This document shows, piece by piece, positions 1 to 64,000 of a DNA stretch of 64,000 bases (positions are counted from its first letter, which is position 1; the number at the start of each line of letters is the position of its first letter). The position numbers and the translations under genes were made by a program. The DNA lies in assembly GCA_031373905.1 (NCBI GenBank), contig JANMNM010000078.1, positions 25,387 through 89,386 of the forward strand, read 5' to 3'. This DNA comes from Gemmatimonadaceae bacterium. Lineage in GTDB: Bacteria > Gemmatimonadota > Gemmatimonadetes > Gemmatimonadales > Gemmatimonadaceae. The notes under the pieces are model-generated. The model saw nothing but the letters and a program-made list of their open reading frames with translations. It was not told the DNA's origin and did no database searches.

Positions 1-792
1 GCGGCCGCCGCCCCGGGCCGCCGTGCACGTCCGCAACTGCTCAGTGGCTGGGCCGCATTCAACGCGTTGCCGGAAGACCAGCGACTGCCCGGTGCCAATG
101 TGCTTGGATTCATCGAAGGCAGCGACCCGACGCTTCGCGATGAATACGTGTTGATGACCGCGCACTACGATCACGTGGGCATCGGCAATGCGATCGATGG
201 TGACTCGATCAACAACGGTGCCGACGATGACGCATCAGGCACGATTGCGGTGCTGCATGTCGCGCGATTGCTGGCGCGATCGCGCGTCAAGCCCCGACGC
301 ACCATCATCTTCGCCGCAATGACGGGCGAGGAAGTGGGCCTGCTTGGTACCCGATGGTTCATTGACCACCCGGCGCGCCCGCTGGCACAGCTCGTGGCGA
401 ACCTCGAAGTGGAGATGATCGGTCGTGCCGACAGTCTCGCCGATGGGGCGGGCAAGGCTTGGCTGACGGGCTACGAGCGCTCCACGCTCGGTGATCAGTT
501 GCGAGATGGCGGAGTTCCGATCGTGCCTGATCGCAGACCGTTGCAACGGTTCTTCGAGCGCAGTGACAACATCGCGTTCGCCCGGATGGGCATTCCGGCC
601 CACACGCTGTCGAGCTTCAATCTGCATGCCGACTATCACACGGTGCGCGATGAAGCGCGTTTTGCCGATCCCGCACACATGGCGCGAGTGATCGAGTCGG
701 CGGCGCAGGCGATGCTGATCCTTGCCAATGGCCCCAGGCCACGCTGGCATCCGAACGGACAGCCTTCCGGGACGGTGCGGCCGATGCGCTGA
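1..792 (+). CDS. M28 family metallopeptidase (aminopeptidase), 5' end outside window
   Basis: Frame 1 is open from base 1. Zinc-ligand style motifs HYDHVGIG, DDDASGTIAVLHVARLL and GEEVGLLGTRWF are typical of peptidase M28. Confidence 0.85.
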   Translation, partial: AAAAPGRRARPQLLSGWAAFNALPEDQRLPGANVLGFIEGSDPTLRDEYVLMTAHYDHVGIGNAIDGDSINNGADDDASGTIAVLHVARLLARSRVKPRRTIIFAAMTGEEVGLLGTRWFIDHPARPLAQLVANLEVEMIGRADSLADGAGKAWLTGYERSTLGDQLRDGGVPIVPDRRPLQRFFERSDNIAFARMGIPAHTLSSFNLHADYHTVRDEARFADPAHMARVIESAAQAMLILANGPRPRWHPNGQPSGTVRPMR

Positions 793-849
793 TCCCGATG
801 GCGCGGTGCTCAATCGCGGCGCGCAGGCGATCGGGCTGGTGGCCGCAGC

Positions 850-1554
850 ATGGTTGCGCCGGAGGTGTTTTGCGCCCATTCTCGCCGGATGAGCGCCGAT
901 GACGCGGACCGACTTGGCCCAAAGGGGCATGTGTTTGTCGAGCTCGTGCGTGAGCAGTGGCGCGCGCCGCTCGAGCGGCCGGGCGCACGTCGCGCGATCA
1001 TGCTCGCCTCCGTCGGGCTCGGCGTCATCCTGCTTGCCGGGTTGATGTCGATCCGTGCGACGCTGTCCCCTGGCGTGGCACTCGGCTTCATCGCCCTCGG
1101 CGGCCTGGCGGTGCTGAGCGCCATGCCGGAGCTGCGACAGGTGATTCCCGAGTTTGCCGAGTCGCGCCGGATTGGATGGGTGGAGCCGACGCTGGACGAT
1201 CACAGCGTGACCGTCGGCGAGCCAGCGACGTTCCGCGCCGTGCTGCATGCGCGGCGCAGCCTGTCCCTCCGCAATCTCACGTTGGTGGCGGAGGCGCGCC
1301 GCTGGAAAGGCGCCCTGCCGGCGGACCGCGCAATCTCGTTGCCGCTCCCGGTGAGCGTGAGAGGCGGTGACATCGCGAGTGGCGAGGACTGGCGACAGAC
1401 CGTCACGTTCAGGATCCCGGATACCGCACCGCCGAGCTACTACACTCCGACTGAGTCTCTCCGCTGGACACTGAAGCTCGAAATGACCTTTGCGGGCGAG
1501 CGGCAGTGGAGCCGGACATGGCCGATGCTGGTTTTTCCAGCAGACGCGCCATAG
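850..1554 (+). CDS. Hypothetical membrane protein (two TM helices plus a beta-rich C-terminal domain)
   Basis: Hydrophobic segments AIMLASVGLGVILLAGLMSI and VALGFIALGGLAVLSAM. The C-terminal composition looks like real coding sequence. No family recognised; the start is uncertain (alternative ATG at 889). Confidence 0.5.
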   Translation: MVAPEVFCAHSRRMSADDADRLGPKGHVFVELVREQWRAPLERPGARRAIMLASVGLGVILLAGLMSIRATLSPGVALGFIALGGLAVLSAMPELRQVIPEFAESRRIGWVEPTLDDHSVTVGEPATFRAVLHARRSLSLRNLTLVAEARRWKGALPADRAISLPLPVSVRGGDIASGEDWRQTVTFRIPDTAPPSYYTPTESLRWTLKLEMTFAGERQWSRTWPMLVFPADAP

Positions 1555-1677
1555 CCCCGTGCGGCGAGCGCGGATGTTGCATCTACAGCCCTGATCGGTC
1601 AGGATTCGCTCATCGAGCCGGCGTCAGCTTCGCGGTCGGCTGTTTCTTCTCAACTTTCTGGCATCAAGCCACCACTC

Positions 1678-4023
1678 ATGGCCATCGAGATCCGCCGCGC
1701 CGCTGTCATCGGCGCGGGCACGATGGGGAGCGGAATTGCCGCGCATCTGGCGAACGCGGGAATACCGGTCCTTCTGCTCGACATTGTTCCATCCGGCGCC
1801 ACCGAACGCAGTGCGCTGGCAACAGGCGCGCTGACGCGAATGCGCACCCAGCAGCCGAGCCCGTTCATGAGTGCGGAGGCCATGGCACTCGTCACGCCCG
1901 GCAACGTCGAAGACGACCTGGCGGGAGTCGGGGAAGTCGACTGGATCATCGAGGCGGTGTTCGAGGACCCGGCGGTGAAGGCGCCGCTCTATAGTCGTCT
2001 CGATGCGGTGCGCCGCGTCGGAAGCATCATCACGTCAAACACGTCGACGATTCCGCTCGCCCGGTTGATCGAGGGACAGACGCCGGAATTCGCGGCCGAC
2101 TTTGCGATCACGCATTTCTTCAATCCGCCGCGATACATGCGGCTGCTGGAACTGGTGAGTGGCCCGCAGACACGTCCTGAAGTCACGGCTGCACTGCACG
2201 CGGTGTGCGATGAGCGCCTTGGCAAGGGTGTCGTGGTCTGCAAGGACACCCCCGGCTTCATCGCGAACCGGATCGGGACCTACTTCATGTACTGCGCGAT
2301 GCATGAGGCGGCGACCCACGGGCTCAGCGTCGAAGAGACCGACGCGGTGTGCGGCAAGCCGATGGGACTGCCGAAGACCGGCATCTTTGGGCTCACCGAC
2401 CTGGTGGGACTCGATCTGATGCCGCACATCATGAAGAGCTTCCACGCCACGTTGCCTGCCGGTGATCCATTCCTCGCGTTGCCGACGACGTTTGCGCCGA
2501 TGGAAGCGCTGATTGCTGCCGGCAACACCGGTCGCAAGAGCAAGGGTGGCGGCTTCACGCGCCTGGTGCCCGACCCGAAGGGCGGGCGATCGAAGGAAGT
2601 CGTGGATCTGCAGACGGGCGCATATCGCGCCGAACGCACGCCGCAGCTCGCATCGCTGGCCGCGGCTCGCGGCAAGAGTGCCTTGCGGACGCTGGTCGCG
2701 TTTGACGATCGCGGCGGTCGCTTTGCCGCGGCGTTGCTCGCGAAAGGACTCTCGTACGCCGCGTCGCTCGTGCCGACGATCGCAGATCGCGTCAGCGCCG
2801 TGGATGAAGCGCTCCGGCTGGGGTACGGCTGGACCTTTGGGCCGTTCGAGTTGATCGACCAGCTTGGCGCCTCGACGTTCACCGCCCTGCTGCAGAAGCA
2901 CGGAATCCCGGTCCCGGCACTGGTTGCCATGAACCTGCCGTTCTACAGAGTGGAGCAGGGTGTGCTCGAGGAGTTGACACCTGGCGGCACGTACAGTGCC
3001 GTGCCCCGCGCCGCGGGCGTGCTGTCGCTCGCCGATGTCAAGCGGCGGAGCAAGCCTGTCATGCGCAACGGCTCGGCAAGCGTCTGGGATATCGGTGATG
3101 GCGTGCTGTGTCTCGAGTTCACCTCGAAGATGAACACGCTGGATCCTGACATCATGTCGATGATCCGTCAGATCATCGGAGCCCTGGGCGAAGGCCGGGG
3201 CGCCTATCGCGCGCTCGTGGTCTACAACGACGGCGAGAACTTCAGTGTGGGCGCCAACCTTGGCCTGGCGATGTTCTCGATCAACATCGCGATGTGGGAC
3301 GCCATCCAGCAAAGCATCGCCGATGGGCAGGCAACGTTTGCTGCGCTGCAGCACGCTCCGTTCCCGGTCGTCAGTGCGCCGGCCGGCATGGCGCTCGGCG
3401 GCGGCACCGAAATCACGCTGCACTCCGACGCGGTGCAGGCCTCGGCCGAGACTTACATGGGACTGGTCGAAGCGGGCGTGGGCATTGTTCCGGGCTGGGG
3501 CGGCTGCAAGGAGATGCTGATGCGCCACGTGGCCCCGGTGCAGAGCGATCCCGCGAAGGCGATGGCTGCCACGGGGCAGGTCTTCCAGACGATCGCGATG
3601 GCGAAGACGTCGACTTCAGCCGCCGATGCGCGCGCCCTCGGCTATCTCAGGGCGAGCGACGGCGTGACCATGAACCGCGACCGATTGCTGGCGGATGCCA
3701 AGGCGCGCGCGTTGGCACTGGTGCCGGGCTATCAGCCGCCGGCCCCGCGCAGCGCGGTGCTCGGCGGCGTCCGTGGGAAGGCGATGCTGATGGCGGGGGT
3801 CAACGCGATGGCTGCTGCCGGCAAGGTCACTGCGCATGACCAAGTCGTGGCCGAGCATCTCGCAGCCGTCCTCACCGGAGGTGACTCCGATGGCACGGCG
3901 TCGTTCGATGAGGCAGCGCTGTTGACGCTGGAACGCACGCATTTCATGCAACTCGCACGCACGCCGGGCTCACTCGCCCGGATCGAGCATATGCTCGCCA
4001 CCGGCAAGCCGCTGCGCAACTGA
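1678..4023 (+). CDS. Bifunctional 3-hydroxyacyl-CoA dehydrogenase / enoyl-CoA hydratase-like protein (FadN type)
   Basis: N-terminal Rossmann motif VIGAGTMGSGIAAHLANAG, a 3HCDH-like middle part, and a C-terminal crotonase-like region (NFSVGANL, GGGTEITLH). It sits next to an acyl-CoA dehydrogenase. Confidence 0.85.
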   Translation: MAIEIRRAAVIGAGTMGSGIAAHLANAGIPVLLLDIVPSGATERSALATGALTRMRTQQPSPFMSAEAMALVTPGNVEDDLAGVGEVDWIIEAVFEDPAVKAPLYSRLDAVRRVGSIITSNTSTIPLARLIEGQTPEFAADFAITHFFNPPRYMRLLELVSGPQTRPEVTAALHAVCDERLGKGVVVCKDTPGFIANRIGTYFMYCAMHEAATHGLSVEETDAVCGKPMGLPKTGIFGLTDLVGLDLMPHIMKSFHATLPAGDPFLALPTTFAPMEALIAAGNTGRKSKGGGFTRLVPDPKGGRSKEVVDLQTGAYRAERTPQLASLAAARGKSALRTLVAFDDRGGRFAAALLAKGLSYAASLVPTIADRVSAVDEALRLGYGWTFGPFELIDQLGASTFTALLQKHGIPVPALVAMNLPFYRVEQGVLEELTPGGTYSAVPRAAGVLSLADVKRRSKPVMRNGSASVWDIGDGVLCLEFTSKMNTLDPDIMSMIRQIIGALGEGRGAYRALVVYNDGENFSVGANLGLAMFSINIAMWDAIQQSIADGQATFAALQHAPFPVVSAPAGMALGGGTEITLHSDAVQASAETYMGLVEAGVGIVPGWGGCKEMLMRHVAPVQSDPAKAMAATGQVFQTIAMAKTSTSAADARALGYLRASDGVTMNRDRLLADAKARALALVPGYQPPAPRSAVLGGVRGKAMLMAGVNAMAAAGKVTAHDQVVAEHLAAVLTGGDSDGTASFDEAALLTLERTHFMQLARTPGSLARIEHMLATGKPLRN

Positions 4024-4036
4024 GGATCACGGGAAC

Positions 4037-5827
4037 ATGCCAACGTACAAGGCTCCACTGGACGACATCAAGTTCGTCCTCAACGACGTGATCGACTATT
4101 CGCGGCTCACGTCGTTGCCGGGCTACGCGGACTTTGATGCGGAGACGGCGATGTCGGTGCTGGAAGGGGCGGCGCAGTTCTGCGAGGAGGTGCTGCAACC
4201 GATCAATCAGAGCGGAGACGCTGAGGGCTGTCGGATAGACAACGGCGTCGTCACGACGCCCGCCGGCTTCAAGGACGCGTATCGCCAGTACGTGGAGACG
4301 GGCTGGCCGGCGCTTTCCGCCGATGCGGAGTTCGGCGGGCAGGGGTTTCCGCAGACACTGCGATTTGCCGTCGAGGAGATGATCTGCGCTTCGAATCTCA
4401 GCTTCGGGATGTTCCCCGGCCTGAGCCATGGCGCGTACCACGCACTGCTGATGCACGGCGCGGACGAGCTGAAGGCCACGTGGCTGCCGAAACTCGTCAC
4501 GGGTGAGTGGTCAGGGACGATGTGCCTGACGGAAGCGCAGTGCGGCACGGATCTCGGGTTGCTCACGACGCGCGCTGATCCACGCCCGGATGGCAGCTAC
4601 GCAATCACCGGCAACAAGATCTTCATTTCGGCCGGCGAGCACGATCTGACCTCGAACATCGTGCATCTCGTGCTGGCTCGCCTGCCAGACGCACCGCCCG
4701 GCATCAAGGGCATCAGCCTGTTCATCGTCCCGAAATTGCTGCTCAACGCCGACGGGACACCCGGCGCTGACAACGCGGTGCGGTGCGTGAGCATCGAGCA
4801 CAAGATGGGGATCAAGGCGTCGCCCACCTGCGTGCTGGCGTTCGAGAATTCGATCGGGTGGCTGGTCGGCGAGACGAACAAGGGCATGCGCGGCATGTTC
4901 ACGATGATGATCGCCGCGCGACTCGCCGTCGGCATGCAGGGTCTCGGATTGAGTGAGGTGGCGTATCAGAATGCCGTGACGTACGCCAGGGACCGGTTGC
5001 AGGGACGCGCGCTCACGGGCGCGAAGAACCCGGCGGGCCCCGCTGACCCGCTCATCGTGCACCCCGACGTGCGACGGTCACTGCTGACGATCCGCGCATT
5101 CAATGAAGGGGCGCGTGCACTGTCGCTCTGGGTCGGCACGCACATCGACCTGCACGAGAAGCACCCGGATCCCGCCGTGCAGAAGGACGCGGATGACTTT
5201 GTCGCGCTGATGACGCCGATCGTGAAGGCGTACTTCACCGACATGGGCTTCGAATGCACGAACCTCGCGCTGCAGATCTACGGCGGGCACGGGTACATCC
5301 GTGAATACGGCATGGAGCAGTTCGTGCGTGACGCACGAATCGCGCAGATCTACGAGGGCGCGAATGGCATTCAGGCGCTCGATCTCGTCGGTCGCAAGCT
5401 GCCGGCGGAAGGTGGCCGCTTTCTGCGCTTCTTCTTCCATCCGCTCTCCGAGCGACTTGAACGCACGGTGCAGCACCCGCAGCTGAAGGAGTTCGCGGAA
5501 CCGTTCGCAAAGATCTTCCAGCGACTGCAGCAGGCGACGCAGTTCATCGCGCTGAAGTCGCTCTCGAATCCCGACGAGGCCGGTGCCGCAAGCACGGATT
5601 ACCTCAGGATGTTCGGGCTGGTTGCGCTTGGCGACATGTGGCTGCGCATGGCGGAGGCGTCGTATGCCAAGTTGCCGACCGCGAACGGCGACCGTCAGTT
5701 CTACGACTCGAAGATCAAGACGGCGCGGTTCTTCTTCACGAAGATGCTCCCGGAGGCCCACGGCCTCTTCGCCCGCATCATGGCGGGCTCAGCACCGGTC
5801 ATGGAGATGGAGGCCGAGGCGTTCTAG
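4037..5827 (+). CDS. Long-type acyl-CoA dehydrogenase (FadE-like, with C-terminal extension)
   Basis: N-terminus MPTYKAPLDDIKFVLNDV plus the motifs CLTEAQCGTDLG and IYEGANGIQALDLVGRK are characteristic of ACADs. It lies 13 nt downstream of the FadN-like gene. Confidence 0.85.
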   Translation: MPTYKAPLDDIKFVLNDVIDYSRLTSLPGYADFDAETAMSVLEGAAQFCEEVLQPINQSGDAEGCRIDNGVVTTPAGFKDAYRQYVETGWPALSADAEFGGQGFPQTLRFAVEEMICASNLSFGMFPGLSHGAYHALLMHGADELKATWLPKLVTGEWSGTMCLTEAQCGTDLGLLTTRADPRPDGSYAITGNKIFISAGEHDLTSNIVHLVLARLPDAPPGIKGISLFIVPKLLLNADGTPGADNAVRCVSIEHKMGIKASPTCVLAFENSIGWLVGETNKGMRGMFTMMIAARLAVGMQGLGLSEVAYQNAVTYARDRLQGRALTGAKNPAGPADPLIVHPDVRRSLLTIRAFNEGARALSLWVGTHIDLHEKHPDPAVQKDADDFVALMTPIVKAYFTDMGFECTNLALQIYGGHGYIREYGMEQFVRDARIAQIYEGANGIQALDLVGRKLPAEGGRFLRFFFHPLSERLERTVQHPQLKEFAEPFAKIFQRLQQATQFIALKSLSNPDEAGAASTDYLRMFGLVALGDMWLRMAEASYAKLPTANGDRQFYDSKIKTARFFFTKMLPEAHGLFARIMAGSAPVMEMEAEAF

Positions 5828-6017
5828 CCCGGGAAGCGCTACACTCAAGTAGACGCCGGCGCGGGCGAGTGAACCCGGCGCCCGACGTGCCGAGACTAGG
5901 CGGGGACAACTGTCCAGTGTTGCTGTTCCGCGCCGCTGTCGTCGTACCCACAGGTGGTGTGGGACCGCCTGGATGTATCGCGCTGCTGCCACTCATTCGG
6001 AGGGGCAGAACCGCGGT

Positions 6018-7313
6018 ATGCCGTATCGACGATGGGAGACTCCCGTGCATCCCGAACTATTCGAACTCAAGGCTCTCGTTGCAGGGCGCCTGGACGCGCA
6101 TCGGCGCCGCGAGATCGATGATCATCTCGGTCGCTGCGCCGAGTGTTCTCGCCAGTACGTCGCGATCATGCTCGGCAACACGTCCCCGAAGACCGCTGAG
6201 GCTGAGGCACGCGAGGCGCTGATACCGACCAGCGCCGGCAGTGGCGCGATGGCCATTGCAGGAAACGGCGCCGCGGCCCGCGCGCCGGCATACGGCATCG
6301 ACTCGTCGATCGTCACGGCGGCACCGCCACCCGCACCGGCGCCGCGCCCTGCACCGGTTCGCGCCGCGGAGATTCCGCAGGCTCCATTGCGCGGCCAGCA
6401 GGCGGTGTCGGCCAGCCTGGTTGATGCGATTACACGACTGCGCGCCGAATCCGAGGCGGCAGCAGTCGCGCCCCCACCGACGGCACCGGCAGCGTCGCCG
6501 GTCCTGATCGCGCTGGCCCCCGAGATCGTCGTGCCGGCAGAACCGGAGTCACCGCTGATCGAGCCGTCGATCTTCATGCCGACGCCGCTCAACACGGTGT
6601 CGATCCTGAATCCAGCCGTCGCGCCGGCCACGGCGCGGCCTGTCGCGCCCAATGAGGCGTCTGCATCGACACCGAAGCCGGAATTGGTCGTCACATTCTC
6701 GTCGACCCCTGTGCGGACACGCGCACAACGGTCGGCGACGCAGCAACCCGCCTCGACGCCGAGCGACGCTGCGTATGTGTCACTCGCCGTGCCAACAAGT
6801 CTGTCGCAGCCGCTGAGTGAATACATCGGCGCACCGGCGCGCCCCGCCGATTCGCAACGCAGGTTCCGGATGGCACTGGTGATCGGAGCCGCGGCGTTCG
6901 CCCTGATTGTGGCTGTCAGCGGGTATCGGTATTTCCAGACCTCCGTGTCTGCCGCCGCCCGCGCCGCCGCCGCCGACGCGGCCAAACAGGTCAAGGCCAC
7001 AGCCGCTGCTGCGACGACAGCATTGCCTGCGGCACCATCGGCACCGGCGGTGCAGACGCGCATCGTGTATCGCGATGCGCCTCGCCGGAGTGGTGAGGCG
7101 GCGCGCGACACGAAGCCGTCGCGAGCCGACGCGCCCGTCGCGGGCTCCACCCTGACGCAGCCCTCGAGCCTCGGCGTCGTACTCCCCGATGTCAACCTTC
7201 CGACACAGGGAGCGGACGCGGCGCTGGTCACCAATGCGCAGCGCAGCGCGACGTCCGAGCTCACTCGCAGCGCGCGCGCGACGGCGTCGCGGACCGGCAG
7301 CCCGCGTCCGTAG
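6018..7313 (+). CDS. zf-HC2 anti-sigma-factor-like membrane protein, Pro/Ala-rich
   Basis: H-x3-C-x2-C motif (DDHLGRCAECSRQY) near the N-terminus, a long low-complexity P/A region, and one TM helix (FRMALVIGAAAFALIVAVSGY). Start chosen at the internal ATG 6018; 5973 is also possible. Confidence 0.6.
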   Translation: MPYRRWETPVHPELFELKALVAGRLDAHRRREIDDHLGRCAECSRQYVAIMLGNTSPKTAEAEAREALIPTSAGSGAMAIAGNGAAARAPAYGIDSSIVTAAPPPAPAPRPAPVRAAEIPQAPLRGQQAVSASLVDAITRLRAESEAAAVAPPPTAPAASPVLIALAPEIVVPAEPESPLIEPSIFMPTPLNTVSILNPAVAPATARPVAPNEASASTPKPELVVTFSSTPVRTRAQRSATQQPASTPSDAAYVSLAVPTSLSQPLSEYIGAPARPADSQRRFRMALVIGAAAFALIVAVSGYRYFQTSVSAAARAAAADAAKQVKATAAAATTALPAAPSAPAVQTRIVYRDAPRRSGEAARDTKPSRADAPVAGSTLTQPSSLGVVLPDVNLPTQGADAALVTNAQRSATSELTRSARATASRTGSPRP

Positions 7314-7440
7314 CGCCCTGGGGTGCCACGGCAACGTGACAAGGCGGGCCACTGCGAACGCGCGGTGGCCCGCGTTGCATCGGTGTGCACGGGTTTGAGC
7401 GTCGGGCATCTCCATGCAGACCCGACACCTGAGGCACCAT

Positions 7441-9675
7441 ATGTCGAAACAGGTTCTGCTCCGCCGCTCGTCCCTGCTCGCCGCCACGCTCCTCTGCGGG
7501 CTCAGTCTCCCGGTGCGCGCGACGGCCCAAGGGTGGATCGAGCCCGAGGCTCGCCCCACGAGTACCCGTCCAGTGGATTGGAGTGTCGCGCGCGTCGCCA
7601 CCACGATTCGTGCAACCATTGAAGGGCGTGTCGCGCGCATCGAGGTCGAGGAGCGCTTCCGGAACAATGGAAACGGCATCGCCGAAGGGACGTATCACTA
7701 TCCTCTCGCGGGCGAGGCCGTCTTCCAGTCCCTCTCGCTCTGGATGGGTGAAACAGAGGTCCGCGGCGAGCTGATGGATGCATCCCGCGCTCGTGGGATC
7801 TACGAAGAAATCGTTCGACGTCGCCGTGACCCGGCGCTCGTCACACTCGCTGGCCATCAGCTCCTGCGAGCGCAGGTGTTCCCGATACAGCCTGGCGAGA
7901 CGCGACGCGTCGTGCTTCGGTTCACGCAGCTGCTGGACAAGGAAGGCGACGCGTTGCGGTGGCGATATGCGCTTGGCCCGGAGGAGCGCGGGTCGGCGCG
8001 GCCCGATATCCGCGTCGTGCTTAAAGATGCAGCGCAATTCGGTCGCCCGTTCTCACCGACTCACGCGGTGCAGGTGAGTGGTGCGGATGATCGCGAAGTC
8101 ACGGTCACCGATGCGTCGCGGGGCGATGTGGAGCTCTTCCTGCCACTCCGTTCGACGGCAGCGGGGCTCAGCGTCGTCTCACACGCACCTGGCGGAGAGG
8201 ACGGCTACTTCCTGTTGTACGTGACTCCGCCCGAGATGCGCAGCACGGACGCCATCAGCCGCAACCTGACGATGGTCGTTGACGTCTCCGGTTCGATGAG
8301 TGGCCCGAAACTTCAGCAGGCCAAGGCGGCGATCCGTCAGATGCTTGGCACGCTGACGACGCGCGATCGTTTCCGGCTCGTGTCCTTCTCCTCCGGTGTG
8401 CGATCGTTCCGCGAGGAGTTCGCCAATGCTGACGCTGCAGCGTTGGATGCCGCGCGCCAATGGACTGATGCGCTGGTGGCTGATGGTGGCACGAACATCG
8501 AGGGCGCGCTGCGCGAATCGCTACGTCACAGCCGGGATGAGCGGCGGAACGCGGCATTGAACGTCCTCGTGTTCCTCACGGACGGCGTGCCGAGTGTCGG
8601 TGAATCCCAGCCGGAGCGTCTGGCTGCCATCGCGGCCGAGGGCGCCGAGCGCACCCGGATCTTCACGATTGGAATCGGCACGGATGTGAACACCTTCCTG
8701 CTCGAGCGCATGGCCCAGGATGGCCGGGGCGCGGTGGGCTTCGTTCCACCCGACGGAAGTGTCGAGGAGACGGTCGGGAGTCTTGCCCGGAAGCTGCGCG
8801 CGCCCGCGCTGGTGGATCTGCGCGTCGTCTCATCGCCGGCACGCATCGTGTCGATGGAACCTGTGCGCTTGCCCGACCTCTTCACCGGACAGGAATTGGT
8901 GGTGTTGGGCCGGTATGAAGGCAGTGGCAGCGGGCCGCTGGTGATTGAGGGAATGCGCGACGGCCAGAGCGTGCGGGTGGCGACGACGGTGACGTTTGCT
9001 GCGCGAGATCAGGATCACGAGTATGTGAGCACGCTCTGGGCTGCGCGACGGATTGGATCATTGTCGCGCACGATGCGTCTCGAAGGCGCAACGCCAACCC
9101 GCATCGAGGAGATCCGCGGTCTTGCCCTGCGTCATGGGATCGTGACGGAGTACACCGCGTATCTCGTCCAGGAACCCGTGGTGACCGCGGTAACGCAAGG
9201 CCCACTGCGCGATAGCGTCGCACGCGAGGCGGTTGCGCGAGCAGCGCCGTCCTCGAAGGCGCAAACCGGCCGGGGTGCGTTCGAGCAGGCGCAGACCAGT
9301 GCGGGGTATGCGGATGCGGGTTCCGTGTCCGAGGCGCGTCGGGTGAGCAATCGGGCACAGGACCGCGCGGCGCAGGTGGCTCCCTCCGTGGCAGGAGCGC
9401 GCCAGCGGGTGGCCGGAAGCCGGCGCTATGAGCAGCAGGGGACCCAGTGGACCGATATCGGACATCACGCACAGCGTGTTGTGAACGTGGAAGTGTTCTC
9501 TGCGGCTTACTTTGCCTTGTTGCGGGCGCTCCCGGAGCTTCGCGATGCGTCGCAACTCGGCGACGATGTGCTGGTGGCTGGTCGCCGGGTGAGCATCCGG
9601 TTGCAGCGGACGGGCCAGGCGTCGTTGGCCGGGAACGAGCTGCTGCAGCTGACGAAGGATTTCCGCGGCGCCTGA
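7441..9675 (+). CDS. VIT domain + von Willebrand factor type A domain protein, secreted
   Basis: Signal-like N-terminus, a VIT-like block (VARIEVEERFRNNGNGIAEGTYHYPL...LSLWMGETEVRGEL), and a vWA MIDAS motif (VVDVSGSMSG). The start could be 7414. Confidence 0.8.
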   Translation: MSKQVLLRRSSLLAATLLCGLSLPVRATAQGWIEPEARPTSTRPVDWSVARVATTIRATIEGRVARIEVEERFRNNGNGIAEGTYHYPLAGEAVFQSLSLWMGETEVRGELMDASRARGIYEEIVRRRRDPALVTLAGHQLLRAQVFPIQPGETRRVVLRFTQLLDKEGDALRWRYALGPEERGSARPDIRVVLKDAAQFGRPFSPTHAVQVSGADDREVTVTDASRGDVELFLPLRSTAAGLSVVSHAPGGEDGYFLLYVTPPEMRSTDAISRNLTMVVDVSGSMSGPKLQQAKAAIRQMLGTLTTRDRFRLVSFSSGVRSFREEFANADAAALDAARQWTDALVADGGTNIEGALRESLRHSRDERRNAALNVLVFLTDGVPSVGESQPERLAAIAAEGAERTRIFTIGIGTDVNTFLLERMAQDGRGAVGFVPPDGSVEETVGSLARKLRAPALVDLRVVSSPARIVSMEPVRLPDLFTGQELVVLGRYEGSGSGPLVIEGMRDGQSVRVATTVTFAARDQDHEYVSTLWAARRIGSLSRTMRLEGATPTRIEEIRGLALRHGIVTEYTAYLVQEPVVTAVTQGPLRDSVAREAVARAAPSSKAQTGRGAFEQAQTSAGYADAGSVSEARRVSNRAQDRAAQVAPSVAGARQRVAGSRRYEQQGTQWTDIGHHAQRVVNVEVFSAAYFALLRALPELRDASQLGDDVLVAGRRVSIRLQRTGQASLAGNELLQLTKDFRGA

Positions 9676-9689
9676 CGCTTCAACTGACC

Positions 9690-10196
9690 ATGGGACTGGA
9701 CCTCGGTGGACTGTTTCGCGACTACCACGAGTCGCTCGTGCGGATGCTCACGCGTCGCACGGGCGACCGCGGTCGCGCAGAGGAGCTGGCGCAGGAAACG
9801 TTCGCGCGAGCGGTGGCTGCTCCACCGACCAACCCTCGGCCCTGGCTGTTCGCCGTCGCGCTGAACCTCCTGCGAGAGGAGGGCCGCAACGCCGCGACGC
9901 GCGAACGGCGGCTGGTACTGGTTCGTGATGAGGATCATGTCGCGCCATACGAGCCGCCGGACGAAGCGTATGAACGAGAGGAGACCCGGCTGCGTGTGCG
10001 CGCCGCCCTCTCGCAGCTTTCGGAGCGCGATCGGGATGTACTGCTGCTGCAGGCTGAAGGATTTGACTATGACGAAATCGCGACCGCCACCGGGCTGTCG
10101 CGGGGGGCCATCGGGACCACACTGGCGAGAGCGCGCAAGCGCATGCTCGAGGTGTACACGCAGGGAGAGGGAGAGTCACATGTCGCACGTGGATGA
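9690..10196 (+). CDS. ECF (sigma-70 family) RNA polymerase sigma factor
   Basis: Region 2 (AEELAQETFARAV...PWLFAVALNLLRE) and region 4 HTH (LSERDRDVLLLQAEGFDYDEIATATGLSRGAIGTTLARARKRM). Internal ATG of ORF 9447..10196, 15 nt after the vWA gene stop. Confidence 0.85.
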   Translation: MGLDLGGLFRDYHESLVRMLTRRTGDRGRAEELAQETFARAVAAPPTNPRPWLFAVALNLLREEGRNAATRERRLVLVRDEDHVAPYEPPDEAYEREETRLRVRAALSQLSERDRDVLLLQAEGFDYDEIATATGLSRGAIGTTLARARKRMLEVYTQGEGESHVARG

Positions 10197-11295
10197 ACGA
10201 ACTCTGCACGCGTTGGTCGACGACGCACTGGATAGTGCTGAACGTGACAAGGTGCAGTCACACCTGTCCACCTGCGGTGACTGTGCGCGGCGTTTCGCTG
10301 AAGCCACTGCGATGGCGCGTCAGGTGCACACCTTGCTGGGCGCGCTCGACGAACCACCGGCGCGCGTGCGCATCGATGCACCGGTTCGGCAGGAGGCTGT
10401 CACGCCGATCACGACAGCACCCGCGATGCGGAGGCGAGTGTTCACGCTGCGGCGCGTCGCGCTGGCGGCGAGCCTGATGCTGGTGGCAGGCGTGAGCTAT
10501 GAGCTGGGCAAGACCGGCGACGCAGCGGCCACCTCTCGCGCGTTGGCGTCGGCGAAGCAATCGGCGACGTCGGCACGACATGTGACAGCCGCGCCGAGTG
10601 TGGTCGATGCGCCTGACGTCCAGCAGGGGTTCACGCAGGCGGCGCCACCGGCTGCGATGCGTGCGCAGAGTGGACCGCGTGCGGAGTCGGACGTGCCGGA
10701 CAGTCGCCCTGATCGTGAAGCGGTGACGAGGAACGAAGTGCAGGCACCAGCCGCAGGACGTCCCGTCACCCCGCTGCCGATGCCGACCCCGCAGGTAGCG
10801 GTCGCGAGCGATGCTGCGGGACAGGGGGCGCGCGACCGGCAGCAGGCACCATCTGCGTCGCCGTCTGCGGCCCAGGAACAGAGCGCGACCCTGTCTGTCG
10901 GGGTGAGTGATTCGACAGCCCCGTCAAGGCGCCAGTCTGCTGGTGCAGCTGACGCGGCGGTGACTGGGCAGGCAACTGCTCAACAGCGGGCCGTTCGAAC
11001 GGCTGCGCCAAAGATGGCCCGGCTGTCCGGGTACACGTCGGTCGAAGAAGAGTCCGTGCCCTCGGTCACGCGCCGTCGATACGTGTCGACTGCGGGTACT
11101 CCCCTGCTGCTCGTCATCGTCCAGGCTGCGCTGACGCAGAAGGCCGGTGCGGCCAGCGATGCCGCTCCCGAGTTTGTCATCCGCACGTCTGGCGGTACGA
11201 CGGTGGTGCGGTGGACCTCGGGCGGGCGGAGCTACGAACTCACAGGAGCGCTCTCGCCCGACTCCCTGGTCAAACTCGCGACGCAGCTTCACTGA
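10180..11295 (+). CDS. Anti-sigma factor (zf-HC2), cognate to the upstream ECF sigma
   Basis: Start overlaps the sigma gene end by 17 nt. H-x3-C-x2-C motif (QSHLSTCGDCARRF), then a TM helix (VALAASLMLVAGVSY) and an extracytoplasmic domain. Confidence 0.8.
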   Translation: MSHVDERTLHALVDDALDSAERDKVQSHLSTCGDCARRFAEATAMARQVHTLLGALDEPPARVRIDAPVRQEAVTPITTAPAMRRRVFTLRRVALAASLMLVAGVSYELGKTGDAAATSRALASAKQSATSARHVTAAPSVVDAPDVQQGFTQAAPPAAMRAQSGPRAESDVPDSRPDREAVTRNEVQAPAAGRPVTPLPMPTPQVAVASDAAGQGARDRQQAPSASPSAAQEQSATLSVGVSDSTAPSRRQSAGAADAAVTGQATAQQRAVRTAAPKMARLSGYTSVEEESVPSVTRRRYVSTAGTPLLLVIVQAALTQKAGAASDAAPEFVIRTSGGTTVVRWTSGGRSYELTGALSPDSLVKLATQLH

Positions 11296-11314
11296 GCGCT
11301 CGCGGGCGGAGCGA

Positions 11315-11806
11315 TTACGGTTTCTTCCTTGCCTTCGGGTCAGGGCTCGTGCGGGTCATTTCCGTTGCGAGCTCAGTCCCCACCCTCGTTCCCCACGCCG
11401 AGCCGGCGAGGGACGAGTTGGCTCCGATGACGGGCGCGACAAGCAGCATGCGCTTTCCCGCCGGCGTCCTGTAGAACGCGATCAGGTTTCGAAGGTCGCT
11501 CTTGCTGAAGAAGAGCGTGTAGTCCTCCACCATCGGCGCGATCAGGACATCCACTTCCTGTTCTGCCCGGGCGAGGAACTTGTCCCAGAACGCCTGCGGG
11601 ACGGCCATCGTCGCCGCCTGCCGCGCGGTTGTCTCCCGCATGGTTCGGAGCACTTGCTGACGAAATTCGCCGACGGTGATCAGTTCCTGCATCAGCGCGA
11701 GTTTCTCGGCGTCCCGTGGCTCAGGAATCGTGTCGACTACCTGCGCGAGCGCAACGCGGTGGCAGAGCAGCAGAGCGGCGACGGCAGAGAGGCGGATCAT
11801 TCGCAT
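11315..11806 (-). CDS. DUF2059-like periplasmic protein
   Basis: Signal peptide MRMIRLSAVAALLLCHRVALAQV. The motif FSKSDLRNLIAFYRTPAGKRML resembles the DUF2059 core. Confidence 0.6.
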   Translation of the reverse strand: MRMIRLSAVAALLLCHRVALAQVVDTIPEPRDAEKLALMQELITVGEFRQQVLRTMRETTARQAATMAVPQAFWDKFLARAEQEVDVLIAPMVEDYTLFFSKSDLRNLIAFYRTPAGKRMLLVAPVIGANSSLAGSAWGTRVGTELATEMTRTSPDPKARKKP

Positions 11807-11865
11807 CTTCAGTCTTTCCTGTCGGGAAGGGTGTCGATCCGTGGCGCTGCGCAATGCGAACCGCG

Positions 11866-13278
11866 CTATTCGCGGTATGGCGAGCCACTGCCGCTGCGTC
11901 CACCGCCGCGCCGGCGTCGCCGCTGTGCAGCATCGGCGGACTCGGACGAGGTAGCGTTCGCTGCGGGCCGGGCCGACGACTGACGCGCCGCGCCCGAGGT
12001 GCTGCGACCAGCACTCGGCGCGCTGGCCGTGTTGCCCGCCTTTCGTGCGGCCTTTTCCGCCGCGCGTTGGCGGTCTGCCGCCTTTCGCGCCCGGATTTCC
12101 TTGATGCGCTCTGCAATCGGGACTTCAAAGACCTGAGCGGACCGGGCCGCGTAGTCGAAATCGGGCAGCGTGACCCGTGGGAGCCTACGCCCGACCGCCT
12201 TCTCGATCGCACGCACGTCGGCCTCTTCCTCGGGCGACACGAACGTGAAGGCATCCCCGGTTGCTTCGGCGCGCCCGGTACGACCAACGCGATGGATGTA
12301 GTCCTCAGGCTGTGCGGGCACGTCGAAGTTCACGACATGGCCGAGATCCGCGACATCGATCCCGCGTGCGGCGACATCGGTTGCCACGAGCACACGAATG
12401 CTGCCGTTCTTGAACCCGTCCAACGCCGCCACGCGCGCCGCCTGCGACCGGTTGCCGTGGATGCGCGCCGCCGAGACGCCATGCTTCTCGAGCAACTCGA
12501 AGAGGCGGTTGGCGCGATGCTTGGTCCGCGTGAAGACCAGTGCTTCCTTCATGTCTCCCCGCTGCAGCAGCTTCACGAAGAGCGCCGGCTTCAGGTCCTG
12601 CGACACCGGATACAGCGCTTGCGTGATGCCGCTGGCTGGCGCCGACTTTCGTTCGAGATTGATCTGGGCGGCATCCTTCAGCAGGTCGCGCGAGAGCTGC
12701 ACGATGGCGTTCGGCATCGTCGCGCTGAACAGCAGCACTTGCTTCTTCGCCGGCAAATACGCGAGGATGCGCTTGATATCCGGAAGGAAACCCATGTCGA
12801 GCATCCGATCCGCCTCGTCGAGCACGAGGTGCTGCACCCCAGCCAGGGAGGCGTACGGCTTCGACATGTGGTCCAGCAGTCGACCAGGTGTGGCGACCAT
12901 GAGGTCGGCCTTGGTGCGGAACGCGTGTTCCTGCGGGCCCATTCCCACACCGCCATAGATCGCGGCGCTGGTGAGCGGCGTGTGCACGGTCAGCGACTGG
13001 GCCGTCTCGAGCACCTGCAGTGCCAACTCGCGGGTCGGCACGACGATCAGTGCGCGTGTGGTCCCGCGCTTGCCGGCGAGCATCCGGTGCAGGATGGGCA
13101 ACAGAAACGCGGCCGTCTTGCCACTCCCCGTCTGCGCGCAGGCGAGGACGTCACGCCCATCGCGCGCGGGCGGGATCGAGTCGGACTGAATCGGCGTGGG
13201 CCGTGCGAACCCGAGCTCCTTGACGGCGGTCATGAGCGCCGGGTCAAGCGCCAGGGCTGCGAATGTCGGAACGGCCAC
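11866..13278 (-). CDS. rhlE: DEAD-box ATP-dependent RNA helicase
   Basis: Q-motif/TPIQ, AQTGSGKT, VLDEADRM, FSATMP and HRVGRTGRA motifs, plus an Arg/Ser/Gly-rich C-terminal tail. Confidence 0.92.
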   Translation of the reverse strand: MAVPTFAALALDPALMTAVKELGFARPTPIQSDSIPPARDGRDVLACAQTGSGKTAAFLLPILHRMLAGKRGTTRALIVVPTRELALQVLETAQSLTVHTPLTSAAIYGGVGMGPQEHAFRTKADLMVATPGRLLDHMSKPYASLAGVQHLVLDEADRMLDMGFLPDIKRILAYLPAKKQVLLFSATMPNAIVQLSRDLLKDAAQINLERKSAPASGITQALYPVSQDLKPALFVKLLQRGDMKEALVFTRTKHRANRLFELLEKHGVSAARIHGNRSQAARVAALDGFKNGSIRVLVATDVAARGIDVADLGHVVNFDVPAQPEDYIHRVGRTGRAEATGDAFTFVSPEEEADVRAIEKAVGRRLPRVTLPDFDYAARSAQVFEVPIAERIKEIRARKAADRQRAAEKAARKAGNTASAPSAGRSTSGAARQSSARPAANATSSESADAAQRRRRRGGGRSGSGSPYRE

Positions 13279-13351
13279 AGGTATTGGGTCAGGGATACAG
13301 GAGATCAGCTGCGGCGCTCTGCCGCAGCGATCCAGGGAAACCTACTCGGCT

Positions 13352-15079
13352 TCAGCCGCGATGGGTGGGGAAACGCCCGGACGGCTGCAACGCGCCATGT
13401 ATCGCGTCGATCAGTTGCGTGAGGGAGTACGGCTTCTCGAGTACGGTCTGGATACTCGCGTCGCGAAGCCGGTCCGGCGAGATCCGGACCGTGTAGCCGG
13501 TGCTGAGAATGATCGGCAGCGACGGCAAGCTCTCTCGCACGCGCTCAATCAGCGCGAGGCCGGTCATCTCCGGCATCGTCTGGTCCGTGATCAGCACGTC
13601 GATGGCGGTGTATTCGTCGAGCAGCGAGAGCGCCTCGTGGCCGCTGGCCGCGGTAATGACGCGCATGCCCGCGCTGACGATCCCGCGCTCCGCCGCCCGG
13701 AGTATTCCCGGTTCGTCATCCACCAGCAGGATCAGCGGTGCATCGTGCGGCACCACCGCGCGATCCCTCGGTGTGATGATCGATGTCGTTGGCGGGAGCG
13801 GCGCGAGTGCGGCACTGGCACCATCCGACGGCGGCGCGGTCATCGCGAACAGCAGCTCGAAGGTGGTGCCGCCCCCCTCGACGGAGTCGACGTGAACGGA
13901 CCCTTGATGCGAGAGCACGATGCCGTGCAGCACGGCGAGGCCCAGACCTGTGCCCTCGCCGATCGGCTTGGTGGTGAAGAACGGCTCGAAGATCCTCTGC
14001 CGGACGTCGTCGATCATGCCAGTTCCGGTGTCGCGGACGATCAGGCGGACGTAGGCGCCTGGCAGCAGATGCGGATGACGTCCCCGTTGATCCACCTCCT
14101 GAAGCATCACCGTGTCGACCGTCAAGCGCAGGATGCCGCCGTCGGTGCTGCGCATGGCGTATTCCGCGTTGCTGCAGAGGTTGAGCAGCAGTTGCTGCAT
14201 CTGCGTGGCGTCACCATCGATCCAGGCCTCGGCCGCCCGGATTTCCACCAGCAACTGCACGGTGCTCGGAATCGTCGCGCGGAGCAGCGTCTGCGTGTCA
14301 GTGATCAGCGCCGCAAAGTTGACCTTGGCACGAATGCGCGCGGATCGACGAGAGAAGAGCAGGATCTGCTTGACGATGTCTCTCGCCCTGTCGGTTGCCT
14401 GCACGATTGCCGTGAGTGATTCCGTGACGCCCGAGGAGTCCTTCTCCTTCATCGACAGTTGGGCAATTTCGGAGTTGGCGCGGATCACCGTCAGCAGGTT
14501 GTTGAAATCGTGCGCAACGCCTCCGGCCAGCGTGCCAAGTGCTTCGAGCCGCTGGCTGGCGAGCAACTGCGCCTCGAGCTCGCGACGTTCGCCCTCGAGA
14601 CGCCGCGTCTCGCGCAGGTCGCGGAGCTGGAAGTGATGCAGCTCACCGGCGTCGAGAGAGATCCTGGTCCGGCGCAGCGAGACTGGGATTATGGCGCCGT
14701 TCACCGCAGTCACATCCGTCTCGAACGAGACGGCATTGGCGGAGTCGTTCACACCGGCAGTGACTGAAATCCGCGCGATCTCCAGGCCGATGAGCCGATC
14801 GGCTGCTCCGCCAGCAAGGAGCGCAGTCGCGGCGGGATTCGCGGCGACGATGCGCCGGCCGTCCGACAGCAGTTGCGGGTCTGCGCCGCGATCGAAGAGC
14901 AACCGGAAACGCTCTTCGCTTGCGAGCACGTGGTGTGCCGAGTCTTCTGCGGCGCGCGCCCGCGCCACGAGTGTCGCGTGGCGCTGACGGAACCCCGCCG
15001 CGATCCCGGACACTGCCGCGAGCGACCCGATACCGACGGCCGGAAAGACCCACCAGTCGGTCACCACGATCGGCGGCAC
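13352..15079 (-). CDS. Hybrid sensor histidine kinase / response regulator (PAS-HisKA-HATPase-REC)
   Basis: H-box [12 protein letters not shown]2 box [15 protein letters not shown], and a C-terminal receiver ([11 protein letters not shown]...[14 protein letters not shown]). Confidence 0.9.
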
Positions 15080-15462
15080 TCGCGGTAACGCTCGTTCATC
15101 GCTGCGGCTTGAGGGGGACGCTCATGGGTCGGCGCGAGAGCGCCCGCGGTGACCTGGCTCGCCGACCGTCGCATCGCATGCGGTGTCATGAAGAAAGTCT
15201 GGATGTAGGTGCCGCAGCACGATCGTCCTGGACGAGAGCGCTCAAACGCAGCGGTCATGTGACAACAATATGCGGGCCGGGTCAGCATGAAACATTATTC
15301 CTGTCTAATGGACCAAGACGTTCCGAATTCAGGCGCGCAGCGGTAGCTGCGCGTGCGTTGGCGTCAACGGGGCGGCATCAATGTGGCTCCGCGCGGAGTC
15401 TGTCCATCGACTCCGGCTGCATCCATCGCTCGAACGATGAGGTGATCGCCTGGTGCCACCGC

Positions 15463-15976
15463 TCACGTGACAGGTGTTGCAGAGTCGTCCCACAGGGGGC
15501 GGATGAAGGGCGGATCGTCGAGTGAATGTGGCCGGTTCGTTGCGAGGATCAGATCGAAGGATCTGTTGGCCTCGTTCTGTGCATCCACGAGCTGGATCGT
15601 CATCGCCATCACGGGCAACACGGAACGCGCGTAAGGGAAGCCTGCTCGTGTCGATCCGCGTATCGGCGGCGACACGGATGGCTGACGGCAGTCGAGCATT
15701 GCCGAGGGGCAGTTCGCGACTGCTGCACACCGGAGCGACGATCACGAGCTCCGCACCCTGCCGGATCCTCTTCCGGTACGACGAACGCGTGCCGTCCTTC
15801 CGCCACCGCGGCGGTACCTCGTCGTTCGTCGCGAGGCGCGTGTCATTCCCGGAGCGGAGTTGCTCGGCACGGTCCAGGCGAACAACTGCGGGGACTTTCG
15901 CAGCTGCGGGAACCTGCGTCGACATGACGGCCGGGAGCACCAGCAACAGCTTTGCGGAAACAGATCGAGGGTGCAT
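15463..15976 (-). pseudogene. Possible frameshifted secreted-protein gene (or two unrelated small ORFs)
   Basis: ORF 15329..15976 has a signal-like N-terminus and protein-like sequence only down to about 15650, then turns Arg/Ser-rich. The overlapping frame 15463..15699 becomes protein-like exactly there (AGFPYARSVLPVMAMTIQLVDAQNEANRSFDLILATNRPHSLDDPPFIRPLW). Confidence 0.3.
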
Positions 15977-16274
15977 AGGCCGGTATCCGGTGAGAAGGCC
16001 AGCCAGCTGACAAATCCAGTCGGTACGGTGCCTGACGCCGTCCAGATCTGCTGTCCAGTCGGGCTGAAACCGCAGGTCTCAGCGCACCGGACACCGTTCG
16101 GTCGGCTCATGCGTTCGCGACACCGAGCACATGGACAGGCGAGGCTGTGCCAACGCCCGAACCTCATACGGCGTACTCCAATTCGACAGGGTGCGCCGTT
16201 GCGGCCCCCACGTCCGGTCCGGAGTCGCGTGGTGCTCGCCGCGCACTCTGCTTTCTCTCCTTGCTTTGCGACTC

Positions 16275-19200
16275 ATGATGCCATGCAGTTCACTGGCGCG
16301 CCGACTGCGCCGATACGTAATGCCCCTCGCGGTGTTGGTCGCTGTTCCAGCTCTGCTGCGTGCGCAGGTCGGCGCGTCAACGGACATCATCACCGGCGTC
16401 GTCCGGACGCCGGCGGGCGTCGTGGTGGAGAATGCGCAGGTTGAGGCGCAGTCGACCGAGACGATGGTCACGCGTCGTCAACGCACGAACGCGCAGGGCA
16501 AGTACACGATCCTCTTCCCCGACGGTGGTGGCACCTACCGCCTGACCGTTCGCTACATCGGGTTCCAGCCTACGACGTTGACGGTGACGCGCAATGGCGA
16601 CGATGACCGCATCGTACGCAACATCGTGCTGGGTCAGAGCACTGCGCAGACGCTGGCGCGGGTGGAAGTGCGCGGACGTCGCACCCCGCAGCAGGGTCCA
16701 GGGGGCGGACCGCCGTCGCCGGGTGGAGCCGAGCGTGTCGTGGATGGTGGGCAGGCGGCCCGTCTGCCGGTCGATGCGTCGGATCCGACGGCCATCGCAG
16801 CGCTGGCGCCGGGTGTCGTGCTCACGGGTGCGGATACGTCCGGGGGTGGCGGCGCGGCGAACTTCAGCGTCGCCGGTCAGTCGTCACAGAGCAACAACGT
16901 GACGCTGGACGGCTTGTCGTTCGCGGCCGGGTTTGTGCCACAGGATGCGATTCGCGGTACCCGGGTCGTGACGAACACGTATGATGTCGCCCGCGGCCAG
17001 TTCTCCGGCGGTCAGGTCTCGCAGACGACGCGCAGCGGGACGAACCTCATTCAGGGCTCGCTGTCATACATCGGCCGGTACCGCGATTTCACGGTCGAGC
17101 AGGGCGGCACCACGGGTGCGTTCGGTGGCGCGTACAATCAGAACCAGTTTGGCGCGGGGATCGGGTTTCCGATCATCAAGGACCGACTGTTCTTCTTTGG
17201 CGCGTTGCAGGGCCGCCGGCGCGCCGACTTGTTGCCATCGCTGCTGGCGGCAGACGCCGACACGCGGGCACGGCTCGGCGCGTCACCCGACTCGGTGACT
17301 CGCTTCCTTTCGCTGGTGAATGGCTACGGCGTGGCGGGAGCCGGCGGTGTCATCGATGACAACCGGAACGCGGACAACGCGACGGTGCTCGGCCGCATGG
17401 ATCTGTCGATCACCGACGGCCAGACGCTGACACTGCGCGGCGACTGGCGCCTCGTGGACCAGACGCCGACGCGCGTCGGCTCGCTGGCGCTTCCGCAGAC
17501 CGGTGGTACGACGGAGAATCGTGGCGGCGGCGCGTCCGTCGTCCTGTCATCGCGGTTCGGGACCGGCATCATCAATGAGTTGCGCGCGGGGTTGCAGATC
17601 GACAACCGGACCGGAACCCCGTTCATCACCTTGCCGCTCGGTCGCGTGCAGGTGCTGTCGGACCTGAGTGACGGGACGCAGGGATTCTCCACGCTGCAGT
17701 TCGGCGGCAGCACGTCGTTGCTCTCGCAGAGTGACAACACCGTCTTCGAGGCGACCAACGAAACGTCGTTGCTGCTCAACGAGGGCAAGCATCGCGTGAA
17801 GGTTGGTGGGCTGATCAACCGGACCGGGTATACGCAGGATCAGGCGTTCAACCGGTTCGGGACGTACACGTTCAACTCGCTGGCGGATTTCCAGGCGAAT
17901 CGCCCGGCCACGTTCCAGCGCACGCTGGCGTCGCCGGAGCGCACGGGCAGCACGATCAACTCGGGCATCTACATCGGCGACACCTGGCGTCCGCGTGACG
18001 GGATGCAGTTCGTGTTCGGGGGCCGCTTTGAGGGGTCGTCATTTGACGGGGCACCGGCACGCAACCTCGCGGTGGATTCGGCGTTCGGCCGGAAGACCGA
18101 TGTGATTCCGACCGATGCCGCGTTCCTGCCGCGTGTCGGCTTCAGCTGGTCGCCGGCGCAGCCGCCGGGTGCCGGCGGTGGCAACCCATTCGGCAACGGA
18201 GCACTCACGATCCGTGGTGGTGTGGGTCGGTTCCGCGATGCACCAAATACGCAGCTCTTCTCCGGCGCGCAGACGGCGACCGGTCTGCCGTCTGGTGAAC
18301 AGTCGATCTTCTGCGTCGGGGCCGGCGTGCCGCTCCCGGATTGGACCGGCTTCTTCGCCAATCCGTCCACGATCCCTGCCGTGTGCGGCGCAGGCGGCCC
18401 GCCCGCACAGCTGAATACCGCGCGCAACGTCACGACGTTCGCCAGTGACTACAGCAACCCGCGGGCATGGCGCGCCTCGATCGGCGCGTCGAAGCGGATC
18501 TTCGGGCGCTTCAGCATGAATGTGGATCTGAGCGGTGCGCGCGGTGAAGCGCAGACAGGCTACCGTGACCTGAACCTCAATTCCACTCCGCAGTTCACGC
18601 TGTCATCCGAGGGGAACCGGCCGGTGTTCGTGCCGGCGTCCTCGATCATTGCATCAACCGGCGCCGTTCCGGTGCAGCTCTCACGCGTCGATCAGCGCTT
18701 CGGTTCAGTCTACGACGTGAACTCGCTGAACAAGTCGAAGCAGTGGCAGGCAACCGTTGCCATGAACGGGTTCACGAGCCGTGGCGCGATCGTCAATGCG
18801 AGCTACACCTACTCCGACGCGCGGACGCAGGGCGGTGTGGCCTTCGGCGGTGCATTCGGTGGCTTTGCGTCGGCCACGACTGCCGGCGACCCGAACGCGC
18901 AGGAATGGGCGGTCAGCTCGTTCAACCGCCGGCACAACATCATCGGCACGGTCACGCACCCGCTGACTTCGAGCTTCGAGATCACCGCCATCGGCCGCAT
19001 GACCTCCGGGTCGCCGTTCACACCGCTCGTCAGCGGCGACATCAACGGTGACGGCGCGCGCAACGATCGTGCATTCATCTACGACCCGGCGACGGCAGCC
19101 GATCCCGTGCTCGCCGACGGCATGACCAAGTTGCTCGCTGGCACCAGCAATTCCGCGCGCCGCTGTATTCAGTCCCAGCTAGGGTCGCTCTCGGCGCGCA

Positions 19201-19985
19201 ACTCGTGCTCAGGCCCCTGGCAGCCGAGCTTCGATCTGCAGCTCAACTGGCGCCCGACGATGTTCAACCTCGATCGGCGCCTGACGTTCTCACTCGTCAC
19301 GGCGAACCTGATCGGCGGTGTCGATCAGTTGCTGCATGGCTCTGACAACCTGCGCGGCTGGGGCTCGTTCACCCAGGCGGACAACACGCTGCTCTTCGTG
19401 CGCGGCTTCGATCCTGCCACGAATCGCTACAAGTACGAGGTCAATGAGCGGTTCGGTGCCGTGCGCGGGAACCAGACTGGCATCAGGCTGCCGTTCCAGG
19501 TCGGTTTCAACATCCGCTACACGCTCGGCCCCGATCAGACGCGTGATCGTCTCCGTGCTGCCTTCGGCGGCGGCCAGAATGGTCGTCTCACGGGATCGGG
19601 GATGGCTGCCGGGGTGGGACGTTTCTTCCCGAACGTTCCGCAACAGATCATTGATCAGCGCGACTCGATCGGCCTCACCGACGCCGACGTCGCGAAGCTG
19701 AAGGTGCTCGCCGACTCGATTCAGATCGAGGTGGACACGCTGACGGCGCAGGCGCGCGCGGTGCTGGAAAAGGAAGGCGGAAACCCTGATCCGGCGGTGT
19801 TGTTCGGTGTCAAGCTGCGACCGTTCTTCGAGAAGGGAACGCGTCTCCGCCTCGCCGGCCTGAATGGCGCCAAGGCATTGCTCGGTGAAGAGGTATGGAA
19901 GCGTGTGCCGGATCGGATCAAGACGCCGCAGGGCTTCGGTGGGCCGGGCGGTGGCGATGGCGGTCGCGGTCGTCCGCCAGCATGA
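16275..19985 (+). CDS. Oar-like TonB-dependent outer-membrane receptor with N-terminal carboxypeptidase-regulatory-like domain
   Basis: Signal peptide (MPLAVLVAVPALLRAQ), a CarboxypepD_reg-like block (ITGVVRTPAGVVVENAQVEAQS...GKYTILFPDGGGTYRLTVRYIGFQP), and a long Gly/Asn/Thr-rich barrel region. The 152 aa after the last barrel-like strand are atypical (see findings). Confidence 0.8.
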   Translation: MMPCSSLARRLRRYVMPLAVLVAVPALLRAQVGASTDIITGVVRTPAGVVVENAQVEAQSTETMVTRRQRTNAQGKYTILFPDGGGTYRLTVRYIGFQPTTLTVTRNGDDDRIVRNIVLGQSTAQTLARVEVRGRRTPQQGPGGGPPSPGGAERVVDGGQAARLPVDASDPTAIAALAPGVVLTGADTSGGGGAANFSVAGQSSQSNNVTLDGLSFAAGFVPQDAIRGTRVVTNTYDVARGQFSGGQVSQTTRSGTNLIQGSLSYIGRYRDFTVEQGGTTGAFGGAYNQNQFGAGIGFPIIKDRLFFFGALQGRRRADLLPSLLAADADTRARLGASPDSVTRFLSLVNGYGVAGAGGVIDDNRNADNATVLGRMDLSITDGQTLTLRGDWRLVDQTPTRVGSLALPQTGGTTENRGGGASVVLSSRFGTGIINELRAGLQIDNRTGTPFITLPLGRVQVLSDLSDGTQGFSTLQFGGSTSLLSQSDNTVFEATNETSLLLNEGKHRVKVGGLINRTGYTQDQAFNRFGTYTFNSLADFQANRPATFQRTLASPERTGSTINSGIYIGDTWRPRDGMQFVFGGRFEGSSFDGAPARNLAVDSAFGRKTDVIPTDAAFLPRVGFSWSPAQPPGAGGGNPFGNGALTIRGGVGRFRDAPNTQLFSGAQTATGLPSGEQSIFCVGAGVPLPDWTGFFANPSTIPAVCGAGGPPAQLNTARNVTTFASDYSNPRAWRASIGASKRIFGRFSMNVDLSGARGEAQTGYRDLNLNSTPQFTLSSEGNRPVFVPASSIIASTGAVPVQLSRVDQRFGSVYDVNSLNKSKQWQATVAMNGFTSRGAIVNASYTYSDARTQGGVAFGGAFGGFASATTAGDPNAQEWAVSSFNRRHNIIGTVTHPLTSSFEITAIGRMTSGSPFTPLVSGDINGDGARNDRAFIYDPATAADPVLADGMTKLLAGTSNSARRCIQSQLGSLSARNSCSGPWQPSFDLQLNWRPTMFNLDRRLTFSLVTANLIGGVDQLLHGSDNLRGWGSFTQADNTLLFVRGFDPATNRYKYEVNERFGAVRGNQTGIRLPFQVGFNIRYTLGPDQTRDRLRAAFGGGQNGRLTGSGMAAGVGRFFPNVPQQIIDQRDSIGLTDADVAKLKVLADSIQIEVDTLTAQARAVLEKEGGNPDPAVLFGVKLRPFFEKGTRLRLAGLNGAKALLGEEVWKRVPDRIKTPQGFGGPGGGDGGRGRPPA

Positions 19986-20006
19986 GCTGAGTCCTCAGCA
20001 CACGGC

Positions 20007-20047
20007 ACGCACGCGGCGCGATCCAGTCTGGGTGGCGCCGCGTGCGT
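20007..20047. terminator. Bidirectional stem-loop between convergent genes
   Basis: Perfect 13-bp inverted repeat ACGCACGCGGCGC (20007-20019) / GCGCCGCGTGCGT (20035-20047) with a 15-nt loop, followed by TTTC on the + strand. Confidence 0.6.
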
Positions 20048-20061
20048 TTCGTACCGGTCAG

Positions 20062-21981
20062 CTACGGCCGGACGCCTTCGTCCAAAGCCGCGCGCACGCT
20101 GGCCGTCAACTCGGTCCACGTCCACGGTTTCGGCAGGACAGGCACGCTCGGGTCGAGTGCGACGGTGTTGCTCGACATGCGATCCGTGTAGCCGCTGGTG
20201 AACAGGAACGGCATGCGGAATCCCTCGTCGCGCAGCGACGCGTACAGCTCGCGACCGCCCATACGCGGCATGACGACGTCACTCACCACCAACGCGATCT
20301 CAGCGCCGCGCTCCCGGAGCACGGTGAGCGCCTCCGCGCCATCGGATGCCTGTATCACGCGGTATCCGTGTTTCTCGAGGATCCGTCGGCCGGCCCGCCG
20401 GACCATCTCCTCGTCCTCAACCAGCAGGATCGTTTCGGTGGCACCCTCGCGAATCACCATCGTGGAGATCGGCGTCGCGCTCGGGACCGCGACCTCGGCG
20501 AGCGGCAGGCCGATCGTGACCTTCGTTCCAAGCCCTGGCGTGCTCTCGACACCGATCGTTCCCTCGTGCTGCTGCACGAGCCCATAGATCATCGCCATGC
20601 CGAGACCGGTCCCTTCACCGGGCGCCTTGGTCGTGAAGAAGGGTTCGAAGAGGCGTGCGAGCACGTCGTCCGACATGCCGCGGCCCGTGTCCTCGACGAT
20701 CGCCGTCACCATCGGCCCTGCGGTGCCGTCGGGACGCGCCATCGCAGGGTTGAACCCGGCCCGCATCGTCAGCACACCACCACTCGGCATCGCGTCCCGC
20801 GCGTTCGTCGCGAGGTTCAGCAACATGTGCTGCACCGCCCCCGGATCGGCGAGAATCCCGGGGAGCTCGGGTGCCGCTTCGGTGAGCACCGTGATGTTCG
20901 ACGGCAGCAACCGTGTGAGCAGTGCGGTGGTCTCCGCGAGCACTGCTTCGAGTGCCACCGGTCGCCGTTCGAGCGTTTCACGGCGGCTGAAGGCGAGCAG
21001 TTGCTTGACCATCGCGCGGCCCCGCGTCGCCGCCTGAATCATCTGCCTGACTTCGTCCCGCAGCTCGCCCGAGCCAGCCGGCAACGCGTCAAGCACGAGA
21101 TCCGCGTTCGCGAGAACGACGGTGAGGAGGTTGTTGAAATCGTGCGCCATGCCACCGGTGAGCAGGCCGATCGCTTCCATCTTCTGCGACTGGCGCAGCT
21201 GCGCTTCCATCTGCTGTGCCTCGGTGACATCGCGCAGAGTGATCAGATGTCGGCCTGGCATGACGTGCGCCGCCGCAGCGATGTCCAGGCTTCGCACCGA
21301 ATCCGTGCGTATCACACGTCCCTCGCCGCGCCAGTGGCCATCCAGCAGCAGCCGTTGCCAGGCCTCGCCCGCGGGGACCATGCGCGGTCCGACGGCGAAG
21401 AAGTGCGAAAACTCCAGCGATGCGGCTCCTGCTTCGTCGCGCCCGAGAAGGCGTCTCGCTGCAGGATTGCTCGCGACCAATCGCCCCCGCGCGTCGGCAA
21501 TCACCATGGCATCGAGGGAGGCCTCGAAGATGTTGCGGAAACTGGCGTCGTGATCTGGCGTCAGCGAGCCACCACCGGGCACAGACGATCGCGCTGAGAG
21601 ATGGATGACCGCGCCGCCGCCGGACGACTCGGCCAGCCCAGTCACGCGCAGCTCGCGGTCGCCGTGTGGCACGCTGTCGGTGGCGCATTCGAGCGTGAAC
21701 AGCTGTTGCGCACCGCTCAGCACTGACCGCACACCGGCGACCGCCGTGGCACGCAAGGGAGCGTCCGCTGACGCGTCCGGGGGGAGCAGGGCGCGAACCG
21801 CCTCGTCCAGCGGCGCGCCGGGTGCTACGCCAAGCGCGGCGCTGTTGTACGCCACGACGCTTCCCATGCGATCGAGAAGTGCGGCGGGTCCGGAGAGGGC
21901 ATCCAGCACCCCGCCCAGCAGTCCGGCAGGAGTCGTGTTCGCGGGCGTCGTCATCCCGACAAAGTAGTGGCCGACCCTCAT
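20062..21981 (-). CDS. Hybrid sensor histidine kinase / response regulator with PAS domains
   Basis: H-box [32 protein letters not shown], and a C-terminal receiver (ILLVEDEEMVRR...LVVSDVVMPRMGG). The start is uncertain (ATGs at 22035, 21981, 21954). The 22305 start is rejected because it overlaps the divergent HDOD gene. Confidence 0.85.
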   Translation of the reverse strand: MRVGHYFVGMTTPANTTPAGLLGGVLDALSGPAALLDRMGSVVAYNSAALGVAPGAPLDEAVRALLPPDASADAPLRATAVAGVRSVLSGAQQLFTLECATDSVPHGDRELRVTGLAESSGGGAVIHLSARSSVPGGGSLTPDHDASFRNIFEASLDAMVIADARGRLVASNPAARRLLGRDEAGAASLEFSHFFAVGPRMVPAGEAWQRLLLDGHWRGEGRVIRTDSVRSLDIAAAAHVMPGRHLITLRDVTEAQQMEAQLRQSQKMEAIGLLTGGMAHDFNNLLTVVLANADLVLDALPAGSGELRDEVRQMIQAATRGRAMVKQLLAFSRRETLERRPVALEAVLAETTALLTRLLPSNITVLTEAAPELPGILADPGAVQHMLLNLATNARDAMPSGGVLTMRAGFNPAMARPDGTAGPMVTAIVEDTGRGMSDDVLARLFEPFFTTKAPGEGTGLGMAMIYGLVQQHEGTIGVESTPGLGTKVTIGLPLAEVAVPSATPISTMVIREGATETILLVEDEEMVRRAGRRILEKHGYRVIQASDGAEALTVLRERGAEIALVVSDVVMPRMGGRELYASLRDEGFRMPFLFTSGYTDRMSSNTVALDPSVPVLPKPWTWTELTASVRAALDEGVRP

Positions 21982-22069
21982 CCCGCCGCCCGGATCAGCC
22001 GACACTGTTTTCAGAGGATGCCAGCGCGCGCTCATCTCTGGCTCAGAATCCCAACGCCGCCACACGCAC

Positions 22070-23176
22070 ATGTTCTCCAAGGTCTTCTCACGCCAGTCGG
22101 GAAAAACACCGGTGAAATCAGCGCCGGTGCGACCAGAGCCCGCGTCCGTTCCGTCCTCGGCGCAGACGGCTGCGGCCCCGGACGAAGCGAAGCCCGCCGC
22201 GAAGCCCGTCGCGAAGCCCGTCGCGCAGATTGGACCGCTGTTGACCGAATCCTCAATCCATGACGAGGTCGAGGCGGGCTCCGACGTGCGCCGTGCCGTT
22301 CTCACATCGATCGAAAGGCTCGAATCCAGTCTCGACCCAGCGGACAGACGGGGTGACGCCCTCGCGTTCTTCGAGCGAATCGCGAAGAGTGGTGAGAAAA
22401 GCGTGCGCCAGCCGCCGGCTGCGGCGCAGCGTGCTCTCGAGCTGCTGCGGCGCGACGTCCCGATTCCCGCACTGGTGAAGCTCGTTGAGCAGGATCCGGT
22501 GCTGGCGCAGTCACTGCTGAGTTATTCGAACTCTGCTGCCAACTCGACTGGCGCCAAGACGTCCTCGCTCGCCGAGAGCATTCGGCGCGTCGGCACGCAA
22601 GGACTGCGGAGCGTGATCCTGAGCAGCATGGTCGAAGGCACGCTGTGCCGCACGGGCAGCACGTACGACGGCATGGTCCGGAGCGTGTGGGAGCATATGG
22701 TGCGCACGGCCCCGATCGCGAGGACGCTTGCCCCGGGGTTTGGTGTCGTGCCGGACGAGGCGTTCACGCTCGCGCTGTTGCACGACGTCGGCAAGCTCGT
22801 GCTGTTCGATCGACTCGGCACCTTGCGCGCTGAACTGCGTCGCGAGGTGCAGATGCCGGCGCAGATCATGCCGCGCCTGTTGAGCGAGTTGCACGAGATC
22901 CTCGGCGGCGCTGCGGCGCTGCGCTGGGGGCTGGGTCGGGCTGCGGTGGGAATCATCTCGACGCACCACCGCCGCGGAGATCCACTCGCGCCGAATCTGC
23001 CAGCCGAGTGCGTGCACCTCGCCGAACGGCTGGACCTCGCGATGGTGCGAGGTGAGCAGGTCGATCTCGTCGCCTGGTTCGATCAGGGCAGGTTCCTGGC
23101 AAGCTTTGACGCCGTGGCGCCCCTCGTCGAGCGAGTCCTCGCACCGGATCCCGCCGCGACTGGCCAGGGAAGCTGA
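22070..23176 (+). CDS. HDOD domain signalling protein
   Basis: HDOD-like core (VKLVEQDPVLAQSLLSYSNS...IRRVGTQGLRSVILS...LLHDVGKLVLF), preceded by a low-complexity AKP-repeat N-terminus. Confidence 0.75.
   Translation: MFSKVFSRQSGKTPVKSAPVRPEPASVPSSAQTAAAPDEAKPAAKPVAKPVAQIGPLLTESSIHDEVEAGSDVRRAVLTSIERLESSLDPADRRGDALAFFERIAKSGEKSVRQPPAAAQRALELLRRDVPIPALVKLVEQDPVLAQSLLSYSNSAANSTGAKTSSLAESIRRVGTQGLRSVILSSMVEGTLCRTGSTYDGMVRSVWEHMVRTAPIARTLAPGFGVVPDEAFTLALLHDVGKLVLFDRLGTLRAELRREVQMPAQIMPRLLSELHEILGGAAALRWGLGRAAVGIISTHHRRGDPLAPNLPAECVHLAERLDLAMVRGEQVDLVAWFDQGRFLASFDAVAPLVERVLAPDPAATGQGS
22187..22222 (+). repeat. Three tandem copies of a 12-nt unit (GCGAAGCCCGYC) inside the HDOD gene
   Basis: Units at 22187-22198, 22199-22210 and 22211-22222, in frame, encoding AKPA-AKPV-AKPV. 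Confidence 0.8.
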
Positions 23177-23358
23177 GTCCAGACGGGGGGAGTTGAGCAG
23201 AAACGGATGGCGGGCGTAACTTTTTATTCGAGAATTTCGAACTAAAGCAATGCGACTTTGAAATTGTGCTTGTATGCGGTGACCGATAGGCTGCGTTTGT
23301 CTGCCGCAAGCAGCGGCCCAGGCATCCTTTTTCAGTCTGTCGTCCGGAGCCCATCCAC

Positions 23359-24801
23359 ATGCACGCTTCCCGTCGCGCCGCCACGCTGAGGACCCATGCA
23401 CATGTCGCCCCGATGGAGTCTGCGGCGTCTGTGCGGGGCTGCGCCCTTGAAGGTCCCGACGCGATTCCGGTCGCAACGCTGTTCGGCGATGAGGCGAGTG
23501 CGGGCGTGTTCTCGGCGGCGTCGGCACTCGCCGCGCGCATCGGCGCACCACTTGGCTGTCAGAGCATTCCCGCATCCCTCGCGCGCGTCGGTACGGTGGG
23601 CCGCATTGGTGTTCCAGCGACCGCGCTCGATGTGATGGTGCAGCAGCGCGTGGTGATTTCGTCGACGTTCGGTCGGGATCCGCTCGCCCCGGTGTCACGG
23701 TTGTTTCGCGGTTTGCAACGGCGAGCCGATGTGCTGGTGGACGTGCGGCGACGTGCCTCGCTCCCGCGCTCAGCCGCGTCCTCGGCGGGCATCGTGCGTG
23801 ATGTGACCCTGTTTTCGCACCGTACGATCGATCGCGTCCCGGTGCAGACGGCCCCAGCCGCCGAAGTGCTGGCGGAGCAATGGGCGCGGGCCCGACGTGC
23901 TGCGGAACTCGCATTCAGCATGGCGTCGTCGGAGCAGCGCCCGATCCTGCTCGTGGTGCCGGTTGGCCGCGGCACCCAGGCGCAGAAGTACTTCACTGAC
24001 GCGCTGGAGCGTGAGGCGCGGGTGCGTCGCGTGCCGAGGGTGAGGACGGTGAAGGCTGGACTGCTGTCTGCACTCTTGAGCGGCTCCGCCAGCGAGCGCT
24101 GGCTGATCGCGTCAGTGATGCCCATCGACGCGGTGAGCGCGATGGCGGACGAAGCGATGGGTGACACGGGTCCGTGGCCTGTCGTCAGCCATGCACCTGA
24201 CGCGACGTTCTACGACGTTCCCGTGGCCGCGTCGTCCGATCCACTTGCGCACCTGCTGGTGCTTGTGAGCCTCCTGCAGCACGGTGGGCGAGCGGAACCG
24301 GCGCAGTCTCTCGAGCGGTCCATGCTGCTGACTGACGCTGCGCGTGCACGGATGGAGGAAGAGCTGGGCTCACCGATCGCGGTCCCGGCTGACGCCTTCC
24401 TGCAAGGGGTTCTCGCCAACTGGGGCCGTCGTGCGACGAGTGTTGCGGCGCCGTCACCTCGAGTCGCGTTGGTGACAGGCGTTGAAGTCGCAGGGCTCCG
24501 GCTCAGGATCGAGTCGACGTTGTCGCCAGCCGGCTTGCGCGATGCCATGAGTCCGGCGTTGACGGCGGCTGGGCTTGAGGTCGCGTCACTGCGCGGCACG
24601 GTCGTGGATCCGGCGGAGGGCGGGCCGCGCTACGACGTGCGAGTGCGGGGCAGGCTGGGTGAGCCCGCCCTCAGTGATGGAGCAGCCGTTGGCCTGGTGC
24701 GTGCGATTGGTGGCCCGCTGCGATGTGTTGCCGTGGAACCATGGGTGCCGGCCCGGGCTTCGGGCGATCGCTCACGCTTCCGCGTCGCGCGCGCACGCTG
24801 A
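23359..24801 (+). CDS. Hypothetical protein; possibly a degenerate isocitrate/isopropylmalate-dehydrogenase-like fold with a C-terminal ACT-like domain
   Basis: Coding-like composition across 480 aa. There is loose by-eye resemblance to IDH/IPMDH blocks (ATLFGDEASAG; RPILLVVPVGRG; MPIDAVSAMADEAMGDTGPWPVVSH). No catalytic motifs identified. Confidence 0.45.
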   Translation: MHASRRAATLRTHAHVAPMESAASVRGCALEGPDAIPVATLFGDEASAGVFSAASALAARIGAPLGCQSIPASLARVGTVGRIGVPATALDVMVQQRVVISSTFGRDPLAPVSRLFRGLQRRADVLVDVRRRASLPRSAASSAGIVRDVTLFSHRTIDRVPVQTAPAAEVLAEQWARARRAAELAFSMASSEQRPILLVVPVGRGTQAQKYFTDALEREARVRRVPRVRTVKAGLLSALLSGSASERWLIASVMPIDAVSAMADEAMGDTGPWPVVSHAPDATFYDVPVAASSDPLAHLLVLVSLLQHGGRAEPAQSLERSMLLTDAARARMEEELGSPIAVPADAFLQGVLANWGRRATSVAAPSPRVALVTGVEVAGLRLRIESTLSPAGLRDAMSPALTAAGLEVASLRGTVVDPAEGGPRYDVRVRGRLGEPALSDGAAVGLVRAIGGPLRCVAVEPWVPARASGDRSRFRVARAR

Positions 24802-24804
24802 GGT

Positions 24805-25704
24805 TCAGCCGAACAGGCGGGTTCTCGCGGATCGGGCGATCGCTGTCACAGCGGGGTGCTCGAGGCGCCGCTCGGCGGAAATTGCGTAGAACTGCTGCGT
24901 GAGTTCCGGTATGCGGCCAACCACCTCGACGCCATGCTGCCGCATGACGTCGCGTTCGAGCACGCTCGGTGCGGCGAAAAGCCCGTGGCCATTCTGGCCG
25001 AAGACTTTCAGCAGGGCACTGTCCGCGTACTCGCCTTGCACCGAAGGGCGTATGTCCTGCTGCTGGAACCAGGTGTCGAGGGCACGTCGGTGTGTTGCGG
25101 TATGGAGCGGCAGGAGGAATGGCGCACCGTGCAGCGACACCGGAAAATCCGCGCGGTATACGGCTGCGAGTTCGGCGGTCCCGAAGATGGTTGTCGCACT
25201 CTCTCCCAGCAGATGGTTGAACGCGCGAATACTCGCTGCCGGCGTCACAGGTGCGTCGGTGATGAGCAGGTCGAGGGCGTGGACCGAGAGTGCCGCCACC
25301 AGTCGTTCCGGCGTGTCATCCGTGCACGTGAGTGCCACGCCGCCCGGAATCCGGAGGGCCGGCGCGATCAACTGGTACGCGATGATTTTCGGTACGACGT
25401 CGGCGATGCCGACCAGCAACCGGCGCGGCCGGTCACCGGGTTCGTCTGCCATCACGTGCGACAGTTCGTCGCCAAGCGAGAAAATATCGTCAGCGTATCG
25501 AAGCGCGGTCTGTCCCGCATCCGTGAGTTGCAATCGCCGCGAGGTGCGCGTGAAGAGCGGTTGCCCGAAGTGCTGCTCCAGCGACTTGATCTGGGTGCTG
25601 AGCGTTGGTTCCGTGAGACGGAGTTCTGCAGCCGCACGAGCGAGCGTTCCCGCGCGCGCAACCGCGCGGAACAGGTACAGGTGGTGGAAGTTCAGAGGTC
25701 CCAT
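24805..25704 (-). CDS. LysR family transcriptional regulator (NhaR-like N-terminus)
   Basis: HTH block FHHLYLFRAVARAGTLARAAAELRLTEPTLSTQIKSLEQHFGQPLFTR, followed by a substrate-binding domain. Confidence 0.9.
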   Translation of the reverse strand: MGPLNFHHLYLFRAVARAGTLARAAAELRLTEPTLSTQIKSLEQHFGQPLFTRTSRRLQLTDAGQTALRYADDIFSLGDELSHVMADEPGDRPRRLLVGIADVVPKIIAYQLIAPALRIPGGVALTCTDDTPERLVAALSVHALDLLITDAPVTPAASIRAFNHLLGESATTIFGTAELAAVYRADFPVSLHGAPFLLPLHTATHRRALDTWFQQQDIRPSVQGEYADSALLKVFGQNGHGLFAAPSVLERDVMRQHGVEVVGRIPELTQQFYAISAERRLEHPAVTAIARSARTRLFG

Positions 25705-25707
25705 GCG

Positions 25708-27123
25708 TCAGATGGGTGCGCGGGAAGCTGACTCGACATCGATACGGGTCAACGGTCCCTGAAAGAGTCGTGCAAGTCGCAGCAGGAGCACGGCCGCCAC
25801 GGCGCCGAGTCCGGCGACGAGCCCCCACCAGAGGCCGATGGGGCCGAGCCCCAGTCGAAATGCCAGGAACAGCCCAAGTGGCAGGCCGACCGCCCAGAAC
25901 CCGAGGATGTTGGCGATCATCGCGGCGCGAGTGTCCGCTGCACCGCGCAGCGCGCCACCCGCGACTGCCTGCAGGCCGTCGAACAGCTGGAACACGCCGG
26001 CCAGCGGGATCAGCGTCGCGGCGAGCGCCACCACTCCAGCCTCGGACACGTACGCACTCGCGAGCAGCTCAGGCATGCTGAGGAAGATGATGGACGTCAC
26101 ACTCGAGACGACCAGTCCCGCGGAGAGTGCCGCACTCGCCGCACGGCGGGCGGCGGGTGCGTCGTCGCGACCGATGGCCTGCCCGACGAGCACTGCGGCG
26201 GCTGCGCCGATACCGAGCGGCATCATGAACGTGAAACTCGCGAGGCTGATCGCCACATGATGTGCGGCGAGGGTGCTGGTTGCCTGCAGGCCCATGAGGA
26301 GTGCGACAGCGTTGAACACTCCGACTTCAAGCAGGAACTGCAGACCAACCGGAAACCCGAGTTGCAGCATGCGCAGCAGCGGCACCGGATCGAGGAGGCC
26401 GCGCTCACGATGGCGCAGCAGCGGCCAGAGCGACTCGCGCGCAAGCCAGAGCAGGATCAGCGGCATGGCGGTGCGCGCGAAGGCGCTTGCCATCGCGGAT
26501 CCATCCACGCCGAACGGCGGCAGGCCGAGGTTCCCGTGAATCAACAACCAGTTGCATGCGGCATTGAGCAGGTTCGCAAGGACCACTGAGAGGAGTATGG
26601 CACGGAGCTGCTCCTTTGCCTGCAGCGTCTGTCGCAACACGACGAAGATCAGGCTTCCGGGCAGGCCGAGCATCGAGATGTGCACGAGTCGCGTGGCCAT
26701 CGGGATGATCTCCGTCGGCTGCCGGAGGAATCGCAGGACGGGCTCGGTCGGCCAGAGCACGAGCGCCAGTGGCACGCAGAGCAGTGTCGCGAGCACGAGG
26801 GCGCGCTGCAACGCACGGCGCAGGCTGGATTCATCCCCTGCCCCCACGGCCTGACTCACCAGCGCGTCAAACCCGACGAGTGTGCCCATCCCGACGACGA
26901 TGACGGTGAACGAGTAGATCAACGCGAGGGAAAGCGCCGCCAGCGATGTCGCCCCCAGATGCCCCACGAACAGGGTGTCGACAACGTGCATTGCCATCAG
27001 CCCCATTTCGACTGCCATCACCGGCAGCGCGAGCTGCATCAGCGCGCGCATGTCGGCAACGGTCGGTCGCACAAGGATCGGAACGCCTCGTGGCGCGGTG
27101 CGGGAGGACACTTGCTGCGGCAT
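25708..27123 (-). CDS. MATE family efflux transporter
   Basis: About 12 hydrophobic segments. The N-terminal block LALPVMAVEMGLMAMHVVDTLFVGHLG is typical of MatE. Its stop is 3 nt upstream of the LysR start. Confidence 0.85.
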   Translation of the reverse strand: MPQQVSSRTAPRGVPILVRPTVADMRALMQLALPVMAVEMGLMAMHVVDTLFVGHLGATSLAALSLALIYSFTVIVVGMGTLVGFDALVSQAVGAGDESSLRRALQRALVLATLLCVPLALVLWPTEPVLRFLRQPTEIIPMATRLVHISMLGLPGSLIFVVLRQTLQAKEQLRAILLSVVLANLLNAACNWLLIHGNLGLPPFGVDGSAMASAFARTAMPLILLWLARESLWPLLRHRERGLLDPVPLLRMLQLGFPVGLQFLLEVGVFNAVALLMGLQATSTLAAHHVAISLASFTFMMPLGIGAAAAVLVGQAIGRDDAPAARRAASAALSAGLVVSSVTSIIFLSMPELLASAYVSEAGVVALAATLIPLAGVFQLFDGLQAVAGGALRGAADTRAAMIANILGFWAVGLPLGLFLAFRLGLGPIGLWWGLVAGLGAVAAVLLLRLARLFQGPLTRIDVESASRAPI

Positions 27124-27176
27124 CGTCGCTAAACTCTAATGCGTCACGCACGATCCTCCCCGTCACTCGATCATCG

Positions 27177-27950
27177 ATGCCACCACGGATCTCCCCGGAC
27201 AACGCAACGAGCCTGCGCGACCTGGTGACGGGTCCGGTGACCACGCGGCGGTGGTTGCTGCGCGCACTGGTCAGGCTGACGGGAGGTGGCCTGGGGGTGT
27301 TGCTGGTGATTGCCGCGGTGGTCGCGTACCTGTTGACGTTGCGCCCGGACATCGCGCGCGCCAGACAACTCGCGCGGAGTGAACTCCAGGTGCTGCTCGA
27401 GCCGGCAGAGCGCGTGCGAGCTGCCGCATGGGCGCGGCGTCGCGAGTGGTGGGATGGCTTCCGCGAGACGTATGGCATCCTCGCCCTCACCGATCGCCGC
27501 CTCGTGTTCGTCGGCATTCCGCCGCGCGAGCTGCTGACACCGGAGCGCGGCCCGCAGCAGTTTGTCTTTCTCCAGGTCGTCCGGGACGGCACGCTGCGCG
27601 TCCGGCGCACACGCGTGGATGCCGGGACTGCGCCTGGTGTGGCCGTCGCGAATGACCGCGATGCCTACAACTTCGCCTCGACCGATGCGGTGGGCGTGGA
27701 CAGCATCCTCGCCGATGTCTCGCGCGGTGTGCGGTCCGACGCCTCGACGGTGGAGCTGGTGCGGCGGACCCGGGAGTATGAGGGCGTCGTGTCACAGAAG
27801 GCCGTCTGGCATGTCGTGGCCGCCGGTGATGCGCTCGGTTCGATCGCCGCCCGGTATGGCACGTCGGAAGCCAGGCTGACGGAATGGAACCGGCTGACCG
27901 GCACGACCATCCGCATCGGACAGCGCTTGCTGGTGAAACCCGGGCGCTGA
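27177..27950 (+). CDS. Membrane-anchored LysM domain protein
   Basis: TM helix (GGGLGVLLVIAAVVAYLL) and a C-terminal LysM (HVVAAGDALGSIAARYGTSEARLTEWNRLTGTTIRIGQRLLV). Internal ATG of ORF 26946..27950, divergent from the MATE gene. Confidence 0.8.
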   Translation: MPPRISPDNATSLRDLVTGPVTTRRWLLRALVRLTGGGLGVLLVIAAVVAYLLTLRPDIARARQLARSELQVLLEPAERVRAAAWARRREWWDGFRETYGILALTDRRLVFVGIPPRELLTPERGPQQFVFLQVVRDGTLRVRRTRVDAGTAPGVAVANDRDAYNFASTDAVGVDSILADVSRGVRSDASTVELVRRTREYEGVVSQKAVWHVVAAGDALGSIAARYGTSEARLTEWNRLTGTTIRIGQRLLVKPGR

Positions 27951-28030
27951 GGCCGTCCGCGAGCCCCGGTGCCCGCTATCTTCCGGATTCGACACGCCGG
28001 GCCCGTTGTCCGGCGGACACCCAGGAGATA

Positions 28031-29023
28031 ATGCAGCATTCATGGATGTGGGCCGCATTCGCCATTGTCGTTTCGGCAATGCTTGCGCTCGACCTCGGCG
28101 TTTTTCACAAGAAGGCGCATACCGTACGTCCCCGTGAAGCCGCCATCTGGAGCCTCGTGTGGTTCGTGCTTGCCTGCGGCTTCGCGCTCACCCTCTGGCA
28201 ACTCGACGGGCACCAGACCGCAATAGAGTTCGCGACCGGGTACATCGTCGAGCTCGCGCTGAGCGTTGACAACCTCTTCGTCTTCCTGTTGCTCTTCGGC
28301 TACTTCGCGGTCCCCGAAGCGCTGCAACACCGAGTGCTCTTCTGGGGCATCATCGGTGCGCTGGTGATGCGAGCCATGATGATTGGCGCGGGCGCGGTGC
28401 TGCTCGACCGCTTCCACTGGATCATCTACGTCTTCGGCGCATTTCTCGTCTTCACCGGCATCCGGATGCTGCTGCAGAAGGAGAGCGAGATGGAACCGGA
28501 GCGCAATCCGGTGCTCAAGCTGATGCGGCGACTGGTCCCGGTCAGCGATCACTTTGAAGGCGATCGCTTCTTTGCGCGCGCGCCATGGGGGCCCGACGGG
28601 ATCGTTCAACGGGTGGCGACGCCGCTATTCGTGGTGCTGGTGCTGGTGGAGACCACGGACCTGGTTTTCGCGGTGGACTCGATCCCAGCGGTGTTCGGCG
28701 TGACGCGTGACCCCTTCGTCGTGTATACGTCGAACGTGTTCGCCATTCTCGGCCTGCGATCGATGTACTTCCTGCTCGCGGCGGTGGTGCATCGCTTCTG
28801 GCTGCTCAAGCCGGCGCTGTCGCTGGTGCTGCTCTTCGTCGGTGCCAAGATGCTGGCCAGCGCGTACTATCACCTTCCGACCTGGGTGTCGCTGGTCGTG
28901 ATCGTGGGTGTGCTTGGCGGCGCGGTGGGGCTTTCGCTGGCGTTTCCGCGTCCGGCACCGCTTCCGGATGCGCTCCCTCCAGGGGCCGGGGCACGTCAGC
29001 CGGCACCCACGACGACGTCGTGA
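28031..29023 (+). CDS. TerC family integral membrane protein
   Basis: Motifs ELALSVDNLFVFLLLF and LVFAVDSIPAVFGVTRDPFVVYTSNVFAILGLRSMYF. Confidence 0.85.
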   Translation: MQHSWMWAAFAIVVSAMLALDLGVFHKKAHTVRPREAAIWSLVWFVLACGFALTLWQLDGHQTAIEFATGYIVELALSVDNLFVFLLLFGYFAVPEALQHRVLFWGIIGALVMRAMMIGAGAVLLDRFHWIIYVFGAFLVFTGIRMLLQKESEMEPERNPVLKLMRRLVPVSDHFEGDRFFARAPWGPDGIVQRVATPLFVVLVLVETTDLVFAVDSIPAVFGVTRDPFVVYTSNVFAILGLRSMYFLLAAVVHRFWLLKPALSLVLLFVGAKMLASAYYHLPTWVSLVVIVGVLGGAVGLSLAFPRPAPLPDALPPGAGARQPAPTTTS

Positions 29024-30267
29024 GTGCGGTGATCGGGGGCGCGCCTGCCGCACCGACCCGGTCGCGGTTGGATCTGGCACACGCTGCGCTGCCCCCGATC
29101 ACGCGGCCGGACGCACGGCTCGCCGTCCTCGACACCACGGAGTGGTTCGCGCCGACGAGCGGCGGCATTCGGACATACCTGCTCCAGAAGGCAGCGTATG
29201 TTGCCGCTCGTCCCTGGTTGCGGCACGTCCTGGTCGTGCCCGCGGAGGCGGATGGTATCGCCGATCACGAGGGGTCGCGATGGTATGAGTGCCGCGGTCC
29301 GCGCATCCCGGGCAACGCGCCTTATCGATTGCTCACCTCCGTGTCGACGATGCGCCACGTGCTCGCGCATGAACGCCCCGATGTGATCGAGATCGGCAGT
29401 CCTGCCCTGGTGCCGTGGCTCGTGTTCCGCGCACTGGATCGTCGCGACGTTCCAATCGTGAACTTCTTTCACAGCCACTTCCCGGCGCTCGCGCGTGGGA
29501 GCTACCGACCGACGAAGGGCTGGCGCTATGCGGCGCGGGACGTGGCGTGGTGGTATGCGCGCCGCCTCGATCGCCGCGTCAGTGCAACCATCGCAGCGTC
29601 GCACTTCGTGGCAGACGATCTCACGCAGGCCGGGATCAGGAACGTGGTGCGGATTCCCCTTGGCGTTGACCTCGAGCACTTCAATCCGGCCCGGCGCGCA
29701 GATGCGGCGGCGACGCGCGCTGAATGGAAGTTGCCAGCCGATGCCCCGATCTTCGCGTTCGTCGGACGATTCGCTCGCGAGAAGGAACTGCAGGTGCTCA
29801 TCGACGCATGGCCGGTGATCGAGAAAAGCACGGGCGCGGTGCTCGTGATGGCGGGAGACGGGCCGGAGCGCGCCGAGTTGCAGGGCCGGTCCCGTGGCGC
29901 GAACGTGTTCTGGCTTCCGTTCATCAGTGATCGCGGCAGGCTCGCGGACCTGCTGGCGGCATCGAGTGTGTACCTGGCCACGAGTCCGCACGAGACCTTC
30001 GGTCTCTCGCCGCTCGAGGCGATGGCATGCGGCACCCCCGTCCTGGCTGCCGATGGCGGTGGTGTCCGTGAACACGTCATGGGCTCGGGCGCGGGGAGCA
30101 TCTTCACACCGGGAGACGCCGGCGATCTTGCAGAACGCGCCGTGGAACTGGTGCACAGCGACCTTGCCGCACACGGTGCGCGTGCACGGGCATTCGCCGA
30201 GCGGGAGCACGCCTGGGATACCGTCTTCGATCGTGTGTTTGCACTCTACGCGTCATTGCAACGATGA
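29020..30267 (+). CDS. Glycosyltransferase family 4 (GT-B, GT1 superfamily)
   Basis: C-terminal block HETFGLSPLEAMACGTPVLAADGGGVREHV. GTGA overlap with the terC-like stop. Confidence 0.85.
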   Translation: MSAVIGGAPAAPTRSRLDLAHAALPPITRPDARLAVLDTTEWFAPTSGGIRTYLLQKAAYVAARPWLRHVLVVPAEADGIADHEGSRWYECRGPRIPGNAPYRLLTSVSTMRHVLAHERPDVIEIGSPALVPWLVFRALDRRDVPIVNFFHSHFPALARGSYRPTKGWRYAARDVAWWYARRLDRRVSATIAASHFVADDLTQAGIRNVVRIPLGVDLEHFNPARRADAAATRAEWKLPADAPIFAFVGRFAREKELQVLIDAWPVIEKSTGAVLVMAGDGPERAELQGRSRGANVFWLPFISDRGRLADLLAASSVYLATSPHETFGLSPLEAMACGTPVLAADGGGVREHVMGSGAGSIFTPGDAGDLAERAVELVHSDLAAHGARARAFAEREHAWDTVFDRVFALYASLQR

Positions 30268-30998
30268 GTGTACTGCTGTCGATTCACGACGTGACGCCGG
30301 CGTGGCGACCGCAGGTCGAAGCGCTCTGGGCGCTGTGTCGTGAACGAAATGCCACGCCGGCATTGCTCGCCGTGCCGAACTGGCACGGTGCCTGGCCGTT
30401 GCGTGACGCGCCGGACTATGTGAGCTGGATCCGGGCGCGCGCCGCAGAGGGTGCGGAGGTCTTCCTGCACGGTGAACGGCACGATGAAGTCGGACTCCCG
30501 CGTGCGTGGCGCGACAGCCTCCGCGCGGTGGGGCGGACGGCGGGCGAAGGGGAATTCCTCACCCTCGATCACGTCGCCGCGTCGGCCCGTATTGCGAGGG
30601 GCATGGCGCTCTTTGCCGAGCTCGGGCTGCACCCGATCGGTTTTGTGCCGCCGGCCTGGCTCTGCGGCGCGGGCACGCACACCGCCTGTGCCGCGCACGC
30701 ACTTGCGTTGCTGGAAGACGATCGCGCAGTGCACCTGGTGCGCCGGGGCGTGCGTCTGCCGAGCCCCGTGCTCCGCTGGAGTGGCCGGAGCGCGTTGCGG
30801 GCCCGCGCGTCGGCGTTCCAGGCCGCATGGCGGTGGCGGACGCAACGCCGTGCCACGCACTTTCGCATCGCATTGCACCCAATGGATCTCGAGCATCCGG
30901 TCACGCGTCGCTCCGTCGTCGACGAACTGGATCGGTGGCTCGCGTTGCGGCCCGCCACGTCGTATGCAGCGTTGCTGCAGGAACCTGATGCAGCCTGA
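30264..30998 (+). CDS. DUF2334 / polysaccharide-deacetylase-like protein
   Basis: N-terminus MSVLLSIHDVTPAWRPQVEALWALCRE...LLAVPNWHG resembles DUF2334. 4-nt overlap with the upstream GT gene. Confidence 0.6.
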   Translation: MSVLLSIHDVTPAWRPQVEALWALCRERNATPALLAVPNWHGAWPLRDAPDYVSWIRARAAEGAEVFLHGERHDEVGLPRAWRDSLRAVGRTAGEGEFLTLDHVAASARIARGMALFAELGLHPIGFVPPAWLCGAGTHTACAAHALALLEDDRAVHLVRRGVRLPSPVLRWSGRSALRARASAFQAAWRWRTQRRATHFRIALHPMDLEHPVTRRSVVDELDRWLALRPATSYAALLQEPDAA

Positions 30999-31013
30999 CC
31001 CAGGCATCGGCGC

Positions 31014-32183
31014 ATGACGGAGCCGATCGTGCGCCTCGATGGCGTGCGCCTGGCGCTCTTCAGCGACACGTACCCGCCGCAGATGAACGGCGTGTCACGC
31101 ACGCTCGAGCGGCTCGTGACCGCGGCGCGTGATCGCGGCGCAGCGGTGCGCGTGTTCACGACATCCGACCCCGATGCAACGACCGTTGACGAGGCCGTCG
31201 TGCGCTGGCCGAGTGCGCCATTCTGGGCGTATCCGCAGGTGCGACTCGCGCCGCCGCGTGCGTTCGCCGCGCGTCGCGCACTTTCGGAATGGCGCCCGTC
31301 ACTGGTGCATGTCGCGACAGAATTCGGCGTTGGATTCGCTGGTCGCGCAGCGGCGCTGTCGCTGCGGGTGCCGCTGGTGACGAGCTATCACACGAGCTTC
31401 AGCGCCTACGCCGAGTTCTACCGTCTTGGCGCACTTGCTCCGATGGGTTGGAAATACTTCCGCTGGTTCCACTCGGCCGCCGCATTGACGGTCACGCCGA
31501 CTGACGCGATTCGCCGCGAGGTCGAGGCCCACGGCTTCGGCAACGTTGGCGTCTGGGGACGCGGGGTGGACGGCGAGCGCTTCGATCCCGCGTTCCGGTC
31601 GATGGAATGGCGGCGCGAGCACGGAATCGAAGACGATGCGATGGTGGTGCTGTACGTCGGACGCATTGCCCGGGAGAAAGGCCTGGAGCACGCACTCCGT
31701 GCGATGCAGGAACTGGCAGGCGTCGCGCCACGGATCCGTTTCGTGTGCGTTGGCGACGGGCCGTATGAGGCGGAGATGCGGGCCAGCGCCCCACCGGGTG
31801 TGATCTTCACTGGCAGGCTGTCTGGCGTTCCGCTCAGCACGGCGTATGCATCGAGCGACATTTTCCTCTTTCCATCCGTCACCGATACGTTCGGCAACGT
31901 GTTGCTGGAGGCGATGGCGTCAGGACTGGTGGTGGTATCGGCGGAGGCCGGGAATACGCGTGAACTGGTTGGCACCGATCTGAGTCGCGGGGTCCTTGTC
32001 GACGCGGCGGCTCCGGGCGTCATCGCGAGTGCGCTCCTGTCCCTGGAGACGGATCGCGTACGCCATGCGGCAATCCGTGCGCACGCGCAGGCGTGGGCAC
32101 GGGAGCGGACCTGGACCAAGGTCTGGAACGGGTTGTTCCGCGACTATCTGCGGGTGATCAGCGCGCGAGCTGCCAGTTCGTGA
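31014..32183 (+). CDS. Glycosyltransferase family 4
   Basis: N-terminal ALFSDTYPPQMNGVSRTLERL and C-terminal TDTFGNVLLEAMASGLVVVSAEAG blocks. Confidence 0.85.
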   Translation: MTEPIVRLDGVRLALFSDTYPPQMNGVSRTLERLVTAARDRGAAVRVFTTSDPDATTVDEAVVRWPSAPFWAYPQVRLAPPRAFAARRALSEWRPSLVHVATEFGVGFAGRAAALSLRVPLVTSYHTSFSAYAEFYRLGALAPMGWKYFRWFHSAAALTVTPTDAIRREVEAHGFGNVGVWGRGVDGERFDPAFRSMEWRREHGIEDDAMVVLYVGRIAREKGLEHALRAMQELAGVAPRIRFVCVGDGPYEAEMRASAPPGVIFTGRLSGVPLSTAYASSDIFLFPSVTDTFGNVLLEAMASGLVVVSAEAGNTRELVGTDLSRGVLVDAAAPGVIASALLSLETDRVRHAAIRAHAQAWARERTWTKVWNGLFRDYLRVISARAASS

Positions 32184-33321
32184 ACTCCTTCTCTCCGGTG
32201 ACTTCGCGCACAACCCACGGGGCGAGCCAGTCAGGAATGGAGACCGCTGTCTCGGCGGTGGGGAGTTCGAGTTCCGCGACCACCAGCGCACGGTCCGTGA
32301 ACTCATCGATCTCCCAGCGACTTTCGCCGTCGGGGACCGTGTAGCGGCGCTTTCGCACACGTCGCCCTTCCGTGAGCGCGAACAGCGCAATCCCGATGGC
32401 CGGCGTCGCGGGCTCCTCGACTTCGATGCGCGAGATCCCGCGCCCGAGCTTCACAGTCCTGATCCACGACACGCCATCCGCCGTCGAGATGCTGCGAATG
32501 CGCTCGACCAGTTCCTCGCCAGGCAGGTACCCCTGAGCGATCGTCACGAACGGCATCGCGAGCAGGTGCGGCGGCAACGCGGACAACAGCCATTTGCGCT
32601 CGATTTCGACCGGAAGCGCGGCACGACGGCGCCACGCGCCGCTGAGCGACGCGGCAGCGGCAGCGATCACGCGAACTGCGTCAGGATGCGGTGCTGGCAT
32701 CGCGGCGATCTCGCGCACAGTCTGGAGCAGCAGGGACGCCTGCTCGCTCGACGACTCCAGCGGGGTCAGCACCGACGAGACGGCGTACACTGCCACGGAC
32801 ACTGCGCGTCGAGTGTCATCCGTGGCGTCGTGTGCATGTGCCGTCAGTCGTCGGTTCAGGCGCTCGACGGACCGGTCCAGGGCGTCGGCGGCAGTGCTCG
32901 CGAAGGACGCTGGCCGTTCAATGGAGTCCAGCGCATGGCGCTCTCGCCACACGAGCAGCCGCGTACGAAGCGGCGCGACGAGCTCGTCCCACCGCTCGGC
33001 GTCGGTCCGCGTGTTGCCGGAGCTCACTGCAGTGCCCTGGGTCAGGCGGCGCGCGAGCGCGACTGCGCGCCGCGACACGATCGCGGGCCGCAGTTCCTCC
33101 AGCACCGGGCCATACGCATCACAGACGTGGCGCAGCTGCATCACCGCCTGGCGGAGGTCACTCGCGGCACGCGTGCGATCATTGCCGATGGCGGCGAGCC
33201 GTCCTTTCGCCGAGTCGCCCGCGGCTATGGCCGCGCGGCAGAGTCGCCGGACGCTCTCGGCGGCGGGTGCGTCGAGGAGCGAGTCTGCGCTGGGCAGCTG
33301 TGCGGCGAGCGAGTCGGGCAT
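32158..33321 (-). CDS. CHAD-like helical domain fused N-terminally to a CYTH (triphosphate tunnel) domain
   Basis: C-terminal CYTH with the ExExK signature (VEIERKWLL) and downstream acidic strands (RWEIDEF, VVAELELP). The N-terminal helical region has a CHAD-like motif (DLRQAVMQLRHVCDAY). Start set at ATG 33321 because a sigma-70-like promoter for marR occupies 33380-33407. Confidence 0.75.
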   Translation of the reverse strand: MPDSLAAQLPSADSLLDAPAAESVRRLCRAAIAAGDSAKGRLAAIGNDRTRAASDLRQAVMQLRHVCDAYGPVLEELRPAIVSRRAVALARRLTQGTAVSSGNTRTDAERWDELVAPLRTRLLVWRERHALDSIERPASFASTAADALDRSVERLNRRLTAHAHDATDDTRRAVSVAVYAVSSVLTPLESSSEQASLLLQTVREIAAMPAPHPDAVRVIAAAAASLSGAWRRRAALPVEIERKWLLSALPPHLLAMPFVTIAQGYLPGEELVERIRSISTADGVSWIRTVKLGRGISRIEVEEPATPAIGIALFALTEGRRVRKRRYTVPDGESRWEIDEFTDRALVVAELELPTAETAVSIPDWLAPWVVREVTGEKEFTNWQLAR

Positions 33322-33379
33322 CCGAGGCAATATGGAACGCTTGGCCAGCCTGGCGTGGCCGAGCGGTACCGTTCCTGCC

Positions 33380-33434
33380 TTGACAGGGCTCCAATCCACG
33401 GTATTATTCGATATCGAAACACATGATATCGAAA
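33380..33434 (+). promoter_or_regulatory. Sigma-70-like promoter plus palindromic operator upstream of the MarR gene
   Basis: TTGACA (33380-33385), 16-nt spacer, TATTAT (33402-33407). Perfect palindrome TTCGATATCGAA (33407-33418). GATATCGAAA occurs twice (33410-33419, 33425-33434). Locally AT-rich in a GC-rich genome. Confidence 0.55.
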
Positions 33435-33451
33435 TATTGGACATCCAATAA

Positions 33452-33949
33452 ATGCCTTCTCATCACCGCGGAACCGAGAGCGAGCGCAGAACCCTCGATG
33501 CGTACATCAAGCTCATGCGTGCGGCATCGGCCGTGAACGCGGGACTGTTTCCGCGCTTGCTGGCAGAGCATGGCGTAACTCCCTCGCAGCTTGGTGTGCT
33601 CGAGACGCTGTGGCACCTGGGTCCGATGCCCCACTGCGCCCTGGCCACGAAGCTGCTCGTGAGCCCCAGCAACCTGACCACGGTCATCGACAATCTCGAG
33701 CGGGGCGGGCTCGTGCGGCGTGACCGGGATCCGGCCGATCGCCGCGTCTCGATCACCTCGCTCACCTCGACGGGCGAGGCGCGAGTTGCCGACTTCTTCC
33801 CACAGCATGTGCAGCGGCTGGTCGCGGCCATGTCTGGGCTCGACGATGCGGAACAGGTGGAACTGGCACGCCTCTGCCGAAAGCTCGGCCACGCTGCCGC
33901 CTCTTCCGCCGCTCCGGACCAGAACGCCGCAACGTCGTCAAAACCGTAA
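33452..33949 (+). CDS. MarR family transcriptional regulator (MhqR-like by context)
   Basis: Winged-helix block GVTPSQLGVLETLWHLGPMPHCALATKLLVSPSNLTTVIDNLERGGLVRRDRDPADRR. Confidence 0.9.
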   Translation: MPSHHRGTESERRTLDAYIKLMRAASAVNAGLFPRLLAEHGVTPSQLGVLETLWHLGPMPHCALATKLLVSPSNLTTVIDNLERGGLVRRDRDPADRRVSITSLTSTGEARVADFFPQHVQRLVAAMSGLDDAEQVELARLCRKLGHAAASSAAPDQNAATSSKP

Positions 33950-34002
33950 TTCCGAACGGCACGATCTCGTCGTGTACTTGTCTTGTCCCTCCTCTCACGC
34001 AG

Positions 34003-34647
34003 GTGCAACAAATGAATGGCATCGATTCATCCTCCATCGAAGCATTGACTACCACCTTGACTGAAGCAGCCGAAACGCGACGCTCGATTCGCAAGTACGA
34101 GCCGACGGCGGTTCCGCGCGAGCACCTTCTGGAGATTCTTCGCGTCACCTCGCTGGCGCCGTCACCGTGGAACGTGCAGCCGTGGCGCTTCGTGATCGTC
34201 GAGGACGCTGACACCAAGGCGAAACTGCAGGAGGCGGCGTACGGACAGGCGCAGATCGGCTCGGCGCCGGCGGCGATCGTGCTGTACTCCGACATGACTG
34301 ATGCGATCGACACGATCGAGGAAACGGTTCACCCGGGCATGCGCGGGCCTGCCGGTGACAAGGCCGCCGCAGATATTCGCGCGACCTTCGGCCGCATGAG
34401 CGAGAGTGACCGCGCGGCATGGGGATTTGCGGAAAGCAACATTGCACTCGGGTACCTGCTGCTCGCGGCGCGCGCACACGGTTACAGCACGAGTCCGATG
34501 CTCGGATTCATGCCCGATGCAGTGAAGTCACTGCTCGGACTTCCAGCCGATGCGCGCATTCCAGCGATCGTCGCGATCGGCATCGGAGCTGAGGAAGGTT
34601 TCCCGCACCATCGCCACGCGGTTGAGCGGATCGCCCGCTTCGTCTGA
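34003..34647 (+). CDS. Nitroreductase family protein
   Basis: TRRSIRKYEP...APSPWNVQPWRF motif typical of the NfsB/FRase superfamily. Confidence 0.8.
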   Translation: MQQMNGIDSSSIEALTTTLTEAAETRRSIRKYEPTAVPREHLLEILRVTSLAPSPWNVQPWRFVIVEDADTKAKLQEAAYGQAQIGSAPAAIVLYSDMTDAIDTIEETVHPGMRGPAGDKAAADIRATFGRMSESDRAAWGFAESNIALGYLLLAARAHGYSTSPMLGFMPDAVKSLLGLPADARIPAIVAIGIGAEEGFPHHRHAVERIARFV

Positions 34648-34735
34648 GCTGGCGTAAGGAACGATTTCGAGTTGCGGGTTGGCGATGGCGGTGCGCCATC
34701 GGCCCACCCCGTGACAGCATCCTGGAGACGCACGC

Positions 34736-35701
34736 ATGTACCGCACATCAGGCCTGCATCATCTCACGGCCATCGCCGGTGATCCGCAGCGCAACCTGAA
34801 TTTCTACGCTGGAACGCTTGGCCTGAGACTGGTCAAGAAGACCGTGAATTTCGATGATCCAGGGACGTATCATCTGTATTACGGCGATGCGACCGGTAGT
34901 CCAGGAAGCATCCTGACGTTCTTCCCGTGGCCGAACGCCCGGCGGGGCACTGTGGGCGCGGGGCAAGTGGTGGAGACGCAACTCGCCATTCCGCGGGCGG
35001 CGCTGGGCTTCTGGGTCGAGCGCCTGACCGCGCATCAGGTCACGTTCGCAGGTCCGTCGCACCGGTTTGGCACTGAGTCAGTGCTCACATTCACCGATCC
35101 AGACGGACTGCCACTCGCCCTGGTTGCGAGTGACGCGGCGAACGCGCTGCCGGGATGGGACGGTGGCAACGGTGTTCCCGCGCAGATGAGCATTCGGGGC
35201 ATGCACGCCGTCACGCTGCTCGTCCGTTCGCTCGAAGCCACGGCAAATGTGCTGACGGCAATGCTTGGCTTCATCGAGCATTCGCGGGACGCGGAGGTCG
35301 TGCGCTATGCAAGCGGTGAGGCGGCACCGGGCACCTTGCTCGACGTGCGAGTGCTGAAGACCGCTGCTGGCGGAACTGGTGGGGCAGGTACTGTGCATCA
35401 CGTCGCATTTCGCGCCGCGGACGACGAAGTCGAGCGCGAGCTGCAGGCACAGGTCCGGTCGGCTGGTCTTCCGATCACGGAACAGATCGACCGGACGTAT
35501 TTCAGGTCGATGTACTTCCGCGAGCCGGGGCAGGTGTTGTTCGAACTGGCCACTGATGGGCCTGGATTCGCCATTGATGAGGATCCGGCGCATCTGGGTG
35601 AGGCGCTGAGGCTTCCGTCGCAACACGAACACCTTCGGTCGGTTCTCGAGCAGCATCTGGAGCCGCTTCATGTTCCGGCCGCCGTCGGCGTCTCGTCATG
35701 A
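34736..35701 (+). CDS. Ring-cleaving dioxygenase, glyoxalase/VOC superfamily (MhqO/MhqE/YkcA-like)
   Basis: GLHHLTAIAGDPQRNLNFYAGTLGLRLVKKTVNFDDPGTYHLYYGD and a second VOC repeat (VHHVAFRAADD...YFRSMYFREPGQVLFELATDGPGF). Confidence 0.8.
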   Translation: MYRTSGLHHLTAIAGDPQRNLNFYAGTLGLRLVKKTVNFDDPGTYHLYYGDATGSPGSILTFFPWPNARRGTVGAGQVVETQLAIPRAALGFWVERLTAHQVTFAGPSHRFGTESVLTFTDPDGLPLALVASDAANALPGWDGGNGVPAQMSIRGMHAVTLLVRSLEATANVLTAMLGFIEHSRDAEVVRYASGEAAPGTLLDVRVLKTAAGGTGGAGTVHHVAFRAADDEVERELQAQVRSAGLPITEQIDRTYFRSMYFREPGQVLFELATDGPGFAIDEDPAHLGEALRLPSQHEHLRSVLEQHLEPLHVPAAVGVSS

Positions 35702-36330
35702 GCGAGGCGCTGAACCACTTCGTGCATGTGCACGTACCGCCAGGCCCTGGTTCATCCGAAACGCGCACGCTGTTGCTGTTGCACGGGACTGGTGGCAACG
35801 AACGGGATCTCCTGACACTTGGCACCGCCATTGCGCCCGGGGCCCGTCTGCTGGGCGTGCGCGGGCAGGTGCTCGAAGGAACCATGCCGCGATTCTTTCG
35901 CCGACTGGCCGAGGGCGTCTTCGACGAGGCCGACCTGATGGTGCGCGCGGCGGAGCTCGGTGCGTTCGTTGCCGCGGCAGCTGAGGCGTACGGGTTCGAC
36001 CGATCAACGGTGGTTGCGGTAGGCTATTCGAACGGGGCGAACATCGCGGCAGCGCTGCTGCTGCTGCATCCACGTGTCCTGAACGGTGCGGTGCTGTTCC
36101 GCGCGATGGTGCCGCTCGTCCCTGCGAGGTTGCCGGAGTTGCATGGCGTGCCGGTGCTGATGGTGGAGGGGCAGAATGACTCGATTGTTCCGCGCGCGAA
36201 TGCGGAGCGACTCGAATCGTTGCTGCGCGATTCGGGGGCGACGGTCACCCTGCACTGGGAGCCTGCGGCACACGGGCTGACGCAGTCCGACGTCGTGGTC
36301 GCTGGGCAGTGGCTCGGGGCTCACAACTGA
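35698..36330 (+). CDS. Phospholipase/carboxylesterase family alpha/beta hydrolase (MhqD-like)
   Basis: LLLLHGTGGNERDL, nucleophile elbow GYSNGANIAA, and a conserved C-terminal His region. 4-nt overlap with the dioxygenase gene. Confidence 0.75.
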   Translation: MSEALNHFVHVHVPPGPGSSETRTLLLLHGTGGNERDLLTLGTAIAPGARLLGVRGQVLEGTMPRFFRRLAEGVFDEADLMVRAAELGAFVAAAAEAYGFDRSTVVAVGYSNGANIAAALLLLHPRVLNGAVLFRAMVPLVPARLPELHGVPVLMVEGQNDSIVPRANAERLESLLRDSGATVTLHWEPAAHGLTQSDVVVAGQWLGAHN

Positions 36331-36354
36331 GGGTCCGAATACCGGCAGGGCGCG

Positions 36355-37203
36355 GTGCGCATATCTTTCGGCGTGCACTACTGGCGCGCTCTCCTGCCCC
36401 TGGGACTCGCTGCCGCGACGGCTGCCGCCGCGCTGGCACCGACGTTCGGGCTCCCGGCTCCCGACTCGCGGCGAGGTCTGGCGCTGCTGGAGTCATTCAA
36501 GGACAGCCTGCCGCGATATGCGGGCAACACGCTCCGCTGCACGAGCTGCCACCTGGATGCCGGCCGCCGCGGCACGGCGATGTCGTGGATCGATGTCACG
36601 TCCCGCTATCCGAAATACCGCGCGCGTCGCGGAGCAATCGAGACGATCGAGCAGCGTGTGAACGAGTGCATCGCCCGCAGCCTTGCCGGCCGGATGTTGC
36701 CCGAAGATCACAGTGCGATGCGAGACATGGTGGCGTATCTGGAATCGCTGAAAGGCCTGCCGCTGCCGCAGCGGCCTGACACGGTTCGATTGGTCGGCGA
36801 TACACTCACGGGTGCCGTTGCGTACACGGCGAACTGTGCGCGCTGTCACGGCGCGCGCGGGACTGGCGCAGTCGCACCCGCGATCGTGGGTCGCAACGCG
36901 TACTCGATCGGCGCCGGCATGGCTCGGCAGAACGTGCTCGCGACATTCCTGCGCTGGAACATGCCGCACGATCAGCCGGGCACGCTGAGTGCACAGAACG
37001 CCGCTGACATCGCCGCGTGGGTGTTGAGGCAACCGCGACCCGATCATCCCGGCAAGGAGCGGGACTGGCCGAAGGGCGACCCACCGGCGGATGTCGCGTA
37101 CGCGACCGATGGTGCCCGGGCGCGTGGCCTGCCGCTGCCCGCCGCGCGGCCGCTGCTTCGCCGCCGAGTGAGTCCGGGCGGGCCTGCGCGCGCGGCGCAT
37201 TGA
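36355..37203 (+). CDS. Dihaem c-type cytochrome, thiosulfate dehydrogenase (TsdA)-like
   Basis: Signal peptide, two CxxCH sites (CTSCH, CARCH), a conserved Cys in RVNECIARSLAG, and a GAGMAR...FLRWNMP block resembling TsdA. GTG start. Confidence 0.6.
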   Translation: MRISFGVHYWRALLPLGLAAATAAAALAPTFGLPAPDSRRGLALLESFKDSLPRYAGNTLRCTSCHLDAGRRGTAMSWIDVTSRYPKYRARRGAIETIEQRVNECIARSLAGRMLPEDHSAMRDMVAYLESLKGLPLPQRPDTVRLVGDTLTGAVAYTANCARCHGARGTGAVAPAIVGRNAYSIGAGMARQNVLATFLRWNMPHDQPGTLSAQNAADIAAWVLRQPRPDHPGKERDWPKGDPPADVAYATDGARARGLPLPAARPLLRRRVSPGGPARAAH

Positions 37204-37634
37204 TGTCGCGAGGGGCGAAGCCTGACGCCGAGGATGCGGACGATGATGCACTGCCCGGGCGCGTGCGGCTCGACAAGTGGTTGTGGGCCGCCCGATTCTT
37301 CAAGACGCGCGCACTGGCGGCAGAGGCGATCGACGGCGGCAAGGTCTCGGTCAACGATGATCGGCCAAAGCGGGCACGCCTGATCCAGGTTGGCGATGAG
37401 ATTCGCGTCCGGCTCGGGCCGTACGAGCACCAGCTCGTGGTGCGCGACGTCAGCGGTCGGCGGGGATCTGCAGCAGTCGCTCAGGCGTTGTATGAGGAGC
37501 GGGCCGCGAGCATCGCAGCGCGGGCGGCACTCGCGGAACAGCATCGGACGTCGGCGACCGCATTTGCGTATCACGAGGGGCGACCGAGCAAGAAGGATCG
37601 ACGAGCGATCGATCAGGTGCGCCGTCGCGACTGA
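37203..37634 (+). CDS. hslR: Ribosome-associated heat shock protein Hsp15 (S4 RNA-binding domain)
   Basis: RLDKWLWAARFFKTRALAAEAIDGGKVSVN S4 motif. The ATG overlaps the cytochrome TGA (TGATG). Confidence 0.8.
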   Translation: MSRGAKPDAEDADDDALPGRVRLDKWLWAARFFKTRALAAEAIDGGKVSVNDDRPKRARLIQVGDEIRVRLGPYEHQLVVRDVSGRRGSAAVAQALYEERAASIAARAALAEQHRTSATAFAYHEGRPSKKDRRAIDQVRRRD

Positions 37635-37744
37635 ATGCGCGGCTACCGTAACATCATCAGCGATCAGGTCCCGGCGTGTTGTCGTCACCGAGACGTAAAC
37701 CGAGATTTCATTCTCCGTGGCACACCGCATACGACCGGATCATC

Positions 37745-39949
37745 ATGCCGTTTCTTCTCAGTCGCACGACGAACGAATTGGTTGCGCAGACCCTCGGACT
37801 CGAAATCGAGCCGCGGCGGTGGGATCCCGGCTTCATCGGTGCGCCACCGAGTATCAACGATGTGTCGTCCCTCGCGAACGCAATTGAGACAGTCGGGAAG
37901 CAGGGGGAGCTGAGCTACCTGCGTCGTTCGCTGGGGAGGAAGGAATTCGAATCCATGGTCGCAGATGGTGCCGTCCCGATCATCCTGCTGCCGGAACGCG
38001 CGGGTCCGTTGCTCGAAGCGCACGTCGTCGTGGCGGTCAGTTCCGATGGCACGCTGACGATCGAGCCCGTGACGCTCAAGGGTCGTGGAACCTCGTATCG
38101 CGCCTCGTTCGACGCCGTCTGGACGCGTCTCGCGTCGCCGGTGGTGTTTGCGCTGGTGCCGGTGCGCCTGACGCCGGTGCTCAGCGATCGTGGCGATGGC
38201 CTGAACCACGACCAGGAGGCGCGCGAACCCCTGACCCCGTTCGAGCGACTGACCCAGTTGCTGCATGCAGATCGACGTGACATCGAGCTGGTGTATCTCT
38301 ATGCGGTCCTGGTGGGACTCTTCAGTCTCACGGTGCCGTTGGCCGTGCAGGGGTTGACGCAGCTCGTTCAGGGCGGATTGTTGCTGCAGCCGGTCGTCCT
38401 GCTGATCGTGTTCGCGATCGTCGGCACGCTCATCACCGGCGCCATTCAGCTGTTGCAGGAATCGGTTGTCGAACGGATTCAGCAGCGGGTCTTCGCGCGG
38501 CTGGCATTCGAGTTTGCCTACCTGGTGCCGCGGATCCGGTTCGAGGCTGCGCAGCAGGCGAACCTGCCGCTGCAGATGAACCGTTTCTTCGAAGCGGTGC
38601 TGATCCAGAAAGCGCTGGCAAAACTGCTGCTCGATGTCCCGACAGCCACACTGCAGGTGCTGTTCGGGCTCGCGCTGCTCTCGTTCTACAACCCGAGCTT
38701 CATCGTCTTTGCCCTCCTGTTGCTGGGTGGCGTGTATGTGATCTTCCGGCTCACGTTTCCGCGCGGGCTGGAGACGAGCATCATGGAGTCGAAGTTCAAG
38801 TACACGGTGCTCGAGTGGCTGCAGGCGATGGCACGTTCGATTGCGGCGTTCAAGTTCTCGACGCGCTCCACGCTGCCCATCGAGCGGATGGACAGTCATG
38901 TGGCGAACTACCTCAAGTATCGTCGCAAGCACTTCAGGGTCCTGATCACGCAGTCGATGAGCATGATCGTGTTCAAGACGTTGCTGACGGGTGCCCTGCT
39001 GATTCTCGGCACGACGCTGGTCGTCGATCGCTCGCTGACCCTCGGGCAATTCGTCGCGGCGGAGCTGGTCATCGTCACCGTGCTGGCGGGCGTCGAGAAG
39101 CTGATCCGTTCACTGGCGACGATCTACGATGTGCTGACATCCGTCGACAAGGTCGGCCATGTGATGGACCTGCCGGTGGAGGAGATCCGCGGCCTGCAGC
39201 TGCCGACATCGGAGTCCGGGCTCGCGATCCAGGCACGCGAGCTCTCGTTCACGTATCCGGACCAGTTGGCACCAACGCTGTCCGGCATTGACCTCGATAT
39301 CCCCTCGGGCGCACGTGTCGGCATCACGGGTGTCGATGGCAGCGGCCAGACGACACTGCTCCGGGTGCTTGGCGCGCTGCACGACGGGTTCGGCGGCACG
39401 CTGACGTACGATGGTGTGACGCTGCGGAGCATGAATCGTGCGGCGTTGCGCGAGCAGATCGGGCAGGTGCTGTCCACCACCGACCTGTTCGACGGGACCA
39501 TCGAGGACAACATCAGCGTCGGCCGTCGCTTCGTGGACCGTGCGGCCGTGCTGAAGGCACTCCGTGATGTCGACGTCGATGAGTTTGTCCAGGCCATGCC
39601 GGAAGGGATCCTCACGATGATCACGAACGGCGGGACCAACCTCTCGGCGGCGGTTGCGAGCAAGCTGCTCGTGGCGCAGGGAATCGTCGGGTCGCCACGC
39701 CTGCTGCTGCTGGATGACTTCTTCCAGAATCTGGCGGACGAGTATCGAACACGACTCATCCGCCTGCTGATGGACCGGCGTGCGTCGCACACGGTGATCG
39801 CGGTCTCACACGACCCCGAGTTCCTCGCGGCTTGCGACCTGATCATCGTCATGGAGAGCGGCCGCATTCGCGAAAGTGGGTCATATGCCGAGTTGGCATC
39901 GAGGCTTGGCAACGCCTCGGTGCACGGACTGACCGCCCCGGTGCGCTGA
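37745..39949 (+). CDS. ABC exporter (C39-like domain + 6-TM domain + degenerate nucleotide-binding domain)
   Basis: Type I exporter TMD. The NBD aligns by eye to HlyB, but Walker A is GVDGSGQT, the signature is LSAAV and Walker B is LLLLDDF. The N-terminal ~150 aa are C39-like and contain no cysteine. Start at internal ATG 37745. Confidence 0.8.
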   Translation: MPFLLSRTTNELVAQTLGLEIEPRRWDPGFIGAPPSINDVSSLANAIETVGKQGELSYLRRSLGRKEFESMVADGAVPIILLPERAGPLLEAHVVVAVSSDGTLTIEPVTLKGRGTSYRASFDAVWTRLASPVVFALVPVRLTPVLSDRGDGLNHDQEAREPLTPFERLTQLLHADRRDIELVYLYAVLVGLFSLTVPLAVQGLTQLVQGGLLLQPVVLLIVFAIVGTLITGAIQLLQESVVERIQQRVFARLAFEFAYLVPRIRFEAAQQANLPLQMNRFFEAVLIQKALAKLLLDVPTATLQVLFGLALLSFYNPSFIVFALLLLGGVYVIFRLTFPRGLETSIMESKFKYTVLEWLQAMARSIAAFKFSTRSTLPIERMDSHVANYLKYRRKHFRVLITQSMSMIVFKTLLTGALLILGTTLVVDRSLTLGQFVAAELVIVTVLAGVEKLIRSLATIYDVLTSVDKVGHVMDLPVEEIRGLQLPTSESGLAIQARELSFTYPDQLAPTLSGIDLDIPSGARVGITGVDGSGQTTLLRVLGALHDGFGGTLTYDGVTLRSMNRAALREQIGQVLSTTDLFDGTIEDNISVGRRFVDRAAVLKALRDVDVDEFVQAMPEGILTMITNGGTNLSAAVASKLLVAQGIVGSPRLLLLDDFFQNLADEYRTRLIRLLMDRRASHTVIAVSHDPEFLAACDLIIVMESGRIRESGSYAELASRLGNASVHGLTAPVR

Positions 39950-39950
39950 G

Positions 39951-41273
39951 ATGACTGATCATCGACAGCAGAAACGGGACGTGCTCTCCGACAACGACTA
40001 CCTCGAGTCGGCCAAGCTGCTCGTGACCCCGCAGTCACACCGGCTCTTCTACCGGATCGTGATGGGCACGCTGGTGGGACTCGTGCTCGCCATGCTGTTG
40101 CCGTGGCAGCAGTTCGTGGAAGGGAAAGGTGAGGTCACCGCGTTCTCGCCATCCGACCGGCCGCAGGTCGTGCCGACGACCATCGGCGGACGGATCGTCG
40201 AGTGGTATGTACAGGAGGGCCAGACGGTCAAGGCCGGCGACCCGATCCTGCGCATCGCCGAGGTGAAGGACGACTACCTCGATCCACGTACGATCGATCG
40301 ATACAACGAGCAATTGTCCGGAAAGTCGAGCGCCGTCGGTGCCAAGCGCGAGAAGGCGCGGCAACTCGGATTGCAGATCGGGCTGCTCGAACAGAATCTC
40401 CGTCTTGGCGAACAGAAGGCGCGCACCAAGGTCGCCCAGTACGAAGCGGAGGTACGGGCATCGGTTCTCGACTCCGCCACATCGCTGACGCAACTGCAAC
40501 GGCAGCAGACACTCTTCGATCAGGAGCTGACAAGGCTCACGGATCTCGAGAACGCGCGCGTGCGGTACCAGAACACGATCGCGCGGTTGCAGGAGAAGCG
40601 GCAGGCGCTGCAGGCGGCGCAGATCGAGCTGAACGCCGTGGCCGTGGAGTATGGCGAGAAGATCGCGAAAGCGCGCTCCGATCAGTCGTCGACGCTGGCA
40701 GAGGTGGGTGAAGGGACTGCCGACGTGGCAAAGCTGAGACAGAACGTGCAGAACCTCGAGATCCGCAATGGCTTCTACGTGATCCGCGCGCCGCAGAACG
40801 GCACCGTGATACGAGCGGCGCGCGCCGGGATCGGGGAACAGCTCAAGGAAGGAGAGACGGTGATCACCATCATGCCGGCCGACGCGCTGCAAGCGGTCGC
40901 GCTGCTGGTGAAGCCGATGGATGTGCCGCTGTTGAGCGTCGGTCGGCGCGTTCGGCTGCAGTTTGATGGATGGCCGGCGTTGCAGTTTGCCGGCTGGCCC
41001 AGCGTGAGCGTCGGCACGTTTGGTGGCACGATCGCCGTGATCGATCGAGTGCCTGGCCCCAACGGAAACTTCCGGGTCCTCGTGACTCCGGACTCGACCG
41101 ATGAAGCATGGCCGCGCCAGCTGCGACTTGGCTCGGGCGTTCTCGGGTGGGCGATGCTCGACGAGGTTCGCGTTGGCTTCGAGATCTGGCGTCGGATCAA
41201 CGGATTCCCGCCCTCCCTTCGTGAGGCCAGCGACGAAGGGTTCGGTGGCCAGCCGAAGCCGGCGGGCAAGTGA
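39951..41273 (+). CDS. HlyD family membrane fusion / periplasmic adaptor protein
   Basis: N-terminal TM, lipoyl-like hairpin (GGRIVEWYVQEGQTVKAGDPILRI), a long coiled coil, and a beta-barrel C-terminus. It starts 1 nt after the ABC stop. Confidence 0.85.
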   Translation: MTDHRQQKRDVLSDNDYLESAKLLVTPQSHRLFYRIVMGTLVGLVLAMLLPWQQFVEGKGEVTAFSPSDRPQVVPTTIGGRIVEWYVQEGQTVKAGDPILRIAEVKDDYLDPRTIDRYNEQLSGKSSAVGAKREKARQLGLQIGLLEQNLRLGEQKARTKVAQYEAEVRASVLDSATSLTQLQRQQTLFDQELTRLTDLENARVRYQNTIARLQEKRQALQAAQIELNAVAVEYGEKIAKARSDQSSTLAEVGEGTADVAKLRQNVQNLEIRNGFYVIRAPQNGTVIRAARAGIGEQLKEGETVITIMPADALQAVALLVKPMDVPLLSVGRRVRLQFDGWPALQFAGWPSVSVGTFGGTIAVIDRVPGPNGNFRVLVTPDSTDEAWPRQLRLGSGVLGWAMLDEVRVGFEIWRRINGFPPSLREASDEGFGGQPKPAGK

Positions 41274-42766
41274 GAGTTCGCTTCGCTGCGCTGCTCGTGC
41301 TGTCTGGCATTACACCGCTCGAACTGCATGGGCAGGTCGCGCCTCGCCGCGGTCTGCCGCAGGTCAGCGACAGCGTTCGCATGCTCCCTGGCGCGCCGTT
41401 CACGTTCGATTCCTTCCTCGATGCCGTGCGCCGGAACCATCCCGTCGTTCGGCAGGCGCAACTCATCGAGGCGGGTGCCGAGGGTGACGTGACCGCGGCG
41501 TTCGGGAGCTTCGAGCCGAAGGTCGAGGCATCGTGGGCGACGAAGCGGTACGCGAGTTCGAGCATTCCCGGCGCGCAATCGCTGTACTACGACTATGCCG
41601 ATGTCGCCGTGAAGATCCCAACGCCATTCGGTCCCGATCTGAAGCTGGGGTATGAGCGTTCGACTGGCGCGTTCTCCAATCCGCAGAGCCGCACGCCGTC
41701 GGGCGGGTTGTTCTCGGCGGGATTCAGCCTTCCACTCGGGCAGCGGCTCCTGACGGATGAACGGCGCACCGCCTTGCGCACCGCGCGGGCGCTCCGGGGG
41801 GTCGCGCAAGCGGAACGCGCCGCGATGACGAACAAGCTGCTGTACTCCGCGGCCAAGGCCTACGCCGATTGGTACTCGTCGGCGCTGCAGCTCGAGGTGA
41901 TCCGCGAGGGAGTGCAGCTGGCGGATGTTCGATATACTGCGATCGCGCGTCGCGTGCGCGCTGGCGACGCGGCGGGGATCGACAGCATCGAGGCCGCTGC
42001 CGAGCTGAATCGCCGGCGGGCGCAATTGCAGGGTGCCGAGCAGGCGTACTTCGCCGCCACGATGGATCTCACCGCGTATCTCTGGGACGCGCGTGGCCTG
42101 CCGGAAGATCTGGCGCGCGACCGCGTTCCGAGTGATTCCGGGCTTGGCCGTGTGGCACTCGACTCGTCCGCCGTGCCCGCATTGTTGGCCCGGGTGCTCG
42201 CCCTGCATCCTGATGTCCGCAAGGCTGAGGGCAAGGTCGATCAGGCCACTGCAGAGCGAGCGCTGGCTCGACAAGCGATGATTCCGCTCGCCAGTGCTGA
42301 CTTGAGTGCACTCTCACCGAGCGGCTCCGGCTTCAACTTCGGCGATGCGCTCAGCCGCAGCGCGAACTTCAAGGGCGGGATCACCGTATCCTCGCCCCTC
42401 CTGTTCTTCAAGGAACGCGGCAAGTTCACCAGTACCGATGCGAAGTACCTGGGTGCCGAGCTGGATGCGCGGGTCGTGCGTCGGGACGTGTCACTGCTGG
42501 TCCGGACGGCGATCAACGATCTCTCGCTGTACGAGGCGCAGGTTGTGCTGCAGAAGGATGCAGTACGACTCTTCCGCATCCTCAGCGCTGGCGAGCGCGC
42601 GCGTTTCGAGGCCGGTGAGAGCACCTTGTTTCTCGTGAACACTCGTGAACGGCAGGTGCTGGAGGAGGAACTGAAGTATGTCGCGCTGCAGGCGAAATAC
42701 CTCGCGGCACGCGCCGCACTCGCAGTCGCGGCCGGTTCTCCGGGCCGATTGCCGGAGCTGCGCTGA
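41270..42766 (+). CDS. TolC family outer membrane efflux protein
   Basis: Signal peptide and two repeated OEP-like helical halves. 4-nt overlap with the hlyD-like gene. Confidence 0.8.
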   Translation: MRVRFAALLVLSGITPLELHGQVAPRRGLPQVSDSVRMLPGAPFTFDSFLDAVRRNHPVVRQAQLIEAGAEGDVTAAFGSFEPKVEASWATKRYASSSIPGAQSLYYDYADVAVKIPTPFGPDLKLGYERSTGAFSNPQSRTPSGGLFSAGFSLPLGQRLLTDERRTALRTARALRGVAQAERAAMTNKLLYSAAKAYADWYSSALQLEVIREGVQLADVRYTAIARRVRAGDAAGIDSIEAAAELNRRRAQLQGAEQAYFAATMDLTAYLWDARGLPEDLARDRVPSDSGLGRVALDSSAVPALLARVLALHPDVRKAEGKVDQATAERALARQAMIPLASADLSALSPSGSGFNFGDALSRSANFKGGITVSSPLLFFKERGKFTSTDAKYLGAELDARVVRRDVSLLVRTAINDLSLYEAQVVLQKDAVRLFRILSAGERARFEAGESTLFLVNTRERQVLEEELKYVALQAKYLAARAALAVAAGSPGRLPELR

Positions 42767-42825
42767 ACGCGTCGTGAAACAGTCCCGGGGGTGCGGCGTA
42801 CTTTAGTGAACGTCGCGCCCAACCC

Positions 42826-43533
42826 ATGAGGTCTCCGTCAATGCCTGACATCCCAATGCCCCGGATCGCCAACGCACTGGCTTTCGCCTGCCTGTTCAGT
42901 GCACCAGCCGACGCCCAGCGGAGTATTGCAGACTACCCCATCAGCGGCGGCATCCACGGGCTCTACGCGGAGCCCCTCGGCGACTTCCGGAGATATGTCG
43001 ATCGCGGCTGGGGAATCGGCGTCGACGGTCGCTGGTTCCCGGCGGCACAGAAGGCCCTGTCGATCCGTGGCGATATCGTCTTCCTGAATTACGGTCGATT
43101 CACGACACGCGAGTGCTTTGGCGGCGGCTGCCGCATTCAGATCGACATCAACACATCGAACAACATTCTCTCCGGCACCGTCGGGCCGGAGATCCAGGTA
43201 CCATCGGGGCCCATCCGGCCGTATGTGTACGCCGTCGGAGGGTTCACCACGTTCTGGACCCAGACGTCGGCCGAAGGCCAGAATGAGAATGACAACGTGT
43301 TCGACACGACGAATCTCCGGGACAACATCCTCAGCGCCGCCTTTGGTGGCGGTCTTCGGATTCCGGTCGCGGATCGCGTCATGCTCGACCTGAGCGCGCG
43401 GCGGCACGTGAACGGCCGGGCGCGCTACCTGACGCGAGACAGCTTTGGCGACGGCTCGGCCACCCTGCCCCTGGTCCGCGAAAGCGATGTGAACATGTGG
43501 ACGTACGGGATCGGCGTCTCGCTCGGACGATAG
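42826..43533 (+). CDS. Small outer-membrane beta-barrel protein
   Basis: Signal peptide ending ADAQ, and alternating aromatic/Gly beta-strand pattern (GWGIGVDGRWF, YVYAVGGFTTFW, WTYGIGVSL). Confidence 0.6.
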   Translation: MRSPSMPDIPMPRIANALAFACLFSAPADAQRSIADYPISGGIHGLYAEPLGDFRRYVDRGWGIGVDGRWFPAAQKALSIRGDIVFLNYGRFTTRECFGGGCRIQIDINTSNNILSGTVGPEIQVPSGPIRPYVYAVGGFTTFWTQTSAEGQNENDNVFDTTNLRDNILSAAFGGGLRIPVADRVMLDLSARRHVNGRARYLTRDSFGDGSATLPLVRESDVNMWTYGIGVSLGR

Positions 43534-43544
43534 CCGATGCCGCG

Positions 43545-44000
43545 TCAGTCGTCGTGCCGGACCGGGCGACGCTGTTGCTTCACATCACTGCGCTGAGCCT
43601 TCGATTCCAGCCGTTTCGCCTTCGAGGCATGGGTTGGCTTCGTGGCGCGGCGAACCTTGGGCACGAAGAGCGCGGCCTTCACCATCGCCACCAGTCGCGC
43701 CTCGGCTGCATCGCGGTTCTTGAGCTGACTGCGATGTTCGCTCGACGTGAGCCGCAGCCAGCCCTCGCTGTCGAGGCGCGACGCGAGGGCGGCCACGACG
43801 CGCTCGCGCTGGCTCGCCGAGAGTGCTGCGGATGTAACCGGCTGCCAGCGCAGTTCGATGCGCGTCGAGCTGGTGTTCACATGCTGCCCGCCCGGGCCAC
43901 CACTGCGGGTCGCCCGCACTTCAAGCTCGGAGCGCGGAATCCGGACATGCGCTGTCACCTTCAGGACATCGCGTACCGGGTGTTCCGCGTCAGCCTCCAC
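43545..44000 (-). CDS. arfB: Alternative ribosome-rescue factor ArfB (peptidyl-tRNA hydrolase, GGQ domain)
   Basis: SGGPGGQHVNTSSTRIELRW GGQ motif and a basic C-terminal tail (KVRRATKPTHASKAKRLESK). GTG start proposed at 44000, since the longer ORF N-terminus is Arg/Ser junk that overlaps the upstream gene. Confidence 0.8.
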   Translation of the reverse strand: MEADAEHPVRDVLKVTAHVRIPRSELEVRATRSGGPGGQHVNTSSTRIELRWQPVTSAALSASQRERVVAALASRLDSEGWLRLTSSEHRSQLKNRDAAEARLVAMVKAALFVPKVRRATKPTHASKAKRLESKAQRSDVKQQRRPVRHDD

Positions 44001-44805
44001 GTTCGGCCACCCGATCGCACTTGCGCACCGTCGTCCTGAGCCCCGGGACGTTGACCGTTGACGGAGCCGTGAAGATCGCGACGTAGCCGTCCACACCAAG
44101 GTCGTGGAAACTCTGCTGTCGATAGCCGACCGCCTCCATCTCACATCGCAGCAGTGCCGGCGGCGTGCCATGCTGATCCGTGCGACGGTTCATGTCGAGG
44201 ATCGCGATGCGTGCCCCGGGACGGAGCGACGGCACCAGATTCGTGAGCAGGCCGAACGGCTGTTCGATCTCGTGATACATGTGGATCATGGTCACGAGAT
44301 CCAGCGACGCCTTTGGCAGTCTCGGATCGTGTGGATCGCCGAGCGCAAGACGGACATTCGAGAGTTCGTCACGATCAACGCGCTCGCGCAGGTACCGCAG
44401 ATAGCGCGGCATGATGTCCTGCCCGTACACGATGCCGTCGCTGCCCACACGACGCGCCATTCGCGACGTGTAGTACCCGCTGCCGGCGCCGATGTCGGCG
44501 ACATTCATGCCGGCCTGGACGCCAAGGAGTGCCATGACGGTGTCCGCCTCGTGCGCGGCGTCGCGCGCCGCCTCGTCACTCCACTGCGGCGACACGATAC
44601 TCGAAATCGGTCGTCGCGGCGCCGGAAAGTCGGATGCGGGAACGCCCGGCTCGGCGAGCGCGCGAACCGCGCCCGTGTCGCGCGGCCACCGTGCGGCCGT
44701 CGAAATGCGCGACTGCACATCGGGAGCCGAAGCGTCGGCCGTACGCCCGCCGTTCGCGCAGGCCGCGGTGGCTGAGAGGAGAAGGCAAAGCGTTGCGTGG
44801 CGCAT
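43990..44805 (-). CDS. Class I SAM-dependent methyltransferase with lipoprotein-type signal peptide
   Basis: SAM motif I VADIGAGSGYYT. N-terminus MRHATLCLLLSATAACANG. Confidence 0.7.
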   Translation of the reverse strand: MRHATLCLLLSATAACANGGRTADASAPDVQSRISTAARWPRDTGAVRALAEPGVPASDFPAPRRPISSIVSPQWSDEAARDAAHEADTVMALLGVQAGMNVADIGAGSGYYTSRMARRVGSDGIVYGQDIMPRYLRYLRERVDRDELSNVRLALGDPHDPRLPKASLDLVTMIHMYHEIEQPFGLLTNLVPSLRPGARIAILDMNRRTDQHGTPPALLRCEMEAVGYRQQSFHDLGVDGYVAIFTAPSTVNVPGLRTTVRKCDRVAERGG

Positions 44806-44870
44806 GCTGAAATAACGTTCAACGGGCCTTGGAAGCACAGGTCGCAGAGGAATCATGTCGCGCATCCTGC

Positions 44871-46187
44871 TCATGGTCCGGCGACTGGCACGCGATTCAC
44901 GCGTATCGCGGCGACCCGCCGTCCGTCCATCGCCACCACCTCCAGCTCGGCGCCTGGCACGCTGACACGGTCGCCAACGCGTGGCAGGCGACCGAGTGCA
45001 TTGAAGACGTAGCCACCGAGCGTCGTCCAGTCGCCCTCCGGCACCAGCACCTTGTAGTCGGACCGCACGTCGATCAGTGACATCGATCCCGCCAGCTCGA
45101 GCACGCCGTCCGTTTCGAGCGCTTCCCGCGCGGCGGCATCGTATTCATCCGCGATGTCACCGACGACTTCTTCCACCAGGTCTTCCATCGTGATGATGCC
45201 GGCGGTCCCGCCGTATTCATCGAGCACCACGGCCATATGTGCTCGCGTCTTGCGCAGGTCGTCCAGCACGCGCTCCGCCGCTCGCGAGTCCGGAATGAAC
45301 AACGGCGCGCGAAGGAACTGCTGCACGGTGAAGCGTCCCTCGTGCAACCAGAGATCCTTCGCGAGGAAGACGCCAACGATGTCATCGAGTGAGTCGCCGA
45401 TGACGGGATAGCGGGAATAACGCTCCGATCGAAGAATCTTCCAGACTTCAGCCTCGGTGGCATCGAGCGGAATTGCCGCCACTTCGGTGCGTGGTCGCAT
45501 CACGTCGCGCGCCTTCTTCTCATGAAAGTCGAACACGCCCGCAAGCATCATGCTGTCGGTTTCGTTCAATGTGCCCTGCGCGCGTGCCTGCATCACGAGG
45601 AGGCGCAGCTCATCCGCGCTGTGCACACTCGAATGCCCGCCCCCCGCAGGGTTCACGCCCACGACGCGCAGCAGTGCGTTGGCAACGGTGTTCAGCAGCG
45701 TGATGAACGGGCTCATCACGCGCGAGAAGAGCATCAGCGGGCGCGCCAGGTACATGCTGACGCGCTCGGGCGCCACCAGTGCAATGGACTTCGGGGCGAG
45801 TTCGCCGAGCACGATGTGGAGAAAGGTGATGACGAGAAACGCGGTGACGACGCCGGCAGTGGTATGCGCCACTCCTGTCGCAGCGTGAATGCCGAGGGTC
45901 GAGAGCGCGCGGTCGACCAGTGTGGCAAGCGCCGGCTCGCCGATCCAGCCCAGCGCCAGTGAAGCCAGCGTGATGCCAAGCTGCGTGCCGGAGATGTAGC
46001 GGTCCAGTTCACTCAGTGCCTCCTGTACCGCCTTTGCACCGCGTTCGCCCTCGATCGCCAGCTGGTCGATCCGGCTTCGTCGGGACCCGACGAGCGCAAA
46101 CTCGGCAGCCACGAAGAACGCGTTCATGAGCACCAGCAGCAGCACCGCGAGCAGCCGGAGGCCCACCCCTGCATCAGGAAGGTTCAT
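44871..46187 (-). CDS. CNNM/HlyC/CorC family transporter-associated protein (DUF21-CBS pair-CorC_HlyC)
   Basis: DUF21 N-terminus (LLVLMNAFFVAAEFALV), a CBS pair region, and a C-terminal CorC_HlyC block (WTLGGYVFNALGRLPRVGDRV). Confidence 0.85.
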   Translation of the reverse strand: MNLPDAGVGLRLLAVLLLVLMNAFFVAAEFALVGSRRSRIDQLAIEGERGAKAVQEALSELDRYISGTQLGITLASLALGWIGEPALATLVDRALSTLGIHAATGVAHTTAGVVTAFLVITFLHIVLGELAPKSIALVAPERVSMYLARPLMLFSRVMSPFITLLNTVANALLRVVGVNPAGGGHSSVHSADELRLLVMQARAQGTLNETDSMMLAGVFDFHEKKARDVMRPRTEVAAIPLDATEAEVWKILRSERYSRYPVIGDSLDDIVGVFLAKDLWLHEGRFTVQQFLRAPLFIPDSRAAERVLDDLRKTRAHMAVVLDEYGGTAGIITMEDLVEEVVGDIADEYDAAAREALETDGVLELAGSMSLIDVRSDYKVLVPEGDWTTLGGYVFNALGRLPRVGDRVSVPGAELEVVAMDGRRVAAIRVNRVPVAGP

Positions 46188-46235
46188 GCCGCCACTCCCC
46201 GCGACGGTGAGGCCGGTGGCACATTGCACTGATTC

Positions 46236-47936
46236 ATGGACACTCCGCATCGAACCACCGCGCAGGCGCTGACTCCGATCGCCCGGATGCGCGCCATCCT
46301 CGATCCGAGGCGCGCGCTGCTGTGGGTGTACGCCATTCGGACCGTGCTCGCCGTCTCGCTCACGGTTGGCCTGTCGCAGCTGTCGGTGGGCCAGACGCCG
46401 ACGGCGGTCCGGTTAGTGCAGGCCGCCGCCATACTGGCGTTTGCGGTGACGGGGATCTCACTCATTGCGGTGGAAATGTACCGCACCACGACCAGCCGGG
46501 GGTTCCTGCTGGCACAGGCGGTGACGGACGTCGCGCTGATCACGGCGCTCGTCCACGTCACGAACGGCAGCGAGTCGCAGTTCGCCGCGTTGTACATCCT
46601 CGTCATCGCCTACTCGGCTCTCCTGATTCCGCGCAGCGGTGGGCTGATCGCGGCGCTGCTGGTCTGCGCCTTCTACTTCACCGACATCGTCGTCACCCGC
46701 GATTTCATCCTCGATCCGACCGCCTGGCTGCAGATGGCGAACTTCGCCACGGTGGCGGTCGGCACGGGTTACGTCAGTGCCCGCCTGCGCGAAGTCGGGT
46801 CGGGGTCCGAGGTGCTGGCGGAAACGCTTCGGCGCGAGCGGCTGCAGGCCTCGGATGTGCTCGACAACATCCGCAGTGGGGTGCTCACGCTGGATGCGGA
46901 GGGGCGGCTGCGCTACGCCAATCGCGCGGCGGGGACGCTGCTCCGTCTCGAGCTTGTGCCGCTGGTGGGGCACTCCATTCAAGCCGAACTCGACCGGATC
47001 GCGCCAGGCTTGCTCCTCGAACTCAGGAAGGCGATCCAGTCGCGGACGCGCACGTCGCGCGCCGAGGCGCTACTTCATGTGGACGGACGCGAACGGCAGC
47101 TCGGGATGACGGTGACGTTCCTCGGTGGCGACGAGCCGACCAGCCCCGGAAGTGCGACCGCCATCTTCTCGGACATTTCCGACCAGAAGCGGCTTGAGGA
47201 CCTGCATGTTCGCGCCGGCCAGCTCGAGGCGGTGTCGGAACTGGCCGCGAGCCTTGCGCATGAGATCAAGAACCCGCTCGCGTCCATCCGAAGCGCCGTC
47301 GAGCAGCTCGGACGGATGCCAACCGCTGATGAGGACACTGGCGCGCTGACGCGACTCGTGGTCCGGGAAAGTGATCGCCTCGCGCGGCTCCTGAGCGAAT
47401 TCCTCGATTTTGCACGGGTTCGCGTCACCCGCGTGGCGTCGTTCGATCTTGCCGCACTCGTGCTCGACACGCTCAACCTCGTGGCAGCGCATCCGGATCG
47501 CAGCGTGCAGACCCAATTGCTCTTCGAATCGGACGCGGACGAACAGTTCGTCGAGGGTGACTCGGATCTCCTGCACCGTGCGATCCTCAATCTCGTGCTC
47601 AATGCGGCGCAGGCCGTGGGTGGTCCTGGTGCAGTGCGCGTGAGCCTGCAGGTGGCGCATGCCGAGACGGTGCCTGGCGGGGTGGTGCCCGAAGGAGGTG
47701 CACTGCAGCTCATCATCGAGGATGACGGTCCGGGGATGTCGGCAGACGTGCGCGACCGGATCTTCACACCCTTCTTCACGACGAAGCCCCGTGGAAGCGG
47801 ACTCGGCCTGCCGGTGGTGCACCGTGCGATAGAGGCGCACCGTGGCGTCGTGCTCGTTGATTCGTCCCCCGGCAGCGGGACACGTTTCACGATCATCCTG
47901 CCCCGAACCCAGACTGAGACCGGAGCACTCGCGTGA
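46236..47936 (+). CDS. pilS: Multi-TM sensor histidine kinase, PilS-like (by context)
   Basis: About 5-6 N-terminal TM helices, a PAS-like linker, H-box LAHEIKNPLASIRSA, and HATPase G-boxes (DDGPGM, GSGLGLPVVHR). 4-nt overlap with the downstream NtrC-type regulator, directly upstream of the pilin genes. Confidence 0.7.
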   Translation: MDTPHRTTAQALTPIARMRAILDPRRALLWVYAIRTVLAVSLTVGLSQLSVGQTPTAVRLVQAAAILAFAVTGISLIAVEMYRTTTSRGFLLAQAVTDVALITALVHVTNGSESQFAALYILVIAYSALLIPRSGGLIAALLVCAFYFTDIVVTRDFILDPTAWLQMANFATVAVGTGYVSARLREVGSGSEVLAETLRRERLQASDVLDNIRSGVLTLDAEGRLRYANRAAGTLLRLELVPLVGHSIQAELDRIAPGLLLELRKAIQSRTRTSRAEALLHVDGRERQLGMTVTFLGGDEPTSPGSATAIFSDISDQKRLEDLHVRAGQLEAVSELAASLAHEIKNPLASIRSAVEQLGRMPTADEDTGALTRLVVRESDRLARLLSEFLDFARVRVTRVASFDLAALVLDTLNLVAAHPDRSVQTQLLFESDADEQFVEGDSDLLHRAILNLVLNAAQAVGGPGAVRVSLQVAHAETVPGGVVPEGGALQLIIEDDGPGMSADVRDRIFTPFFTTKPRGSGLGLPVVHRAIEAHRGVVLVDSSPGSGTRFTIILPRTQTETGALA

Positions 47937-49309
47937 CGCACCGAAGCCCGCCCACCGTCCTCGTCGTCGATGACGAAGCCGGTATCCTCGAGACCCTGAG
48001 AATCCTTCTGAAGAATGAGGGGTTCACGGTCATCACCGCACTGGGCGGCAAGGCAGGACTGGACGCGCTGGCGACGTCGTCTCCGGACATCGTGCTGACC
48101 GACATTCGCATGCCGACGATCAGCGGCATCGAGGTGCTCGCTGCGGTCAAGGCGCGCGACCCGCAGCTCCCGGTTGTGCTGATGACGGCGCAGGCCTCGA
48201 TGCAGAGCGCCATCCAGGCCGTCAACGAGGGCGCGTTCTACTACATCCAGAAACCGTTCCGCAACGACGAACTGGTGGCGATACTGCGCCGCGCAGCCGA
48301 GCACCGTCAGCTGAAGATCGAGAATGTCACGCTGAAGCAGGAGATCCAGCGGCGCGAGCGGAGCAGCGCGGGGCAGAAGCCTGCCGGCAAGAGTCGCTCG
48401 TGGCTCAAGGTGCTCGAGATGGTCGAGACGGTGGCACCAACCGACTCGACGGTGCTGATCACCGGTGAATCGGGCACCGGCAAGGAAGTCATCGCGAGAT
48501 ATCTGCATGATCTTTCGCCCCGGGTCGACGGCAGCTTCCTGTCGATCAACTGCGGAGCGCTTCCGGAGTCACTGCTCGAGAGTGAGCTCTTCGGACATGT
48601 GAAGGGTGCGTTCACCGGCGCCGTCAAGGACCGCGCTGGCCTGTTCACGGCCGCGAACAAGGGCACGTTCTTCCTCGACGAAATCGGCGAGACAACCCCG
48701 GCAACGCAGGTGAAGCTGCTGCGTGTGCTGCAGCAGCGCGAGGTGATTCCGGTCGGAGGCACTGAATCACAGCCTATCGATGTACGGATGATCGCTGCCA
48801 CGAACCGCGATCTCGAGGAGGAGATCAAGCGCGGTGCGTTTCGCAGCGATTTGTTCTACCGGCTGAACGTGATCGCAATCCACCTGCCTCCGCTTCGGGA
48901 GCGGCGGGACGATATCCCGGTGCTCGCCACGAAGTTTCTGGCGCGCTCGGCTGACGGTCGCGCGGACGGTGCAATGCGTCTGACGGAAGAGGCCCTTGAC
49001 GCAATGCAGGCCTATGACTGGCCCGGCAACGTTCGTGAGCTCGAGAATGCGATGGAGCGGGCGGTCATTCTCTCGAACGATGACACCATCGGCGTGGATG
49101 CACTCCCCGAGCGCGTGACAGCACGTCGCGTGGAGGCGCTCGTCGCGGAGCGTGCGATCGTCAACCCGACGCTGGATGCCATCGAACGGGCGTACATCAC
49201 GTGGGTGCTGCAGAGCGAAGGCGGCAACAAGACGCGCGCAGCGTCTGTCCTCGGCATCGATGCATCCACCCTGTACCGGAAACTTGCGCGCTACGACACC
49301 GACGCGTGA
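47933..49309 (+). CDS. pilR: Sigma-54-dependent response regulator, PilR-like (REC-AAA+-Fis HTH)
   Basis: REC (VLVVDDE...DIVLTDIRMP), AAA+ (GESGTGKEV, GAFRSDLFYRLNV), and C-terminal HTH (NKTRAASVLGIDASTLYRKL). Confidence 0.85.
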   Translation: MTHRSPPTVLVVDDEAGILETLRILLKNEGFTVITALGGKAGLDALATSSPDIVLTDIRMPTISGIEVLAAVKARDPQLPVVLMTAQASMQSAIQAVNEGAFYYIQKPFRNDELVAILRRAAEHRQLKIENVTLKQEIQRRERSSAGQKPAGKSRSWLKVLEMVETVAPTDSTVLITGESGTGKEVIARYLHDLSPRVDGSFLSINCGALPESLLESELFGHVKGAFTGAVKDRAGLFTAANKGTFFLDEIGETTPATQVKLLRVLQQREVIPVGGTESQPIDVRMIAATNRDLEEEIKRGAFRSDLFYRLNVIAIHLPPLRERRDDIPVLATKFLARSADGRADGAMRLTEEALDAMQAYDWPGNVRELENAMERAVILSNDDTIGVDALPERVTARRVEALVAERAIVNPTLDAIERAYITWVLQSEGGNKTRAASVLGIDASTLYRKLARYDTDA

Positions 49310-49441
49310 TGCGCCGTGGTGCGCGCAGATGGTGATGATGGCGCGCGTGTGGTTAGGCAGGAGTGTGACGCTGGTGTGACTGTGCGCGTGTGCGCCGGGC
49401 ATGATGCCATGGCGCCGCTCACCTCACACAGGAGGCGCGTC

Positions 49442-49882
49442 ATGCCGTCCCGGCCTTTTCAGCATCAGCCGACGTTCCGCAGCGACTGGGGCTTCACGCT
49501 GATCGAGTTGCTCATCGTCGTCGCCATCATTGGAATTCTTGCATCCATCGCGATTCCGAAGTACGCCAACACCAAGCACCGGGCCAATCGGGCGGTGGGG
49601 ATCGCGGATCTGCGCAACCTGTCCACCGCGCAGGAGGGCTTCTACGCGGACAGTGACCGCTATGGTGCGATCGCAGACACGGCACTCATGAAGTTCGCGC
49701 TTAGCAAGGGGAGCTCAGGGCTGACGATTGCGCTCTCCGGCGCGCCGGCCGGGGCAACCGGGTGGAACGCGATCGTTGCGGTTCCCGGTGGCGCCACCTG
49801 CGGGATCCGGGTCGGGAGTGCCCCGGCTCCGACCGGGATGCCAGGCGGCACCCCGGATGGGGCTCCGCTCTGCTGGCCGTGA
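49442..49882 (+). CDS. pilA: Type IV pilin (divergent paralog, 17-aa leader)
   Basis: Prepilin motif G|FTLIELLIVVAIIGILASIAIP with Glu at +5, a C-terminal Cys pair, and AGGAGG 6 nt upstream of the ATG. Confidence 0.9.
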   Translation: MPSRPFQHQPTFRSDWGFTLIELLIVVAIIGILASIAIPKYANTKHRANRAVGIADLRNLSTAQEGFYADSDRYGAIADTALMKFALSKGSSGLTIALSGAPAGATGWNAIVAVPGGATCGIRVGSAPAPTGMPGGTPDGAPLCWP

Positions 49883-50026
49883 CACCGCCGCAACCTCACA
49901 ATGGATGGGCCCGCCATGCTGCATTTCGCGATAGCCGCCGCGAAACGCCACGCACGGATGGGCGGGACGGGGCCGGGGTGGATTCGTAAGTCATTCAATT
50001 GGAACAGTTTGCAGAATGCAGCTGTT

Positions 50027-50043
50027 CCGGCAGCACCTTTGCT
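50027..50043 (+). promoter_or_regulatory. Candidate sigma-54 (-24/-12) promoter for the second pilin gene
   Basis: cCGGCAGcacctTTGCt with the correct GG-N10-GC spacing (GG 50029-30, GC 50041-42), about 70 nt upstream of ATG 50111. A PilR-type EBP is encoded upstream. Confidence 0.45.
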
Positions 50044-50110
50044 CTGGTAGTGGACGAGCCGGCTGGTACCGTACCCGACGGTCATATGATCTTCCACTAT
50101 GGAGTCGTAC

Positions 50111-50518
50111 ATGCGACGCAGCATGAAGAAGGGCTTTACCCTGATCGAACTCTTGATCGTCGTCGTGATCATCGGCATCCTTGCTGCGGTCGCGATCCCG
50201 AAGTTCTCGAACACCAAGCAGCGCGCCTCGCGCTCGGCCGGTATCGCCGACATGCGAAATCTGGCCACCGCGCAGGAAGGCTTCTTCGCCGACAGCAACC
50301 GGTATGCGGCGATCGCCGACACAGGCACTGGCACAGGCAAGATGAATTTCACGCCGTCGAACGGAAACACGGCGCTGACACTCGTCGCCAACGCGACGGG
50401 CTGGAGCGGCCTCGTGACTATTCCAGGTGCCCAGAAGTGCGGCATCTTCAGCGGCACCGCTGCCCGTCCGACGGGCATGCCGGCGACGAATCCGGACGGC
50501 GTGCCGGTCTGCTGGTAA
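50111..50518 (+). CDS. pilA: Type IV pilin (paralog 2)
   Basis: MRRSMKKG|FTLIELLIVVVIIGILAAVAIP, C-terminal disulfide loop C...C-W, and GGAG 7 nt upstream. Confidence 0.92.
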   Translation: MRRSMKKGFTLIELLIVVVIIGILAAVAIPKFSNTKQRASRSAGIADMRNLATAQEGFFADSNRYAAIADTGTGTGKMNFTPSNGNTALTLVANATGWSGLVTIPGAQKCGIFSGTAARPTGMPATNPDGVPVCW

Positions 50519-50552
50519 TCGCCTGACGCAGCGGCCTCGCGGCCAGCTGCCC

Positions 50553-50588
50553 GATCGGCCCGGGGTGCTTCGGCATGCCGGGCCGATC
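50553..50588 (+). terminator. Stem-loop downstream of pilin 2
   Basis: 11-bp perfect inverted repeat GATCGGCCCGG / CCGGGCCGATC with a 14-nt loop. There is no U-tract. Confidence 0.4.
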
Positions 50589-50792
50589 AGCTTCGCATAG
50601 CAGCGCGAACCGAAGTCTGGGGACGGGCACGCGATGAGGTGCAGCCTGGGTACGCCTCTGCCTGCGGCCGGCTGTGCGAATCACGCTCGGTGTGGCACCG
50701 GGCGGTGTCCCGCTCCGACTCCGCCCGGAAACCGCTCGCGTAACACGATGCAAGGGATGCGTGTACACGGCGAGACGCGGCTCGCAAGCCGT

Positions 50793-50808
50793 TGGCAGTC
50801 GTTCGGCA
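50793..50808 (+). promoter_or_regulatory. Weak sigma-54-like element upstream of pilin 3
   Basis: TGGCAGtcgttCGGCa has the correct GG-N10-GC spacing, but the -12 box is CGGC rather than TTGC. Confidence 0.25.
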
Positions 50809-50887
50809 GCCCGGCGCCACGACCGTGCTCAAAGCTTCATCCCGAAGCACCGGCTGACCGCCGCAACCCTTGCCTGAGGAGACCGCC

Positions 50888-51295
50888 ATGCGACGCAGCA
50901 TGAAGAAAGGTTTCACCCTGATCGAACTCCTGATCGTCGTCGTGATCATCGGCATCCTGGCGTCCGTCGCGATCCCGAAGTTCTCGGCCACCAAGCAGCG
51001 CGCCTCGCGCTCCAGCGGTGTCGCGGATATGCGAAACCTGGCGACGGCGCAGGAAGGCTTCTTTGCCGACAGCAGCCGGTATGCGGCGATCGCCGACACG
51101 GGCACCGGCACTGGCAAGATGAACTTCACGCCATCGACCGGAAATACTGCACTGACGCTCGTTGCGACCACGACAGGCTGGAGCGGTGTCGTGAACATCG
51201 CTGGTAGCCAGAAGTGCGGCATTTTCAGCGGCACGGCAGCACGACCGACGGGTATGCCCGCCACGAATCCGAGCGGCGTGCCGGTCTGCTGGTAA
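50888..51295 (+). CDS. pilA: Type IV pilin (paralog 3)
   Basis: Near-identical to paralog 2 at protein and DNA level. GAGGAG upstream of the ATG. Confidence 0.92.
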   Translation: MRRSMKKGFTLIELLIVVVIIGILASVAIPKFSATKQRASRSSGVADMRNLATAQEGFFADSSRYAAIADTGTGTGKMNFTPSTGNTALTLVATTTGWSGVVNIAGSQKCGIFSGTAARPTGMPATNPSGVPVCW

Positions 51296-51330
51296 ACGCG
51301 CCACGCAGCGGCCTCACCGGCAGCTGCCAG

Positions 51331-51364
51331 ATCGGCCCGGTGCGCCTTGTCGCGTCGGGCCGAT
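51331..51364 (+). terminator. Stem-loop downstream of pilin 3
   Basis: ATCGGCCCG / CGGGCCGAT 9-bp stem followed by TTTCTCGTT. Homologous to the hairpin after pilin 2. Confidence 0.5.
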
Positions 51365-51581
51365 TTCTCGTTGCAGTCCAAGTCGCGTGGGTGCGGCGAA
51401 TTCTGGGCTACACGATGCTGCCAGACCGTGGAACGATTGTACACCACGCGACGGAGCGCGCGCGTATGGACAGTAGCGGTGTCTTCGTCCGCCTCTGTGC
51501 GTGGAATTACCGCGAGCTGCGTGGCGGTGGAGGGCATCGGTGCTGCCCTTGGCCGTTACAGCACCGAACACGATCGGACCG

Positions 51582-51647
51582 ATTCCACGTCGACATTTCA
51601 GATTCAGATCGGAATCTCATTATCATGTCGACGTCCATTCCACGTCG
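51582..51647 (+). repeat. Direct repeat ATTCCACGTCG (x2) and 10-bp inverted repeat in the low-GC pilin spacer
   Basis: ATTCCACGTCG at 51582-51592 and 51637-51647. ACGTCGACAT (51587-51596) is the reverse complement of ATGTCGACGT (51625-51634). Confidence 0.7.
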
Positions 51648-51837
51648 GCATTCACGCAATGCCGAATTGCCATACGTTGAGCTGCTGCGGATCAGTAATG
51701 ATGAGGCTGCTGCTTGCCGGTCGATGGCAGGCGAATTGCACGCGATTTCGTAAGATGCAACGCAGGGGCCGCGACCAGCACCGCGCTCACAGCCCGTAAG
51801 TGATTGTGGAACAACGGTTTGCACTGCAGGGGATGTC

Positions 51838-51853
51838 TGGCCGCTGCCTTGCC
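51838..51853 (+). promoter_or_regulatory. Candidate sigma-54 (-24/-12) promoter for the fourth pilin gene
   Basis: TGGCCGctgccTTGCc with the correct GG-N10-GC spacing (GG 51839-40, GC 51851-52), about 80 nt upstream of ATG 51932. Confidence 0.45.
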
Positions 51854-51931
51854 ATGGATATGTGGCGAGGCCGTCAGGATCCGCACTCGAGGCGGCGGAT
51901 TGCCGAACGCAGACCCAAACCCAACCCTGCC

Positions 51932-52339
51932 ATGCAGCACGCGCTCAAGAAGGGCTTCACGCTGATCGAATTGCTGATCGTGGTCGTGATCATTGGCATT
52001 CTCGCCGCCGTTGCAATTCCGAAGTTCTCGAACACGAAGCAACGTGCGAACCGATCAGCCGGCATTGCCGACATGCGAAACCTAGCCACGTCGCAGGAAG
52101 GCTTCTTCGCCGACAGCAATCGCTATGCGGCGATTGCCGACACCGGCAGCACGACGGGCAAGATGAATTTCACGCCTTCGACTGGAAATACCGCCCTCAC
52201 GCTGGTTGCGACCGCGACCGGCTGGAGCGGCGTCGTGAACATCCCCGGCGCCCAGAAGTGTGGCATCTACCACGGCTCCGCCGCGGCGCCCACAGGAATG
52301 CCCTCCACGACACCGAGTGGCGTGCCAGTCTGCTGGTAA
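51932..52339 (+). CDS. pilA: Type IV pilin (paralog 4)
   Basis: MQHALKKG|FTLIELLIVVVIIGILAAVAIP. Highly similar to paralogs 2 and 3. Confidence 0.9.
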   Translation: MQHALKKGFTLIELLIVVVIIGILAAVAIPKFSNTKQRANRSAGIADMRNLATSQEGFFADSNRYAAIADTGSTTGKMNFTPSTGNTALTLVATATGWSGVVNIPGAQKCGIYHGSAAAPTGMPSTTPSGVPVCW

Positions 52340-52363
52340 TCACCGGCGAGCAATACGCCTGAG

Positions 52364-52397
52364 TGCAACACGGCAAACACTTGTTTGCCGTGTTGCA
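52364..52397 (+). terminator. Strong stem-loop after the last pilin gene
   Basis: Perfect 16-bp inverted repeat TGCAACACGGCAAACA / TGTTTGCCGTGTTGCA with a 2-nt centre, followed by a T-containing tract (TCTCGTACGTCGTTTTCC). Confidence 0.65.
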
Positions 52398-52516
52398 TCT
52401 CGTACGTCGTTTTCCGGCCTTGGCGTCAGCCATCCGGTGCCGGAATCGCCGGTTCCGTCACCATCCGCCTTGCGCGCAGGCCGTTGTTGCTCACGTTTCC
52501 GCCGGTGACTCCTCCC

Positions 52517-53659
52517 ATGACTTCAGGCGTTGACCGCGCCACTCGGATTGCTGCGCCAGAGCGTCGCTCGCTGCAGGATGCGCTTGCATGGCCAATCGCC
52601 CTCATGCTGCTCGCGGGCGGAACGGCGGTGTTTCTGCTGCCTCGCTTTGTGCCATCGCGGTTCCTGGCAATTGCGGTCGGCGCGACGCTTGCCGCCGTCA
52701 CGGTGGCCCTCGTCGCGCTCCTCACGATCGTCGTCGAACAATGGCTGCGCCGAGAAGTCGAGATTCAGTCGCGCAGCGCCAGCGAACACGTTGAGGCGGT
52801 CGGGGTCGATGCACTCGGCGCGACAGTGCCGGCGACGGCGATGATGCCACTTGCTGCGGCGTATGCTGACGCCGGTGCGCGTGCAGCACGGCGATCCGCT
52901 GCGCGTGAACACGACCAGATGCTGGCGCGGATTGGTACCGACGCGGCTGACTTCACCGACCGTGCCATTGCCGCCGCGAATGAGGCATTGCACACCGCGC
53001 CTGCGAACGCGTCAGTCACTGCGGCGCGCGTTGCACTGTCCGCCGTGGCGGATTGCACGACGGCACTTCGGCGCGTGACTGCCCCGATTCCGGCCGGAAC
53101 AACGCCGGTGGATCTGGTGGACGAGATCCGATCCCTGGCGGCAATGCCCGGCTCCGACGGATCGCGCACCCGCGTCACCGCAACGCTCGATACGGAAGGC
53201 GCACCGGTCGTGATCGATCGCGACCTGATCCGGACACAGCTCTATGAGCTGCTCGACCTCGCGCGACAGGCTTCGCCTGATGCCGCCGAGGTCACCATAC
53301 ATGTCTCGCGGGTGTTCCGTGCCAGCCTCGAAGAAACTCCGGTTCGCAGGAATGGCGACTCCCGACTGACGATCGTACCGCGCGCATCAGGCGACGCCGT
53401 GCGGGCATGGGTCAGGCGCGTGCGACCTGGACCGGAAATCCTGTCGATCGTGATCGGCGACGCCGGTGCCGCGCCAACGAGCGACGAGGCACAGCGTGCG
53501 CTTGATCCATTCGCCGTTCCCCGGCGTGGCGATCGATTCGGTATCGCACTGGCGATGCTCCGCCGAACGGTGATCGACGCCAATGGAACGATGTGGCTCG
53601 ATGGCGCGCGTGAAGGCGGAATGGCAGTCCATCTGCTGCTGCCGCTCGCAGGAGCGTAG
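52517..53659 (+). CDS. Membrane protein with degenerate histidine-kinase-like ATPase domain (pseudokinase?)
   Basis: Two TM helices (IALMLLAGGTAVFLL; AIAVGATLAAVTVALVALLTIVV). The C-terminus aligns by eye to HATPase_c, but the G-boxes are lost (IGDAGAA for DxGxG; DRFGIAL for GxGLGL). No adjacent response regulator. Confidence 0.55.
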   Translation: MTSGVDRATRIAAPERRSLQDALAWPIALMLLAGGTAVFLLPRFVPSRFLAIAVGATLAAVTVALVALLTIVVEQWLRREVEIQSRSASEHVEAVGVDALGATVPATAMMPLAAAYADAGARAARRSAAREHDQMLARIGTDAADFTDRAIAAANEALHTAPANASVTAARVALSAVADCTTALRRVTAPIPAGTTPVDLVDEIRSLAAMPGSDGSRTRVTATLDTEGAPVVIDRDLIRTQLYELLDLARQASPDAAEVTIHVSRVFRASLEETPVRRNGDSRLTIVPRASGDAVRAWVRRVRPGPEILSIVIGDAGAAPTSDEAQRALDPFAVPRRGDRFGIALAMLRRTVIDANGTMWLDGAREGGMAVHLLLPLAGA

Positions 53660-53751
53660 GCGCGGGCGATTTTGCCACCGCGTGCATGAATTCGGCGCGG
53701 CGATCAGCACGGGCAGACGTACCATGAGCGTGTCCTTCACAGGAGCGCAGC

Positions 53752-54096
53752 ATGGCGGCGGATCGGCCAGGAATCACACTCATCGAAACACTCGTCGCAC
53801 TCGTTCTCGTGGCGATGGTCGCATCCTGGTCGCTGGGTGCCGCGGCGGCGGCGGAGCGCGCGTTGGGACTGAGCCTGCTGCGTCGTGCAGCGCTCCACCG
53901 CGCGGCCAGGGCGCTTGCCGACGTCGAAGCCGCACCATGTGACAGCCTGGCGGGAGCGACGACGAAGGATGAATCGCGCTGGCGTGTCGCCGCCAAGCGG
54001 GTCACGGCGGGCAACGTGCAGTCGCATGTCGTGCTGCTGAAGACCGTGCGAGGCGACTCGATCGCGCTCGGTCGCAGTCGCTGGTGTGCGTCATGA
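53752..54096 (+). CDS. Minor (pseudo)pilin with prepilin-type N-terminal cleavage/methylation motif
   Basis: RPG|ITLIETLVALVLVAMV with Glu at +5; 114 aa. Confidence 0.8.
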   Translation: MAADRPGITLIETLVALVLVAMVASWSLGAAAAAERALGLSLLRRAALHRAARALADVEAAPCDSLAGATTKDESRWRVAAKRVTAGNVQSHVVLLKTVRGDSIALGRSRWCAS

Positions 54097-54944
54097 CCAA
54101 CGGCTCCCTGCGCCGCGGTATGTCGCTCTGCGAAGTGCTCGTCGCGGTTGTGCTGCTGCTCATCGTCGTCCAGATCGGCGGTGTCAGCGCACGAACGGTG
54201 CTGGCACGTGAGTCACGTGTCGCGACCTTGAGCAGCAGGAGCAGCGCGATCGCGGACGGACTGCAGACGCTCGCGCGCCATGTCGCCGGCGCAGACCCGT
54301 CAGCCGACGATCTGCGGCGCGCGAGCGGATCCGTCCTCGATGTCGTGACGACGATCGGCGTGGCATCAGCGTGCCGGATCCGGGGCGATACGCTGGTGAT
54401 CTCGAGCGGCGACAGCGCGTCGCCATGGTTCGCCACGCTGCCGCGTGCGGCGACGTCTGACGACGCCGTCCGCGTCTGGACTGATCGGGACGGATGGGTG
54501 GATCGACGGATTCTCTCCGTCGCCAGCGGCGGTGGTGCGTGCGGCGAGAGCTCCGCACCGTGGCCCGGCGTCGGCTCGCAACGGCTCATGCTGAATGACA
54601 CGCTGCCCCGGAGTGCCAGACCTGGAGGACTCGTGCGCGTGTTGTCACGGGAACGGTGGTCGCTCACGCTTGGCGGTGACGGCAACTGGTCGCTGACTCG
54701 TGCCACCTGGAATCCTGCCTCCGCCACGTTCAGTGTACCGCAGCCTCTCGTCTCGCCACTCGCCGCGCTGACAGCCGCCACCGGAGCCGGCTTCACGGTG
54801 CGTGCGGCTGACGCGGCGGGCGCGACGCTCGCCGACAGCTCGTTGCGAAACGCACACTTCGTCGACGTCGTGATGCGGGGACGGCAGCACGTGCGCTACG
54901 GCGCGATCACCGACTCGGTACGGATCCATGTCGCCGCGCCGTGA
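54093..54944 (+). CDS. Minor pilin, PilW-like
   Basis: RRG|MSLCEVLVAVVLLLIVV with Glu at +5. ATGA overlap with the previous gene. Confidence 0.7.
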   Translation: MTNGSLRRGMSLCEVLVAVVLLLIVVQIGGVSARTVLARESRVATLSSRSSAIADGLQTLARHVAGADPSADDLRRASGSVLDVVTTIGVASACRIRGDTLVISSGDSASPWFATLPRAATSDDAVRVWTDRDGWVDRRILSVASGGGACGESSAPWPGVGSQRLMLNDTLPRSARPGGLVRVLSRERWSLTLGGDGNWSLTRATWNPASATFSVPQPLVSPLAALTAATGAGFTVRAADAAGATLADSSLRNAHFVDVVMRGRQHVRYGAITDSVRIHVAAP

Positions 54945-55857
54945 TTGTCGCAACCGATCCGGCGCGGCGTTGCTCTTCGCCATCGTCATATCGGCAGTGG
55001 TCGGCATTGCTGCGATGGCGTTGTCGCAGGCCGCGGCCGACACACGTCGAAGCGCGACGCTGGAATCGGCAGGCGCACGAGCGTCGGCAGTTGCAGACTC
55101 CGCTCGTTCGCTGGCCTTCGCTGCCATCGCTGACGGCGGCTGGCGTGTGCTGACCACACCCGGCACGGCGTACCAGGTCGCGGCCGGGCCAACGGCGCAC
55201 GGGAACTGGCGCGTGCACATCGGCAGAACGGGCTGGCTGACACTCCTCGTTCGCGGGACCGCCTCCATTGCGTCGGGGGTGCCCGGCGTGTCGGCGAGTG
55301 CGGATTCTCGCGCGGTGGTTCCGTTGCTCGCACCACTCGAGGTACCGCGATCGGCCGTTACCGGCGCCGCGCCATGGAGCGTGGCCACGGGGGCGACCAT
55401 CGACATCTCTGGCGCGGCACCGACCGAGATCATCTGCCGCGACGGAGACACCGTCACGCCGACTCGGCTTGCGCCGGCTCCCGATCTGAGCGGCGTGAGT
55501 CTTCCGGCGGTGGACCCCGACACCGTGACCGACTCCCTCGTCGGTGCCTTCCGCCTGACGCGCAGCACCGTGAGTCAGCCGTTACGGATCCGAGGTATGG
55601 TCGTGGTCGATACAGATCTCCACATCGGCGCCGACCTTGAACTGACGGGAGTTCTCGTCTCGCGGGGGTCTGTGCACCCCGCTGGCGGCCGGCTCGACGT
55701 GGTCGGTGCGGTGGTTGCCGGCGACGCGGGCGGCGGGGCTTCCGGACTCGGTCCGCTCGACCGGGTGCGGTACGACGCGTGCGCGATCCGGCGCGCGGTG
55801 GAACAGGTGACGCACCCGGCGTCAGGTGCAGCATGGTCAACGCTGCGTCTCTTCTGA
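54928..55857 (+). CDS. PilX-like pilus assembly protein (hydrophobic N-terminus without Glu5)
   Basis: RSGAALLFAIVISAVVGIAAMAL N-terminal segment. It overlaps the previous gene by 17 nt. Confidence 0.6.
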   Translation: MSPRRDCRNRSGAALLFAIVISAVVGIAAMALSQAAADTRRSATLESAGARASAVADSARSLAFAAIADGGWRVLTTPGTAYQVAAGPTAHGNWRVHIGRTGWLTLLVRGTASIASGVPGVSASADSRAVVPLLAPLEVPRSAVTGAAPWSVATGATIDISGAAPTEIICRDGDTVTPTRLAPAPDLSGVSLPAVDPDTVTDSLVGAFRLTRSTVSQPLRIRGMVVVDTDLHIGADLELTGVLVSRGSVHPAGGRLDVVGAVVAGDAGGGASGLGPLDRVRYDACAIRRAVEQVTHPASGAAWSTLRLF

Positions 55858-56100
55858 GTCCCGCACGGTGCGGGAACCGGGGGCGCCGTTCGGTGCGGCC
55901 AGCGCGGGTGGCGCTGGTGCCGTACGGGAAGGACACTCGCTCCGCCGACGTTACCTATTCGCGCGCCATTCGTTCACTGTGTGCGCCTCGACCCACCTGT
56001 CGATCGCCAATAGCGGGACAGCGTGTCGTGTTCCGTGGCCGTGCTCACCGACCACCCCGGTGACCCTGTACGGGTCTCGTCACATCTGGCCCCACATCCG

Positions 56101-57150
56101 ATGGCGTTCTTCAAGCGACGTAAGGTCACGATCGGTCTGGACATCGGCTCAGGCCTGGTCAAGATCGCGGTGATTGATCATGGCAAGGGCCTGCCTGAAC
56201 TCCAGCGCGTGATCATCGAGCCGGTCCCCGCCGATGCGATCGTCGATGGTGAGGTGATGGACCACGCGCTCGTTATCCTCGCCGTGCAGAACGCGATGGC
56301 CTCAGCGGCATCGGACGTCAAGGGCTCACAGATCATCACGGCGGTTGGCGGCGGCAACGTCATCGTGCGGAAAGTCACCATCGATCGCGCCAAGCTGGGC
56401 GAGATCCGTGACGCGATGCAGTGGGAAGCCGAACAGATCGTCCCGTTCGACACGAGCTCGATTTCGCTTGATTATCAGGTGCTTGACCCTGATGGCGACT
56501 CGCCGGAAGTCTCGGTGCTGATGGCCGTCGCGAAGCGCGACCTGATCGACGCACGCGTGCAGCTGCTGCGAGATGCCGGCATCGAGCCGAAGGTGATCGA
56601 TGTCGAGTCCTTTGCGCTGCACAACGCCTTCGAGTTCAATCATCCCGATGCGATGCGCGGCACCGTCGCGCTGGTGAACATCGGAAACGACGTTTGCAAC
56701 GTCAGCGTGCTCGACGACGGCATTCCGATCCTCACGCGCGACAATACCGTCGGGGTGCGCCGCTTGCGCGAAGACCTGCAGCGCGATGCGCGCATGACGG
56801 CTGACGACGCGGACGCGGCCCTCGTGGCGCCGACCACGAACGCGGCCCTCGAGACCGTCGTGCAGCGTCGTGGTGAGGAACTGGCGAAGGAAATCGAGCG
56901 TACCGCGACGGCGGCGCAGTCGTTGTCGCGCACGGTCCGCCCGATCCGCGAGATCTACATCGCCGGCGGTGGCGCGAGAATCATCGGGCTGGCCGAGCGA
57001 CTGGCCGGCCTGCTGCGAATCCCCGTCCGACCCGTCAACCCGTTGCTCAATCTGGCCGTGGCCGACGGGGCGCTCAATGACGTCAACGCTGATGAAGTCT
57101 CGTCGCTGCTGGTGCTGCCAGTGGGACTCGCCCTTCGACAGGTCGCCTGA
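56101..57150 (+). CDS. pilM: Type IV pilus assembly protein PilM (actin-like ATPase fold)
   Basis: IGLDIGSGLVKIAVI phosphate-1 motif, and the gene order pilMNOPQ. Confidence 0.9.
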   Translation: MAFFKRRKVTIGLDIGSGLVKIAVIDHGKGLPELQRVIIEPVPADAIVDGEVMDHALVILAVQNAMASAASDVKGSQIITAVGGGNVIVRKVTIDRAKLGEIRDAMQWEAEQIVPFDTSSISLDYQVLDPDGDSPEVSVLMAVAKRDLIDARVQLLRDAGIEPKVIDVESFALHNAFEFNHPDAMRGTVALVNIGNDVCNVSVLDDGIPILTRDNTVGVRRLREDLQRDARMTADDADAALVAPTTNAALETVVQRRGEELAKEIERTATAAQSLSRTVRPIREIYIAGGGARIIGLAERLAGLLRIPVRPVNPLLNLAVADGALNDVNADEVSSLLVLPVGLALRQVA

Positions 57151-57157
57151 GGCCCCG

Positions 57158-57922
57158 ATGATGATCGAGATCAATCTGCTCAATCCCGGCGAACGCGCCG
57201 GGAAGAAGAAATCGAAGGGCCTGTCGTTCCTGTCGCGCTTCGAGCGCCACAAGCCTGCGCAGGCCGATCTGGTCGACGACTTCGCGCCGATTCCGGCGCG
57301 GCCCGCCATTGCTGCCGCGGCGGGGATTGCGGTCGCGCTGTCGGTGCTGGGGATCGGGGGGGCCTTCTGGTATCAGGATCGCCAGCTGGCCCGACTGGAT
57401 GACAGCCTGCAACAGGAGCTGGCCGATTCGTCACGCTTCTCGGCGGTGATCGGTGAACGCAAGGCCGTCATCGCGCGACGCGACTCGATGATCGCACAGC
57501 TGAACATCATTCAACAGATCGACGAGAGCCGCTACGTCTGGCCACACATCCTCGACGAGATCAGCCGGGCCCTGCCTCCGTACACCTGGATCACTGCCAT
57601 CACCCAGTTGAGCGCGAAGCCGGTGCTGCCGCAGCGCGATACGACGAAGGCCAAGGCCGATTCCACCGTCCCGCGCGTCAAGCCACCCACCGAGCCGCAG
57701 GTCGCATTCCAGATCATCGGGAACACCGTCGATATCCAGGCCCTGACGCGATTCATGCGCGTGCTCGAGACCTCGCCATTCGTGCAGAACGTGACCATCA
57801 ACAAATCGAACGTGATGCTCATCGACAACCGCGAGGTCACCGAGTTCACACTCGACGTGCAGTACCAGAAGCCGTCTCCGGCTGCCATCACGACCGTCCC
57901 CGTCACACTGTCGGTGCGCTGA
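57158..57922 (+). CDS. pilN: Type IV pilus assembly protein PilN
   Basis: MMIEINLL N-terminal motif and a single TM (AAAAGIAVALSVLGIGGAFWY). Confidence 0.85.
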   Translation: MMIEINLLNPGERAGKKKSKGLSFLSRFERHKPAQADLVDDFAPIPARPAIAAAAGIAVALSVLGIGGAFWYQDRQLARLDDSLQQELADSSRFSAVIGERKAVIARRDSMIAQLNIIQQIDESRYVWPHILDEISRALPPYTWITAITQLSAKPVLPQRDTTKAKADSTVPRVKPPTEPQVAFQIIGNTVDIQALTRFMRVLETSPFVQNVTINKSNVMLIDNREVTEFTLDVQYQKPSPAAITTVPVTLSVR

Positions 57923-57923
57923 C

Positions 57924-58568
57924 ATGCTGAATCAATTCTCCAGGCGCGAACAGAGCCTGCTGGCCGTCATTCTCTGCGCCGTCGGGCTGAGTGTGGTCTT
58001 CTACATGTACGTCTTCACGCCGAAGAATGAATCGATCACGGAGCAGGCCGCTCACGTGGACGCGCTGACTGTGGCGAACCAGAAGGCGGCCAGCGAACTG
58101 AAGGCCGGCAACCTCCGGCAGCTGAAGGAAGACGCGGGGCGTTACGCGGAGAACCTGGCCGTGATGCGCCAACTCGTTCCGACGGTGAATGAGGTGCCGG
58201 GGCTGCTCGAGCAGGTCTCGAACTCGGCCCGTCGCGTCGGACTCGACATCGCCAGCGTCACGCCGCAGCCGGTGTCGAGCGGCGGCGAGAACTACGACGC
58301 ACATCGCTATCGGCTGATCGTGAAGGGCGGATACAACCACATGACCGAGTTCCTCACCAACGTCGGGAGCCTGCCGAGAATCGTCACGCCGATGATCCTG
58401 AAGATGAAGATGGCGGACAACACCGGCGGCGCGGCCCCGAATCCGGGAACGCGTCGGCAGATGCCTGCCTCGCAGGCGCCGATCATGACCGAGTTCGACA
58501 TCGAGACCTACGTGGCTCGCGGTGGCGAGCCTGTCTCCACGTCGCGACGTGGAGGGACGACGCCATGA
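57924..58568 (+). CDS. pilO: Type IV pilus assembly protein PilO
   Basis: N-terminal TM, coiled coil, and a ferredoxin-like C-terminus (YRLIVKGGYNHMTEFLTNVGSLPRIV). Confidence 0.8.
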   Translation: MLNQFSRREQSLLAVILCAVGLSVVFYMYVFTPKNESITEQAAHVDALTVANQKAASELKAGNLRQLKEDAGRYAENLAVMRQLVPTVNEVPGLLEQVSNSARRVGLDIASVTPQPVSSGGENYDAHRYRLIVKGGYNHMTEFLTNVGSLPRIVTPMILKMKMADNTGGAAPNPGTRRQMPASQAPIMTEFDIETYVARGGEPVSTSRRGGTTP

Positions 58569-59068
58569 GGACGTCCCCACTGCGACGGCTCGGATTCCTC
58601 TGCGCCATCGCCGCGGCGCCACTCGGCGCACAGCAGGTCGCGCTGCGACCTGACGCCGGCAAGCCCATCCCCGTCGCCACCGCGCAACGCGATTCAGCGA
58701 CGCGCCCGGACCAGCTCGCGTATCGTCGCGAAGTATTTGCGTATGACGCGGGCGGCCGGCGCGATCCATTCGTGTCGCTCGCGACCACGGGGGTGCTGCG
58801 CCCCACGATTGCCGATCTCCTGCTGGTGGGCATCGCCTACGCCACGCGCGGTGGCGCGGGTGGCCTGCAGTCGGTGGCGATCTTCCGCGATCGAACCACG
58901 AAGGAACAGTACCGCGTGCGTGTCGGGCAACCGCTCGGTCGTATGCGTGTGGCGAGCATCGAGCCGCGTCGTGTCGTGTTTGCGATCGATGAGTTCGGCG
59001 TCAGCCGTCAGGAAAGCATTGCCATGGGTGATTCGACCCGAACCATCACGCCGACGAGGGCACCATGA
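58565..59068 (+). CDS. pilP: PilP-like pilus assembly protein
   Basis: Signal peptide, an RDPF motif, and a beta-sandwich-like C-terminus. Its position is between pilO and pilQ. Confidence 0.7.
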   Translation: MRTSPLRRLGFLCAIAAAPLGAQQVALRPDAGKPIPVATAQRDSATRPDQLAYRREVFAYDAGGRRDPFVSLATTGVLRPTIADLLLVGIAYATRGGAGGLQSVAIFRDRTTKEQYRVRVGQPLGRMRVASIEPRRVVFAIDEFGVSRQESIAMGDSTRTITPTRAP

Positions 59069-61107
59069 TGCACCGGATGCAAGTTTCATCGCTGCTGCGC
59101 AGCTGGTATCGCGCCGCCGCAGCCGGGGTCGCGGTGTTCGCCGCGATGTCGGCGATGCCAGCTGCGATTCGTGCGCAGGCCCTCGTTCAGGGCGTTCGTG
59201 TCGAGTCCACAACCCGCGGAACGTTCGTGTCCGTGTCGCTGACCGATTCCGTCGCGCGGTCATCGTTCACACTGGCGGGGCCGAAGCGGATCGTGCTCGA
59301 TCTGCCCGGCGCGACCCTCGGGGCGCTCGGCGGGCGGCCATACGATGGTCAGCCTCGCGGCCCGGTCCAGAACATTCGCGTGGCGCAGTATCGCCCGGAC
59401 GTCGTCCGCGTCGTGATCGACATCGACGGTAGCATGCGCTACCAGGTCTCGGGTGGCAGCGAGGTGCAGATCGAACTTGCGCCCGGCGAGCAGACGGTCG
59501 GTTGGAGCACAGGCGCATCGCTGCCGACACGCCGCGTTGCCGATGAACCGGCGCGCGAAGTCGCCGCCGTGGCCGTGATGGACTCCACCGTGTCGAGCGG
59601 TAGAGCGCTGGCCGTTGACGGCATGTCGCAGGTCGCGTACCGGACGCCGGAGACGCCAGGCATCAGCAGCCGCGCCGCCGGCAAGCCGCCCAAGCCGCGA
59701 ATCACCGTCAGCTATCAGGAAGCGGACATCCGCGATGTCATCGCCGCCTTCGCCAGCTTCGCGAATCGGACGATCATCGTCGGCCGCGACGTCACCGGCA
59801 GCATTACTGCTGATGTGAAGGACAAGCCATGGGACGAAGCGCTGGCGGCCATTCTCACCGCGCAGGGCCTCGCCGCGAGCGAAGAGCCGAACGGGATCAT
59901 CATCGTCGATTCCTACAAGAACATGCTCGACAAGCAGTCGCTCGAGCCATTGGTGACGCAGGTCGTGAGCATCAACTACGCCAACGCGAGCTCGGTGGCC
60001 ACGACCGTCCGCGGTCTGCTGACGCGCGACTGCGTGCCGGGCGCGGGAACTCCGGCGTCGGGCGGCGGCGGCGCCACAGCGCCCGGCACGGTCCCGACCG
60101 GATGCGTGGTGCGTGGCAGCGTGCAGGCCGACAGCGCGACCAATTCCCTGCTGATCCGCGAAGTCCAGAGCCGGATGGAAGACGTCATCAACTATGTCCG
60201 CTCGATCGACCGTCGAACACCGCAGGTCGCGATCAAGGCGAAGATCATCTTCGTCAACCGCAGCAGCCTCCAGGAACTCGGCATCTCGTACGACATCGGG
60301 ACCGCGCGACAGTACTTCAACACGGTGATCCCGCGCCAGGAAGTCGTGCAGCAGATCCCGATCGACCGCAACGGTGATGGCGTCCCTGATGCCTTCCGCG
60401 AAGTCCGGCAGCCCGTCATCGGTGACCGCGTCGATCTCGGTGGCAGCACCCTCTCGGCCATCGCGAACGCGAACTCCAGCATCTCCAGTCCCGCGCTCAA
60501 CCTGATCTTCAGTGCCGCACTCGGCAAATACTCCCTGACACCGTTCATCCAGGCGCTGCAGGAATCGTCCCTCGCGGACGTGCAGGCTGAGCCGACGGTC
60601 GTGACCCTCGACAACCGCAAGGCGGAGATCCTCGTCGGCCAGGAGATTCCGATCCGTGTCCTCGATGCCGGCGCCGGTGCAGGCGGCGGTGCACAGGGTC
60701 AGATCAACATCCCGCGCGCCACGGTACAGCTCAAGGAAGTCGGCATCTCGCTGTCGGTCACGCCGCGCATCACCAACAATCGTCAGATCATGATGACGAT
60801 CCACGCCGAGAACAGCTCGGCGTCGCTGGCCAGCTCGGATGTCGGATTCATCTTCGACAAGCAGCGCGCCGACAACACGCTGATGGTGCCTGATGGTGAG
60901 ACGGCGGTGATCGGCGGCCTGACCATCACGCAGGTCACGAAGTCGAAGCGCGGCGTGCCGTACCTGATGAACCTGCCGTACATCGGCCGGCTCTTCTCGA
61001 CGACACGAAAGAACGAGCAGAAGCGTGATCTCGTGATCCTGGTCTCTCCGCACATCCTTGACGACGGCGAACCACGCACGCCGCCTTCCAACCCCCCAGG
61101 GCGATAA
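59065..61107 (+). CDS. pilQ: Type IV pilus secretin PilQ (AMIN + N domains + secretin)
   Basis: AMIN-like N-terminus (FTLAGPKRIVLDLPGA...VRVAQYRPDVVRVVIDI) and a secretin core (VGQEIPI...ISLSVTPRI...GETAVIGGL...VPYLMNLPYIGRLF). Confidence 0.9.
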   Translation: MMHRMQVSSLLRSWYRAAAAGVAVFAAMSAMPAAIRAQALVQGVRVESTTRGTFVSVSLTDSVARSSFTLAGPKRIVLDLPGATLGALGGRPYDGQPRGPVQNIRVAQYRPDVVRVVIDIDGSMRYQVSGGSEVQIELAPGEQTVGWSTGASLPTRRVADEPAREVAAVAVMDSTVSSGRALAVDGMSQVAYRTPETPGISSRAAGKPPKPRITVSYQEADIRDVIAAFASFANRTIIVGRDVTGSITADVKDKPWDEALAAILTAQGLAASEEPNGIIIVDSYKNMLDKQSLEPLVTQVVSINYANASSVATTVRGLLTRDCVPGAGTPASGGGGATAPGTVPTGCVVRGSVQADSATNSLLIREVQSRMEDVINYVRSIDRRTPQVAIKAKIIFVNRSSLQELGISYDIGTARQYFNTVIPRQEVVQQIPIDRNGDGVPDAFREVRQPVIGDRVDLGGSTLSAIANANSSISSPALNLIFSAALGKYSLTPFIQALQESSLADVQAEPTVVTLDNRKAEILVGQEIPIRVLDAGAGAGGGAQGQINIPRATVQLKEVGISLSVTPRITNNRQIMMTIHAENSSASLASSDVGFIFDKQRADNTLMVPDGETAVIGGLTITQVTKSKRGVPYLMNLPYIGRLFSTTRKNEQKRDLVILVSPHILDDGEPRTPPSNPPGR

Positions 61108-61113
61108 TCACCC

Positions 61114-63546
61114 ATGCGCACAGAACCGACGCTGGTTTCGCGCGCGCTGCACCTGCTTCTGCCGGTGCTCGCCTCCACCTTCGCCGCCTGCGGCGACTCT
61201 GACCCGACCGTCGATGAAACGACGCTGGATCGCACGGCACCAAGTGTCAGTGTGGTCCGCGCGGCAAGTCCGGATTCAGTCTTCGCCTTCACGGTGACGG
61301 CGAACGACAATCTCGGGGTGAAGTACGTGACGTCGACCCTCAATGGGGCCCTCCTCCGCACGGTGGCAGACACCGTGCGCGCTGCGGTGACCGCCTACAC
61401 CAAGGAGTTCTCGGTCAGGGTTCCGGGGAATGTCACGCCGGGATCGCAGGTCACGCTGATCACGGAAGTCGAGGACGGCAACGGCAATCGCGCCAAGCCC
61501 GACACGACCGTGATGGCCGTCGGCAGCCGACAGCCCGGCTTCGTGACCATCACGAGCCCGCAGAACAACACCCAGGCGGTGCGCGGTCGCTCGGTTGTGG
61601 TCGGCTTTGCGGCACGCAGCACACGAAAGGTCCGTTTCGTCGGATTCAGCGTCACGCCACCGACCGGTGGAACGGCAATCACTGGCGACTCCATCGGCTA
61701 CAGCAGTCCGATGCAGGACAGCCTGTCCACCACGCTCAACTTCGCGATTCCGGCCACGGCCATCGCGGGCTTCTACAACATCGTGCCGTATGTGGTCGAC
61801 TCGATCGGTCAGCGCACGGCAGGCGCGCCGGTGCCGGTGGAAGTCCTGGCCAGCGGCAGTGGGCAGACCATTCCAAAGATTTCCCGGTTCGGCGCCACCG
61901 ATCGTGTGGAGTCGACTGATACCGTCTTCGTCGAGGCACAGGATCCTGTCGGTATCGGGTTCGTCGGCTACGACATCCGCAGCCTCGCCGATGGAGCGAT
62001 CCGGCGCGATTCGGTGCCGGTCGCAAACGGTCCGACGTCCGTGCCGGTCACGTTGCGCATGAGTCTCCCGGCGCCCGTGGGCGGCGCAGCGACCCGGCTC
62101 ATCCTGCGTGTCTTCGCACGCAATACGGAAGGCCGTCTCAACGACAGCCTGGTCACACCGCGCGACACGATCACGCTCGTCGCCGGCACGACACGCACGC
62201 TCCCGAATGGCGGTGCCGTTGCTGACGGGTATTTCCACGACCCGACCGGGCGCCTGTACCTCACGAACATCGAGCGCAACCAGATCGAGGTGTTCAACTT
62301 CGATTCCCTCAACTTCCAGCGGACGCCGATCGCTGTCGGTTCACGACCGTGGGGCATCACCGTCTTCCCGTCGGGTCGCGGCAGTCCGATCGGGCCGGTG
62401 CAGAACCGACTCATTGTCGCCAATTCCGGCGGCACGAACCTCAGCTTCGTGCAGCTCAACGCGGATGGCAGCGGGGCAGAGTACGAACGGTATCTGCTCC
62501 CGAACATCATCGGCTACAAGGTCTCCGTCGCCGGTGGGAACATCACCCGGTCTGTCATCGACTTCTCCGACCGTCCGCAGTACATCGGCGCCGTCTGCAA
62601 CGCGTCGTGCACCGAGACCACCGTCGCATTCTCGACGACGCCAACCGGCGGCCAGTCCGGTGGCTTCGCCGACAAGGGGACGATCCGCTACGAGAACATC
62701 ACGCGGCGGTCATCGCATCTCTTCTTCGAGCACGCGACGTTCCTGCGCGACAACAAGGGCGACACGCTCGAGGTGGTGCGCCTGAAGTCAGGCACGTATG
62801 GCTCCGACTCCACGCTGCTGCCGTTCCCGATTCGCATGGATGCGGTGGGCTTCCCCTCGCGTGACGCAGGCTTCCTCGTCACGATCGCAGACATCGGGTT
62901 CCGCGACACCACGTTCGTCCGCAACTCGGCCAACTTCAAGCGCGCGATCTTCGGTGAGGGCGGCATCGCGAAGGGCAGCCGCACGCTCACCTATGATGTG
63001 GATGCCGGCCTGCGGCCGGTCACGCAGCAGGTGGTGACGGATACGACCACGGGCAAGGTCACGACCTTCACGTCGCAATTCCCGATGATCGACGGCGGTG
63101 TGTCGCCACCGAGCGATGTGTCGGACCTCATCGCGAACGCGTTCTCGCCGGTGCGTGGTGTGGCCGTGAGTGCCGATGGTGAGCTCTTTGCCATCCGTGC
63201 GGACTCGACCTACCTGTTCAACAACACGCTGCGCCTCTACGGGCTGCTGCAGACACAGGGCGGCAACGCCGGCTTTGACTTCCATCCGCTGAATGCCCCG
63301 GGGGCGAACCTCTCGGGGGGCACGCTCGCCACGCGGCTCTCGTTCGCCGCAGCGCGCGAGCCGGTCCTCGAGGTATTCGATACCCGCTGCTTCCAGCGTG
63401 TGGGCGTCATCGCGATCAAGGATCCGATCATCGGACCGTTGAAGACGGCGATTCGTGGCAGCCGCATCGTGGCGGTTGGTGCGACGGCCCGCGGAGTGGT
63501 GGTGCTCGACCTCAACCCGGCTGACTACCAGGCCACATGTAACTGA
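61114..63546 (+). CDS. Large lipoprotein with about three Ig-like repeats and a beta-propeller-like C-terminal region
   Basis: Lipobox-like LASTFAAC. Repeated about 100-aa beta-rich modules (FAFTVTANDNLGVKYV; VRFVGFSVTPP; VGIGFVGYDI). Propeller-like strands (GRLYLTNIERNQIEVFNF, PWGITVFP, RLIVANSGGTNLSFV). It starts 6 nt after the pilQ stop. Confidence 0.65.
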   Translation: MRTEPTLVSRALHLLLPVLASTFAACGDSDPTVDETTLDRTAPSVSVVRAASPDSVFAFTVTANDNLGVKYVTSTLNGALLRTVADTVRAAVTAYTKEFSVRVPGNVTPGSQVTLITEVEDGNGNRAKPDTTVMAVGSRQPGFVTITSPQNNTQAVRGRSVVVGFAARSTRKVRFVGFSVTPPTGGTAITGDSIGYSSPMQDSLSTTLNFAIPATAIAGFYNIVPYVVDSIGQRTAGAPVPVEVLASGSGQTIPKISRFGATDRVESTDTVFVEAQDPVGIGFVGYDIRSLADGAIRRDSVPVANGPTSVPVTLRMSLPAPVGGAATRLILRVFARNTEGRLNDSLVTPRDTITLVAGTTRTLPNGGAVADGYFHDPTGRLYLTNIERNQIEVFNFDSLNFQRTPIAVGSRPWGITVFPSGRGSPIGPVQNRLIVANSGGTNLSFVQLNADGSGAEYERYLLPNIIGYKVSVAGGNITRSVIDFSDRPQYIGAVCNASCTETTVAFSTTPTGGQSGGFADKGTIRYENITRRSSHLFFEHATFLRDNKGDTLEVVRLKSGTYGSDSTLLPFPIRMDAVGFPSRDAGFLVTIADIGFRDTTFVRNSANFKRAIFGEGGIAKGSRTLTYDVDAGLRPVTQQVVTDTTTGKVTTFTSQFPMIDGGVSPPSDVSDLIANAFSPVRGVAVSADGELFAIRADSTYLFNNTLRLYGLLQTQGGNAGFDFHPLNAPGANLSGGTLATRLSFAAAREPVLEVFDTRCFQRVGVIAIKDPIIGPLKTAIRGSRIVAVGATARGVVVLDLNPADYQATCN

Positions 63547-63585
63547 TCACCCGAACGCGCAGCCACCACGTCTGCGACACCGGGA

Positions 63586-63623
63586 ACACAGGCCCGTCCG
63601 CCTCCGAGCGGGCGGGCCTGTGT
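63586..63623 (+). terminator. Stem-loop terminating the pilus operon
   Basis: 16-bp stem ACACAGGCCCGTCCGC / GCGGGCGGGCCTGTGT (one G-T pair) with a 6-nt loop. Confidence 0.6.
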
Positions 63624-63668
63624 GCGTCATGCCGCCGTCCCGAACGCTGGCTGGCGTAGATTGCCGTC

Positions 63669-64000
63669 ATGCTGCGACTTCTGCGCCTCACCACTGCCGG
63701 TGAATCCCACGGACCGGCCCTCTCGTGTACCCTCGAAGGGATGCCGGCCGGCGTGCCAGTCGTTGCCGCTGACATCAATGCCGAACTGTTCCGACGCCAG
63801 CAGGGCTATGGCCGGGGGCGGCGCATGCAGATCGAGCGTGATGAGGTGGAGCTGTTGGGCGGGGTGCGTGCCGGCGAGACGATGGGGTCGCCGGTGGCGA
63901 TGCTGATCCGGAACCGTGACTGGAAGAACTGGGTCGAGATCATGGATCCTGCGCCGCGTGCGGAGGATGCAGATGGTCTGCGGCCGCGTTCCGTCACGCG
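63669..64000 (+). CDS. aroC: Chorismate synthase, 3' end outside window
   Basis: My own translation reads [31 protein letters not shown]...[40 protein letters not shown], a typical AroC N-terminus. The frame is open to the window end. Confidence 0.9.

Follow-up and report, generated by a model that had tools for sequence, protein, structure and literature searches.

In the HlyB-HlyD-TolC system (PDB 8dck, 7sgr), an ABC protein with a type IV exporter transmembrane domain (TMD) is combined with an HlyD adaptor and a TolC channel; the ATPase site of HlyB is fully canonical and essential, and its N-terminal CLD has no catalytic Cys. The same overall plan, of an inner-membrane transporter, an HlyD-family adaptor and a TolC-type channel, is found in MacAB-TolC, where the ATPase of the type VII ABC protein MacB is canonical, and in EmrAB-TolC, where EmrB is an MFS protein and a transporter driven by the proton-motive force can use the adaptor and channel architecture. 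In heterodimers such as TM287/288, TmrAB, BmrCD and CydDC, encoded by two adjacent genes, one degenerate ATP site is paired with one full consensus site, an arrangement that is common (PMC7756269). The membrane domain of LmrA, an engineered truncation of a working ATPase, is driven by ion gradients and has an essential TM6 carboxylate (PMC6155054); SbmA/BacA, a relative with its own fold and neither a nucleotide-binding domain (NBD) nor coupling helices, is proton-driven via conserved glutamates (PMC8442886); and ATP-dependent transport by MsbA, also a working ATPase, is reported to be proton-coupled (PMC4979069).

The window analysed here, a 64-kb stretch of DNA from a Gemmatimonadaceae bacterium, carries at 37745-42766 an intact three-part envelope-spanning export cassette, with the same components and gene coupling as the HlyB system: an ABC-fold inner-membrane protein, an HlyD-type adaptor and a TolC-type channel (Table 1). 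A preliminary description had reported an intact ABC gene tightly coupled to the other two, and this holds: a 1-nt gap separates the ABC and adaptor genes, the TolC-like gene overlaps the latter by 4 nt, and the start Met of the ABC gene is shared with its orthologues. In most related loci the adaptor gene comes after the ABC gene, and in Nitrospira before it; the TolC-like gene is syntenic with the cassette across phyla. The adaptor itself scores 83 bits against TIGR01843 (type_I_hlyD), under the cutoff of 208. Directly 3' of the TolC gene, a small beta-barrel gene is present in eight Gemmatimonadota loci, and in part in a ninth at a contig end; it was not found downstream of the TolC gene in related loci of other phyla, and is a possible clade-specific fourth gene of the cassette.

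Table 1. Features of the export cassette and its neighbours, in window positions.
Feature	Position	Strand	Basis or remark
S4-domain (Hsp15-like) gene	37203-37634		Occupies the gap upstream of the ABC gene
ABC-fold inner-membrane component	37745..39949	+	ORF, ATG start, 734 aa plus stop
N-terminal accessory domain, aa 1-172, weakly papain-like or C39-like fold	37745..38260	+	
Transmembrane domain, aa 173-490	38261..39214	+	Six helices in AF2 model
Glu440 codon, TM6 hydrophobic core, motif GQFVAxE	39062..39064	+	
Degenerate nucleotide-binding domain, aa 491-734	39215..39946	+	HMMER alignment to ABCB1, ABCB4
Walker A remnant GVDGSGQTT, Lys to Gln535	39329..39355	+	Alignment, itGVDGSGQTtll vs vGssGcGKSt
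Q-loop region IGQVLSTTDLF, Gln to Ser577	39458..39490	+	Alignment, igqvlSttdlf vs igvvsQepvlf
Signature remnant LSAAV, canonical LSGGQ	39641..39655	+	Alignment, nLSAAVask vs qLSGGQkqr
Walker B LLLLDD, catalytic Glu to Asp658; D-loop QNLA	39701..39736	+	Alignment, LLLLDDffQNLA vs iLLLDEatSALD
H-loop His689, kept	39809..39811	+	Alignment, viavsHd vs iviaHr
HlyD-type membrane-fusion (periplasmic adaptor) protein, 440 aa	39951..41273	+	Pfam HlyD_3, Biotin_lipoyl_2
TolC-type outer-membrane factor, 498 aa	41270..42766	+	Pfam OEP 135 bits, two stretches
Small outer-membrane beta-barrel protein	42826..43533	+	Pfam OMP_b-brl, weak

The ABC protein comprises an N-terminal accessory domain, a six-helix exporter TMD and a degenerate NBD, and its full-length AF2 model (pLDDT 91, pTM 0.89) has an intact HlyB/PCAT-type exporter fold (TM 0.75-0.90). 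Foldseek aligns the model with HlyB from the HlyB/D complex (8dck_A, TM 0.75/0.79 over 730 columns) and with the PCAT1 core (TMt 0.89), and the TMD and NBD folds of the one-degenerate-site heterodimers are also close (TMt 0.84-0.88). This type IV exporter fold distinguishes the protein from MacB, as its ABC fold does from EmrB. PCAT1, ComA and NHLP/LssB-type exporters are its best Foldseek and NCBIfam matches, the T1SS LssB and NHLP exporter models giving 186 bits with cutoffs far above this, at 693 or more; unlike HlyB, it reaches 163 bits against TIGR01846 (cutoff 726), and its sole Pfam match is ABC_tran (53 bits, cutoff 25).

The accessory domain had been likened to the C-terminal half of a C39 peptidase domain devoid of Cys. 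Residues 1-172 indeed contain no Cys, a feature shared with the HlyB CLD, and the catalytic Cys and His of PCATs are both missing; the likeness to C39, however, is weak. Peptidase_C39 (Pfam) has no match in the ABC protein or in any of 67 family members, and a PDB search with the family profile of the domain returned no C39 or CLD chain, so that sequence-level similarity to such domains is absent. For the domain modelled with AF2 (pLDDT 85.5), Foldseek gives no match at E <= 0.001, and the sub-threshold matches include the papain-like toxin 9l5u (TM 0.47/0.55, prob 0.99) and the ComA C39 domain 3k8u (TM 0.36/0.44, prob 0.77). Together, these results point to a faint papain-like resemblance of the whole domain, and not to the C-terminal half of C39, with a C39-like identity weakly suggested at the level of the predicted fold. 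In further contrast to PCATs, many family members, of ~550-590 aa, do not have this domain.

Within the NBD, phmmer alignment of the ABC protein to ABCB4 and ABCB1 places every motif where it had originally been assigned by eye, which rules out mis-registration. The ABC signature must clamp the gamma-phosphate in trans, and, to our knowledge, every ABC exporter tested needs both its Walker A Lys and its catalytic Glu for hydrolysis. Judged by these established residue roles, the composite ATP site is degenerate in cis (Walker A/B) as well as in trans (signature, D-loop); no dimer containing the ABC protein could therefore form a canonical hydrolytic site, and a partner could restore one weakened site at best. 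As in TM287/288, TmrAB, BmrCD and CydDC, departures from consensus in Walker B (Asp for Glu), the signature and the H-loop are tolerated and conserved, but the protein differs from these systems in being encoded by a single gene with no consensus site possible, and from HlyB and the PCATs in the degeneracy of its ATPase motifs.

The degenerate motifs are common to all 120 closest homologues (47-100% identity), with Walker B Asp-Asp invariant throughout; the D-loop Ala is confined to the window protein and its closest relative, the remainder having QNLD. Among 72 orthologues, the P-loop, Walker B Asp-Asp and H-loop Ser-His-Asp are invariant (in the Walker A remnant, eight of nine positions, the ninth being 99% conserved) in an NBD with 29% invariant columns overall, and the signature is the least conserved motif. 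Across the clade, the P-loop, Walker B Asp, H-loop His and A-loop Tyr are invariant and the TMD-contacting NBD region LFDGTIEDNI is nearly so, with Q, R, E, S, T or A at the Walker A Lys position. Conservation of the cis pocket above the NBD average agrees with nucleotide binding having been retained, and possibly with hydrolysis of a slow, non-canonical kind. The NBD has a median dN/dS of 0.13 over 66 pairs, the TMD one of 0.10 and the N-terminal domain one of 0.23, at dS of 0.7-1.1 and so close to saturation. The losses of Walker A Lys, Q-loop Gln, LSGGQ and catalytic Glu in the Gemmatimonadaceae branch are thus kept under purifying selection, a check that the preliminary description had proposed, and its view that the gene is not a decaying pseudogene is upheld, since close relatives are not canonical and motif sharing together with the NBD ratio argues against strain-specific decay.

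The ABC protein belongs to a large, uncharacterised cross-phylum family in which the ATP-hydrolysing site has been dismantled stepwise. It comprises at least 3082 matching clusters (90% identity, E <= 1e-60) and has members in Gemmatimonadota, Bacteroidota, Kapabacteria/Ignavibacteria, Acidobacteriota, Nitrospirota, Armatimonadota and Planctomycetota, with the cassette itself recurring in at least seven phyla. The family was sampled as the 150 best 50%-identity cluster representatives, all above 360 bits, compared with ~128 bits for canonical single half-transporters such as PCAT1. Intact LSGGQ is found in none of these 150, nor in any of 120 further members, and the Q-loop Gln in none of the 150 at the aligned position, where it is not among the eight commonest residues. 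The Walker A Lys is kept in 112 representatives, the A-loop aromatic residue in 113 and the catalytic Glu in 30, and the H-loop position is occupied by His in 26 and Asn in 76, the His being kept specifically in the clade that lost the Walker A Lys. In some members of the clade, Glu replaces this Lys (P0123, GVEGAGES; P0124, GPDGSGET), and a recognisable P-loop is absent from Nitrospira and Kapaibacterium members. A rooted NJ tree, crude and without support values, places near-canonical members (Lys, Asp-Glu, His, LSxGQ) at its base and the degenerate clade in a derived position, so the original statement that all catalytic motifs are degenerated applies to the present clade only. Source databases auto-annotate the family as 'bacteriocin/lantibiotic exporter with double-glycine peptidase domain'.

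The TMD, with predicted helices at 177-209, 215-263, 274-315, 318-364, 377-427 and 433-474, is conserved more strongly than the rest of the protein (50% invariant columns in the 72 orthologues vs 29% in the NBD), and, unlike HlyB, carries invariant residues of the family's own, E440 among them. TM6 (helix 433-455) has the centre of its hydrophobic core at residues 438-446. Position 440 is Glu in all 150 representatives and Leu in two canonical exporters, and GQFVAxE recurs in 119 of 120 further members. Because E440 is invariant also in basal members that look ATPase-competent, it could be substrate-binding, not proton-binding. It does not appear to be the positional equivalent of LmrA E314, which, going by its spacing from Walker A, would presumably map near Y461/D462.

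Searches for a partner and a substrate bore out the original observations for the window, where no other ABC-type Walker A or signature occurs in a credible ORF. In a tblastn search with a canonical exporter, the window and 20 related loci (flanks of up to 10 kb) each showed one ABC gene per cassette, and a second was absent from seven further gene-called loci, making 28 sequences from seven phyla including the window. Unlike in HlyB-type and PCAT systems, no ORF with RTX repeats and no credible GG-leader peptide was found in the window; related loci share no conserved substrate gene, and the genes around the cassette there differ from locus to locus and often have housekeeping roles. A TetR gene stands at the head of one Bacteroidota cassette, an arrangement frequent in drug-efflux operons, and a T1SS label implying a protein substrate finds no support.

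The explanation preferred here, if tentatively, is a homodimeric pseudo-ATPase ABC exporter in a tripartite pump, possibly driven by an ion gradient. Given the established residue roles, the ABC protein would most likely be a homodimer that works by other means than the usual ATP-sandwich power stroke. Its NBD, kept as a module under constraint with the clade-invariant positions listed above, would probably act in dimerisation or regulation, perhaps still binding ligand, and transport energy would most likely come from an ion (proton) gradient via the TMD, as suggested by the conservation of that domain, the highest in the protein, and by the family-invariant E440 in the TM6 core. By analogy, the LmrA membrane domain and MsbA offer a precedent for ion-gradient use by an ABC-exporter-type TMD; unlike LmrA, MsbA and SbmA, the window system is tripartite, with an NBD kept but catalytically dismantled. 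The first proposal of a T1SS-like machine with an ABC-like component that does not hydrolyse ATP fits the motif conservation, the purifying selection on the NBD and the cross-phylum degeneracy; the initial observation is confirmed and its interpretation partly supported.

An unlikely alternative is that the protein is a real ATPase of non-canonical type, binding Mg-ATP in cis through the P-loop glycines, Thr536/Thr537, Walker B Asp657, His689 and A-loop Tyr504, and hydrolysing it slowly via Asp658/His689 to drive or reset slow export. Gln or Arg at the Walker A Lys position still allows a phosphate hydrogen bond, and Asp could serve as a weak base; the invariance of the cis pocket, the family-wide frequency of the A-loop aromatic residue and Walker A Lys, the retention of the H-loop His in the Lys-less clade and the conserved NBD-TMD coupling region all favour such an enzyme. 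It would nonetheless have to dispense with the two residues required in every tested exporter and with the trans clamp, now the least constrained motif, and the Glu of P0123 and P0124 should repel phosphate, while the Nitrospira and Kapaibacterium members have no recognisable P-loop to use. Rather doubtful is a ligand-gated or passive conduit or scaffold, that is, a non-pumping trans-envelope channel or tether for downhill export or envelope organisation, with the NBD dimer as gate or sensor, as in CFTR and SUR. Loss of catalytic residues alongside retention of the fold, TMD and adaptor/TolC partnership would suit it, as would the varied contexts without a conserved substrate gene; yet we know of no precedent for a passive TolC-linked ABC-fold conduit, a TMD interior conserved this strongly, with its buried Glu, is met more typically in coupled transporters, and the TetR-headed cassette recalls inducible efflux pumps.

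An obligate heterodimer, in which the protein would owe one working ATP site to a canonical partner half-transporter encoded elsewhere, on the model of TM287/288, TmrAB and CydDC, had been offered as the other initial explanation and is now disfavoured as quite improbable. Such heterodimers are frequent, and the partner search covered the window and the 10-kb flanks of related loci; against this, the cassette has no second ABC gene close to it in the window or the 27 related loci, and both composite sites of such a dimer would be compromised. Partner genes are usually adjacent, heterodimers with one degenerate site divide the defects between both subunits, and the closest paralogue groups in Gemmatimonadota are degenerate too. 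Recent decay in one strain, a pseudogene in the making, draws on the degenerate motifs and nothing further, and is refuted by their conservation in all 120 homologues and dN/dS of 0.10-0.13, with an intact ORF, a confident AF2 model and conserved synteny also opposed to it. In this family, selection keeps an ABC "motor" stripped of its ATP-burning residues.

The genes for an ABC-fold component, a HlyD-family adaptor and a TolC-family channel, the complement expected of a T1SS, lie grouped in a tight operon (cassette, 37745–42766), and the type assigned is a tripartite ABC-type exporter or T1SS-like system. Pfam did not report ABC_membrane in the ABC protein itself, the model being found in 64 of 67 members of its family. 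The best-ranked NCBIfam models for this protein were those of the exporters LssB (186 bits), NHLP (186 and 184) and HlyB (163), all far short of their cutoffs of 693–853 bits. Scores against cutoffs were 163/726 bits for TIGR01846, 186/693 for TIGR03375 and 160/510 for TIGR01842 among the T1SS ABC models, with 83/209 for the adaptor (TIGR01843) and 54/225 for TolC (TIGR01844). As all three genes fall under the curated cutoffs, they are related to the curated T1SS families but do not belong to them, and no specific functional name for the family was found in any curated source checked. The window has a G+C content of 63–69%, the nearest homologues come from Gemmatimonadaceae MAGs, and a promoter and terminator scan of 37100–44000 gave nothing exceeding shuffled expectation.

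Features of the cassette, its surroundings and the neighbours of related loci
Feature	Sequence	Position	Strand	Basis or remark
TerC-family gene	window	27884–29023	+	
428-aa ORF	window	32158–33444	-	high GC3, without Pfam family
MarR regulator, nitroreductase, glyoxalase-fold and dienelactone-hydrolase-like genes	window	33452–36330	+	looks like a detoxification cluster
Cytochrome c gene	window	36355–37203	+	SoxA/TsdA-type and CBB3-type domains
S4-domain (Hsp15/HslR-like) gene, 143 aa	window	37203–37634	+	its ATG and the cytochrome c stop codon overlap (TGATG)
ABC-fold component, 734 aa	window	37745–39949	+	ORF call; Pfam ABC_tran 53 bits, cutoff 25
D-loop of the ABC protein	window	39725–39736		QNLA
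HlyD-family adaptor, 440 aa	window	39951–41273	+	Pfam HlyD_3, Biotin_lipoyl_2; 1-nt gap to ABC gene
TolC-family channel, 498 aa	window	41270–42766	+	Pfam OEP 135 bits; 4-nt overlap with adaptor gene
Small OMP beta-barrel gene	window	42826–43533	+	OMP_b-brl, weak match; 60 nt 3' of TolC gene
RF-1-domain protein (ArfB-like peptidyl-tRNA hydrolase), 208 aa	window	43545–44171	-	directly downstream of cassette
Type IV pilus cluster	window	50099–63546	+	includes PilN
Pilin	window	50099–50518	+	pilus cluster
PilM	window	56023–57150	+	pilus cluster
PilO	window	57924–58568	+	pilus cluster
PilQ-type secretin	window	59065–61107	+	pilus cluster
810-aa ORF	window	61114–63546	+	follows secretin; without Pfam match
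TerC-family gene	L082 (Chryseolinea)	7558–8253		
TetR-family gene	L082 (Chryseolinea)	9324–10004		overlaps ABC start by 4 nt
TerC-family gene	L084 (Bacteroidota)	12344–13258		

A full-length AlphaFold2 (AF2) model of the ABC protein, built on 67 family sequences (pLDDT 91, pTM 0.89), has the exporter fold intact, superposing on HlyB in the HlyB/D complex (8dck_A) with TM-scores of 0.75/0.79 over 730 columns, and Foldseek matched it to the cores of PCAT1, TM287/288 and MsbA at TMt 0.87–0.90. AF2, Foldseek and Pfam together gave the type IV exporter architecture, in which a six-helix transmembrane domain (TMD) with long intracellular extensions is followed by a nucleotide-binding domain (NBD). 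The N-terminus had been described as a cysteine-free, C39-like domain. The absence of cysteine is borne out (no Cys in residues 1–172), but the likeness to C39 is weak and exists at the level of fold, with no signal in sequence: Pfam found no Peptidase_C39 in this protein or in any of 67 family members, and a 32-sequence family profile of the domain retrieved no C39 or C39-like domain (CLD) chain from the PDB, so that C39 identity by sequence was rejected. The AF2 model of the domain (pLDDT 85.5) had no Foldseek match at E ≤ 0.001, its weak fold matches being to a papain-like toxin (9l5u, TM 0.47/0.55, prob 0.99), the C39 domain of ComA (3k8u, TM 0.36/0.44, prob 0.77) and a CHAP hydrolase. In the full-length superposition it occupies the position of the HlyB CLD, and the term “CLD-like” is plausible but weakly supported; a large part of the family, with lengths of ~550–590 aa, has no N-terminal domain. 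PCATs, in contrast, have a catalytic Cys and His in the C39 domain and adjacent double-glycine leader gene(s), whereas the present domain has no Cys, the one His of the relevant strand lacks conservation across the aligned family, and no leader gene lies beside the cassette. Automatic labels such as “bacteriocin exporter with double-glycine peptidase domain” or “peptidase domain-containing ABC transporter” are misleading, and the gene family to which they are attached is very common among environmental bacteria.

Transport driven by ATP is what defines an ABC transporter, hydrolysis taking place in a sandwich formed by Walker A, Walker B and the H-loop of one NBD (the cis half) with the D-loop and signature contributed by its partner NBD (the trans half). 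Mis-registration of the degenerate motifs read by eye in the preliminary description was ruled out by HMMER alignment, the phmmer alignment to ABCB4 and ABCB1 agreeing with that reading throughout. Walker A is GVDGSGQT in place of GxxGxGK[ST], Gln535 taking the Lys position; in the same phmmer alignment the Q-loop Gln position is Ser577; the signature is LSAAV instead of LSGGQ; Walker B is LLLLDD as against hhhhDE, the Asp being kept and the catalytic Glu replaced by Asp; and the D-loop is QNLA as against SALD. His689 of the H-loop is kept and the A-loop Tyr is present (FTYP). As both halves are defective, a homodimer cannot have a canonical site, and even pairing with a canonical partner would leave one degenerate half in each site.

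This state is neither peculiar to the one protein nor recent. The degenerate motifs occur in all of the 120 best homologues (47–100% identity), with the pattern GxDGSG[QR][ST]T, L[SP]A[AH][VL], hhhhDD, FFQNLD and S[HN]D, and other Gemmatimonadota paralogue or orthologue groups carry GFVGAGSSS. In codon alignments of 12 orthologues, median dN/dS was 0.10 in the TMD, 0.13 in the NBD and 0.23 in the N-terminal domain; these values are approximate as dS, at 0.7–1.1, is near saturation. Together, the conserved motifs and dN/dS rule out recent decay, upholding the earlier view that the gene is not a pseudogene in the making: close relatives are not canonical, and the degeneracy is maintained under selection. 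Across 72 orthologues, 29% of NBD columns are invariant, including eight of the nine positions of the degenerate P-loop (the ninth being 99% conserved), the Asp-Asp of Walker B, the Ser-His-Asp of the H-loop and the Tyr-Pro of the A-loop. The signature positions are the variable ones (0.74–0.97 conserved), so that constraint is seen in the cis pocket and relaxation in the signature, which acts in trans. The sole motif position at which the protein departs from its own clade is the D-loop, where QNLA is shared with its closest relative and QNLD is found in 97% of orthologues.

HMMER, run exhaustively against 1.84 billion representatives, from which the best 150 clusters at 50% identity were taken, placed the protein in a broad family. 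All 150 scored above 360 bits, as against ~128 bits for the canonical single half-transporter PCAT1, and a profile search returned at least 3082 clusters at 90% identity (E ≤ 1e-60), mostly from Bacteroidota (Flavobacteriales, Saprospiraceae, Catalinimonas). Sequence clusters of the family number in the thousands and come from Bacteroidota, Gemmatimonadota and five or more other phyla, with named members in Chryseolinea, Kapabacteria/Ignavibacteria and Chloracidobacterium, and also in Nitrospira, Chthonomonadaceae and Pirellulales. Neither an intact LSGGQ nor a Gln at the aligned Q-loop position appears in the motif table of the 150 representatives, and the first signature Gly is present in nine. 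Walker A Lys is found in 112, the catalytic Glu position holds Glu in 30 and Asp in 80, and the H-loop position holds His in 26 and Asn in 76; Lys, Asp-Glu and His occur together in only 7/150. LSGGQ is likewise missing from all 120 further members compared (P0309–P0428, mostly Bacteroidota), most of which retain the Walker A Lys and, where a crude pattern matched, most often have a Walker B pair of Glu-Asp, the reverse of the canonical Asp-Glu, a degeneracy of a different flavour from that of the Gemmatimonadaceae clade. No recognisable P-loop was seen in the Nitrospira and Kapaibacterium members. In a neighbour-joining tree without support values, rooted on two canonical exporters, near-canonical members are basal and the degenerate majority derived; most of the near-canonical members (for example P0219 from Chloracidobacterium and P0213 from Kapabacteria) combine an LSxGQ-like signature with Lys, Asp-Glu and His, and in the sub-clade of the window protein the Walker A Lys has additionally been lost (to Q, E, S, R, T or A) and the H-loop His kept.

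Conservation is highest in the TMD, where every second column is invariant among orthologues. Residues that are invariant or nearly so family-wide, and differ from the two canonical exporters, include E243, N279, K289, S349, K352, Y353, W358, Y389, E440, E451, Y461, D462 and K469. E440 is Glu in all 150 members and Leu in both canonical exporters, and the motif containing it, GQFVAxE, was found in 119 of the 120 further members. It lies eight residues into TM6 (helix 433–455), within a hydrophobic core centred on 438–446, and is thus a conserved carboxylate embedded in the membrane. Equivalence with E314 of LmrA was not adopted, as the spacing from Walker A that we assume for LmrA would put E314 elsewhere, presumably near Y461/D462. 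The NBD segment following the Q-loop, LFDGTIEDNI, is also conserved, with N589 invariant; as this segment faces the coupling helices in ABC exporters, the NBD still appears to be coupled to the TMD.

The surroundings of the cassette supply neither a partner nor a substrate. A six-frame motif scan of the window revealed no credible ORF with a further Walker A or signature of ABC type, the ABC gene of the cassette was the sole tblastn match to a canonical exporter, and Pfam detected no other ABC protein among the larger ORFs. No ORF in the 64-kb window contains RTX repeats and no credible gene for a double-glycine leader peptide was found there, the regular-expression matches to either being out-of-frame junk; in the flanks of the loci compared, no substrate-like neighbour is conserved, though a substrate may be encoded elsewhere. 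The 540-bp gap 5' of the ABC gene was considered as a site for a substrate peptide and rejected, as it holds the S4/Hsp15-like gene, which leaves only ~110 bp of non-coding DNA 5' of the operon.

Gemmatimonadaceae MAGs share the gene order cytochrome c, hslR, ABC, HlyD, TolC, the cytochrome c gene lying upstream in every locus of that family (L001–L013) that extends far enough, and the small OMP gene usually comes next after TolC. This gene, whose synteny is confined to Gemmatimonadota loci, may be a clade-specific fourth component. In two Chloracidobacterium loci (L080, L081) and a further locus, L085, unrelated cytochrome c genes lie ~5 kb or less from the cassette, which may be due to chance, and TerC-family genes occur 1–10 kb from the cassette in the window and, outside it, in two Bacteroidota loci; both neighbours are too sporadic for interpretation. 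The triad of ABC, adaptor and TolC genes is also present in Kapaibacterium, Chthonomonadaceae, other Gemmatimonadota, Chloracidobacterium and two metagenomic contigs, and in the order HlyD-TolC-ABC in Nitrospira; one Kapabacteria locus has the ABC and adaptor genes only, and one other locus the ABC gene alone. Neighbours are otherwise varied and often housekeeping genes. The TetR-family gene adjoining the Chryseolinea triad may be a sign that some members, at least, act in the inducible efflux of small molecules.

The exporter fold, the tripartite gene coupling, the conserved degeneracy, the purifying selection and the presence of a single ABC gene are each shown by the analysis, and it is the energy source that gives the finding its interest. 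As both halves of the site are degenerate, canonical ATP-driven cycling is unlikely on established ABC enzymology. No second ABC gene, and so no half-transporter to supply a consensus site, was found in the window or in the flanks of 27 related loci; a partner encoded elsewhere had been raised in the preliminary description. The main rival is that ATP is hydrolysed slowly or non-canonically, or is sensed, for which the constrained cis pocket speaks, in that it may still bind nucleotide. More speculatively, an ion gradient through the TMD would supply the energy for transport, with E440 as the candidate coupling carboxylate. LmrA-MD and SbmA offer functional analogues for such coupling, which in the window protein is putative: the membrane domain of LmrA is a secondary-active translocator, in which Glu314 of TM6 is essential for proton-coupled transport (PMC6155054), and ATP-dependent transport by MsbA is proton-coupled (PMC4979069). 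E440 is, however, also invariant in the basal members, which are probably ATPase-competent, so it may bind substrate. That a natural, multi-phylum ABC-fold family has given up ATP hydrolysis, its TolC-linked pump being ion-driven via the TM6 Glu and its dead NBD serving as a dimerisation or sensor module, is conceivable but on balance doubtful.

To our knowledge, a degenerate ATP site always has a second site beside it, be it in a heterodimer or in a full-length transporter, and an exporter encoded by one gene, presumably a homodimer, with no canonical site at all would differ from these cases; the open-access literature, whose coverage is incomplete and falls short of proof, yielded no description of a fully degenerate single-gene ABC exporter or of this family. 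Purifying selection, breadth and the wiring to adaptor and TolC would force one of two conclusions, either that the use made of ATP is mechanistically new, or that an ABC-fold membrane domain can power a tripartite pump from a different source of energy. Whether ABC exporters such as LmrA and MsbA are ion-coupled has long been debated, and the question would become testable in a natural system, with E440 as the test residue. Should the ion-driven pump prove true, the family would represent an extant intermediate in the evolution between primary (ABC) transporters and secondary ones and a natural counterpart of the engineered LmrA-MD, with an evolutionary series for comparison built in, from near-canonical basal members, for example in Chloracidobacterium, to fully degenerate derived ones.
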